Below are positions 1-64,000 of a DNA stretch of 64,000 nt, in pieces. Origin of the DNA: Lytechinus pictus. Lineage: Eukaryota. The stretch lies in assembly GCF_037042905.1 (NCBI RefSeq), contig NC_087245.1:18354001-18418000 (forward strand), written 5' to 3'. The notes beneath the pieces are model-generated. The model worked only from the letters and a program-made list of their open reading frames with translations, did not search any database and was not told where the DNA came from. The position numbers and the translations under genes were made by a program. Within the stretch, counting starts at the first letter, position 1. Each line of letters begins with the position of its first letter.

Positions 1-565
1 CTCGCGCCTCGCGCTCGCATCATTTGGTTAGTGAAATACGTATCGTATGGTCTTAGTGAATTCTTACAAACAGGCCTTAGAATGCCTCTCTTCAGGTCTG
101 AATATCCTAAATTTTCAGCTCGCGCTTCGCACTCGCAATATTTGATGAGTGAGATGCATAGTATCATGATTACAATGACTACAAAAAGTGCTTCATGTGT
201 TTAGATGTAGCAAAATCAGCAAGCGCTTTGCACTCGCATTAGATGACTATGGTGAGATATGTATACTCTTAATGGATTCCTAAAATATAGTCCTTAACAT
301 GTCCTTGTTTGGGGTCAATATTTACACAAATTTCAGCTCGCGCTTCGCGCTCGCATTGTTTGTTTAGCGAGACAGGTATGTATCATGATTACAAAAATGT
401 ACTTATAATGTCCTTTTTTGGTCTGCATATCAAAAATTTTCAGCTCGCGCTTCGCGCTCGCATTATTTGAGCAGTGACATACATATCCGTTTAATGGCAC
501 TGTCTTTAAAATGTCCCTATTAGGTCAGTATACCTGGCAACTGAGCGCGCTTCGCGCGCTCACTA

Positions 566-2212
566 ATACCGTGTTTACACTTAATCGGCATTTGGTTCTG
601 AACCAATTGCCGATGCAGAATCGGCATTTGGATTGCGTTTACACGTTGTTACAGCTCGCGGTTCAGAACCGCGAGCCGATGCAAAAACCTAAAATGATAC
701 GCATACCTACAATATAGTCATAATCAACGAACGTAGAGGGCAGCAACACACAAGCGTGTTGCTATAAGGAAGGTCAACTCGATACGCGCATGCAGCTGAG
801 CTGCGCGCGTATTTTATTGTTCATGCCAACGAAATCAAATGCCGATCCAATACAACAACAAATTAGTAGCGATCAAAAAACGAATATGAAAGAATATGAC
901 TACAACAATATCAAAGATAACTTAAAAAATATGTTGAGGAATATACATACATATAAAAACATACTTTGATATTTAAAACTTTACAAATATAAGTTTCAGG
1001 AAACTAAAATCATTACCAAATCGGTGATTGTTGTTATCAGCGATTTCACCAGACGGCTGTATTAGGTGATTTGCGTCGAGACGATTTTGTGACCTCTCGC
1101 AAAGCATTTCGGGATTGAATATAACCACCTTATTTTCTCTGAGCTCTTCGCTGAACCCATCATCACAGTGCAGCTGCAGCGCAGCGCGCAGCCAATGCAA
1201 TGCATCCGATGCATGGGTTGTTTTTTCGCCGTCCATGCCATGGTCTCGGACTCAGAGTTGAAATTTAGACCCGGATTTCGGGGATACAGTGCCTTTATTT
1301 CAGATTTATAGACTTAAAAGTCAAATGACATTTAAAATTTGAAATCTAACCTTGAACAATCATCGTTGAAAAACATCAGCCCTGAAGCCATTACACTTCA
1401 AATCAGGCCAGGCAAATTAGACGTCATTGTCTAAGTTGCTAGATCTATGACGAGTCGCCTGAAGCCCCAGCGCATATCATCAACGTCACTAGCTAGCTGC
1501 GCGACCGGCCCAGACTCGGCGCACCCAGGCCAGAAAAATGACCTCGATTATTACGGTGGTTGTCTATGCATTTATTAGTGGTGCAGCGAAATTCAGCAGA
1601 AGAAAATAAGAGATATGAGGTATCCTCGTCATAGACTTAATATTCCAAAATGAGGAAAAATGTCAAAATCATGATTATTTAAGCTAAATATTTTCTTTAA
1701 AAATAAAAGTAATATTTTTAATATTTATACCCAGAATAACCGATCTAATAATTGTTCATTAAAAAATATTTGAAATTAACAAATGAAAAAAAATCAACTC
1801 GACAAATTTCCCAAAACCCCACCTTATTTTTTAAATGGTCACAAAATTCGAGCGGAGTTGACCTTCCTTAGAGCAACACGCTTGTGTGTTGCTGCCCTCT
1901 ACGTTCGTTGGTCATAATAAAGACAACGCTGGATCAGTGCGCTTACAATTACGTCACAATGGCAAAGCAATTGAAATGCGCACAAATTGCTGGTGCAGAA
2001 TCGGCTTTCTGTTTACACGTAGTAAAAAAGCCGATTCTGCATCGGCTCGGCGGTTCAGAACCTACTACTTTGGTGGTGCAAATTGCCGGTTCTGAACCGC
2101 GAGCCGATTCAAGTTGCTCGCGTTTACACGCTATGAAAAAGCCGATGCTGAATCGGCTCGCGGTTCAGAACCGCGAGCCGATTCAAATGCCGATTAAGTG
2201 TAAACACGGTAT
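566..2212. mobile_element. Non-autonomous TIR DNA transposon (PIF/Harbinger-like or TA-targeting)
   Basis: TIR ATACCGTGTTTACACTTAATCGGCATTT / AAATGCCGATTAAGTGTAAACACGGTAT; flanks TA..TA (or TAA/TTA); subterminal repeats; no transposase ORF. Confidence 0.8.
725..1910. mobile_element. Nested non-autonomous DNA transposon with 8-bp TSD (hAT- or P-like)
   Basis: ~56-bp TIR CAACGAACGTAGAGGGCAGCAACAC...; exact TSD GTCATAAT at 717-724 and 1911-1918. Confidence 0.85.
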
Positions 2213-3267
2213 TAGTGACTCAAATATTTTGCTGGTGCCCCCCCCCCCCCCCCAATGCCGTGACTCACGGTACGCCACTGCTTATAGTAATATGTCAGAA
2301 ATTGTTGAATACATCCCCAGAAACGACGGTTATTCCTGTCTAGTTGATCGATAGACCCAAGTCTAAAGATCTAACTTTATTAGTCTAACTAGACAAATAT
2401 CGATCTGTTAAGATCTGTTAAGATGTTGTTCCACACTGGATATCTAACTTTAAGTAGATCTAGAAAAGATCTAGCACGACTTGTTGGTATGAGATAGTCT
2501 ATGCAAAAATAATATAATAATAATAATAAACTCAAAACAGACGGATTTCAACCTGTCTATAGATAGGACGCCTAAACCTAGACCATTTGAGGGTTGGTCC
2601 ATGCAAGCTAACTTTGGTTCAATTAAGGCCAGCCTGCATGGACTAGCCGCTAGGACTGGTTAAATGCCTACAGGGTAAATTCCTTGAGTCTAACTGTTAG
2701 ATCTAGAAGATTATATGGTTGACAAGTTACCGTTAGGCCTTAGCGTTAGACATGAAATCCTTAAAATTCACTTTAGAAAATGCATAGAATCACGACGAGC
2801 TCAGTCACTTTGCTCTTTCGTTTTCGAAATTTCTCAAACAAATATTACGCGTTCTGCCGGCCAAGCACATGCCAGGCCCAGGAAAATTAATTATGGCAAA
2901 CAAATTATGTGAAAGTCTTTAAACATTGATCGCAGAGAATCAATGGTCAAATTAAGATATGGATGCTGTCTATCAAATCAACTTTCTGCCCAAAATCAGA
3001 AATTAAGATGGTCTAATCTAGCCCCCATCCCTATAGTTCAGGCCTACCCTAATTTTAATACTTACTGGGTTAGGTCTAACGCAAAACGATGATGGCACTC
3101 TGCCAAACGATGTAACATTGCAATCAGTTTCCATCAATTAGCTGATTTTTCTTAGAAATTATTGAAGAAAACCAGGGAAAATGTGGATAGGTGGCCGTTT
3201 ATTTAAGCTTTAATTTGGCTTTGGAAGTTTGGTTGCTCAATCGACCTTCGACGCGACGCAGCCTGGC

Positions 3268-3950
3268 TGTGCAGCTGCAGCGCAGCGCGAAGCCAATGCA
3301 ATGCATCCGATGCATGGGTTTTTTTTCGCCGTCCATAGTCTCGGACTCGAAGTTGAAATTTAGACCCGGATTTCGGGGAAACAGCGCCTTTATTTCAGAT
3401 TTATAGATTTAAAAGTCGAATGAAATTAAAAATTTGAAATCTAACCTTGAACAATCATCGTTGATAAACATCAGCCCTGAAGCCATTGCACTTCAAATCA
3501 GACTAGGCAAATTAGACGTCATTGTCTATGTTGCTAGAAGATCTATGACGAGTCGCCTAAAGCCCCAGCGCATCATCAACGTCACTAGCTAGCTGCGCGA
3601 CCGGCCCAGACTCGGCGCACCCAGGCCGGAAAAATGACCTCGATTATTACGGTGGTTGTCTATGCATTTATTAGTGGTGCAGCGAAAGTCACCAGAAGAA
3701 TATAACAGATTAGGGGTATCCTCGTCATAGACTTAATATTCCAAAATGAGGAAAAATGTCAAAATAATGATTATTTAAGCTAAATATTTTCTTTAAAAAT
3801 AAAAATATTTGAAATTATCAAATGAAAAAAAATCAACTCGACAAATTTCCCAAAACCCCACCTTATTTTTTAGAGTGGTCACAAAATTCGAGCGGAGTTG
3901 ACCTTCCTTAGAGCAACACGCTTGTGTGTTGCTGCCCTCTTCGTTCGTTG
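3268..3950. mobile_element. Partial second copy (right half with TIR) of the 725-1910 element
   Basis: Near-identical to ~1170-1910 and ends with the same TIR ...CGTTCGTTG; left TIR not seen. Confidence 0.8.
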
Positions 3951-3973
3951 GACTCAACCGTACGGGTTTTCTG

Positions 3974-4130
3974 GGGGGCGTTTCATGAAAGGACTTGTCG
4001 GACGTTTTATCCGACAAGTCCCATTTTATCCGACAGTTACCATAGGAACAGTGCCTCTCTGCCAATCAAAATCATGGAAAGATGTCAGATCTGACATCTT
4101 GTCGGATGAAAATATTGATGAAACGCTCCC
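3974..4130. mobile_element. Harbinger-like MITE
   Basis: TIR GGGGGCGTTTCAT / ATGAAACGCTCCC with CTG/CAG flanks; inverted copy at 38334-38479. Confidence 0.75.
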
Positions 4131-4934
4131 CAGGTCTCACGCGCGTAAAACATTCCCCATAGACTTGTGTGTTAAAATGGCACTTAAGAAAAATTCATAA
4201 AAAATAAATGTGAAATTAGAGGGTCAAATGTTTACTACCTTTGGATAGGATATATATCTGACATTCCATATCTGACCAGAGAAGGGTATCGTAGCCAGCT
4301 CATTTTAAAAATAAATCGCCATTTATGAAGATAACTATGATGGGATCAAATTCATCAACTGAAACAGTAAAATAGCCCCAATTCTTCCGCCAGTCAAAAA
4401 ATAGTTCCAAATCATTGATATATCTTCCCAATTTGGGCAAAGGAAGTTCAGTAGTTACCATTTCTAGAATCAGTGTTAGATTTTGAATCATATTCATACA
4501 CTTTTGTCAATCAGCAATATCAAATTAAAAAAATCGAATGGGTTGGGTCGAACGAATATCTTTAGCCCTCCTGATGTAATTAGGCTCATGGCACCTTCAA
4601 TACCACCTTTGTGAATTCGGGCCTTATTGTCTGAAAACAAAGGGCAAAGCGGACGTTGAATTTGTTGCACATACATTAACCCCTCAAAAGTTCTGCAACT
4701 AAGGTTTGACCGGTAATAAATTTCTTAGTGTGCCATCATCATATGTAAAAGTGGTATCATTGGAAAGTAAACGTGTATTTCAATAATTTCCTTTTCTGTT
4801 GCAGAAATTGTATGAATCTGAATCTACCTTTTATTATAGTAATTCTATATACGTCTAGGACCCCCATAAAAATAAGCTTTCGAGCTTTCGTTGGTTATCC
4901 TGTGCAAGCCTGTTGTTTTTAATACTACTATATA

Positions 4935-5845
4935 TAAACTCCTCAAAAAAAGTTTGGAAATCTGAATTTGATCGATAATCCCTCCTCGGTTTTAGTGAAT
5001 ATCAATGTGTAATTAATATTAATTAATAGATCGTTGAATTCTCTTTAAAATGATACCACACATGATATGGTCATGGTTCACATGGAGGTGCAGTGCCTTG
5101 AAATGTCGGGCAAGTTCAAAATGACACAATATTGAAAGTCACTGTTCTTTTTTCCGTGGTGATGAGTGAGTTTCTCAGCGGTTTCTTTTGTTTTCATGCA
5201 CCTTAACATCAACATTAATATGGAATCAAACACACCTCTGCACAAGCAAACACATAAAAAACAAACAAAGATGCATGGGTATTTCAAACAACGATTCAAA
5301 CCATGATATCTCACAGAACCATCACTACATAACCACAACAATATATTAGAAATGAAGAAGCAGGGGCTTGATTTGAATGGATTTTCATCTCTATTGACAC
5401 GGACAAAAGAATCATGTTCTGTATTGACCATTCTAGACTATTTCTGCTCGTTTTGCAGCTTTTCAATTCATACCTCATCCAACACTTTAGAATCCTGCTC
5501 TTTCCGTGATGGCATGATCATAACAAGCATGGTATCATTTTAAGGAAAATTAAATGATCTTTTGAATGATATCGAATATGCATTGTGTAGAGTTGGGAGA
5601 AATTAATGGCCAAACTCAGATTTCCAAACTTTTTTTGCTCGTTTTGCAGCTTTTCAATTCAGACCTCATCCAACACTTTTGAATCCTGCTCTTTCCGTGA
5701 TGGCATGATCATAACAAGCATGGTATCATCTTAAAGAGAATTAAATGATCTTTTGAATGATGTCAAATATGCATTGTGTAACATTTGGAGTTGGGAGAAA
5801 TTAATGGCCAATCTCAGATTTCCAAGCTTTTTTTGAGGGGTTTAT
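4935..5845. mobile_element. TA-flanked MITE family with an internal ~195-bp duplication
   Basis: TIR TAAAC(T/C)CCTCAAAAAAAGTTTGGAAATCTGA; other copies at ~29770-30200, 47955-48670 and 60995-61682. Confidence 0.8.
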
Positions 5846-5896
5846 ATTAATACGATGACTTAAAAAAAAAATCAATCAATCGATTAACTAATTAAC

Positions 5897-6140
5897 CACG
5901 TGTTGCAGGGAGCTTGCAAAGGAATCCATAGACGTTCATACAAATGACGTTGTTCCAAGAAATAAATGAATTAGTGTACAATTCACTCCTGACACAGGTT
6001 TATTGACTGTCAATTGGTTAGTCAGGTTTCCACAGTTGGTTTTCGAATGAGGTTCCATCAGACCAGGAAAAGATACCGTCAGATAACTGAGGGTTCTCCT
6101 GATACAGCCCGATCCAGAATGCATAGGTAGAGCACGATGA
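5897..6140 (-). pseudogene. C-type lectin domain pseudo-exon with two in-frame stops
   Basis: Acceptor TTTCTCATTACAG, then SSCSTYAFWIGLYQE..FSWSDGT..LWKPD*PIDSQ*TCV..WNNVICMNVYGFLCK; shows the CTLD WIGL, WSDG, WN-C and F-C motifs. Confidence 0.8.
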
Positions 6141-6374
6141 CTGTAATGAGAAATGTCGATCATAGGTCAATAAACACTTTTTTGATGGGGGTGGCAGAAA
6201 CACATTTAATTTTGTAAGATATTGATGACAAACTTTTATTCATCAAGAACTGCATAGCGTACCTTCCACGATAGTAAGATATGCCTTTAACCATGTGACA
6301 CCTTTGATGATATTGGAGGTAACAATTTATAATGATTATGAAAATAAAAAGAATAGTTACATTCAATATCAAAG

Positions 6375-6610
6375 AGTATGATGATGATGATGATAATTAC
6401 AATATCAATATCAATTAGAATGATGACGCTGATTATAACGCTAACAATCATAATTGTATCAACCATAATATTACTAATAATATAACATAAATATTAATGA
6501 CAGAGTAATTGATAATGATGATAATGATGATGATGATGATGATGATAATCATAATGATAATAACAATTATAATAATAATGATGATAGTTATATCAATAAT
6601 AATAATATTA
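6375..6610. repeat. (GAT)n/(AAT)n microsatellite region
   Basis: Trinucleotide runs visible directly. Confidence 0.85.
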
Positions 6611-8177
6611 AACTGCCTCTGCGATTCATAGAGCCGAGCCTAGTCGTACTTCAGTGTATAAATCACCTTCTATTCATTAGGAGAACTCGGTATTCAAACC
6701 TAGTCAAAGGTTATTTGCAGCCCATAAAACCCATTGTGCATAATTCTAAAGCCAAAAAATCTATTCTCCAGTAGGTCTAGGATGCCAAGCACACCAGAGG
6801 AATGCAATACCAATTTATTTCTCACGACAGAATAGATGAATAATGTCCTAGTTTTTTTTTAGTAAGCTGGCAGAAAGCAAATTGAATGAAAACAACCACT
6901 ATACATTTCAGTATTTTGGAAGCTTAATATGGGATGTAGAGACCAACCTGGCCTTCCAGAATAAATATGATAATGATATGCCCATCATGCCCATGTAATT
7001 TTCATGAATAATATGTCGTATGGACTAAAGCTATACTAGCATATTCCCATTAAAAGGTAAAGCGTTCTTATGTTATTCAAAGAAAAGTTACTTTTGATAA
7101 CTCTAATTGACAGAATGTGAATGCTGGGTGTAACGTTTGATATTGAAGTAGAAAACAAGTGAGCCATGTTTTTCCTTCACATATTGTATACTTTACGGCT
7201 GCACACATATACATATTTGTACGATGATGTGAGACCCATGTGGTTTTTATTCAAGTCAAATCCTTTTAACAGGTCCAAAGACCGTGACGATATGTTTTTA
7301 TATCAATCTATTTGTGTTCATGGTTGGGCTACTCTCAAAGGCCCGTTGGTGGGTACGGTAGTTGCATTCGGATTGAATTCAAGGTGTGGCCCTTGCCCGA
7401 GAGAGATTCTTTCTCCTGATCAAATCATCATCAAATATAGCTGTTCAACACCAAAGAGTGGTAGATATCAATCGTTGTGCAAGGACGTGTTGAAGAAAAC
7501 AAGAACAAATTCAACTAATGAGGTTCATTACCGATCGTTCTAATCCTGCATCCCAGTGGTCTCAGGAAAGGACGAATATGGATATAAGGTGTCCCTTCGG
7601 AGTTATAAACTGGGCATCATTCATATGTTTTCTACTGTACCTATCACTAGGAACAGCGTCCATATCACGTAAGTAACACAAAGTATTTGCCTTTTAATTA
7701 GTATTTCATATGCTATATCTCTAGTCCATATACTAAATAAAAACTCCATAACAAATGAGTCCGAGCAAACACGGAGTAACAATATTTTTATTAATGATTG
7801 AAATGAGTATAGGGGGGGGGAGGTTGACAAATATATGTCTTTTAAACTTAACACCAATGTACCGGATTTACGTCACGTTACGTTAATTTTCAATAGTAGT
7901 TCGGTGGAGAGTTGTTGAACAACCGACAGCGGCACAACGTTGGCAACTAGTTTGTTGGAGAGTTAATACAGTGTTGAAACTGGTTCATTTGAGAATTGAT
8001 AGACATCTACTCGCATAATTTCCAAAGGGGCCAGAGGGGAAGGGGGGTCGATCAATTTTTTAAGACCAGAAACGTCCTCGTCCTTTGCAGCTGGCTAGGC
8101 CTCTCTCAGTAATTAAGAGATATACGGTCACATAGAACATAAGCGGAAGTAGAAGAGTTATAAGAAAGATAGCTACG

Positions 8178-9662
8178 TTTGTCGGCTGTTCAACAACTTT
8201 CCATCGAACTAGTTTCCAACGTTGTGTCATTGTTGACTATCCAACTAAACTCCAACCTACTAGTTTCCAACGTTGTGTCATCGTCGACTATCCAAATAAT
8301 CTCCAACCTACTAGTTTCCAGCGTTGTGCCGTTGTCGACCGTCCAACAAATCTCCAACAAAATAGTTTCCTACTTTTTCAACGTTGTGCCATTGTCGGTT
8401 GTTCAACTACTTTCCATCGAACTAGTTTCTAACGTCAACGTTGTGTCTTTGTTGGCTGTTCAACAACTATCCAATCAAACACGTTTCCGACATTGTGACA
8501 TCGTTGGCTGTCAAGCAAATCTCCAACAACTAGTTTCTAACGTTGGGCCATTGTCGGATGTTCAACAATTCTTTATCGAACTAGTTTCCAACATTGTCAA
8601 CGTCTGTCGGCTGTTCAACAACTTTCCATCGAACTAGTTTCCAACGTTGTGTCATTGTTGACTATCCAACTAATCTCCAACCTACTAGTTTCCAACGTTG
8701 TGCCATTGTCGACCGTCTAACGAATCTCCAACACACTAGTTTCCAACGTTGTGCCATTGTCGGCTGTTCAACAACTCTCCATCGAACTAGTTGCCGACGT
8801 TGTGTCATCGTCAACTATCCAACTAATCTCCAACCTACTAGTTTCCAACGTTGTGCCGTTGTCGACCGTCCAACAAGTCTCCAACAAAATAGTTTCCTAC
8901 TTTTTCAACGTTGTGCCATTGTCGGTTGTTCAACTACTTTCCATCGAACTAGTTTCTAATGTCAACGTTGTGTCTTTGTTGGCTGTTCAACAACTATCCA
9001 ATCAAACACGTTTCCGACGTTGTGACATTTTTGGCTGTCAAACAAATCTCCAACAACTAGTTTCTAACGTTGGGCCATTGTCGGATGTTCAACAATTCTT
9101 TATCGAACTAGTTTCCAACATTGTCAACGTTTGTCGGCTGTTCAACAACTTTCCATCGAACTAGTTTCCAACGTTGTGTCATTGTTGACTATCCAACTAA
9201 TCTCCAACCTACTAGTTTCCAACGTTGTGCCATTGTCGACCGTCTAACGAATCTCCAACACACTATTTTCCAACGTTGTGCCATTGTCGGCTGTTCAACA
9301 ACTCTCCATCGAACTAGTTGCCAACGTTGTGTCATCGTCAACTATCCAACTAATCTCCAACCTACTAGTTGTCAGCGTTGTGCCGTTGTCGACCGTCCAA
9401 CAAATCTCCAACAAAATAGTTTCTAACTTTATCAACGTTGTGCCATTGTCGGTTGTTCAACAACTTTCCATCGAACTAGTTTCTAACGTTGCCAACGTTG
9501 TGCCTTTGTTGGCTGTTCAACAACTTTCCATGAAACTAGTTTCCAACGTTGTGTCATTGTTGACTAGCCAACTAATCTCCAACCTACTTGTTTCCAACGT
9601 TGTGCCGTTGTCGACCGTCCAACAAAATAGTTTCCAACTTTTTCAACGTTGTGCCATTGTCG
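8178..9662. repeat. Satellite/minisatellite with ~51-55-bp monomer and 527-bp higher-order period
   Basis: Monomer ACTAGTTTCCAACGTTGTGCCATTGTCG...; matching blocks at 8594/9121 and 8751/9278 are both offset by 527; inverted monomer at 7897-7962. Confidence 0.9.
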
Positions 9663-12600
9663 ATTGCTCATGCCCCCCCCCCCCCCCCCCCCCCCCCCCC
9701 ATTGGCTAGTCAAAACAACACATGGGAAAGGAGAAAAAGAGGGAGGAAGAAAGAGAAAGTACTGCGGGAGAAAACAAGAAATATTTTTTCATTACTTTAT
9801 TAAACATTATTATAAAAGGATTATCAACATTGAAAGAAGCCTAGCTAATCTACAAAAGAAACAACAGAAAATGTGAGGAGAGAAATAAATGGTTAGAAAA
9901 ACAACTAAATGACCAGGAGCAATATTCAAGGAGAAATTGTGTCCGTCTCTTCGGAGTACCGGAAAAGGAAAATGAAAATACCAGTCAGAGAGTTTGTGAA
10001 ATATCACAGCAACAACTTGGTGTGGATCTCCATCTTCAGGACATCGATAGGAGCCATCGTGTACCACGTCGCACTGATCCCGCACCTAATGAAAGAAGAG
10101 ACGTCAAACCGAGAGCAATTATTATCAAGCTTACATCATATCAACATAGACAAAAGTTACTACTGAATAGAAGGAAACTGAAGAGCACCAAAATGAGTCT
10201 GCATGAGGATTTGACAAAGACTAATCGTTCACTTCTATGGGAAGCTATGAACGCCAGCAAAGTACAAGGATCGAACATCCTCACAGCATGGTCTACCAAT
10301 GGAAGAATAATTGTATCGGTGAAGACTAACAATGGTTCAATGAAGAGACAAGTAAATAGCAAAGAGGACCTCCTTGCCATCGGTTGATGTGTTTTCCCCC
10401 TGTCTTCTGTTTAGACCTGTGTATTTAACTTTATCTTCTTAACCAGTTACATGTACATAACAGACACTGGATAGTCTTTTTTTTCTTTATATAATATCAT
10501 ACCTTAAATAGATTTGTTTGAAGACATTTCCGTGGTATATATGATTTCTTTGGATCAACTTTTAAAGATACTGAAATTTGTATTGTATTTATAGTGAAAA
10601 TTTATTGAAAACACTTCAACTCTGTTATATTGAAAAGTAGATATATTTTATTGCATTCATTGGAATTATTTTCATAATATGTTACTAATAGAGACATTTT
10701 GGTCGCAGTGAAGACTTCATTTATTTGTATCTAATTAATTGATTGAAGATTTTTTTTGGTTTACTTAATGAATTGTATTGAAACATTCCAAAGGCAGTGA
10801 ACGTTATGATATTTAATTCATTGAATTCTTTTTATTTTTTACTGTGTGCTACATGGTTGTGGATGTCATGGCATACATATAATGTTACTACAATAATTCC
10901 ATGTTATGGGATATATAATTATCCAATGACATCTCGAATACACACACAAAAAAACTGTTTTATACTTGTACTTATTTCATAAAAGTAATATTCTACTATA
11001 CTTATGCCTTATTTGTTATAATTCAACACTTTGAAGGCACTTATAAATGTATTGGAATAATCGATTGACGATCTCTTTTATCCCAACTATAATGCAATGT
11101 TATGGGCATACATAAATGTACGGTACTCGGTTTAGATCTTGTGGTCGGTCACCTTAGTCTTTATATATATTTTTTTTCAAACTTTATATCCAGGTCAATG
11201 AACATCTTGCTTTATATATTCATTGACACGTCAGTGTGTGTAATCATAATTGTATACCTTTATTTCTGTTACTATTTGTGTGTGCATGTGTGTGTGTTTG
11301 TGTGTGAGTGAGTGATTGATAATGTCAACATATGACCCATCCCTAATTGGCAATGTATCTGATACTACACCTGTTGAAACCTTTGAGGATCATGGTTTTA
11401 GCCTTATCGATAATTTAGACCCTGGTGATAATTTCTATACATTTGACATTGCTTTAGTAATGCTTCACTTTAATTCAAGAAGTTTGTTTAGAAACTTTGA
11501 TGCTATTGGTTCCTTTATCTCTCGACTCGATTTTCAATTTTCTGTTTGTGGTTTTAGTGAGACCTGGATGCATGATAAAACCCCATCATTTTTCAACTTA
11601 AAGGATTATTGTTTTTATCATAATGATAGACCAGACAGAAGAGGTGGTGGCGTTTTTCAAATGATGTATGTGAATATCTATTCTTAGAAATTATATTGTG
11701 TAATAAGAAGAATATAATTGTTGGTATTATTTATCGAGACCTGCATACACCTTTACAGAATTTTAATAATATTTAAGAATGTTTTGAAAAATTGTCCTGT
11801 GAAAATAAGAATGTTTATATTATGGGTGATTTCAATATCAATTTTCTTAACATTAGCTCAAACAACCTCATTAATAATTTTGTAAACATTTTATATGATA
11901 ATGCATTTCGCCCGCTTATTGATAAACCAACGCGTATTACCACAAAATCTGCAACTCTTATTGACAATATTTTTACCAATGTACATTCTTCGCCAATTCA
12001 GTCTGGAATTTTCTATAGCGATATCACAGATCATCTTCCTATCTTCCAAATTACAGACATAGATTGTGAACACGTTACATCACATGCTCCTTTACCAATA
12101 ATACATAAATCAGATTTAGCTTCTATTAACAACCTAAAAATTACTTATCTGGTATTGCTTGGGATGAAGTCCTAGCTTCTGAGGATATTAATAATGCCTA
12201 TAGCAAATTAATGAACTGTTTTAGGATTGCTTATGATAAAAATTGTATATCAAAAGGAAGAAAAAATAAAAAACATCTGATACGAAAGCCGTGGATAACA
12301 AAGTCTTTATTGAAATGTATACATAAGAAAAACAGAATGTAAAAAACCTTTTGCAAAAATAGAAGTCAACAGAAAAATCATTTAAAATTTATCGAAATAA
12401 ATTAAATTCTATTCTCAAAAAGGCCCAAAAACCATATTATTGCAACTTGTTACACCAACATAAAAATAATCTTTCTATGTTATGGAATACGATTAATGAT
12501 GTACTTGGCAGAAATAAATAACAAAATATTTCAAATTACTTTATTAAAGGAAAAGTCCACCCCAACAAAAAGTTGATTTGAATGAAGAGAAAAATCCAAA

Positions 12601-12789
12601 AAGCATAACACTGAAAATTTCATCAAAATCGGATGTAAAATAAGAAAGTTATGACATTTTAAAGTTTTGCTTAATTTCACAAAACATTGATATGCACATC
12701 CTGATCAGTATGCAAATGAGCAGACTGATGACGTCATCCACTCACTATTTCTTTTGTATTTTATTATATGAAATATGGAATAATCTATA

Positions 12790-14860
12790 CACAACAAATA
12801 AAGTAAGTCCCCCCTAAATCAAATTGCTGTAACTTTTGAACGGAATTATTTTGAGATAGGATATGTCGTAGGTGATTTTCTACACTCATTAAGCAACTCC
12901 TGAGGAAAAATGAGATTAATCGGTTGAGTCATGCATGAGTAATTAAAGATTGAATTAAAAATGACCATTTTTGAGAGTCACAAGAGTCGTTTTTCAAATT
13001 GTGCAAATACAAAGTTGGGCAAAAGTTGTCTTTAGGTGTATTTTATGGTGTTATGCTGTTTTACTATCCATCATTTAGCCACTCCTCACACAGTTTTGAT
13101 ATCGTATGTTCACGGTTGAGTGAGCACAAGGTATTGCAGGGGCCACGGAAGCGGGGGGGGGGGGCTTCAGCCCCCCACTTTTTTTCCAAAAGCATGTACA
13201 AAAAATGTAAAAATGACCATACGATTGTGTTTTTTTACATGGTCAGCCCCCCCCCCCCCCACTTTGAAAACCGTTCCGCGGCCCCTGTATTGTGACGTAT
13301 CATCATAGGGGTTTATGGTAGTATCCTCTACAACTTGTTAGATCATGTTAAAATTTGAAAATGTTGGTGGCTCCGCCGATTATAGGCCCCTCCCCCATTT
13401 TAAAATTCTGGATCCACCACTGATTTGTCCATAAATTAAACTAATCATGAGAAATGGTTAGGAAAAGAATACATTTATGCAGTATAAAAAGTATTCATTC
13501 CTAAGTTTTCGAATATGCTCGCTCAACCATGAAAATGTTTAAAGTTCGGAAAGTGTGTGGTGATAGTAATGATGGATGATAAAAACAGCAGCAATTAAAG
13601 TCACATTTGAAACCGAATTTGCCCCCAATATTCACTTTATTACCCTTTAAAATGAGTCTGTGACATTGAAAATACCAGTTTTCCCACTTTCATGCGTGCT
13701 CACTCATCCATAAATAAACAAATCTATTCCATTTTTGGACAGAATTCTGCCCATAGGTTGATAAACATTACTGCCAAATTACATTGCTAAAGACAGCCTT
13801 GAAAAAAAGTTCCACCATATTGAATAAGGGGTTAGTTATTCTTAAACATATGCACCCATAATGTACACAAGTCTATCAGAGAGGAAGTCTAAATGTTAAC
13901 AAATATGAAATGAGGGTTTGTTTCATGGACGGTTTTTGTTACTTTTGCCAACAGTTATTTCATGAAACTTCGCATATGGCTTCAGAGTAACACTATCCAA
14001 AAGGCGCGCACACCAAAATAACCATTCGATACGGCACAGAGTGGGGCCAAGGCCTTGAACTTTCTTCTCATTTGCATAATTTTCGAATATTGTGTGCTCA
14101 CTGATGCATTAAACATCGGGATTTTCATAAAAATCAAATCAAGTGAACTATGCAAGGAGGTTTGTGACAGATATCCATAGTTACAAATTGCATTTTTTCC
14201 AATAACGTAAAAAAGAGCTAATCACATTCCACATGTTCATTCAAGCGTGAATGTTTAATTAAACGCCTTTGAATCGTTGAAGCATGTTAATTGGTCATTA
14301 ACATAACAAAAAAGTTGAGAAAATATCATTTTCAGTTACCAAAATGAAACAATACTTGCCTATGATATTTGAAAATCGTATTTTTTGTTTTCAATAAATG
14401 TTCATTGAACCGTGAAACGATGAATATTGTTGAAGATACTCTTCCCAAAAATAACTGTCATCATATTCTATCATTTTTATTGATAGAAATGTGTAAAAAA
14501 TCCAATTAGAGCAAATTTGGACTTGTGTTTATTCAACCGTGAAATTTAGCCAAAAAAGTTGTATCGTCTTTTAGAAAGTACATTTTACAAGCCTTCTGAC
14601 TATCTGTCATGAGAATGTGGAAATAGTACCAATAAAATGGAATCAAAGTCATGATATTTGGCTTGTGACTTTTGAAAAGTGACAGTTTTGCCTTCTGACG
14701 GTGCTCACTGACGCATGACGTAAAATACGTCCATAACATTTACTCAGAGGGTAGCTTATAAAATTATCTATACACGCTCATGTAAAAATATATTAAAAAC
14801 TCGCATTGGTTCGGAAATTATTGATGTTTGTTTAAGGGGGGACTTACTTTTTTTGTTGTG
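12790..14860. mobile_element. Non-autonomous TA-TSD (Tc1/mariner-type) element nested in the Kolobok MITE
   Basis: TA|CACAACAAATAAAGTAAGTCCCCCC...GGGGGGACTTACTTTTTTTGTTGTG|TA. Confidence 0.85.
13137..13287. mobile_element. Small CAGGGG-terminated MITE with G/C tracts
   Basis: TIR CAGGGGCC(A/G)CGGAA; TATTG on both sides; inverted copy at 34394-34564. Confidence 0.75.
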
Positions 14861-17199
14861 TATATTTTCTCCTCATTGTCAAGTGAAACAACGATTAATT
14901 CCTCCATGAACATGTGGAATGAGTATTGTTTAATACTATATGATTCAGTCAAGTTGGTCCGTATTGTCAAATCAATAAGAAATTAAATATTGTATAATTC
15001 AAACAATGAACAAACAAAAAAAATAGTGAGTGAGGGACATCATCATCTCATTTGAGTTGTGCATATCACTGTTACCTGAAAAATAAGCAAAACTTTAAAA
15101 TGTCAATTTTCTTATTCTATATCCAATTTTGATGAATTTTTCAGCGTTTTGCTAGTTTGATTTTTCTCTATTTATTCAAATCAACATTTTTCTGGGGTAA
15201 ACTTGACCTCTAAAGATGGAACAAAAATAACTGACAGTCATGCCATCGTTGGTCAAAGAATTTAATTCTTTTTTTTTACCTGTATTGCTTGTAATATTCT
15301 AAGAGATAATGCTGTACTGTCAACTGAACATTTTTCTTCTTTCCTTTCAGAACAATGCCACAACTCCATTTTTTTTACCCTAAAAACGATACTGAAATTA
15401 TTGAAGTTGTAAAACATTTAAAAGCAAGTAAAACTTCAGAGTTCGATAGCATTAATCAGTCTGTAATTAAACATATCATACATTACATTACAAAGCCTCT
15501 TGTACATATAATAAATCTTTCATTTTCTACTGGTAAATTTCCCAAAGACATGAAAATTGGCAAGATTATTCCGATCTTCAAAAAAAGGAGACCCTCACAC
15601 ATTTTCTTATTACAGGCCAATAACATTACTCTCTTGTTTTTCCAAGATTTTAGAAAATTTAATGTATATTAGACTTGTAAGTCATATTAATAAAAACAAC
15701 CTTTTGAACGATTCCCAATACGGTTTCAGATTAAATTCATCTTGTGATATGGCACTTATTGACCTCCACGATCACCTACTTAATAATATGGATAAAAACT
15801 TACATTCATTTGGTATATTTCTTGATCTTAGTAAGGCGTTTGATGTAATTAATAATAATATTTTACTTTCTAAACTTTATCATTTTGGTATTGCGGTGTT
15901 GCGTTTAAGTGGTTTAAGGATTATTTATCTGATCGTTTCAATTATACTGTATATAATAGTGCTGTATCTCGTAGTAAGAGGGTCCAGTGTGGAGTGACCC
16001 AGGGCTCCACACTGGGCCCTCTCTTGTTTTTTTTAAAATATATATTAATGATTTGTGCAATGTTACTAATTTGTTTTCATTTGGTCCTCTTTGCAGATGA
16101 CACAAACTTAATTGCTTCCAATTTTGATTTTGATATACTTGTGAAAAATAAAAAAGAAGAATTAATTAAGATTACGAATTGGTTCCAAGCCAATGAATTA
16201 GTAATGAATTATAATAAGTAAACCTTTATGTATTTTAGTAAAGATCATATTAAACATTGTATTTCAGATGTTAATATATTCATGAATGGAATCCCTTTGA
16301 CTACTTCAAAAACTACTAACTTTCTTGGAATTACGTTAGATGATTCATTATCCTATAACAACCATCGTTCTATTATATCCAATAAAATTTCAAAAAAACG
16401 TTTGTATTCTTTTTAAACTAAGTAGATTTCTGCCACAGAAAGAGTTGTTTATTTATAATAGTCTTACCTTAACTTATCTCCAATATTGCAATATGGTTTG
16501 GGCACATACTTGAACAACACAATTGGAACCCTTTCATAAATTGCAAAAGAAAATTCTAAGAATATGTACGAATTCACCTTTTAGATTTCATTCACGACCT
16601 TAATTTTTCCGTCTTAAAACTTTAAATATATATGACATTCATAAATTTCAGATTGCATCTGTGATGTTCCGAACAGTTAGCAACATAATCCCTTCTAACA
16701 TCTTCCAAATGTTTCTCATTAAACGTTCAATTCATTCTCATAATACTTGGTCAAGTAATAAATTTCATTATCCCCAATTTAAAACCCAAATTCTACTTAA
16801 TTCATTAAGGCATCATGGCCCTCGTATATGGAATAATCTTTCTTATAATATCAAGTGTTCAACTACATTAACTTAATTTAAAGCCAAGTTAAAAAACGTG
16901 TATATAAGTGAATATTCAAAATATTTTTTTTTCTGCCTAATTCTACACTTACCCCGATTGTCCCCATCCCCCTTGTATGTATGCTGGTGATTGCTGATGC
17001 TGTGTGTATATTTTTAATTTGATTTCCATATGTATTTTTTCTTGTTTTACTGAGAGCTACAACTCACAAGTTCTTATGAACTTTTCAGTAGTTTTCCTTT
17101 TTTCTCTTTTACATGTAATTTTCATTCTTGTACATATTCTAGATTGTTTTTTTTATATTGGTGAGAAATAAAATAATTGAACTTGAACTTTGCTTAGGA

Positions 17200-18396
17200 C
17201 CCATGTGTTTATCATTCCTGGTGCTCGCATTGTCTGTTTAATGAGATATATAATCCTGTTGTAAAACATCCCGATTTCAAGTCAATATACGCCAAATTTA
17301 TTTCTTCTCACTTCCAGTTATTTGTAGTGACATATGCTTCTTTTTCATGACTATTAAAAGTGATTGCACCCTTTTAAGGAGTTAATATTAAACATTTCCA
17401 GTCCGTACTTACGTTTGGATTCGTAGATTGGTGAGATATGTCTGCTCTTTATGAATTCGTGAAACAGTCCCTTTTTCTGGTCTGAATATCAAAAAATTTC
17501 AGCTCGCGCTTCGCGCTCGCATCATTTGGTTCAGTGAAATACGTATGGTCTTAGTGAATTCTTACAAACAAGCCTTAGAATGCCCCTCTTCATGTCTAAA
17601 TTTCAAAAATTTTCAGCTCTTGCTTCACGCTCGCAATATTTGATTAGTGAGATACTCATGTTCATGATTACAATTTCTACAAAAAATGCTTTGTGTGTTA
17701 AGGTGTTAACGCTCGCAAAATCTTCACTATGGTGAGATATGTATGCACTGTTAAAAAACCCCGATTTTACAGAAAAAAACAAGATTTTGCAGAAAGCAAT
17801 AAAAGAATCATTCTGTAAATTCATAAAACAGGAAGTTTTCTGCAATTTAACAGAACAGGACTGTTTAAAAAGGTGAAAAGGGTGTTTTATTCAAGGAAAT
17901 ATGTATAAGGCTCCATACACCAAATACCAATTTCCTGTAATTTTACATGATATAATGTAAGATTACGCAATCTGGTAAGATTACAGGTGTTCTCGAGACT
18001 CTGCTGCAGGGACTTCTTTTATTTTAAAGATAAATTTTCTAACAGTATGCTCTTCATGAATTCCTTGAAAACGTCCTTAAAATATTCCTGTTTTGGGTCA
18101 ATATATCAAAAAATTCAGCTCGCGCTGCGCGCTTGCATCGTTTGTTTAGTGAGACAGGTATGTATCATGATTACAAAATGAATTCGCTAATGATAACCGT
18201 TTTCAGGACTGAATATGAAAAAGATTTATCTCGCACTTTGCGCTCGCATCATTTGATCAGTGAGATTTGATTGAGTTTAATGGCACAGTCCTTAAAATGT
18301 CTCTATTAGGTCAGTATACCTTGGAATTTAGCGCGCTTCGCGCGCCCATGCACTATGTGACTCAACATTTTTGCTGTGACCCACGGTACGCCACTG
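17200..18396. repeat. Second copy of the GCGAAGC-motif interspersed repeat
   Basis: Co-linear with 1-565 plus 2213-2280; ends CACGGTACGCCACTG. Confidence 0.75.
17746..18047. mobile_element. CACTG-terminated MITE (EnSpm/CACTA-like, 2-bp TSD)
   Basis: TG|CACTGTTAAAAA...TTTTCTAACAGTA|TG. Confidence 0.6.
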
Positions 18397-18739
18397 ATGA
18401 TGATGATGATTGCGTTACCTAAAATTAAAACTGTTGTCATGATTCGATTCCTCGTCAGAGGAACTCTTAGAACCCTTCTGATTTAAGAGTAGTAGCATAT
18501 TGTATACACGCTAATTAAACATGTTAAATGTTTATACTAATTACGCTAATTAAAATAATCGCTCAAGGTTGGCAAGGTGACAACCAAGCTGAAATCACTT
18601 CAGTGCCTATCTAGAACACAATTCACAAAAAAAACCTTGTTCTTAACAAATTTTCCAGGAATGAAAAAAAAAATTATTTTGGACTAAGTTGTATTATTCG
18701 TATAAGGTGTGGTACTGAATCATCGAGTAAACGTAATGT

Positions 18740-21010
18740 AAGATATAAAAATACGCTTATGTACTGCAAAGTCATATTATCGCATCCAATTTCAAGCAAC
18801 TAAAACCATGAAAACGATATCAAGGGAACTTGGAAAGTGATTTTAAAAAATCAAAGAAAAGTTTCATCTAAAGAGTATTGAAACTAACGGTCGTTTGGTG
18901 AAAGAAAAGAATATTGTAGTAGACGATTTCAATGATTACTTTTGCAGTATTGGCCCAAACCTTTCACGGACAGTGCCACCTCAGCAGTCCTACAGAGACT
19001 TTCTGAAAGAACAGAATGGCAATAGCTTATTTTGCTTACTTATAGTTCGGGAAGAATTGCTTACCATTGTGAATTCTCGGGAAAAGTCCTGGTTATGATG
19101 AAGTCGCTACCAACTTAATGCAAAAAAATTATCTTGGGGGATTTATTCAACCCTTAAATCATGTTAATCTATTTATGTCACGTGGGAAATTCCTGCTGAC
19201 ATGAAATTGCTAAGGTCGTACTATCTTTAAGAAAAAAGACACCAGTGCTTTACGAATTACAGACCCATTTCTCTATTGACTGATCAATGTTAGAACAGTG
19301 ACATTTTTCAACAACTGTAATGTATTTTCTTAATTTCAGTTTGGCTTTCGCGAGAAACATACCACCACCAATGCCTTGTTACATTTATTGATAAATTATC
19401 ACAATTTCTAGACAAAAAGATGCACACAATCGGCATATTTATTGATTATTCTAAAGCTTTTGACACAGAAGATCACGATGTTTGGATTGGCAAGTTATCA
19501 CATTATGGTATCAGGAGTACATCATTGGACTTGTTCAAGAGGTACTTAGCTGACAAGAACAATTTGTCTCGATAACGGGGGTTGAGCCAGGTTTACAGAA
19601 TGTCACATGTGGTGTTCCCCAGGCATCTCTCCTTGGTCCGTTATTATTTCTTGTGTATATTAATGATTTTCATTACTCCTAAGATACGTTATCGTTCATT
19701 TTATTTGCTGATGATTCAATTTTGTATTTTTTTCGCACATAAATCCTCAGACCCTTTTAAAAGCTGTATAGTGAACTGAGGAAAGTCATCTGATTCAAGC
19801 CAATGAGTTACCTTTAAATCTGCAGAAATGAAAGAATATGCTGTTTAGCAGTTTAATTCAAAAAGTTCCAGATGGTGTTACATTTGATGATAATGTTTAA
19901 TATATAAAGACGACAAAGTTTCTGGGGTTGCACAAAGATGAAAAACTGACTTGGAAAACCCATATAAATCATCTTTATAAGACATTATGAAAGATAGTGG
20001 CGCAATATACAAATTGTAATGTCTTTTCTCTAATCCTATTCTTTGTATGATGTATTCAACAGTAATTCTCCCGTATCTTTATTACGGTGTTCATGCATTG
20101 GGTAATTATCTTAAAACTAACCTTGAAATGGTGTCTTTAGTTTAAAAAAGGAGTTTGAATAATTTGTTTGTAATGTTGACTACCCCACTTTTTATAAGCA
20201 TAGAATTTTGAAATTGCAAAATATCTATGATTTTTACAACTTGGTGTTCCAATGTATGCATGCAATCCTGGCATCATGCCACCAGTCCTGCTTAGTGCTT
20301 ACAATGTTCATGAAAAACAGTGATGTACACAATCATTGTACACGGAATGCTTCTGCATTTAACTTACACAAATTACGTACAAGCTTTGCTTTAATACAGT
20401 TGTGAGTACTGAACCTAGGTTCTAGATCTCTCCCCGTTCAAACATGAAGAAATCAGTAAGCATTTATACTTTTCAGCGTGTACTTAAAGGTTCCCTTCTT
20501 GTTATATGTGAGTTGCTCTACATTAAAAATTGCAATATATACACTAGCGTAAATCTGTGACGTTACACTATTAAAATGGGGGGGGGGGTGACACAATAGA
20601 TCATCACTGTAGAATGTTATGATATATTCTGTTCACCAATAAACTGGTATCTTGTCTAACTGGATATTTCGCAGAGAGTCAGCCAATATTTTTCCTTTTT
20701 GTATTCTTACCTTTGTCACATCTTATTATCATTACTATTATTGATTCTTATCCTTCGTCCTTTCTTTGATGTCATGTAATCTAAACTTACCCCATTATAT
20801 ATCACTTAATTATATTGTTGTTTGTTTATTACTCTTTAATTATTATTTGTACATTTGATAATTGTACATTCAAGCAATGTATTATTATTGTTGTTTTGAG
20901 TCTTATAGTTGTTTTTAATTCTATTTTATATATTCAGTCATTTAATTCGCACAAATGAGACCGTAACCTTACAAACCCTGCTTTTTGCGGGGTTCACCTT
21001 CTTTTTCCCA
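18740..21010 (+). mobile_element. Highly degenerate 5'-truncated CR1/L2-group LINE
   Basis: Remnants of FNDYFCSIGP, NYRPISLL, QFGFRE, DYSKAFD, GVPQ..LGPLLF and FADD. Confidence 0.8.
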
Positions 21011-21039
21011 ATACTAGTACTTTCCTTATTTGCTATGTG

Positions 21040-21458
21040 TTTTTTATACACCCGTATTATGGTATCACGCTTGGTGCCCGTCCGTCTGTCTTTCCGTCCG
21101 TCCGTTAACTGTTCCTTGTAAACATGATACCTTCAGTTTGTCTTAACCTACGCTCATATAATTTGGTGTGTATGATACTAGCGTGAACTCCAGGAAGTAT
21201 ATTGATTTTTAGGTCAAAAGGTCAAAGGCCAAGGTCACAGTGACACGTTTTCATATTACCCTTCTGCAGTCCTTGTATAAACGCAATAACTTCAGTTTGA
21301 CTTAACCTAGGCTCATATTTGGTGTGTATGATACCAGCATGAATCCCAGAAAGTCTATTGATTTTGAGATCAAAAGTTCAAAGGTCAAGGTCACAGTAGC
21401 ATGTTTTCATCTTACCATTCTGCAGTCCTTATAAACGCGATAACTTCAGTTTAACTTA
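21040..21458 (+). mobile_element. Helentron-associated (HINE/DINE-1/Tsp-like) element, partial
   Basis: TTTTATACACCCG start, (GTCC)n microsatellite, then ~157-bp tandem units rich in AGGTCA. Confidence 0.65.
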
Positions 21459-22029
21459 AAGTAGAAATAAGAAGATCACAAAAACTGAGATTTTCACATC
21501 AATAGAAGATTTCAACTCCTATAATAGTATCGAGCTCCATCCAAGTAACAAAACGAAAAGACAAACAAATTTAACCAACGAAACGCCACCTAAATCTGAG
21601 AGCTGGAAACGCACTTTCACTCACGGAGAAAGGGCCCGTTCATGATTGTGACGTCAACAGTAGGGGCTATATTTTGCCCTGGAAGCGTGCCAAAAGCGTG
21701 GTTATTTCTAAGATTTTTACTTTATTCAGAGAAAGAATAACGAAGCAATATCATGTAGTGGATATCATGTAGTGGATATTTCTTTGTATTTCATCACAAA
21801 GATTATTAACAATTAGCTGAGCTGAGGGAATAAAAAGGAAAGAAGGTTTAGATCTAGATAAACAAATGGCTGAACTGATGACTGAATTGCGATCATTTTG
21901 TTCTTTTCATCGTGCATGACTGCCCACAAATATCATAAGACAGGCTTCATAATCTGATTATTGTGAAATAATCCTTATCATACTACAACCAGTTGGTGTA
22001 GAGTCCGTCTTTTTTACTTTCTGGCTCTT

Positions 22030-25000
22030 CTGACTCAATACTGTCACTCCTTCTCGAGTCAGTTCTTCTGCTGGGGGCCAAAGAAGGAGCGTTCACGTCG
22101 CGGTCCCTGTCAGGAATTCATCCTTCTACCACACTACACAATTTCTACTACTATTAGAGAGTTACAGCTCTACCAAGTCATCATGGCTACCGATGACCAA
22201 TCTGTTGATGAGCACCAGCGTCATAAACACGGGTCCTTGTCAGGATCGGCCCTGAGTATCGTCTCATCTAACATTGAAGGTCTCACAGGCACTAAGCAAG
22301 ATCTTCTGGCTGACCTGTGTGTGAAAAACAATTGTGACAACCTTTGTAGGCAGGAGACACATCGTGGGCCAACAGGTTTTCATCCACGCATCACCGGTAT
22401 GGCCCTCATCGCGGAAATACCCCATGATCAGTATGGCAGTGCGATATTTGTACGCAACGGGCTGATTGTGGACAAATCTTCTGCTTCAGATTCAGACAAC
22501 ATTGAAGTTATAACCATTGAGCTTATGGAAATTTCTGTAAGTTCTGTCTATAAACCGCCTAACCAGAAATTCTCCCTAACTCAAGAAGCCACCTCTGGCC
22601 AAGTAAATGTGACTATTTCAACAGTCACAGCATGGTCTGGGGGTACGGAGAAACCAACGAAGATGGAGAACTTGTAGAGAACTGGTCAGATGCAAATCGG
22701 ATGTCGCTCATTCATGATGCGAAACTTCCCTCCTCCTCCAACAGCTGCAGATGAAGACGCGGTTACAACCCTGATTTGTATCAAACTGCATCGCCCAACA
22801 ATGTGAGAAGGTTGTGCTTGACCCTACCCCACATACTCAACATCGACCAATTGGGCTAAATGTGAATGCAGCTATCACCCCTCGCACAGTTCCCATCCGG
22901 AGACGTTTCAACCTTTTATACAATAAAGTTTTTGTAACAAGATCATATACATGTAAATCCACTCGTAAAAAAATTAAAAAGCCATGGATTTCTCTGATCT
23001 TTATAAGAAAATAAAAGATAAGAATAGAATTTATAAATCATATATATTAAACCCTTGTGAAAGCAACAGGAAAAAGTATGTTAAAGCAAGAAACCATATA
23101 AATAGGTTATTAATGTATGCTCGTAAAGAATATTACAAAACTTAGTTTTTGCAATGAAGGGAAATATGAAACAAACTTGGCAGCTCATCAATGATATATT
23201 ACATAAAACAAAAAATAAATTACCGAATTATATCAATGCTGATGGGAGGCGAATCACAGATTTTAAAGAGATAGCTGATTTTTTTTATAATTATTTTGTC
23301 AACATTGGTTTATCTTTAAACAATTCAATATCTCTGACTTCAAACATCTCTGATAATTTTACCATATTCTTGCCCATGCAAAATTCAAATTCTCTTTATT
23401 TCAAATCTGTTTCTGAGAACGACATCACTGATGTGTTAAAAAGCTTAACTGTACAAATAGTTGTGGCATTGATAATTTTAATCCTCGAGTTATAAAGAAT
23501 GTTGTATATTGTAGTCAAACCATAATGTTTTATCTTTAATTTGTCTATTTTGACTGGTATTGTACCTTTCAAATTGAAGATTGCAAAAGTTATACCTGTT
23601 CATAAGAAAAGTGATGTTCATGATATTTTTAATTATCGACCAATTTCCATACTTCCTTATTTTTCAAAAATTTCGGAAAGGCTATCGACTCAATGATATT
23701 TTATGTACAAATTAAATTTTAAATGAATGTCAATATTGTTTCCTAAAGAATGTATCAACCGAAGCGGCTGTCATTGATTTACACGAATATTTAATTAATG
23801 TTTTCAATAAAAAACTTTATTCTATTGGAGTATTCTTAGACTTAAGCAAAGCTTTCGACACCATTAACTTTTCAGTGCTTATATCAAAACTTAATAGTTA
23901 TGGAATAAGAGGATTACCTCTTCAGTGGTTTCAAAGTTATTTGTACAATATAATTCAGTATCTTTCTTTTAACAATATTTTGTCCAACCCATTAGAGATT
24001 TCATGCGGCATGCCCCAGTAATGACCTGCCTTTTTGTTCTGATAAATTGATATTCATTTTATTTACTGATGACACCAATATTTTATTTACTTCAAATGAC
24101 ATTACTTCTTTATATGACTTATTAAACATTGAATTATTGAATTATTGAAAGTTTCGAACTGGTTTAAATGTAATAAATTGGTAATAAATGCTGATAATTC
24201 TTACTTCATATACTTTTGTTCCCAATATCGACATTTATCAGGTGATATCCTCGATTCATTTCAATTGGAAATGTCAGGAAACTATATCAAACGTAATACC
24301 TCAACCAAATTCCTGGGTATTACTATTGACGAAAATCTTTATAAAAAAAAAACTCATATAGCTCAAATTAACAAAACAATATCTTGGTATGTTGGTGTCA
24401 TCGGCAAACTTCGCCATGTCTTGCCTTAATCCGTTTTTCTAATGTTATACAATACTCTTATTTTACCGCATCTCAGTTACTGCAATATTGTTTGGGCAAA
24501 TACTCATCCAACCAAACTCAAATGTTTATACCTCCTGCAAAAGAGGGTTGTCAGAATAATTACACTTTCTCATTATCAAGCCCATTCTAGCCCACTATTT
24601 AAACAACTCAATATATTATACTAGTTAAATGACTATATGTGTGCAATTCTCATATTTAAACATGTAAACACTCACCTTCCTAAATACATATTGGATATGT
24701 TTGTAAAGAACAGTTTAATTCATACTTATAAAACTAGAACAGGAATCAATAACACAGATGGAATGTGAATACAGAATTTGCTTTATATTCATGTAGGCAT
24801 CATGGTCCTAGAATCTGGAATTTACTCCCTACATGTATTACCTCAATTTCATTTTATAACAGATTTAAGCACAATGTAAAGCTATATTTGATCAAACGTG
24901 ACTCTCGTTGAATTTTAAATGATTTTTTTCTTCTTTCTACTCTCACCCCCCCCCCCCCTCCCCTCCCCTCTGCTTTTCATTCTCTCCTACCCTTTACATG

Positions 25001-27475
25001 TATGTTTGTTCTGGGTTTGTCTTGGTGCAAGACGCAATTCATTTCTATTTACTGAATATTTACTGAATTTGTTCTCCGCTTTTATTAATTGATCAAATCT
25101 TATGTTATTAAGGGAGCTGTCTTGACAAGACCTTTATGGTTTTTTACAGCTATACCTAATTTCAATAATTTTTCTATAACAATATGCATGTACATACTAT
25201 TTAAATTACTTTATTTTATCTTGAAATGCATGTTTTTTATCTAATGTGTTGTTAAATGTTTTTAATATTGGAATTGAATAAAGTTGAACTAAACTGAACC
25301 TGAAAAAAGCAAACTGGGAGCAATTTGCCATAGATCTGGACACATATCTGCAGGATCTCCCTGCACTCCCTACCCATTACGAAGGCTTTGTGAAGTTCCT
25401 GAAGAAATCACCAAGGGAGAATATTCCACGAGGATGCCGCACAAGCTATACTCCGGGCTTGACGGATGAATCTAAGGTGCTGTACAATGAATATGTTAGG
25501 CGCTTTGAGAATGATCCCTTTGGTGCCGATACACTAGAATGTGGGGAAAACTTGACTGCTGCCATCATGGATAGTAGGAAAAGAAATTGGCATGCTTTCA
25601 TTGAATCGACAGATATGACTCACATCAGTAGAAAAGCCTGGAAACAATTCCGATACTCAGCCTAGGCCCCAAGTTACTTCTGACCAAGTGGCCCACCAGC
25701 TTCATGTGAACAGCCAAGGAAACCCTGGTCATCGCCCGCGGAGAGCCAACCTCCTTCAAAGTGCAGGGAAAGCTTCCCACGATCCATCTGAATCCACAAT
25801 GCCTTTCAGCATGTATGACTTGTGCAACGCCGTCAAAGCAATGAAGAACGACAAGGCTGCTGGATTGGATGATGTCCTCTGTTAGCAGATTAAACATCTC
25901 GGACCTGTTACCCTCCAATTGCTGCTTGACATGCTAAACTACTGCATTAGTGAAAATACAATGCCAAAAATATGGAGAAAATCAAGGGTAGTCGCTTTAC
26001 TTAAACCAGGCAAAGTCCCAGCCAGTCCAAAAAGCGACAGACCCATATCTCTGCTCTGTCACACATACAAGCTCTTTGAAAGTCTCCTTCTCAATCGCAT
26101 TGCTCCATTTGTTGATGAGCTTCTTATTCCAGAACAAGTAGGATTTAGGCCAGGAAGGTCTTGTACTAGTCAAATGCTGAATCTGACACAGTGCATCGAA
26201 GATGGTTTTGAGAAAGGGCTGATAACTGAAGCATCCTTTGTTGACCTCTGCAGCCTATGACACGGTAAATCATCGGATACTCACGAGAAAAGTCTTTGAG
26301 ATAACGAAGGACCTTAAGCTGACACAGCTGATGCAGAACATGCTCTCAAACCGACGTTTCTTTGTGAATCTTGGTGGTTTCAGCAGCAGATGGCGGAGGC
26401 AGAAAAATGGTATCCCACAAGGAAGCGTCCTCGTCCCACTCCTCTTCAACATTTACACGAACGACCAACCAATCCACCCAAGTACTAAGAGCTACCTGTA
26501 AGCTGATGACCTTTGTATTGCTTCGCAGAAGCAGTCCTTTGAAGAGGGGGAAAAAGCACTCAGTGATGCACTGGTAGGTCTGACCCCTTACTATATGCAG
26601 CAAATCATCTCCGGGCAAATCCAGAGAGAACCCAACTCAGTGCTTTCCACCTTAAGAACAGAGATGCAGACCGGAGACTGAGGGTTAAATGGTATGGAAA
26701 ATGGTTGGTACACACCAGCAAGCCTATCTACCTCAGTGTCACCCTTGACCGTTCCCTAACATACAGAGAACATGTTGCCAAGACTAAGGCTAAAGTTAGA
26801 GCAAGGAACAGCATCCTGAAGAAGCTTGCCAACACAAAATGGGGGAACAGATGTCAAAAGCATCCGTACAACAGCTCTTGCTCTATGCTACTCAACTGCT
26901 GAGTATGCTGCTCCTGTCTGGTGTAGGTCATCCCATGCTGCAAAGATTGATCCAGCACTGAATGCTGCCTGCAGAGCAATTACTGGCTGCCTGCGACCAA
27001 CAAGAGTAGATGATCTTTATCTACTGTGTTGCATTGCCCCTCCACACATCAGAAGAGAGGTTGCAGCACAGGGGGAAAAAAATAAACAAGAAGATAATCC
27101 TCTTCATCCACTCTACAACTATGAACCCGCCAAAGAGAGACTCAAATCAAGACATAATTTCCTTCACTCGACTGAACCCCTCGATGGCTCTGCTCACAAT
27201 CAAAGGGTCAACTTATGGTCCAACCACCTCCAGTCTGTGACGCACAAGCTTTTATATAGACCTAGCGAGTCACTCCCCCTGGTTCAAGTGAGGAATGGCC
27301 AACCTGGCTATGTCTCAATCGACTACGGTCTGGAACAGGACGGGGCAAAGTCCTTATGCAGAAATGGGGCTACAACATAGATGGGGACACTGCTTGCGAG
27401 TGTGGGGAGGAACAGATGATGCAACACCTTCTGGTCTGCCCCCTCCTACCAGAGCCGTGCACTGCCGAAGATATT
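22030..27475 (+). mobile_element. Degenerate Vingi/Ingi-like single-ORF LINE (APE, RT, C-terminal Cys/His knuckle), interrupted at 22915-25296
   Basis: SIVSSNIEGL..QETHRG; RPISLLCHTYKLFE; GFRPGRSC; GIPQGSVL; RTTALALCYSTAEYAAPVW; CECG..QMMQHLLVC. Confidence 0.8.
22915..25296 (+). mobile_element. 5'-truncated CR1/L2-group LINE inserted into the Vingi-like element
   Basis: RT remnants (YRPISIL, FLDLSKAFDT, KFLGITID, LILPHLSYCNIVW); tail AATAAAGTTGAACTAAACTG; AACCT at both junctions; removing it restores host RRRFNLKKANW. Confidence 0.88.
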
Positions 27476-27736
27476 GTACCCTCCACTGGACAGGGCTTGT
27501 GTAGTGACCCGGCAAGAAGAAGAAGTACTTCTGTTTCTCCGACCATGTATACTTGTAGCTCCATACAACAAAATAACGACAAGCAGGAAGCAAGGCATTC
27601 AGTTCTTATACCTTTACAGAGGAAATCATGCTCATCCTGTTGTAGCAGGTTCCAATAAAAATTTAAGAGTTTCGTTCAGAAACCTCTTGCTGCCAAGCAT
27701 ATTGCATGGCTCATAATCGAGCATGGAGCTCGTGGA

Positions 27737-27908
27737 GGTGCCGTGGCCGAGTGGTCTAAGGCGCCTGGTTATACATGGAAAGTCCGGGGTTCGATACCCG
27801 GCCGCGGCACCTATGCCCGTGAACAAGGCATTTGATATACAATGCTCTTTTATCCTGCTTTCAAATAAATGAAATGCTATATGCATTATTGGTAACTAGG
27901 TGTGCACT
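27737..27908 (+). mobile_element. tRNA-derived SINE
   Basis: A box TGGCCGAGTGG, B box GGTTCGATACC, acceptor-like stem GGTGCCG/CGGCACC, and a ~95-bp body shared with the copy at 30463-30613. Confidence 0.85.
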
Positions 27909-28302
27909 TTTTTTTTTTTTATTACGCTCAACGACTATTGAGGGAGATTGTCAGGCCTTAAAATGTAATCTTCTTTTAAAAACAGTAAAGGTCATAAAAA
28001 ATAAATCTTTTTAACAACAGAAATGATAATTGTCACTACTATTGATACCCGAACAGTGTAGAAAAATTAAGGATACAAATCTAACATAATTATACTGCTG
28101 TAAACATCGTAATTTCTCAGCAAGAAGGCTTAATTACATTTTTAAAGAAAATCCCTACATAATCGATTACAAACGATTACTGACTTTCGCTATACAATGA
28201 TAAACATGGATTAAGAATTATTATACGCTCTTCACCGTTCTGAAAAAATTGTGATAATTAAATAAACCTTTCATTTCGTTACGATATATATATATATACA
28301 TT

Positions 28303-29770
28303 CAGGGGCGGATCGAGCTTCCGCCAATGGGGGAGGGGCAACAATTTTTTTCACCCGTATTTTCCCCGATCGGCCACTTAAAGTTGATCTTTGTTTGTTT
28401 CATTGACGGGGTTGTCCCTGTGGCGTAATGAGCCCCAAAAAAAATGGGGACTCGATATAACGTATTGCGTAAAATTAATAAGAAATTGCGAGCGAGCGAA
28501 GCGAGCAAGCAAAAATATCGACATTTTTATTACAAAAATCCAAGTTTGTGATAGATTTTGACAACATTTGGAAAATAATTTCATATTTTACCCTTATCCC
28601 TTTATTTTTTTTCTTTTTTTGTTGGTCGTGAAAATTTGGAGGGGGGGCAAAACGCCTATGTCCTTACAGTCATTTCTTGAGATTTTTTGGAATTTCATTT
28701 ATTTGTCCTGAAAATTAAAAAAGATGTGAACATGAACAAGATGCGCATGCAATGATTACTGCGAGCGCGAAGCGCGAGCAGAAATTTTCAATATGCGTTC
28801 TGGCCTGATCGAAAAGGGAGCTGTAAGGACGTTTTGCAGTAAGCCATTAAGACGATACATATTTTGACGATTAAATAATGCGAGCGCTAAGCGCGAGCTC
28901 AAAATTTTGACAGTCCGACCTAAAAAAAATGAAAATTCTTAGCACTTTTTGTTATCATTAACGGTATAGGTATATAACCAAACAATTGATGCGAGCACGA
29001 AGCGCGAGCTGAACAAATGAGATTTCAGACCTAAAAACGGGACACTCTATTCATGTTTTATAAGTCATGAAAAAGGATGGGTAATTTGGTATCTTCCTTC
29101 ATTAAAAATGCGAGCGCAAAGCGCGAGCAGAACATTTTTGATAAGACCAAGCTGCGTATCTCAATAAACATGCGTGCGCGTGTTTTAGAGTTAGACAGAA
29201 TCTGAGCAATACATTTAATTTTTCATCATGAAAATCAATGAGAGCGCGAAGCGCAAGCTGAAAATATTAGATATTCCGGTATGAAAAGGGTCAATTTAAG
29301 CACTATGTAGGGAAATTGTGAAGTGGATGTGGATAGTGCTTATAATAAGTGATGCGAGCGCGAAGCGCGAGCTGATATTTTTAATATTATTTTGACCTAG
29401 GACGGGGAAATTCTAGGCCTATATAAGGACATTTTGTCATCATATGAAAATGATGACTATCTTCCAATTCCTTTCCCTAAAAGAACGATATGAAACTTGT
29501 CGATATTGCTTTCTGAAAAAGGGACAATTTATTATTAGGAATTCCTAAAAATTATATTATCATATTTATTAATCTAATAAGCCTAGTGAGTCCGTGAAAT
29601 TTGTTGACATTGAGGCCTGAAAACTTGATATTTTAAGCACTTTTGTAATTATGAAAAGGATTCATGGTTTGATATATGTTTTACAATTAATGCAAGCGCA
29701 AGTCGCGAGCCAAATTTTTTGATAAACTGTCATAAAAGGTGGATTTTAAGTAGTTTGAAGAAGAGTTCAT
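28303..29770. repeat. Inverted-orientation member of the GCGAAGC-motif repeat family
   Basis: GCGAGCGCGAAGCGCGAGC variants at ~28488, 28761, 28880, 28991, 29110, 29260, 29354 and 29692. Confidence 0.7.
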
Positions 29771-30200
29771 GCACGTTTACATCGACATTAACATGGAATC
29801 GAACACACCTCTGCACAAGCAAACACATAACAAACAAACAAACATGCATGGGTATTTCAAACCACGACTCAAATCATGTTATCTCACAGATCTCCATGTT
29901 AATGTTGATGTTAAGGTGCATGAAAAAAAAAAGAAACCGCTGAGAAACTCACTTATCAACACAAAAGAAAAGAACAGTGAATTTCAATATTGTGTCATTT
30001 TGCAACTTTTGAATTTTGACCTTGCCCTACATGTCAAGGCACTGCACCTCCATGTGAACCATAAGTATATCATGTAGGGTATCATTTTAAAGAAGATTAA
30101 ATGATCTATTTATTAGTATCAATCATACATTAATATTCACTTAAACCGAGGAGGGATTATCGATCAAATTCAGATTTCCAAACTTTTTTGAGGGGTTTAT
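29770..30200. mobile_element. Partial copy of the TA-flanked MITE family
   Basis: Matches 4935-5300 in reverse; TIR ends in (TA)n. Confidence 0.75.
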
Positions 30201-30234
30201 ATATATTTATATATATATTATATGCATGCCTTGG

Positions 30235-30381
30235 TCAGCTCGGTCTGCAACCTCAGTTTCACGCGTTCGGCAATCTTCAGGTAGACTCATGATTTGACGC
30301 AGACTCAAGTTGTCAAATCATCAGTCTCACTGTAGATTAGATCACCGAAAACGTGAAACCGACGGTTGCAGACCGAGCTGA
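30235..30381. repeat. ~147-bp palindrome with hammerhead-like arms (Penelope-like remnant)
   Basis: Arms 30235-30298 and 30312-30381; minus strand reads GTCTAC-CTGAAGA-TTGCCGAACGCGT-GAAAC-TGAG-GTT-GCAGAC. Confidence 0.6.
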
Positions 30382-30462
30382 ACACAATCCAAAAATACAC
30401 ACTTTTAATCCGGCACAAGAATTGCGTCTTTGATGATCGCTTCATGTCTACGATCATTGTGA

Positions 30463-30613
30463 GTTGCAGTGGCCGAGTGGTCTAAGGCGCCTGGCTATAC
30501 ATGGAAAGTCCGGGGTTCGATCCCCGAACAAGGCATTTAATATATAATGCTCTTTTATTCTGCTTTCAAATAAATGGAAATGCTATTTGCATTATTGGTA
30601 ACTAGGTGTGCAC
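30463..30613 (+). mobile_element. tRNA-derived SINE, second copy with an internal deletion
   Basis: Near-identical to 27737-27908 but lacks ~20 bp after the B box. Confidence 0.85.
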
Positions 30614-30790
30614 TTGTTTGTTTAAAAAAAACAAAAAAACATTGTAGATAGTGCTGCCAAGTTACTTAGCACTTGAACTTTCAATCCTTGTGTAAGGGGA
30701 CAATTAACCTTCTAATAGAGGTATGTCCAGATTCCATGTAACCCTGCAACCCATTAAATTAATTTTCTCTTTATTCTACTGAATATACAG

Positions 30791-31009
30791 ATGACCCGCC
30801 ATGTCTATCTTCGAGTATGACTGTCTACATCGATCCTTCTATGCCGCCAATTGTAGACTACGTATTCACGTTGTTGGGAAACGATAGCATCTTGTCTGCC
30901 GATCCGCCTACAAATTCAACATTCAGCGAGAATACAACAGTAAATGTTGACTATTTTAGTGGTCACGACGGAATAAACATGAATTGTACTTTTGATATAA
31001 TTATAATTG
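30791..31009 (+). CDS. Exon: divergent HYR domain 1
   Basis: ag|..|gtaagt, phase 1-1, [24 protein letters not shown]. Confidence 0.8.
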
Positions 31010-34000
31010 GTAAGTATCACGCTCCCTCCGCGCCTACGCATAAACAAAGGAAAGTCCTGTAGGGCCTATAATTAAATAGGACTTTCCTTTGTTTATCAAA
31101 TTTTGATAATCCAAAGCTCTTGTTAGTGGACGCTCCGGAAGCAATGCTAGAGGATGGGTGGGGGGGGGGCAAGCATCTCCGTGGGCTCATGCCCAATTTT
31201 AAGGCAAAATGGGCCGTATAGGGTTCCATATCTTTAAAATAATTTAGAAATTGAGTGAGCGAAGGAAACGAGCTCATCATATGGTAAGATGTATTCAATT
31301 AATAAAATGGAAGTTTTCATGCACAAATTTCGGTGAATTTGATAACATTTTTCTGCAAAATAATGTAGGTATTCACACTAACCTCTTCCCACACCAATGC
31401 TGGATGCAGCCATGCAGTTGCATATCTGCGTAACATTTTCATAGGATAGACCTTAGACATAGACATATTATTATGTAAAACAGCTGGATCGAGCATTGTC
31501 CGACAAAGGGGGTGGGGATATCCACCTTTCCCCCGTGAGGCTGCGCAAGTATAGCGGGTTGGTTAAAGAATGGAGGTGTTGAATCATTTTTTAAACTTTA
31601 TTATTACGTACACGATTAAATACTTGTAGAAATCGATAATCCGAGCGCTTAGCGCGAACTCAGTTTAATTGACATACTGACATAAAAATGGGCCATGTGA
31701 CTTTTCTTGCAAGCATAAATCCTACTATTTTTGTGGGCATAATGACCTGACAAATTTTTTTTTATAATCGCGTTAACTCTGTCAACGGGAATAACTTGTT
31801 AAAAAGTAGATAAAAACAGATTTCGCTGTTCTATTTTTAGTAAATGATAATATTAAACTTTTGTGTTAAATGATAATGATAGCAGACTGAAGTGGAAGAA
31901 ATTCATGTTCTTGTTATTTTTTTTTCATCCCTTTCATAGCTAATTAATTCTTGTATTATAAATAAAAACAATATGCTACAAAATATGATAAGTGACGAAA
32001 TTTGGTATTTTAGTTATTACAGTATCATGAAAAAAAGGTTTATTTAGCGACTTGGAGCAATGTGCGGATAAGTTGGGATTGTAATAGGTGTGAAGAGGGA
32101 CCGTCAATGAGAAGTGGGAATAAACTATTAAAACATGTTAAAATCTCACAATAATATAACAAAAATAATTAGGTCTTGTATAGCGAACCATGTTATCATG
32201 TTATTTCTCTATGCAATTCCAAACGACTTTGGTTATTTTTACTCTGGCATAAGTCCTGTATATAAGTCTTTATACAATGCGCAATTATTTCATTGAATTA
32301 ATTTTTGCTACACTGTAAAAACTCTGTATAAAATGTCATAGCCGGTCAATATAACAATGTTTAAAAAATTAACAATTACTGTTTAAACTTTTAAAACAAC
32401 TTTTAGAAGAAGTTTTAAATAATAGTTGTGAGAGAGACGGGCCTAAATGAAATTTCAAACAGCGTTTACAGTGTAGTAAGGCCTACCTATTTACCTCAAC
32501 TGGGTCAAGTGTAGCAAATATTAATTTTATTCGCTTCTTGCCTAAGGACAATAGTGCTCCGGCGGGGAATTGAACCCATTGCCTAATTGTGATTCAAACT
32601 GTCAAAGTGTGGAGACACCCCTAAGCCACATCGCATCTATAAAATATCTAATATCAATGTTGGATATTATCTCAAAAGCATTAGCTCTATAAAAAATAAG
32701 GCTTGCAACCAATTTTCTTGTAAATATACGCTAAGATCAATACTAAGTTAGACAATATTGAACGAAACTTTTGGGCCGTTTGTAATTCAACATTTTACAT
32801 TATTTTGATGGCTTAAAAAAGGAAATTGCATTTCTCCATATTTGTTATACATTTCCTTGTTACAAAATTTGGTCAGCAAAAAAGAACTTGACAGATAAGA
32901 CTCAACCACTTCATTTGAATAAACATGATATTTATTTTAAATACGTTATCAATAGATGATGACAGAAAAATATTACTTTTCCAGATACACACAAAATGTA
33001 GTCATGTAGGGTGTGAAGTTGCACCAAGTGTCCCAAGTTACCCTAAATGATTTAGAAAGCAAGATATTGTTTGTGTCTACCTCCAGAACATAATTGTAAT
33101 TTGTAGGGGTTTTCATGTGTATCTGTTAACAAATAATGACAAAATGGATAAAAGTGTGTGGTTTCAAACAAAAAATCAACCAAGATTACAATACACTTGC
33201 TTGTGTATTATAACCAACTAAATAGTAAAGACCTGTTGTCAGATTGTGGGATAAGAGCAAATGTATAAAAAGTTGATCGTTTTTGTGTCAGAGATGATGG
33301 TGTACCAGTTGCCTGGCACGAGCTTAAATAGCTGGCTAAGGATAGCCTTTCATTAAATTGACTAAAAGCATTTGTTTTATTCAATAAAATATTATTTCTC
33401 ATTTAATGTAATCAAATGTATTATTTTGTTATCTTGTGAAGTTTAAAAATACATTCAATTCAATTCACTACAACAGAACTTACACCACCTGAATGTCCTG
33501 CGAATATCATAGTAGAGAGTGACCCCGGAGTATCATCAGGTAATGCAACATGGGCATCTGCCACTTCACAACACAGTGATGACTACCCAATCTTGTACTC
33601 TCCAGAGAATGGCACTTCGTTCTCTCTCGGAGACCATATCGTCACTGCATATCTCACAGATTACCCAAACATCAACTGTTCATTCACTGTAACTGTAGTT
33701 GGTAAGTTATTGAGAATATTTCTTATAGTTTAAATAAGGTTTATATTTACAAAGAAACATATTACGTCTGCCTGAATTGAACAATGTCATTTTAAAGTGA
33801 TGCTCCTACTGGCCTTTCAGATATTTAGGTTTCATAATCAAGATAACAAAAAGATGTTTCAAAAATGAAACGCTCGATATGACTTTAAATTCCGTTTACA
33901 AACTCATGGTCATTGAGCACACCAAATTAATAAAGTTTCCTTCCATCATTAGCTGTATTTTATTTTGTTTCATTGTAGAGGATTTGACACCACCAACCTT

Positions 34001-37000
34001 TTCAGACAATCTGACTGTTTTGCCGTTTAACAATTCCGAAACACCAAATTGGATATTAACTGCTAGTGACAACTCAGGATTTGTAACTCTGACATATTCA
34101 CCCAGCCTTGGGTCGTATTTTCCTCTTGGCGAAACGACAGTGACTGTTACAGCCACCGATAATGCGATGCTAACATCTACGGAGACCTTTATAGTCAAAG
34201 TTACTTGTAAGTCCAACTATTAAGGATTTTTACTTAAAGTACCATTTATGCCCCAGTCACATTTTCTCTACAGCGGCCGTACGCCGAGTCGAAAAAAACC
34301 GTTTTGACATTTTTGTATCAGCTACGTATAGGTGGTTTAAATAAGAATGAATAAAACATGTATTTTTACACACCGTACTGCCGCCGTAGAGCCCAGGGGC
34401 CTCGGAACAGTTTTCAAAGTGGGGGGGGGGGCTGAGCCAGAAGTGGGGAGGGGCTGACCATGCAAAAAATCACAATCATTTGGTCATTTTACGTTTTTGC
34501 ATACAGTTTTGGAAAAAAGTGGGGGGTGGGGTTGGAGCCCCCTCCCCCTCTTCCGCGGCCCCTGAATGTGACTGAGGTATTAATTTCCTAATCGCACGCA
34601 GTATGACCTCCGTCAAACATAGCATTGCTAAGGTTTCGCCCAAATATCATTACTATCGGTTACTCTTTTTATTTTGAGCATAACAATAAATTTTGAATAT
34701 CATAATGTGTACTTGTTTCAATCGTGATATAAGTCGAATTTAATGCTAAAATATCCCAACCCAACCCCAGTCTTAATCATTGATCGAAATCTTTCTCTAC
34801 AGTACTCATAAGATCCAAATATATGCAATAACGTTTATAAAGTACATCTGTGGAGAACAAATGTAAATTAAATTTGGGATAATTCAGAGAAATAATATTA
34901 TGATATCCCGGGGGTATAAGAGATCGCTTGAATACTTGATAAATGATTGAAACATAACTCATTCGGGAGCAGTGTCCTTTGTAGCGGGTTGTGTGGAAAA
35001 TCCACCTGAGTGATCAAGTCAATCTCCCATGTCAATCGCCCATCCATCGCTAACACAATGGTCTTGTATGTGTGTGTATTTGAGTTTTGTCTGACGTGTA
35101 TCAATCAGATATGATTATTTACGTCTGGGACCGACCTTTAATGTCACCATCCGAAAGACATGACCAGGGCTCGAACCTCTGCATCAATTTGTAACTTCCC
35201 CACATAGCTTGGATTACAGGCGCACGCCACAACGCCCAGTCTTGGAACATTCTCCTTAGTCTTACCACAGCCCCCCCCCCCCCCCCCCGCTTCTCCACTA
35301 TCATTTATACAATCCTGCAATCTCCATCTGATAAAGACTTTGGTTTATTTGTTTTACTGTTATTCACTATCATTGATGTGATTAGCTGACGGCTCACCTG
35401 AAACAACGGATTGTCCTGGGAATCAGACACACAACGTCGCACCGTCTCAGGTACCTTATGCAGCAACATGGTCTATACCTTCTGTGACAGGACAAGGATC
35501 CATTACAACTACAAGCGACTATGATCCTAATCATTTGTTCAACGAAGGCACCACCAAAGTCATCTACAAGTCCATAGATGATGCTGGCAGGAGCTCCAAA
35601 TGCTTTTTCACCATTAGAATCATAAGTATGTTCTTAAAAAGTTTTTGTTCAAGTCAGTATTCTATTTTTTACGAGAACTTTTTGTAGGGCCAATCGTCCT
35701 ACTCAACACTTAATGAAGTGTTCAGTTTATTCATTTCTAATGTGAAACAAACTTTAGTCTTTACCAATATAATTGTTATTGTTAACTTTAAACAGTTAAA
35801 AAAAATATCATTATCAGTGTTAGTATTAATAACAATGAATTGTAATAATACTAAATTTATATATTGCAAATATATTGCATCTCTATACCAAAATACTAAA
35901 CTGTGCATTGGCATCTTTGTTATCATCATCGTCGTCATCATCATCGTCGTCATCATCATCATCATCATTTTATTGTTTTCATCATTATTCTCATCATTTC
36001 CATTATCGTTCACTTTTGCCCATTTCATGACATTCTACAAATAATGTAAAGATATGGGCATGTGCTGCGATTTCATAAGATTTTTTTGTTTCTCTTAAGG
36101 GGACCAGACAACCGTCTCCCGAGGCTGTCTAACACATTTCGAAAGTCGAGGGGGCACATCCCCTTCCCTTCCGTTCTTAATCCTTCTCAATGCGATTTTG
36201 TTGCTTAAACAGAAGAGCCAGTCGTCTGTAGCATACAAAAATATAGGAAGTACTTTGGTATTAAACAAATGGGTACTTGAATGCAATGCAATTTTGGGTC
36301 ACATCATGGTTTAGGAAAAACATAGATCAGATGGTCTAGTATTTGCTTTAGGGTTCTGATCAGGGTGACCAGACTTCCCGAATTTCAAGGGACAGTCCCG
36401 TATATCATCAATTTGTCCCGCGTCCGGTATCATTCTGTCCAGGACGCCGTTTGTCCCATATTTTACCATTTTGAACACACTCATCGCCAAGACAATAATA
36501 ATGAATTAAAGGCAACAATCAAGCGGAGTACAAGGTTACGTGTGGTTTATTGAGATCGTCGCGGCCAAGAGGCCGATCACAATTAAGTATCGATATCACA
36601 TAATTTACAACCCGATTATTAAACAACAAACACATTGGCGTGACCTATTTTCTTCTCTCCTTCCTAGAATCAAATGCATTGTAAATTATACTTTTCAACT
36701 GTCTCTTAAAATCAACCTATAAAACACTATCATTTCCTAAACGATGATATGTAAAGTAAACAAAAATGAAAAAAATGCTTATTAACATCTTCAAACACGG
36801 GAAATATGCCAGTGGCATCATTTACATATATGTAGGCCTCATTCAACACAATCTTATCACTATTTATAAAGGGCATTGCAAAAACTTAATGGGCAAATGC
36901 ACCGTATAACATCTGAAGCAGTTAAATGCATCCATTATAGTATACATTGTATAATCGTCATTTGTATCAGTCTTATCATCAATCATCGACACATCAAATA

Positions 37001-40000
37001 CTTTAAACCTACATATATCATCATCATCACTTCTATCACTCTCATCAGCCATTGAGAGTTACATCACAATATCAAATACACATTACTTTAAAAGAACATT
37101 AATTATATCAACACTATTATCAATCATGGAAACTTGCTAAAGAAACACATAAATCACTAGCAATGTCTTCCAGTACCAAAACCTAACAACCACATTAAAC
37201 TCCACACATTCAAGTGTCTCAAGTCTGTAAATATACGGTACAAAATAAATCATCAGTAAATTGTACATTCCTATGCTCATTCACCTTTTCCCACAAAACA
37301 ACAAAAATGCTAAAAAGCAAATATTCTCTCAACAAAAATTCCTAGCCCTTCAACAAAACAGGGTAAGCTGAGTATTGAAACTAATATCAAATACAAAAGC
37401 AGCTTCACTACTTCACTGTAGCATTAAAAAGGGAGACATATATAAATCTAGGTAAAATCAGCAGCAAAAATCACTAAACCTGTAAGGAACATCACCCCAA
37501 AAAAGGAACATTAATAAAACGTGTGGTAAGCAAAGTAACAATCACAGGTCATAACTCTTCCTATGTCTAAAAAAAAATCAAGCAAATAGGTAAAATGGCA
37601 TCTAAACAATTATAATATCTAATAGTTTGTCAACAGCTAGATAAACCATACACATTGAGCATTATTTAAAAGAAATTAGGCATAAAAACACATTCCATAC
37701 AAGTAGCTTAGTAGAAAAGGAACCATGATCATGTATGGAAATAAGCAATCAAATTCAACACACACCGCAGTCATCTGATGCAGCTATGTAAGCAGTCCTT
37801 CAAACAATAATCAATATCATAATCATAAAAACAAACATCATTCATCATGTAATATGTCACAACCATAACACAGATAGCCTCATTACAATACACGGGATAA
37901 AACATGTTCCATAAAAACAAACAGTGTATAAAAACCAAATTTCTATGTCCAATGCCTAACCCCGAAACAACAAAAAATGTCAAGTTAAAAAAAAACCTTC
38001 GAACAAATGTACACACAGCTAGGTACTGCAAGCAGATAAACCTGTGTTAAAAAAAACATAAGGTATACCTAAAATACAATCATATAAAAATAAAACAATC
38101 CTGACAATCCTGCAAAAAGTGGTGCATAAAAAGTCAATACACAAGCAATGTGGGCTTATGGGCTACAAACTATAGGGAGGTAGATAGCATGGGGGGTGCT
38201 GAGAGTCAGGTGTACAGTCCAGAGTACCCCAACTAAAAACAAGATTACATTTGGGGGAAGACTCAGCGCTATGCTAGGGTGTGTCAAAATCTGGGAGATG
38301 TAACTCACAGCCTCAGGAAGGTGGGCAAACCTGGGGGGCGTTTCATCAACATTTATGTCCGACAAGTTGTCAGATCTGACAACTTTCCCCGATTCTGATT
38401 GGCCGAGAGGTACTGTTGCTATGGTAATTGTCGGATAAAACAAGACTTGTCGGATTAAATCCTTTCATGAAACGCTCCCCTGGTTGGGTAAGGGATTGCT
38501 GCACGACAGTGGGAGTCTACAAACTGGGGATGATCAGGGCATGCAAAGGGAGGGGCACTATCATCTCTGTGGGACTGGGAAACGGGCCTATGATAGCTCA
38601 CATCAATGTCCGGGGGACAGTTGAACAGTTAGTCGGAGGGGGGCCAAAACGAGCGGCATGTGGAATAGGAGTCAGCTGTGAAACGCCATCTTCAGTATAG
38701 GGATCAAGTGGGCTGTAGGCTGTCATCGGAGAGGGGTCATTGGAACCAGTGGCTGCGATATGGGGGCTGGACTCATGGGCACCGGAAGCTGCGTCTGGGG
38801 GGTTACTGTGGTCATGGGCACCACAAGCTATGGCTGGTTGAGGTCCAAGTCCATCAAAATAAATATCGATCATCTGGGGGTCAATATCATCTTTGGTAGC
38901 TGGTGGGTGGCCAAGAGATAGGATGGGGATCATCTCAATAGCTAGATGTACCTGAGACGTAGAGCTGTTAATGGCCTGTGGATGAATGTTGGTTGGTGAT
39001 GAGCCGTCAATGGCTTGAGGATGAGTGTTGGTAGGTGACTGTAATGTAGATACCTGTGTGGACATGAGAGATTGTTTAATGTCATTGGGTGTTGTACTTG
39101 TATGACACTATTTGGGTGTGTTGTGTGGAGGTTTCCAACTGACTGAAGTAGTTGTCAATTCTTGGCCTACTATCTAACAACTGTGTATCATCAAAGAAAC
39201 TGACTGAGCTCGAACTTCTGTGAGAACTGAGTGAGCTACCCAAGTTACCGATTGGGGTAGGTGGATTCATATTGACGGTCGGTTCAGGCATGCGCAGTGT
39301 GTCGGGCGAATCTGACATTGAATCGCATGTGGAATTGGATACTGAATCGGACACTGAATCAAGTGAGCAACATTCGTCAGGTGACTCAAGCAACATCAAC
39401 TTGTCGACAGGATGTTGCATACGCATTGTGTAACACGAATCGGTCATCGAACGGTATATCGAATTGGACAACGAATAGAGAGAGCAACGTGTGTCAGACG
39501 ACTCTGACGACAACTCTGGCGAGCAACGTTTGACAGACGACTCGGGAAATAGCAACTTGTCAACCGATCGTTGCATGCGCAGTGTATCATGCGACTCGGA
39601 CGTCGGATCAACGGAGTAACATTTGTTAGACGACTCGGGCAATAGCAACTTGTCAACCGATTGTTGCATGTGTGGTGTGTCATGCGAACCGGTCGTCGTA
39701 TCGAGCAGGATGAGATCGTTAGACAACTCAACCGTAAACGATTTGTCCAGCAATTGGGATGTGTGGCGTTTGTCCGAGATATCGAATGAGCGGCATTGAT
39801 CAGAAGAATCTAGTTCTACATCTAAAGACTTGGATGTGTTTTCTTTCGAGCAAAGCGCGTTCGCACTATCACTAACAGTGACACTTGAAGGAGAATTAGA
39901 CTGCCAATGCAAGTTGTCATCCCAAGCAGACACATTATCATGGGAAACATCAACATTCAACTCATATTCATTCTTGGATACAAGATCTGAAGAGCACGGC

Positions 40001-43000
40001 TCGCACTCTTCAGGACGAGGCTGAGTCCCACAAATGGGTACACAAGATCGTTGTTCCGTAACAATGGCAATGGGTGTCGGCCTGGACATTACATGCCGTT
40101 GTTCAACATCACCAGACCCACCAGCATGGGCTGGCTGAACTGCCAACAGATTTTCCTCACACACCAGTGAACTAGAGTCAACAATCTCAGGGTCATATAC
40201 AAAGAATGAATCACCATGGAAGATAACTTCATGTCTGGATGGTCGCACCATTATATCATTACATTCCATATACGGTGCACCAGCAACAACACCGACATCT
40301 TTGTCACTTACAACCACTCCGAGAAACTCCATCTCAACACCCTCTTTGGTAAAGAGGCTGAACTCTGTGTAAGCAATAACATTGTATTCGAAGGCAGCAT
40401 CAATACCATAATCATACAAATCATATAAAGCATAATCATCAATCACTATCTCCAGCTCCAAATCATCTGCAATCTCCTCACTGGTCATATTAACCTGATT
40501 ACCACTCCTCACCTCTACCTTCACTCTTCTTTCATCATGTCTTACATATGCATAAAAATAAGGAGTTTACTTCTTTCTCGAGTCATAACTACCAGAGCAC
40601 TGTAGCGGCTCTGCACTAACCGGATCCCTTCGCGAGGGCCGGTGCTCTTGGCCGCGGCCGATACGGCGTACCTATGTATCTTCATGCAATTGTTACTGTA
40701 CAACTTATATACCAATTGATGGGACTACAACACACACTAAAAATATTTAAGAAACCTAGACCTATCACCGATAGAACACGGAACGCCTGATCCCTAGTAA
40801 TGGGGTTAAGTTACCTAGAGTCTGGATTAGGTTTATTGGACCATTTAAGGGACTGGCTTGCTCAGATCCCACCGCTGCCACCACGCCAAGACAATAATAA
40901 TGAATTAAAGGCAACAATCAAGCGGAGTACAAGGTTACGTGTGGTTTATTGAGATCGTCGCGGCCAAGAGGCCGATCACAATTAAGTATCGATATCACAT
41001 AATTTACAACACGATTATTAAACAACAAACACATTGGCGCATGTCAAATTGTTAATGAATTATATTTTTGCTCGTAATATGCGTAAAACACCACGACAGA
41101 AAAAGGGGAAATCACGATTTTCTACCACTCGACTGATTCTGATTTGCCGAGCCATTCATTATTCAAATCGGACCATAACCTTAAAGTCTGTCTTTAGCGT
41201 TGGTAAAGGGGCAACTATAACTATACCTGACTGTCATTGAATATTACACTATTACAAAAGCTTAGTAGTATTTACTACTATTTTTACCCATTGGAATTTC
41301 AACATGACATTTTCCGGTGGTAAGTATTTAAATCCAAATGTAGCATCCTCTTGATAATATTTTGTTTTATTATTTTCATTTCAAAACCGTTTTAACACTT
41401 GCTTTATATATTTAGTGATTGGTTAATACAAAGGTTATATCCTTAAATTTTCAGCCAATGTCATGCTTGAGAAAGTGTTTCATATAAGTAAAAAAAAATC
41501 GTAGATATTCTATTTTGATCAGGAATATTATCGAATTAAATTCTCATGTAAAATCAGTAAATATATCAAATTAAAAACATTTGTCGTTTTTATCCTCCAC
41601 GCCAAAACCATTTTCTGGTACATGCTTTAACCCTACATAGCCCGTGCTATTTTGAAATTGCATAGCCGGGGGTGGGGGCATAAAACAGCCCCCCCCCCTC
41701 CCCTCCTCCCCAGATCTCGGCCGTTCGCGACGAAAATTGGCACGCATGTCACCCATGACATAATATCCACAATTAAATTGTCAATTGTACCAACATTATT
41801 CAAATTTATTAATTACGCTAATAAATGCATAAAATAATAATTTGGTTGCAAATCTTGAAACAAAGCCCAAAAGCTTCTAGACTTTTGTTTGGGCAATCTT
41901 CTTAAGATAATTATCAAATGTATGTTTTAATAATGGCATGTCATTTTTTTGTTATGTTTTCTATTGTTATTAAAAATTTCTTATGTATTTCTTTGTTTTT
42001 TCGATGGAAACTAGTTCAGTCATAAATTACATGAAATCTATTGTTTTTATTCAGTAAAATAATGATACATATTTGATTTGTTCATGAAATCACGTTTTTG
42101 ATTAATTTTGGGTCTGACATGCACTTACAAAATGACACTTAACTTCAGAACCGCGTACCCCCGCGTCGCCGATTTGGTCTTAAGTTGCGCCAGACTTGAT
42201 GGTAAAATGTCATGAAACGTCGCGGTGCGATCATTTCGTGTTACAAGTTTATCATTAAATAAAACATAGAGGGAGACTGTCTCCCCCCCCCCCACCCCCA
42301 CCCCCCCCCCCCCTCCCTCGGGCTGGATAAGGTTAATATCATATGTGGCCCGTAACACAAAACTTAGCAATGATCGTAGAACATTTTTCTACGTTTGATT
42401 CCATTGACTACAATGTACAATCAATCATGAAAATCAAGCGTATAATCAATCGTTAACCTTTGTGTTATGGGTCCCTGGTAATGAAATGGGATAGTGACAT
42501 TTTAGGGGAATTTATCCAAACTAATGGCAGGCTCTGACATGTAATTCAAATTAAACGGAACAGGTTTCCGAACAATATTAGAAATATAAACATTCAGAAG
42601 CATTTACAATTAGGAGTTTAGCACTATCTTTAGCTTGCCAAATTTTATCCGTATTGTTTATTTGCACTTGTTTCTTGTGTGATGATATGTCTGAAAGTGC
42701 TCTTTCAAATTTCAATAACTTCTCTTCTTCTCCCCTTTCTTCTTCGTCTTTTTCTTCTTCTTCATCATCTTCTTCTTCTTCTTTTTTTTTTTTTTTTTTC
42801 TTCTTCTTCTTCTTCTTCTTCTTCTTGTTATTATTATCGTCAAAATAATCATCATTATCATTCTTGTTATCATTATCATTATTATCGCATTATTATTATC
42901 ATCACTGTTATCATTATTATTATCATTATTTTTATCATCATTATTGTTGTTGTCATTGTTATTAACATCATCATTGTTATCATCATTATTATCATTATTG

Positions 43001-46000
43001 CTGTTGATCGTTTCTTCGTGGTCCTCGTCATTGTTATCATACCACAAGACGGGAGTAACCATGAAAAGAAACATAAACATAATTCTCTACAAAACTTTTT
43101 TTTCTGCTTTTGTTGATCAGTCACCCCTGATGGATCACCACCAGATATTGTATCTTGTCCTGAAGATATAAGTAAGACTGAGCCTGCTGGAACAGTAGAG
43201 GTTTCGGTAACTTGGGATGAGCCCGTCTTCAACGATGCCGTTAGTGGTACCGAACTCTTCATCCAACAGTCTAAGCAATCTGGATCAAAATTCCCTGTTG
43301 GTTCAACCGAGGTCTTCTATTCTGCCATGGATGGCAACTTCAATGCAGCGTACTGTATGTTTAACGTGACTATAAACTGTAAGTATTTCATAGAGGATGC
43401 AAATAAAGTATAGAGCCATTCATTTCCTTTTTTATTCCAAATGTCAATTATATAAGATTCATCAATAGAAGAAAATAGATTTTTCAGTTTTAATTTTCAT
43501 GAATATTTCAATCAGCTTATTAATTAAGCTCGAAGGTTCTTGAAAAAGAAAATGGCATACACCCTTGCTCAAGATAATTCACCCCTTTTTAATGTTAATC
43601 TCGTGACGCGACACTTGACCCAATAATTCTGACCTTTCATAGCTTGCTTAATTTTCTGTAAAGAAGGGTTTGATTGACTCATAATATTTCAAATTGAAAT
43701 CTGTTGTTGGACTTACTTCTGATTAACTCATTAAAAGGTCCAAAATTATTTCCCTTTGACTCTACACTTCAAAATAACCACCATGTAAAAATGAGACTCG
43801 CCTGACATTTTACTGTGATTTTTATCATACGTGTCATTTTGGAATTAAACTAATAGGCCTTTTAATAATCAATATTAGAGGATGGAAGATGGTCAAATAT
43901 TAGGATTTACTATATTCTTATATTGTATTCTACTGCAATTTCTATTTCTTCCAATTGATTGAATTTTTTTCCTTCTAGAATTGAATCAGTAGTTTTAGTC
44001 TTTTGTTTCTAGATCCATGGGAAGGTAAAAAAATGGTATGATATATTATAGTCTCGCTTCACAGAAAAGCTATATGCACTTAGTTTGGTGTGTAAATGGG
44101 GGACTGATGACGTCAGCCACTCACTATTTCTTTCATAATCATGAAATATGAAATACTAAAAAATTATTGTAATTACAAATGATTCCTCCCTGGACATTTG
44201 GCATTTCATTGTAACCTATTGTGATTTGATGAAGAGTCCCCTTATTATCAAATCTGCACAAATTGAAATATTGTAAAATTCACACAATGAAACAAGGACG
44301 AAATAGTAAGTGACGTCATCAACTCTTCCAAATGCATGTCATTGTGCTCTGAATGACCGTGAAAATGGGGAAAATAACTCTTGTTTTGCATCCAATTTTG
44401 ATGAAATTATACAAATAAACAATTTGTCGGGGTGGATTTACACCAGTCCAGAAAATATCATTTGTGAGTTTTTTTTATAAGTTTGTATAAGAAAATCGGT
44501 CCTATGTTATGATTCAAGATCTGATTTAGCAAACGAGAATATGTTATCATTATTTCTTACGTAAAGTTGTGTGCATCTTGAACTATATTTATGGAAACAC
44601 AAGCCAAATCTCTTCTCGGGAAAAGTCAATGTAGATATAATTATTGCCACGCCGTTCGCACAATTTTTGATAGATGATTTGTCAGAAATCTATGACCAAA
44701 CACGAAAGACCTCAATGTCATTCATCTTGTATTTCAAGACAGAGATCTAGGATATAGCCAGTGGTAGTGACTCCGCTATCCCCAATCTCCGTAAGATATA
44801 TATCTACCAAGTTACGTTGCCATTTTAATTGATGCTCTAGAATGTATATATACGGAATGATTCCATATAAACAAACAAAAATAATATTAGTTTTAACGTA
44901 ATATAATCTGAGTGATTGGCTTAATAAAGGTCAAGTCCACCCAAGGAAAATGCTGACGTGAATAAATAGAGAAAATGAAAATTTAATCAAAATTTGATGT
45001 AAAATAAGAAAGTTATGACATTTTAAAGTTTCGCTTATTTTTCACAAAAACAGTGATATGCACAACTAGGTGAGTCTGTCGATGATGTCCATCACTCACT
45101 ATTTCTTTTGTTTTTTATTGTTTGAATTATACAGTATTTCATTTTTATAGATTTGACAATAAGGACCAACTTGACTGAACCATATAGCATTAAACAATGC
45201 TAATTACACATGTTCAGGGAGGAAATAATCGTTGTATCACTTGACAATGAGGATAAAATAAGAATATTTCATATTTTATATATTAAAATACAAAAGAAAT
45301 AGTGAGTGGACGACGTCATAGTCTCCTCATTTGCATACCAGCCAGAACGTGCATAACCGTTTTGTAAAACTAAGCGAAACTTTAAAATGTCATAACTTTC
45401 TTATTTTACATCCGATTTTGATGAAATTTTCAGTGTTATGCTTGTTGGATTTTTCTCTTTTTATTCAAATCTACTCTCTGTTGGGGTGGACTTGTCCTTA
45501 ACAATTTTCTTTCTGCAGTGATGAAAGACAATGATTCACCTAATATCACTGGTTGTCCTGACAACTTTACACATTGGGTACCTGCTGGGGAGTCGATGGC
45601 CACCGTTTCTTGGATAGCCCCAAATATCACGGACAATTCTAATTTCACCGTTCAAGTTTCTCCTGAACCAGGAGATTCATTTACAGTTGGAACTGACACT
45701 GTCGTGTCCTACACTGCTACAGATGTTAACAATAATGTTGCATCTTGTATCTTTACTGTATCTGTCACAGGTTAGTTAAACATGATACATCTCGTCTCAA
45801 TTAATCGGAGAAAATGATTATTTTTAGATTTGTAATATGAAGTCAAAGGTGTCACCTTAGAAATAAATCATTAGCGGTTGAATTTTGGCGACTCAATTTT
45901 GCACTAAAAGAGTCCTATCTGCAAGTATTCGTATCGAATAAAATATATATTACCTTTTCAAGAGATTATCTTGATGGTTCAATCTTTCAACAACAAAAAA

Positions 46001-49000
46001 ATGCTAATAGGCCCTACTAACCGACATGGATCATTCGTTTATAATTCTTTGCGGATATTCGCAAAAGAAAAAGATGAAATCGACGGTTTAGAATGACCTA
46101 ATCGAGAATATAAATCTACGTTCATTATAGTGCATGAATCCGGTATGAATATGATCGGCTGGTTCTTTGGATCACGCACTGGGAAATAAATTTCAGCCTA
46201 TTAACATCTTTTAAAAGTCTTACATTGTGTTACATCATTTGAAATCAGTCCATGAAACTAGTGAAGTGGGCTTTACTTTAATATAAAATCACGTGTTGAA
46301 TTTCTTGCAGAGGATAGTGAGAAACCTGTGATTCAATGTCCGGATAATATTACCATTATTGTGACTCCTGATATTACAAGTCAAGATGTAACATGGTCGA
46401 TTCCACTTGCAAATGACAACTCTGGTGATGTCACCGTAACCACAAGCCCACTATCTGGCTCAACATTTACTCCGTCGGTGTCAGCGCCTGTGACTGTCAC
46501 GGCTGTTGACGCCTACGGAAATATTGATACCTGTACCTTTCTTGTGAAAGTTCTTCGTAAGTTTGATAAAACAAATTCTTTATACTGCCACTTAATTCAA
46601 CCTGTCCATGCGCACTCAAGACATTTAAATCTTATTATGACCAGTCTCAGTCCCACTCCATAATGTTGTAGATGACTCAACTGAGGAAAATCAAAATCTC
46701 TTGAATTTCCACCATTTTTTTAAAGCTTATTTAATAATTATTGACCGACGAAGTGTCTTTTTCGACTAGAATTTCTACCTAATGGCAACATGGGCAGGCC
46801 CATAGTGGCGATAAATGATGTACTGGTTTTCATATCGTTATACAAGAATGTTAAGCATCACTACCTGCAAAACTAGAAACCATGTGGGCAACATACGATG
46901 TTTGATTAGTATTTCAATCCCAAAAGGCGTGACGAGTGAGGGAACGCTACCCTTAGCGGCGATTACTGGCGAATAGTGCTTAAAAAATTACAATCCTTCT
47001 TTCTAAAATACCTCGACTATGTACCTGAAACGAGACTCTTTTCGACGCCTTTTTTCTGGACGCCCACAGGGAGCTTTTATGAGCGCCCATAGCATTCACG
47101 ATATACATTTTTTTTTTCGATGCCCATGTATACCTGGCTGTAAAATTCCTGATGTAGATGAAAATATTGCCAAGATCCCCGGACCTTGTGCTTCATAGTT
47201 CAACTGCCTATCAACAGCGCTATGCAGTACAGTTTAGAAAAGTCGATATTATTATCTCCTTTTTTGTTGTTGTTGCTTAGATGATGTTAGTCCAGTCCTA
47301 ACTTGTCCCGATGTCACTGTGAACACCGACGATGGTCTAAGGACAGCAACAGTCACGTGGCCAGATGTAGTTATTACCGATGACTATACAAATGTTTCAG
47401 CGCTCATGGTGAGATCATTATTTTAATTTTCCTGTGTGTTGATTGCACAACAATTTTAATTTGGTTTCCATCGCACACCTAGCTGACTCCCAATTTCATA
47501 GTATTCTCTTTCCTTTCTTATTAAATTTATGTCGTTTCCATATTCATTAACATCTCATTTATATTAATCAATAATGCTTTCATTAATAGCATCGTATTTA
47601 CTTCCATTTCTGTATTATTATCATTACTAAAATTTTCATTAAACTTATGTTTCCATTTTCGATTACCATTACAACAAAATGATTTCATGCAAAATACTGA
47701 TTTCTAAAGTTTCATTTTCATGTGTTGTCCTGTGGTATTTCTTTGAAAATATTTATTTCCTCACCAAAATACTTTTAAATTATTGAGATGTTCTGGCTCT
47801 GGTTGGCAGCTCTGCTGGTACCGTTTCTCTCTCGTCCATAACGGTTATCTTGTCTTTTTTTTTCCTTGTTGCTTTTTCAGTACCAAAACCAGATAACTTC
47901 AACTCCAATTTTGTTGTACATTCCCTTTCTGTTGCTTTTTGATGAACATTTGCATATAAATCACTCAAAACGTTTTTTAGAAATCTGAGTTTGGCCATTA
48001 ATTCCTCCCAACTCCCTATTTTACACAATGTAAATTCGATTTCATTAAAAGGATCATTTAATTCTCTTTAAAATGATGCCATACTTGTTATGATCATGCG
48101 AAAAGAGCAGGATTCAAAAGTGTTGGATGAGATCTAAATTGAAAAGCTGCAAAACGAGCAGAAATGGTCACAAAGGGACAATAAAGTACATGATTATTTG
48201 TCTGAGTCAATAAAGATGAAAATCTATTCAAATCAAGCCCCTGCTTCTTCCTTTTTTTTCTGGTTTATGTAGTGATGATTCTGTGAGATGGTTTGAGTTG
48301 TGGTTTGAAATACCCATGCATGTTTGTTTGTTTGTTATATGTTTGCTTCTGCAGAGGTATGTTTGATTACATGTTAATGTTGATATTAAGGTGCATGAAA
48401 ACAAAAGAAACCGCTGAGAAACTCGCTCATCACCATGGAAAAAAGAACAGTGACTTTCAATATTGTGCCATTTTGCAACTTTTGAATTTTGACCTTGCCC
48501 CACATTTCAAGGCACTGCACCTCCATGTGAACCATAAGTATATCATGTAGGGTATCATTTTAAAGAAAATTAAATGATTTGTTCATATTAATCACCTATT
48601 AATATTCACTAAAACTGAGGAGGGATTATCGATCAAAGTTAGATTTCCAAACTTTTTTGAGGAGTTTTATTTATCTTTGTTTCTGCATGTTCATATCTTC
48701 TCGAGATTTCGCCATAGACTTACCAAAATGCGTCACTGTTATTATACCAAATCAACTTGCAAAACCACTTTCATTTCAGTTCTATGTTGACATATACCTG
48801 CGAAGTATGACTGAAAGATTCCGCAAAACGGAACACTCAAGTTGTAAAATTTGACAGATTTCTTTTGCCAAATATGTTGCACCAATCGTTAAAACCATGA
48901 AGTTTCTAACGATGGAATCATAACGAACAACAAATGCAGCTTTCCATTTGTAAAAACAGAATAAAAGTACAAATAAATAAATAGGGGCACTGTGTATCTT

Positions 49001-52000
49001 TGATGGCGACGCGTGATGCCGCCAATTTAATGGAAGAGGTGATCTATGTTAAAAATAGATCACTGGGAATATTTCATTCTTTATTCAAATAAAATACCTG
49101 AATATTATTCACATGACAAAATATAGACCAAAGCCGTATTGTGGACCGACATTGCGCTAGATATTGTAATACTGCTTCAATATTGAAAAAACCCTTAAAT
49201 TTGACTTTTTATATATTTTATATGCTTCCAACAGACTAAACTTTGTGAGAAATATTCATCAGTGATGTTAAGTGTCATTGTTGAGACTACTTGCCGAGCA
49301 ATTTACAAATGTATTTCAATAATTTGTCCCTTCGCCCCTGGAAAAGTGAGCAACATATACTGCCCATGTTATGAGACCGAAAAGTAATTGTCATGGCAAC
49401 ACCACTGGCTTACAGATGGGGTCGAAGGCCATGGATCCCTTAGATATCGACGATCAAGAATTATTTTTTTAATCCATGAAAAAAAAAAATTTTCACGATT
49501 TTTATTTGTATTTTCATTTTATCCCATACGTCATGTCTGACCCCCATAAACTTTTTGGGCTCATTACGCCACTGCAAAGCATAATTTCTTTTGAGCCAGT
49601 TTGCCACTTAGTAAAAAAAAGAACATTTTGTCTACAACTTGCGAGAAGGATCTAATATATGCCTTCATCATAATTTTCTGTTCGCATTATCATTTCATTC
49701 CATTTCTCTCACAGTACCTGTCTATGTGCAGTCAATGTTTTATCATTGCATATATGCAAATTTGGCATGTCAATGTTTAAAGTTTAAAGAATGATATATA
49801 TTCTCTAGAAATCCTTTAGAAATAGGCTTGAATTTGTAAAAGTTTTTTCATAGATATTGATGATATTTTTTCCCCACAGATCACTAGATCACACGGAACA
49901 ATGATAACCAACATGGCGTATGCTGATGACCCAGTAACCGTCACAATAACAGCTGAAGATGAACGTGGTAACATAGGAACATGTTCGTTCTTAGTTGATG
50001 TTGTAGGTTAGTACGAAACAATTAATTTTTCAAGAAAGACCAGAATATAGTGTTTCCTTAACAATATGGTGTCTCCGATTGCATTTACTTATTCTGCTGC
50101 CTTTAGGTGCCGCTTTATCGATGGTGTTTTAATTGCCATGATAATTAAGTATATGGACTGAGTTAATGAAAGTTGGACATAAGAGTAATCAAGGACCGGA
50201 ATCACTAATCATCTTAGATTAGTTTCAGGTCAAATTATCAAGGTAAAAGGTCATTTAGGGTCAATGATCTTTAACAATGTTGGGGTATCCATACTGAAAT
50301 CTTAAGCAAGATTATTTGAAATGACATAACTTACATGAAGGGAGTATAAGCCTAGTACATAAGAGCCTATTTCATGAAACTGGGAAAAATGTAATGAAGT
50401 ATCATGGATCTTCTTTTTCGAGTTGTAGGTCACATGATCAAGGTCAAAGGGGTTTTTTTTAGCGAAAATCTCGTGCAAAATCTTTTTGCAAATTAGTATT
50501 TAAAAAAAGGAAAAATAAATAAGAAAAAGAAACAAAGAGTGACCTTCCATGATAATGCTATCAGTCTTTCACTATGTTTGCCGACTTCATCGAATTTTCT
50601 CAATACAGACGATGAGAAACCAGTGTGGTCATCGTGTCCCAGCAACATGACAGTAATGGCTATTGTTGGAACAAACTTCCAGAATGTGTCTTGGACACAG
50701 CCAACTGTCACCGATAACTCGGGAAATGATCCAATCAGGAGTAATAATCCGCGATCTTCCCAGCTCTTCTCTGGGGGTACTTGGCCTTTGGTCTACACAG
50801 CTACCGATGATTCTGGCAATGTTGGAACTTGCGAATTCTTTGTCACTGTCACCGGTATGTTTCCACAGTTCCAATTTCTTTGTCTTTGACATATCTGACT
50901 ATTAGTACAATTTGCTTTCAATTTCTTTGTCTTTGACATATCCGACTATTAGTGCATTTTGCTTTCAATTTCTGTGTCATATCTGACTATCAGTGCAAAA
51001 TATGCTTAGATAGAATCCATTTTGTTATTATTGTTTGATATCAAGTTGAATTACAGTAATCCAATCTATTACAAATGGAGGAACATAATTATAAGAAGAT
51101 TTTATCTGTCTTTATATTTTTAATGATTTGTCCCTTAAAGTCCTAAAAAAAAGCACTTAGCACGGACGCTGTTATTATTTTTTTTAACTTTCACTTTAAG
51201 AAAGAAATGGTAAGAGTGAACATTAAGGTACACCAAACAGAGGACAACTGAAGCAGACAGAAATGAGCAAACTGTGAAAAACTGTCACAAGATATGTCAC
51301 GGCACTCTTTTGAGAGCTTTAAAAAAATGTGCAATACTCGAAAAGCTTCAATCATGTCTTTACCATTTCAGAATTGTTTTATTGATGATAAGGGCCAGTT
51401 CCTCTTTTAATACACTTTATATGCACAAGATAAGTCATTTATATTGAGTGATGCATAATATAAAAGAAATTCAATCAATACTACACCTTGTAACATCCAA
51501 AATATCAGATTGCTTGATAAGCAAAGGAACATCGGGACTTCGATAAAGTACTATACAGATTTGCCATGCATGGTGTTGGCTATGTGTTGGCTAAAATTCT
51601 TTTCGATGCCTTTGTACTTCTTAATACTGGATATTACATTTTTTTCATTAAATATATTTTGATCTTTTAGTTGACGATGATGTACCTGTATTTTCCAATT
51701 GTCCATTGGCTGATCTTCGAGTAAACTCTGAGCCAAACAGCAATTCGGTCGTGGTTGACTGGGGTGAGATCCTTGCTACAGACGACTCTGGAAACCCTAC
51801 AATAACATCGAACTTTGCAAGGAATCAACGTCTTGAAATCGGTTCCTATAATATTGAGTACCAAGCCATAGATATCCATGGCAATATAGGATACTGTAGA
51901 TTCACCGTTCAGGTAGTTGGTGAGTAATGACAGTTATATTTTAATTGCAGAGCAGCTGTAGTTACTCAGAATTATATACATGTAGCATATTTGAAAGTAT

Positions 52001-55000
52001 TTCCCAATATTTCCTTCTCGTGTTTACACGTTGGGAATATAGTGACTTCATAATGGGCACAATTTTATGAATTTCAAAGTTTTGTGATATTATTCAATAC
52101 ACTAAAATGCTATAATTATCGCATTTTGCAAGTCCAATATTTTACTTTGATATGAGTGCTTTTTCCCTTATTCATTTTTGGGGTCTTCTGTATAAATACT
52201 GATTAATAACAGAATATACGCGTTTAAAGCAAGTTACATTGTGCGACATTCTTCTTTCAGATGGTGATGCCCCAGGATTTAATGGATGTCCCGATAATAT
52301 TGAAGTATTCATAATGGCCTCACAGCCTGATGTCATTGTTACATGGGAAGAACCAACATTTACGGACAACTCGATTCAGGGTTCAGCAACAGCAACACGG
52401 TCACCCAGCAGCCCTGCTCCAGGATCTCGACTGTCTGCTGGTATCCATCGAATTGAATATATAGCTATGGATGACGCGGGAAATACCGCCTCAACCTGTT
52501 CATTTACTGTTGAGGTCGTAGTAGAGACAGGTACGCCTTTTACCCCAATAAATCTATACATACATTTATATACAATACATACATATATATATATATATGT
52601 GTGTGTGTGAGGGTGTGTGTGTGTGTGTGTGTGTGTGTATGTTTTTCCTTCTATATTGTCAAATGACTAGATCTGGAAGTATTTTATAAAACAATAGATG
52701 CATGCTTTCATGAATTCGTCCATTATACGATCTATTCACTGTCACTATCGTTGAGGCTTTGCTTAACCCATTGCACTCAGCCTAACGACTTCGTGTAATA
52801 GATTGAACAGAGCCTCAACTCGAATGCGGATATATTGCGTCATGAACTCATGTGCTGTCATTATTCGTGTACAATTTATTTTACAGATACCATTGAACTG
52901 GATGGATCACTTCTCCTTGATGTTGTACGTGGGATTGATGGACAGTTCAGCCTGACAACAACGCGACTAGAGTTCCTCAGAAATGACGTAAGCTGAATCA
53001 TGGACCTATTAGGTCCATGGCTGAATTAAGTGTTTTTACGCCATGTTCGAAACATTCTTGATAAAACGGCACTCCCATGAAATAGCATACACAAGTTGAT
53101 TGAGACTACTCAGCATGGTAGGATATAAGATCCTTTATAATAAAAATGAAGTACTTCAAAGAAAACAATTAAACGTTAGGTGGGACGTTATACTTGGAAG
53201 AAGGACTTTGAGTTTTGACTTTCGAGTATAACCTAACGTTTAACAGAAAATCATTGGAAATTATAAAGAGGTGGTATCGTGTTACTGAAGCATGTAAAAC
53301 GTTGTGAAAATAAGTCTGAAGTAGATTTGCTTCAAAAGAAGATGATTGATAAATACATTATATAATACAACGGTTATAGTATTCTTAATGAAAAAAAATC
53401 TTAGTTGTATATAGATATAAGATATGATACAATTCGTTTAAGAATTTAAAATCGGTTAATAAACATGATAAACCTGGAATGAACTAAATGGATGAAGGAT
53501 AGTTGCAAATGAGGTTTAAAGATGTTTTTTGTTTTTGTTTCTTGTACGAGTAAGAAGTGCTGGTTGAATCATTAGTGATTGTGTTCAGAATACACATACA
53601 AAAATATGTAATATGGTAAATGAGAGAGAGAAAAACAAAGTTGGGCTTGAAAATATTTCTAAGAGGATGTACACTAAAGAAATAATTGTTGTGAACATTA
53701 CAAAGCATTGAATGAACAACTCAAATGAGAGCAAAGAAAAATGTTCCTGACCATCTTTAAGAATATATATTTTCAAACTAAACATGTGATTTAGAAGTTG
53801 GAACCCTTTTCATGAATATTTTCCATTGATCTTACTTTTTGGATCAACCACGGGTGCTACTTTTTTTCAAAAAATCTAATACAATGTCTTCTTTCTCTCG
53901 TTTTTCCTTCAGCTTGATGATCTCTTCAGAATCTCCTCCAGCTTAGCTCCACAATTTGTTGGTATTGAAATCCAAGTATCAACATTTGACGTCTCGAATA
54001 ACTTACTGGCCCAATTCCGTTTACATCTCAAAAACCCGTCGTACTACAATGAAGAAGAAGTAAAGCAAGCTTTTGAATCAGCTCTCACTGGTGGAAGAGA
54101 CTTCGCCACGACAAATACATATGTACCAGGGTCGTTTGATCTCAGTACGTATATCTGTTTTCAATTCATGTTAGCATTGATACAAATATTGTATAATTAA
54201 TTTATGAACATGTGTTTATATTTCTCCACTTTTCAAAATTTCCATCCTCCTTCGCAAGCACAAACACACCTCGACTAATACATCCCCTCAACATATATGC
54301 CTAATAACCTACTCGCACCCACATTAACTTTTCTCCTACTTATAAAATCACGCTAAATTCATTGCATTGCTATTTTCTTTTAAGATAAAAGTCGATAATC
54401 TTCATAAACGAGGTGATAATATATTTCCTGGAAATACAATGTGAATATAGGATATAGTGACTAAATTAATTACACATTACTGCAATCAGATATGCATTAT
54501 TCGATTATTCTTGGGAACTTGTATTCAATTTAATTTCTTGATTATTTTGTTGTCTGTTTCCTTAAAGATGTGAGAGAATTTCGCGGCCATATTACCTTGT
54601 TTAGGATTGTGTCATCCTCTCCGAATGAAGTGGATTTCTTTACATGCTGTAACAATCCATCAAGCTCTTCATATACTGATTTGGAAGACAAAGTAAACCC
54701 GGGAGTGAGTTTGAATTTTGGTTATTGTAACAAAAGTCCATATATCTTCATATTTTAGATTTTCTACTTTAATCTGAATCATACTCTGAGGCCCATAACA
54801 CATAGCTTAGCAATGATCGTAAAATATCTTTCTACGATTGATTGCATTGACTACAATGTACAATCAATCGTGAGAATTAAGCGTACGATCAATCGTTTAC
54901 CTTTGTGTTATGGGACAGAGATCAGGTTAAGAAATGACCTGAAAAACTTTGAGGTCTTCCATGCTAATTTTCAAATATGACCACATGAATGTGAAAGGTG

Positions 55001-58000
55001 AAACCTTCATTTACTAATTCATTTGTACGTGAAACCACATGATTTAATTTATGTAGCTATGGACAACCTTTTCCCGGTTGGTGAACTTCAAGATGGTTAA
55101 AGCCTTACGGTTTAGAGCTGGAAGTGTCATTGTACCTTACACAATCACATTGGGCACTCAGGGGGGTTCAACAGCAACCACTGCACATGCCGATACTTTC
55201 CTCGACAATTCTGTTGATGAAACTTCCCTGGAGTGGATGCCAGGTGGACTGTCATCAGGCCTGTTCCTCTCAGGCCTATCATCACCTGACCTCATTCCTA
55301 TCACAGGCAAGGCGATATTTCTTTTTTTGGTCGATGTCGCTCATAACCATTATTTCGTAGAAAAGGAAGCACAACAACTTATTAAAAGTAACGACACTTT
55401 ATATCCAGATGTGTTGTAATTCGATGTTAATGAATTCTATCCAGATAGGAAGGAATATCCCGAAATGGAATGAGTTGAGGCCACGTGCAGAAGAGCTTAG
55501 ACCTGCTCTCAGTTTTAGGTATAAGCACGAGGTCTATGTGAAAATATAATGCTTTCTCTACAGTGCGTCCCAAAAAAAACTATACACTTTTGAAATGGCT
55601 GCCAAATAATAAATGGAGCACTTTGCTGAAAAAAACTTACATATATGGAAAGCCAATAAAGTCAACTTTCAAATGACACCAAAAAGTTGGAAAACTATTC
55701 ATGCTTGAGCGAGCACTGCCCACTGAAACAAAGGGTATGAAAATTACGGTGGGCTGGAATTAGCCTTCCAATTTGTGTCAGTTTTTAAGAGGCAAATCCT
55801 TTTAAACTTGCAAAGTTAAGGGCGTTGTGATAAATTAATGATCAACCATGACCAGTTTTGGTTGCATAAGCAAATTTCATAAATTATTAAATTGAACTTT
55901 AATGCATTAGTGAGCATAAATTATACTTTTGGGGCAGCATTTCAACTTTATCATTTGGATCTCTTTTTTTGGCAGCATTTCAACTTTATCATGTGGATCT
56001 CAGCAATGTGTTCATGGGAGTCTGGAGGATAGGGGGTGAGATAGGATTTAAGTGGGAGAAGCAGGTTGATGGAATAAGGGTCAACAGAACATTGAGTCCC
56101 CGCCCCCTCCCTCTTTCCCACCCTCCCCCTCCCTCTTTCCCATCCTCCCCTCCTGTTGTGAGACTGATGGCTATTGTCATGTATGCGTGAAGTCCAGAGC
56201 AGAATGTCGATTTAATGATAAATTCTGAATTGGGGCATCAACTTTTTCCTATCAATCATTGAATCAACAATTTATTAGTAAATCAACTCATTCAATGTGC
56301 AATGTGATCAATCAAACATTCATTTTTTTTTCAATAAATTATTTCATTAATCATCATAATCATTAAATTTCTTGGTAATGATTCAATAAAAAAAATGACC
56401 ATCAGCCACCGGTCACTTGGCAGTTAAGTTTTGAATAGGCTACAATCCAGGAAAAGAGACAGAGAGAGAGAGGGGGGGGGCTGGGAAATGGAGGTGGAGA
56501 AGGGATGGTACATTTGACTATTAATTTGTAAAAAGGACAAAAAGAAGAGGAATGCCCTTTTAACAAAGTCTTAGCATATCTCGCCCTCTTGCTTGTAACA
56601 GGTACCATCACATTACTCTGACTCTCACGAACACACTTCTGAGGTCCACAAGATGAATATGCTACACTAAAATTACAACTCCGGTTCACTCATGCATTAA
56701 ATTTTAATTTAGTAACTCGTGGAATTTGCCTAAGAAACCAAAACTTATCTTACTCATCAATTTAGCTTAACACCCTTAGCTTAGCAAGTTCCAAAGGACT
56801 AACCACTCCAAAAAACTGTAAGGCTAATTCCTGCTCAGTCTAGCCGAGCTTAATCTCTCAGGAGAGAAGTGGGGGGGGGTGGGGGTTGAGATGGAGAGAG
56901 GGGTTGCTTAAATGTTCTGTTGACCTTTATCCCATCAACATACTTCACCTACCTAAGTCATATTACCCCCTCTTCTCCTGACTCTCATGAACACATTGTT
57001 GAGATCCACATGATAAAGACAAAATGCTGCACTAAAAATTGCAATTCATGATCACTCATGCATTAAATTTCAATTTGATAACGCATTAAATTTTCACAAA
57101 CAACAAACTGATCACAAATGATCTTTAATTCACCAAATAACCCTCAACATTTAAGTGCCAAACAAAAAAACCTGAAAGAAATTGGAAGGCTAATTCCGGC
57201 CCACCCTAATTTTCATACCCTTTGTTTCAGTGGGCAGTGCTCGCTCAAGCATGAATAGTTTTCCAACTTTTTGGTGTCATTTGAAAGTTGGCTTTATTGG
57301 CTTTCCATATCTATAAGTCTTTTCCCCCAAAGTGCTACATTTTTTATTTGGCAGCCATTTCAAAAGTGTATAGTTTTTTTTGGGACGCACTGTAGTGGCC
57401 TGACTGGCCTCATTACTTTGGACATCTGATGTTATCTCCAGTTGATTTCGATAAAACTTGACTTTCTTTGGAGTAAATCTTATCACATCTCATTTCCAAT
57501 AAGTCCTTGCCAATTTCTAGATCAACTATCAAACATATACTTAAAGAGCATATCATATTCCCCCTGCTAGATCTATGAACAGCTACTAAGGTTTCAGTCA
57601 CACATTTGTTGGAAGTCATATCACAAGACCTATAGAATATTTCTGGTTAAATTAAATGATCACCTTTTACATCGATGTTTAGTTATTGAATTAATTCTTT
57701 CTGTGTGAGTTATTGCAAGAAACTGATTATTTTTCTTCACCAAGTTTTTATTAGCTTAGGAAAGCTTCAGAAAATTTTACATTCCTCAGACAATTACAAA
57801 ACATGATTCAGTGCCATTCTGTCCGTATTTAAAAACCTTGCATGGTTTAATTCAAACAATGGGAATAGGTACTTGAAAAATGAATATGTTAAAATGGCAA
57901 TTTTGCTTGAATGTTATAATTTTGTTAAGTGCTAAATAATGAAACATAAGGAATAAATGTGCATTGTACAGGACAGTGTTTTGTATTTCGATCATGTAAT

Positions 58001-60872
58001 AATTAACTCATTTATTTTTCCATCTCAGAGGTCTGCCCATTATCATTTATCTGTTCAAACGGAGGAACTTGTACTGTCTTAAATTCGACTTTTGTTTACG
58101 ATCACGAATGCAGGTTTGTCTGTTAAAACCCCTATCACTGTTTTATGTTGCTATGTATATGAGGGTGTGTGTGTGTTTGGTGTTCACACTTGTGTTTATT
58201 ATTTTTTCACAAGAACTATTGTCATTAACATTTTGAAGTTATGCATGTATTATTATATGTTTTTAATATAGATATACTTAAGCATTATAACTTCAAGAGG
58301 TCAATATAACAGATAATTCGTCAGACGAAAAGTCGACCTCTCATAAATGAAAAGTAGATAACAACTATTATCTACATCTACAAGCATTATGCTGTCATTC
58401 CATTAGTTGTATTGTTGTATATTCCTTGCTAAAGGCTTGTAGCCTAGCGTGACAGGCTAGGCTACAAGCCTTTTGCAAGGAATATACAGATTTTGTTTAT
58501 TACAAAATTTCCCATAATGAAAACTTTTTTGCCTCCGACGAAGATTCTGCTAGGATCGAAAGCTTAGGCCCCTTTTGACTTTCTAATTTACTCCATTGGC
58601 TCTCTTTTATTAGATAAGCAGTTTTCAGCAGCTTCTTTTTGCCATAATGAAAACTTGTAATAATTAATACACTTTGATTCTTCCTTTTTTCAGCTGCCCC
58701 TCTGGGACATCAGGAGATACTTGTGAAAATACACAAGGTAATCTATCTTTATATACCAACAATTTTACTTGCACCCTTGCCCAATAATCGTGCAATACAA
58801 AGGAGTGTTTAAAAAATCATAATTCATATTTTAGCAACTATGGGATGTTTGTGTTCTGATAAATTAATAAATTATTCTGGTCATTATTCTCGTCATATGG
58901 GCCTGTCGTTAACAGTCTGCCAAATCACGACTATCAAATAATCATATATAACTCAAGTATGTCTTATGATTTCCGTAGACCATGAAACTGTCACTAAATA
59001 TCATAATCAGCATTCAGAAGTAAAATCAACTTAAGTGATAAAGGGGAAAACAAGGGTGTAGAAAGCTGGAAGTATGTCTAAGCTATGTTTACATGGTTAC
59101 TTTATTGAATATTATATGGGAACTCCTATAAAAAACCAATCACCGTACACACAAAAATAATATCGATGTGTAAACATGGAATCACTGTAGTTCACCTAAG
59201 CTTTATTAACTTTATGCAGTTTATCCTAATTATAAAAACTATAGAGATTCAGTTCATAGTTTTCCACCGCAGGATGTGAGGGTGTGGGTGTGTTTGTTGA
59301 TGTGAGGGTGTGTGCCCATTCATAGTTTTCCACCGCAGGATGTGAGGGTGTGGGTGTGTTTGTTGATGTGAGGGTGTGTGCCCATTCATAGTTTTCCACC
59401 GCAGGATGTGAGGGTGTGGGTGTGTTTGTTGATGTGAGGGTGTGTGCCCATTCATAGTTTTCCACCGCAGGATGTGAGGGTGTGGGTGTGTTTGTTGATG
59501 TGAGGGTGTGTGCCCATTCATAGTTTTCCACCGCAGGATGTGAGGGTGTGGGTGTGTTTGTTGATGTGAGGGTGTGTGCCCATTCATAGTTTTCCACCGC
59601 AGGATGTGAGGGTGTGGGTGTGTTTGTTGATGTGAGGGTGTGTGCCCATTCATAGTTTTCCACTGCAGGATGTGAGGGTGTGGGTGTGTTTGTTGATGTG
59701 AGGGTGTGTGCCCATTCATAGTTTTCCACCGCAGGATGTGAGGGTGTGGGTGTGTTTGTTGATGTGAGGGTGTGTGCCCATTCATAGTTTTCCACCGCAA
59801 GATGTGAGGGTGTGGGTGTGTTTGTTGATGTGAGGGTGTGTGCCCATTCATAGTTTTCCACCGCAGGATGTGAGGGTGTGGGTGTGTTTGTTGATGTGAG
59901 TGTGTGTGCGCATGTGTACACACATTGGGTAGGTTTAATATTTCCACAAGGCAGACATGCTTAAAAATTCTACATAGAACAATATATGACATGTTTGAAA
60001 GTTTGATAATAATTAAGGGCGTGTGTGAAGGTGTGTGTGGGTATACAAGAGGTTGTTTGTGACACACTGAGAGAGGTGTGTGTATGCGAATGTTGGTGTG
60101 TGTACACTTAATTATTCCACAGGGCCGAAACACTTCAATAATTTACCCATGATCTGTTTGAAAGTTTGATAATGATTGTCCTCATTCTACCTCAGTTGTT
60201 CTAAGCAGGGAAGTGATCATAGGAATTGTTGCAGGGGTAGTTGCTTTCCTCATTCTTCTCCTCTTCGTATGCTGCTGCTGCTTCTTCATCTTATCTGGAC
60301 CAAGAAAATACGAGGATCCCGAGTATGGTCGTAAAGCAGCTCCACTAATGCTCATGCCAAGGGTAAGAATTTAATAATAGTCGCCATGTTGATATTGATA
60401 GCACTAGTAGATGAAGCAATATAGTAGTAGTGGCATAAGCAGTGTAATAGTGGAAAAGTAGAATTGATAGTATACTGGTATGAGGTATAAGTGGTAGTAG
60501 TAGTAGTAGTAGTAGAAGTAGTCGTAGTAGTAGTAAAGAGAGTATATATAATAATATCAATAGTATGGGTATATGGTAATCATAGAAATCCACAGGGCAA
60601 TATGTGTGGAATAATACACACATGCTGACCTAGATCCTATCCTAATTAACATCAATACCCCATCCACTGCCTCCCCTTCATAGATCACTTCTTTTATCTG
60701 TTTATTAATTCAGTTCTGGAAGAATTGTACAAATACATGAAATAGTATATTTTTATCTAGAGGAACCTTGCCAGTGCTCTGTTAAGATAAGCACAGCTTG
60801 AGGCCTTGTGGGCCTGGACAGTAAATATATAAGTAGATATGTATATATATATATACTTATATATATATGTAT

Positions 60873-60905
<33 letters not shown>

Positions 60906-60910
60906 CATAT

Positions 60911-60993
<83 letters not shown>

Positions 60994-63900
60994 TATAAAC
61001 CCCCTCAAATAAAGTTTGGAAATCTGAATTCGGCCATTAATTTCTCCCAATTCCCAAATTTACACAACGCATATTTGATATCATTCAAAAGATAATTTAA
61101 TTCTCTTTAAAATGATACCATGCTTGTTATGATCATGCCATCACAAAAAGAGCAGAATTCAAAAGTGTTGGATGAGGTCTGAATTGAAAAGCTGCAAAAC
61201 GAGCAGAAATAGTCATGAAGGGCCAATAAAGAACACGATTCTTTTGTCTGTGTCAATAGAGATGAAAATCAATTCAAAAAGCCCCTGCTTTTTCATTTTT
61301 TTATATTTTGTTGTGGTTTATGTAGTGAAGATTCTATGAGATAACATGGTTTGAGTCGTGGTTTGAAATACCCATGCATGTTTGTTTGTTTTTATGAGCT
61401 TGCTTGTGCAGAGGCGTGTTTGATTCCATGTTAAGGTGCATGAAAACAAAAGAAACCGCTGAGAAACTCACGCATCACCAAGGAAAAAAAAAACAGTGAC
61501 GTTCAATAATTTAGCAACTTGAATTTTGACCTTGCCCTACATTTCAAGGCACTGCACCTCCTCATCATGTAGGGTATCATTTTAAAGACAATTAAATGAT
61601 ATATTAATTGGTATCAATCACACATTGATATTCACTAAAACCTAGGAGGAATTATCGATCAAATTCATATTTCCATACTTTATATATATATATAGTTTAT
61701 ATATATATATCTCATATGGAACTGATGTCCGTTATCCAAACTTTTCAAGAGCCATAACTGTATGATATCTTTATTATCTTCTAGGATGACTTCATTTATC
61801 CTCCACCTCCAATCATGGATCGTCCTGGTCCAATAATCACCGAAATGGAAGAGGGCTATGACGGACCACACTTCATTCATAATGGGGATGATTACCGCCC
61901 TCCTCCGCCTTTTCCACTTGCCATCGAACCTCCACCCCAGCTCCAAATCCCTCGACCAGTCACACTCGGCCCACAATTTCAGCACGACTATCTACATGTA
62001 GAGCCTTACGCACAACCTCGTCGAGAGACCTCTCGCAGGAATCGCTTCCAAGATATGCTTCAAGTGAGTTCATTTTATCATCTGAAGGCTAATTTCTTGG
62101 TTTCCAAAATATTCATCACGTTCCTTTCTCATTCCATTTTAATAAATCGAATTGATATTTTCAAGGTTCTTATGTGATTGATGTCATATTATTAAAAACC
62201 AACTTGTTAGGGTAGATTGCGCTTTGCACATTAGCACATTCGAAATAAATTTACATGTTTGTCAATTTATTTCAGTGATCAATATCGATTGAAGTAGATT
62301 GAGGTTTTTCTGTATACACATTTACCAGCACTGGAAAATGTCAAGTTCTCAGTCAAATACCAATAGGGTGCTGTATTCTGTCAGAAGTTAAGTTTGTATA
62401 TAAGCAAAATTTGTGTACAAGAAAACTATTGTAGTAATTATAACTTTTCTAAACTAACAAAACATTTTGTTTCATAAAAACTTAGGATCGTCTTCCACGT
62501 GGTCGGCGTAGCCGTAGAGATCATGAGGGACGCCATCACCAGCGTGATGATATGCCGGAAAGGGTATGTCGTTATACTTTTTCTTTACTTTTTATATATG
62601 TCCTCCAAAATATGGTTATACAGACAACTATCACAACCCTCATGTATATTTTTCATTACACACTTATCACTAATGGAAAGAGTCAATCAATTCTCTTTAA
62701 TTTGTGATCAAGCATTATGAAGTGGATTGTTCATGCATGCCAAATAACGAATGTAACAAAGTATTTTGAATAAGCCTCTACAGATTAATGAAACAATGAA
62801 TGAGGAATGGAAGGGATAGTTTTTGTCTCACCTGCATAGCAGAGTGAGACTATAGGCGCCGCTTTTCCGACGGCGGCGTCGTCAACATTGAAATCTTATT
62901 AAACCAAGGTTAAGTTTTTGAAATGTCATCGTAACTTAAAAAGTATATATGGACCTAGTTCATGAAACTTGGACATTAGGGTAATCAAGTGTTACTTAAC
63001 ATGCTGCCTGAGATTCAGGTCACATGACCAAGGTCAAAGGTCATTTAGGGTCAATGAACTTAGACCATGTTGGGGGAATAAATATCGAAATCTTAACCAA
63101 GGTCAAAGCTTTTGAAATGTCATAACTTCATAAGTATATGGACCTAGTTCATAAAACTTACACATAAGGGTAATAGTGTATCACTGAATATCCTGCCTGA
63201 GTTTCACGTCACATGATTAAGGTCAAAGGTCACTTAGGGTCAACAAACTTTGGACATATTAGGGGTATTTGAGGAATTGTCATCATAACTTCGAAATTTT
63301 ATGGATCTAGTTCATGAAACTTGGACATAAGAGCAATCAATTATCCTTGAACATCTCGTGTGAATTTCAGGTCACATGATCAAGGTCAAAGGTCATTTAG
63401 GGTCAACAAACTTTGGTAATGTTGGGGGTATTTTTGGAATTGTCATCATAACTTTAAAAGTCTATGGATTTAGTTCATGAAACTTGGACATAAGAGCAGC
63501 AATGTGTCCCTGAATACCCTGTGTGTGTTTCAGGAACATGGCCAAGGTCAAAGGTCAATGAACTCTGGCCGTGTTGGGAGTATGAGTTGAATTGGCATCA
63601 TAACTTAGGAAGTTTATGGTACTTGCTTATGAAACATCGACATAAGGGTAATCAAATATGAATGATAGTTTTGCACAATCCTTAGGTCACATGATCATGG
63701 TCAAAGGTCATTTTGGGTCAATGGACATAATATTTTATTATCTTACTAATGTTTTCTTCTGTGAATAATTATTCATTAGCTGTTTTTCAAAGGAAGCACT
63801 GCTGCTATATCGAATCGCGTAATGCAGGCGAGACTGCCAGAGGCGTTCCACTTGTTTCTTCTATGTATGGGGTCTGGTAATTCTCATTTTCATAGACATT

Positions 63901-63994
63901 TTCGTGATACATTTTATTTATATCTTTCATTTTCTCCTAATACATCTAGGTGGATGATATGAAGCAGAGGCTTTTTCGAGAATTCAATTACTAG
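30791..63994 (+). CDS. Spliced gene, 22 visible exons, 5'-incomplete: hyalin-like type I membrane protein (11 HYR, 2 SEA-like, EGF, TM, Pro/Tyr-rich tail), ~1,370 aa
   Basis: All exons have AG acceptors and GT donors (one proposed GC) with compatible phases; joined length 4106 nt with no internal stop; TAG at 63992-63994. Confidence 0.9.
32311..32473. mobile_element. CACTG-terminated MITE
   Basis: TA|CACTGTAAA...TTTACAGTG|TA. Confidence 0.6.
32480..32635 (-). mobile_element. Degenerate tRNA-derived SINE
   Basis: Minus-strand B box GGTTCAATTCC followed by GTCCTTAGGCAAG, a CORE-like motif. Confidence 0.5.
33477..33701 (+). CDS. Exon: HYR domain 2
   Basis: Phase 1-1, [24 protein letters not shown]. 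Confidence 0.9.
33979..34206 (+). CDS. Exon: HYR domain 3
   Basis: Phase 1-1, [29 protein letters not shown]. Confidence 0.9.
34249..34579. mobile_element. Harbinger-like MITE (TTA TSD) containing a nested CAGGGG MITE (34394-34564)
   Basis: TTA|TGCCCCAGTCACATT...AATGTGACTGAGGTA|TTA. Confidence 0.7.
35069..35241 (-). mobile_element. SINE-like element with 7SL/Alu-domain-like head, B box, Deu-like core and (CA)n tail
   Basis: Minus strand reads GACTGGGCGTTGTGGCGTGCGCCTGTAATCCAAGCTA..GGTTCGAGCCC..TGTCTTTCGGATGGTGACATTAAAGGTCGGTCCC..TACACACACA. Confidence 0.7.
35386..35625 (+). CDS. Exon: HYR domain 4
   Basis: Phase 1-1, [33 protein letters not shown]. Confidence 0.9.
36361..36481. mobile_element. 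Left end of a hAT (Blackjack-like) non-autonomous element, the target of the LTR insertion
   Basis: CAGGGTGACCAGA terminus followed by GTCCC/GGGAC subterminal motifs; other end not found. Confidence 0.45.
38334..38479. mobile_element. Harbinger-like MITE inside the LTR element
   Basis: TSD CTG/CTG; same family as 3974-4130. Confidence 0.8.
38598..39065 (-). CDS. LTR-element ORF, Pro/Ser/His-rich with short internal repeats; possible continuation of the upstream ORF
   Basis: 155 aa, ATG start, repeated SPTN(T/I)HPQAI units; begins 16 bp after the 480-aa ORF. Confidence 0.45.
   Translation of the reverse strand: MSTQVSTLQSPTNTHPQAIDGSSPTNIHPQAINSSTSQVHLAIEMIPILSLGHPPATKDDIDPQMIDIYFDGLGPQPAIACGAHDHSNPPDAASGAHESSPHIAATGSNDPSPMTAYSPLDPYTEDGVSQLTPIPHAARFGPPPTNCSTVPRTLM
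39082..40524 (-). CDS. LTR-element ORF: N-terminal degenerate retropepsin-like domain plus Ser/Asp-rich repeats
   Basis: 480 codons open; [21 protein letters not shown] and [26 protein letters not shown] resemble Gypsy protease motifs (xDSG..N..; D.LAG.PFM..NDI); no RT or integrase motifs. Confidence 0.6.
   Translation of the reverse strand: MKVEVRSGNQVNMTSEEIADDLELEIVIDDYALYDLYDYGIDAAFEYNVIAYTEFSLFTKEGVEMEFLGVVVSDKDVGVVAGAPYMECNDIMVRPSRHEVIFHGDSFFVYDPEIVDSSSLVCEENLLAVQPAHAGGSGDVEQRHVMSRPTPIAIVTEQRSCVPICGTQPRPEECEPCSSDLVSKNEYELNVDVSHDNVSAWDDNLHWQSNSPSSVTVSDSANALCSKENTSKSLDVELDSSDQCRSFDISDKRHTSQLLDKSFTVELSNDLILLDTTTGSHDTPHMQQSVDKLLLPESSNKCYSVDPTSESHDTLRMQRSVDKLLFPESSVKRCSPELSSESSDTRCSLYSLSNSIYRSMTDSCYTMRMQHPVDKLMLLESPDECCSLDSVSDSVSNSTCDSMSDSPDTLRMPEPTVNMNPPTPIGNLGSSLSSHRSSSSVSFFDDTQLLDSRPRIDNYFSQLETSTQHTQIVSYKYNTQ
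40866..40883 (-). promoter_or_regulatory. Primer-binding site complementary to the tRNA-Leu 3' end
   Basis: TGGTGGCAGCGGTGGGAT directly after the 5' LTR is the reverse complement of ATCCCACCGCTGCCA-CCA. Confidence 0.9.
41631..42332. mobile_element. piggyBac-like MITE
   Basis: TTAA|CCCTACATAGCCCG...CGGGCTGGATAAGG|TTAA; TIR imperfect. Confidence 0.65.
42347..42475. mobile_element. Short MITE (second copy at ~54790-54916)
   Basis: TIR GGCCC(G/A)TAACACA / TGTGTTATGGG. Confidence 0.7.
42720..43040. repeat. (TCT)n and (ATT/ATC)n microsatellites
   Basis: Visible directly. Confidence 0.9.
43121..43378 (+). CDS. Exon: HYR domain 5
   Basis: Phase 1-1, [38 protein letters not shown]. Confidence 0.92.
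44928..45498. mobile_element. Kolobok-like MITE, uninterrupted copy
   Basis: TIR AGGTCAAGTCCACCC / GGGGTGGACTTGTCCT with TTAA-like flanks; a degenerate copy lies at ~44000-44440. Confidence 0.85.
45519..45770 (+). CDS. Exon: HYR domain 6
   Basis: Phase 1-1, [30 protein letters not shown]. Confidence 0.92.
46311..46556 (+). CDS. Exon: HYR domain 7
   Basis: Phase 1-1, [30 protein letters not shown]. Confidence 0.92.
47281..47408 (+). CDS. Exon: HYR domain 8, N-terminal half
   Basis: Phase 1-0, [18 protein letters not shown]. Confidence 0.88.
47955..48670. mobile_element. TA-flanked MITE family copy
   Basis: Reverse match to 4935-5845. Confidence 0.8.
49880..50006 (+). CDS. Exon: HYR domain 8, C-terminal half
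   Basis: Phase 0-1, ..[24 protein letters not shown]. Confidence 0.88.
50609..50854 (+). CDS. Exon: HYR domain 9
   Basis: Phase 1-1, [35 protein letters not shown]. Confidence 0.93.
51671..51919 (+). CDS. Exon: HYR domain 10
   Basis: Phase 1-1, [34 protein letters not shown]. Confidence 0.93.
52261..52530 (+). CDS. Exon: HYR domain 11
   Basis: Phase 1-1, [34 protein letters not shown]. Confidence 0.93.
52887..52987 (+). CDS. Exon: putative SEA-like domain 1, first part
   Basis: Phase 1-0, open frame, good splice sites. Confidence 0.75.
53913..54144 (+). CDS. Exon: putative SEA-like domain 1, second part
   Basis: Phase 0-1, [32 protein letters not shown]-like alpha/beta pattern without GSVVV. 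Confidence 0.78.
54568..54704 (+). CDS. Exon: SEA domain 2, first part
   Basis: Phase 1-0, [21 protein letters not shown], resembling the SEA NPSS..Y..L pattern. Confidence 0.8.
55057..55306 (+). CDS. Exon: SEA domain 2, second part, with cleavage-type motif [10 protein letters not shown] donor
   Basis: Phase 0-1, ends CAG|GCAAGG. Confidence 0.8.
55561..57392. mobile_element. Non-autonomous Tc1/mariner-like element with long inverted arms
   Basis: TA|CAGTGCGTCCC...GGGACGCACTG|TA; ~210 bp of near-identical TIR, with degenerate similarity extending several hundred bp further. Confidence 0.9.
58029..58113 (+). CDS. Exon: EGF-like domain, first part
   Basis: Phase 1-2, [15 protein letters not shown]. 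Confidence 0.9.
58527..58641 (+). mobile_element. Penelope-like fragment with a minimal hammerhead-like motif, between 15-bp direct repeats
   Basis: GCCT-CCGACGA-A-GATTCT GCT AGGATC-GAAAGCTT-AGGC; CCATAATGAAAACTT at 58512-58526 and 58642-58656. Confidence 0.6.
58694..58737 (+). CDS. Exon: EGF-like domain, second part
   Basis: Phase 2-1, [12 protein letters not shown]. Confidence 0.9.
59253..59910. repeat. 66-bp minisatellite, ~10 near-identical copies
   Basis: Unit TTCATAGTTTTCCACCGCAGGATGTGAGGGTGTGGG...; starts at 59253, 59319 and so on. Confidence 0.95.
60196..60362 (+). CDS. Exon: transmembrane helix with CCCC
   Basis: Phase 1-0, [35 protein letters not shown]. Confidence 0.92.
60835..60994. 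repeat. (TA)n microsatellite
   Basis: Visible directly. Confidence 0.95.
60995..61682. mobile_element. TA-flanked MITE family copy inside (TA)n
   Basis: Reverse match to 4935-5845; (TA)n on both sides. Confidence 0.8.
61785..62063 (+). CDS. Exon: Pro/Tyr-rich cytoplasmic tail
   Basis: Phase 0-0, [19 protein letters not shown]... Confidence 0.85.
62486..62563 (+). CDS. Exon: Arg-rich cytoplasmic segment
   Basis: Phase 0-0, [26 protein letters not shown]. Confidence 0.75.
62820..63856 (+). mobile_element. Helentron-associated (HINE/Tsp-like) element with five tandem units
   Basis: T-rich site; subterminal inverted repeat GTCTCACCTGC / GCAGGCGAGAC; 5' hairpin; internal ~153-189-bp units; related fragment at ~50150-50450. 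Confidence 0.75.
63950..63994 (+). CDS. Last coding exon, [14 protein letters not shown]
   Basis: Pyrimidine-rich acceptor, phase 0, TAG at 63992-63994. Confidence 0.7.
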   Translation: MDDMKQRLFREFNY

Positions 63995-64000
63995 ACGAAA

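Follow-up and report, generated by a model that had tools for sequence, protein, structure and literature searches.

A young and abundant SINE family of the sea urchin Lytechinus pictus whose 5' head very probably derives from the host 7SL RNA

Short interspersed elements (SINEs) derived from 7SL RNA are described as extremely rare, and the available text of Vassetzky et al. 2026 (PMC13023118) names supraprimates, one hagfish and the shrew mole as their only known hosts. In the same portion of that source, all described 7SL SINEs have a central deletion of about 183 nt and keep both 7SL ends; the supraprimate and hagfish families are likewise treated as central-deletion products with both ends in the accessible sections of Kojima 2020 (PMC7245038). 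Alu, FLAM and B1 of Euarchontoglires and the shrew-mole element Urop copy 7SL at their 5' end from base 1 onwards and consist of 7SL sequence only; they end in A-rich tails, are mobilised by L1 and often occur as dimers (PMC13023118, available text). The hagfish SINE1, in contrast, is chimeric, with 7SL sequence joined to parts of a tRNA SINE that is older: SINE1-1_EBu (Ebu1-1, from Eptatretus burgeri) keeps 96 nt of the 5' part and 44 nt of the 3' part of 7SL, which together form a full Alu domain after the central deletion, and its tail matches RTE LINEs (PMC7245038, accessible sections). With regard to the minimal functional unit, the accessible part of a preprint (Moldovan, Yin and Moran 2024, PMC11760393) reports that the 46-nt 5' Alu domain binds SRP9/14, is required for Alu retrotransposition and, in HeLa cells, suffices for a single round of the process. 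A further relevant module is the Deu domain of another group of SINEs, whose first part of about 34 nt is Nin-DC (PMC4758252, in the text available) and for which only chordates and echinoderms appear in Table 1 of PMC5804259.

The element described here lies in a 64,000-nt stretch of the Lytechinus pictus genome (contig NC_087245.1, positions 18,354,001 to 18,418,000), hereafter the window, where one copy of 172 nt occupies positions 35240-35069 of the minus strand. From the 5' to the 3' end of this copy, with the two flanking repeats given last, its parts are as follows.

35194..35240, minus strand: 7SL-derived head, element nt 1-47 (Rfam RF00017 match and host 7SL alignment)
35166..35193, minus strand: linker and B box (exact B-box-type motif)
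35127..35165, minus strand: core resembling the 5' (Nin-DC) end of the Deu SINE domain (alignment to the host tRNA-Deu SINE)
35078..35126, minus strand: 3' tail of 49 nt with a 7-bp stem (hairpin fold of the family-typical tail)
35069..35077, minus strand: (CA)n terminal repeat (sequence; the length differs between copies)
35239..35244, minus strand: putative target-site duplication, 5' copy, CAAGAC (flank-word comparison)
35061..35066, minus strand: putative target-site duplication, 3' copy, CAAGAC (flank-word comparison)

The first base of the element, 35240, corresponds to base 1 of 7SL RNA, and the last two bases of the 5' CAAGAC are at the same time the first two bases of the element. The head corresponds to the Alu 5' domain in its helices 2, 3 and 4, and the A-box region known from 7SL genes lies within it. 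Next come a linker of 16 nt and the B box GGTTCGAGCCC at 35177-35167, and this linker and B-box part is likely to form the second half of a composite Pol III promoter, judging from the motifs present. The core, GGTCATGTCTTTCGGATGGTGACATTAAAGGTCGGTCCC, spans 39 nt (35165-35127) and includes the TGTCTTTCGGATG...TAAAGGTCGGTCCC segment. In the family, the two arms of the tail stem read CAGACGT and ACGTCTG, one of which is mutated in the window copy, and the family-typical tail folds into a hairpin at -13 kcal/mol. An earlier sequence-only reading of this DNA had placed the element at 35069..35241 and had pointed out the B box, the segment within the core, the (CA)n repeat and CAAGAC at both ends. 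All of these were located in the sequence, and the proposed range holds from 35069 to 35240; the G at 35241, in turn, belongs to the flank and target-site duplication.

To define the origin of the head, the element was compared with the Rfam model of metazoan SRP RNA and with the 7SL genes of its own host. Positions 35240-35156 match Metazoa_SRP (RF00017) significantly, with 31 bits and E=3.3e-6, in an alignment that covers helices 2, 3 and 4 and skips 225 model positions; since this score lies below the gathering score of 70 bits, the element is no 7SL gene. True 7SL genes number seven in the host genome (812 Mb covered, in 368 contigs) and score 272-283 bits. When element nt 1-36 are aligned with two of them, L031 and L037, 34 of 35 aligned positions are identical, plus one inserted A, and the head shows no mismatch over 34 positions against L037, the 7SL gene of contig 12. 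The element and the L037 variant both have T at base 3 and, within GGAAGT, the A that is its pair partner in helix 2, and nt 1-30 are identical to L037 in 22 of 32 family copies. The letters shared with the host 7SL genes include ones that depart from the Rfam consensus. Structurally, helix 3 and the U-turn are identical to those of host 7SL and the helix-2 pairing is kept, the inserted A weakens helix 4, and the A-box region is that of the host 7SL genes. The likeness stops after GGAAGT, at element nt 47, which corresponds to 7SL nt 45; the remainders of the two sequences, from element nt 48 and from 7SL nt 46 onwards, are not similar, with 129-323 of 1000 shuffles reaching the alignment score. 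Set against the definition of SINE1, the family thus carries the 7SL 5' part from the first base, and of the two 7SL regions, 5' and 3', that a SINE1 possesses, it has no 3' part.

The sub-threshold Rfam score is the one point in favour of regarding the 7SL likeness as the product of chance, of human Alu contamination or of a truncated 7SL retropseudogene, and it has to be set against the identity of 34 of 35 positions with host 7SL genes, including letters unlike the Rfam consensus, against a non-7SL remainder that is common to more than 1,000 copies, and against the occurrence of the family in contigs of four independent DNA runs. The letters of the head are those of host 7SL, which excludes human contamination and vertebrate transfer. 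Taken together, the host 7SL match, the count of body 16-mers reported below and the four DNA runs refute all three origins, whose probability we place close to nil. The 7SL-derived 5' head claimed by the sequence-only reading is therefore upheld both by the match to the Rfam SRP model and by the alignment to the host 7SL genes, and so is its dismissal of human Alu contamination, given a head that is near-identical to host 7SL with lineage-specific letters.

The family to which the window copy belongs is young and abundant, and its dispersed copies number more than 1,000. In the genome, a 16-mer of the body, taken from the core, has 1,182 exact occurrences and its reversed control has none; a genome DNA search returned 1,809 first-look candidates, of which 40 were scored and gave 41 listed matches at 92-100% identity. 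These numbers establish the element as multi-copy rather than single-copy. The best copies are about 98% identical, a closeness of sequence that suggests recent or ongoing activity of the family. At 765 of the 1,182 body 16-mer sites an exact head 13-mer is found 40-70 nt upstream, and 19 contig 1 loci without the exact head word, judged by eye, comprise 8 with mutated heads and 11 that are 5'-truncated or rearranged, with no other head type among these sampled loci.

Several subfamily forms can be distinguished. The 172-nt form, represented by the window copy, stands beside a form of 179-180 nt with a 7-nt duplication at the B box, and this duplication is a feature of the older subfamilies; variants of the helix-4 loop exist among the copies, and the L064 lineage, which is rare, lacks the extra A in its head and differs at the end of its tail. 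In four DNA runs from two organisms, between 1,909 and 2,859 contigs per run fall on the SINE part, and the last ~25 nt of the SINE differ in the contigs of the second organism.

As is general for SINEs, the family consists of short non-coding units of 172-180 nt, dispersed as copies with common ends and different flanks. Among the 32 best copies, the flanks are unrelated in most cases and the ends are sharp and common, lying at base 1 and at (CA)n. When the 20 nt before the element were compared with the 20 nt after it, a shared flank word of at least 6 nt was present in 12 of the 32 copies and absent from the other 20; in the control, made of mismatched flank pairs, 54 of 992 had such a word. 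The longest shared words measure 9-11 nt, and the CAAGAC of the window copy measures 6 nt. Furthermore, 5'-truncated copies are present, and their break points vary. At the level of sequence, such 5' truncations and short, irregular duplications are the marks of a putative LINE-type target-primed reverse transcription.

Independent mobility must nevertheless be weighed against the idea that the element is a piece of a larger repeat, such as a satellite unit, a transposon or a segmental duplication. Several groups of copies do share flanks, namely L039-L043, L022/L026/L051, L009/L025/L066 and L084/L085/L087, and have therefore later multiplied as parts of larger repeats. Since many copies are nested in larger, later-multiplied repeats, the copy number overstates the number of retrotransposition events. 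For the family as a whole, however, this origin is very improbable: apart from the unrelated flanks and sharp common ends of most of the 32 best copies, the contigs of other copies part from the window at 35065-35069, with hundreds of loose ends precisely at this 3' boundary, putative target-site duplications are more frequent than in the control, and the truncation points differ from copy to copy. A dimeric organisation of the SINE was also considered and rejected; the tandem pairs among L039-L042 share both flanks and are thus nested in one larger repeat.

The body that follows the head is non-7SL sequence. The core aligns with a full tRNA-Deu SINE of the host at 26 of 33 positions with 1 gap, a score reached by 7 of 2000 shuffles, and it agrees with AmnSINE1 in the Deu alignment of Kojima 2020 (Suppl. 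Fig. S4, PMC7245038) at about 28 of 36 positions by eye. The likeness to Deu or Nin previously noticed in this segment is in this way substantiated; it is limited to the first ~34 nt of the domain, the other ~100 nt being absent. In DeuSINEs and Nin-DC SINEs (AmnSINE1, EbuSINE1/2, SINE2-3_SP), these first ~34 nt, of the form CGTCYYTCGGAT..GACGTTAAA..GGYCCC, likewise stand right after the B box, but the sea-urchin element differs from DeuSINEs, as they are described in the available parts of PMC4758252 and PMC5804259, in having a 7SL head instead of one from tRNA or 5S and in missing the ~100 nt of the domain. The host tRNA-Deu SINE, which has 301 exact motif matches in the genome, ends in an (AAT)n tail, and its head differs from that of the element. 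No tRNA-headed parent with the same body was seen at any of the 19 sampled loci, nor by regular-expression search in 230 kb of sequence. The element had been interpreted as a chimera of a 7SL head and a tRNA-SINE body: the 7SL head on a non-7SL body stands, and the tRNA-SINE nature of the body is indicated only by the B box and the short Deu-like piece.

In the case of the linker and B box, a second source has to be considered, since the first ~90 nt of the element may come wholly from a 7SL gene locus, with the 5' 45 nt joined to a B-box-like hairpin that lies past the terminator. Such a joining would have happened by an internal deletion or through a read-through transcript, and it would supply the B box without any tRNA-SINE source. 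In 6 of the 7 host 7SL genes the sequence GGTTCGAGTC(C/T) begins some 16-43 nt beyond the annotated 3' end, and in the C10-cluster genes and L034 it forms a perfect or near-perfect T-arm-like hairpin. Moreover, the linker and B box of the older subfamily agree with the 7SL 3' flank at 25 of 32 positions with a 2-nt gap, and the score of this comparison was reached by 0 to 2 of 2000 shuffles (L031, L034, L035, L036), whereas the same segment fits the B-box region of the host tRNA-Deu SINE worse (89-278 of 2000 shuffles). When the B box is masked, however, the upstream 24 nt retain p ~0.03-0.05 in the older subfamily and 0.11-0.15 in the L064 lineage; because this signal is marginal, most of the likeness to the 7SL flank amounts to a shared B box, which is usual in any Pol III element. 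The L064-type copy that shares GCCGAG with the 7SL flank is, in addition, a single duplicated insertion. Overall, we regard derivation of the entire ~90 nt from a 7SL locus as unlikely. A captured 7SL promoter as source gene was rejected as well: the places where the upstream block of 7SL genes precedes a head are limited to two 7SL genes, three SINE copies of contig 10 and, on contig 11, a single 7SL-like site.

The explanation that we consider very probable is that of a young, high-copy SINE whose first 47 nt come from host 7SL and which is likely transcribed by Pol III and copied by a LINE. Its birth was most likely a fusion in which a 7SL RNA or gene of the contig 12 type supplied the 5' end and an older Deu-type SINE supplied the part that runs from the B box to the tail. 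The A-box region within the 7SL part, together with a B box ~50 nt downstream, would create a type-2 Pol III promoter; on sequence alone, the element has both boxes and contains no internal TTTT terminator. Once transcribed, the 47-nt head is predicted to fold as the Alu 5' domain and to bind SRP9/14, by analogy with Alu, and in the resulting complex the RNA may reach ribosomes engaged in translation of the partner LINE, a route that has been proposed for Alu. The LINE reverse transcriptase would then recognise the 3' stem-loop and (CA)n, leading to insertion by target-primed reverse transcription. A similar logic of tail recognition is reportedly at work in the eel UnaL2/UnaSINE1 pair, and the tail stem-loop of the sea-urchin family is likely to be the recognition site for its partner LINE.

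Besides the nesting of many copies in larger repeats, described above, four points weigh against this explanation. First, the head is without the 3' strand of the Alu domain, which every described 7SL SINE keeps. Second, the fold of the whole element is no better than that of shuffled sequences (z = 0.22), and helix 4 is weakened by the inserted A. Third, as given above, 20 of the 32 copies have no shared flank word of 6 nt or longer. Fourth, searches with tail words yielded no partner LINE. Aimed at tails that stand apart from a SINE body, four pattern searches returned 0, 5, 1 and 56 matches, all of which are SINE variants or singleton truncated copies, and no multi-copy element carrying the tail without the body was found by these exact or near-exact words, which a diverged LINE tail could escape. 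A LINE sharing the 3' tail, which the sequence-only reading had proposed to look for, accordingly did not emerge within the reach of such words. Three individual leads were discarded: at L047, which is unrelated upstream, no reading frame of a LINE lies within 9.5 kb; C1:10887438 is part of a tandem repeat and is 5'-truncated; and the tail variant of L084/L085/L087 sits in a larger repeat whose flanks are common on either side and which contains no long reading frame. Nor does the tail share any sequence with the two LINE-like regions present in the window.

Comparison with the described systems shows both shared and divergent features. SINE1-1_EBu, in the accessible sections of Kojima 2020 (PMC7245038), resembles the sea-urchin element in several respects: its head comes from the host's own 7SL, it is a young chimera with other SINE parts, it has some thousands of copies, and its origin is independent of the mammalian SINE1 families. 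Both elements end in a microsatellite in place of poly(A), so that the partner is in both cases likely to be a non-L1 LINE. The sea-urchin element differs in having only 7SL nt 1-45 (element nt 1-47) and no 3' part, in combining a Deu-like core with a separate B box, in its non-vertebrate host and in that no LINE was found for it with exact or near-exact tail words, whereas the hagfish tail has its RTE counterpart. With Alu, FLAM, B1 and Urop, as far as the available text of PMC13023118 describes them, it shares a 5' end that starts at base 1 of 7SL and the SRP9/14 binding through the Alu 5' domain that is predicted for it by analogy; in contrast to these families, its 7SL part is limited to a head of 47 nt, its body and tail are foreign, and it ends in (CA)n. 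The tree-shrew Tu-type SINEs and the bushbaby GarnAlu are also chimeras of 7SL- and tRNA-derived SINE parts (PMC7245038, accessible sections) but, unlike the sea-urchin element, they go back to a single Euarchontoglires SINE1 ancestor and contain whole 7SL-derived monomers. The minimal 46-nt 5' Alu domain (PMC11760393, accessible part) is very nearly the same piece of 7SL as the nt 1-45 kept by the family; the former is an engineered human construct assayed with L1, while the latter is natural, belongs to another phylum and is known from its sequence. Judged in this way, the family would work like a SINE1 and is built differently.

An independent birth of a 7SL-headed SINE in this lineage, which had been put forward as a possibility, is supported by the host-type head, the non-7SL body and the multi-copy state of the family. 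Among the papers searched, as distinct from the repeat databases Repbase, Dfam and SINEBase, none was found that describes a 7SL SINE from sea urchins, from echinoderms generally or from any invertebrate. We lean modestly towards the fuller claim that this is the first invertebrate 7SL-headed SINE, a reinvention of the Alu trick in the echinoderm lineage that uses the 45-47-nt 5' Alu domain, a non-L1 partner engaged via stem-loop and (CA)n, and a B box that perhaps came from the 7SL 3' flank. If a further, non-vertebrate origin with a different architecture and a non-L1 partner is true, the advantage of a 7SL head would be independent of L1 and of vertebrate biology; presumably the advantage is that SRP9/14 delivers the RNA to the ribosome. 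As a family with the 5' domain only, it offers a natural test of whether ~46 nt of 7SL are enough. The young copies, if active, could serve as a marker system and as an experimental model in animals well suited to the laboratory, and the finding is of clear interest to mobile-element research.

At the window locus itself, the copy departs from nearly all others at 35142 and 35160, both of which are CpG-to-TpG or CpA changes, and the unique flank at 34716-35051 is without contig cover in all four DNA runs. One reading frame of the window gave weak retroviral-protease-like matches only in a protein-atlas comparison. COX1 was not found in the assembly. An echinoderm host is indicated by the full Deu-domain SINE of the genome, by the marine or coded origin of the indexed sequencing runs and by the HYR-domain exons of the window. 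The window has at least five HYR-domain exons, and the SINE copy lies antisense between HYR-domain exons of a plus-strand gene.

In the host genome, three 7SL genes lie in tandem on contig 10, and each of them carries a full copy of the 7SL-headed SINE 35 nt upstream. These copies are diverged, with approximately 79-87% identity to the SINE, and occupy the following positions within the loci fetched from contig 10:

L036, 1315-1465: SINE copy before a 7SL gene
L035, 1294-1465: SINE copy before a 7SL gene
L031, 1290-1461 and 877-1048: SINE copies before 7SL genes

With some 2,000 copies distributed over 812 Mb, such an association is unlikely to arise by chance. Two sequence blocks flank the SINE in each case: the conserved upstream one is GCCCTCAATA.GACAATAAA, and the proximal one is AT.TCCTTAATTTCG. 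The upstream block is located at -66 in two other host 7SL genes, and ends up 33 nt before the SINE in the contig-10 genes; the upstream promoter of these three genes is divided by the SINE.

In the 3′ flank of six of the seven host 7SL genes (loci L031-L036), a motif resembling a B box, GGTTCGAGTC(C/T), begins about 16-43 nt beyond the annotated 3′ end of the gene and is followed by GGTGTC and then by a second T run. In the contig-10 cluster and in L034, the motif forms a T-arm-like hairpin. The yeast SNR6 gene has a downstream TFIIIC site and, by analogy, the motif 3′ of the 7SL genes may represent a putative site of this kind.

A single HYR domain is encoded in each of five reading frames of the window (E-values from 7e-6 to 9e-17):

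33801-34223, plus strand: HYR-domain reading frame
45425-45775, plus strand: HYR-domain reading frame
46265-46663, plus strand: HYR-domain reading frame
50497-50889, plus strand: HYR-domain reading frame
52203-52610, plus strand: HYR-domain reading frame

These resemble exons from a hyalin-like gene with multiple HYR domains, and the window SINE lies antisense within one of its introns. A run of 18 G residues (35271-35288, minus strand) is found 30 nt upstream of this SINE, and several other copies are likewise flanked by long G or C runs.

Whole or truncated SINE copies are also nested within larger repeats (loci L039-L043; L022/L026/L051; L084/L085/L087), which multiplied later with the SINE already inside; the copy number of the family is therefore inflated. 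The host additionally harbors a classical tRNA-Deu SINE family (loci L067-L078), with a full Deu domain, an (AAT)n tail and 301 genomic matches to an exact 21-nt motif.

Elsewhere, the window includes a LINE-like region and two tandem arrays:

22074-22129, plus strand: match to the CPEB3 (HDV-like) ribozyme family (42.7 bits, E=4e-8, over the gathering score)
25886-26260: reverse transcriptase, among the reading frames of the LINE-like region
27725-27830, plus strand: tRNA-like SINE head, GTGGCCGAGTGGTCTAAGGCGC ... GGGGTTCGATACCCGG
8179-9662: tandem array, 28 copies of a 51-nt unit, 72% matches
59253-59913: tandem array, 10 copies of a 66-nt unit, 98% matches

ARAGORN called no tRNA genes in the whole window. 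The ribozyme match occupies the 5′ end of the LINE-like region, a known arrangement for HDV-like ribozymes in LINEs, and the tRNA-like SINE head is located directly beyond the 3′ end of this region.
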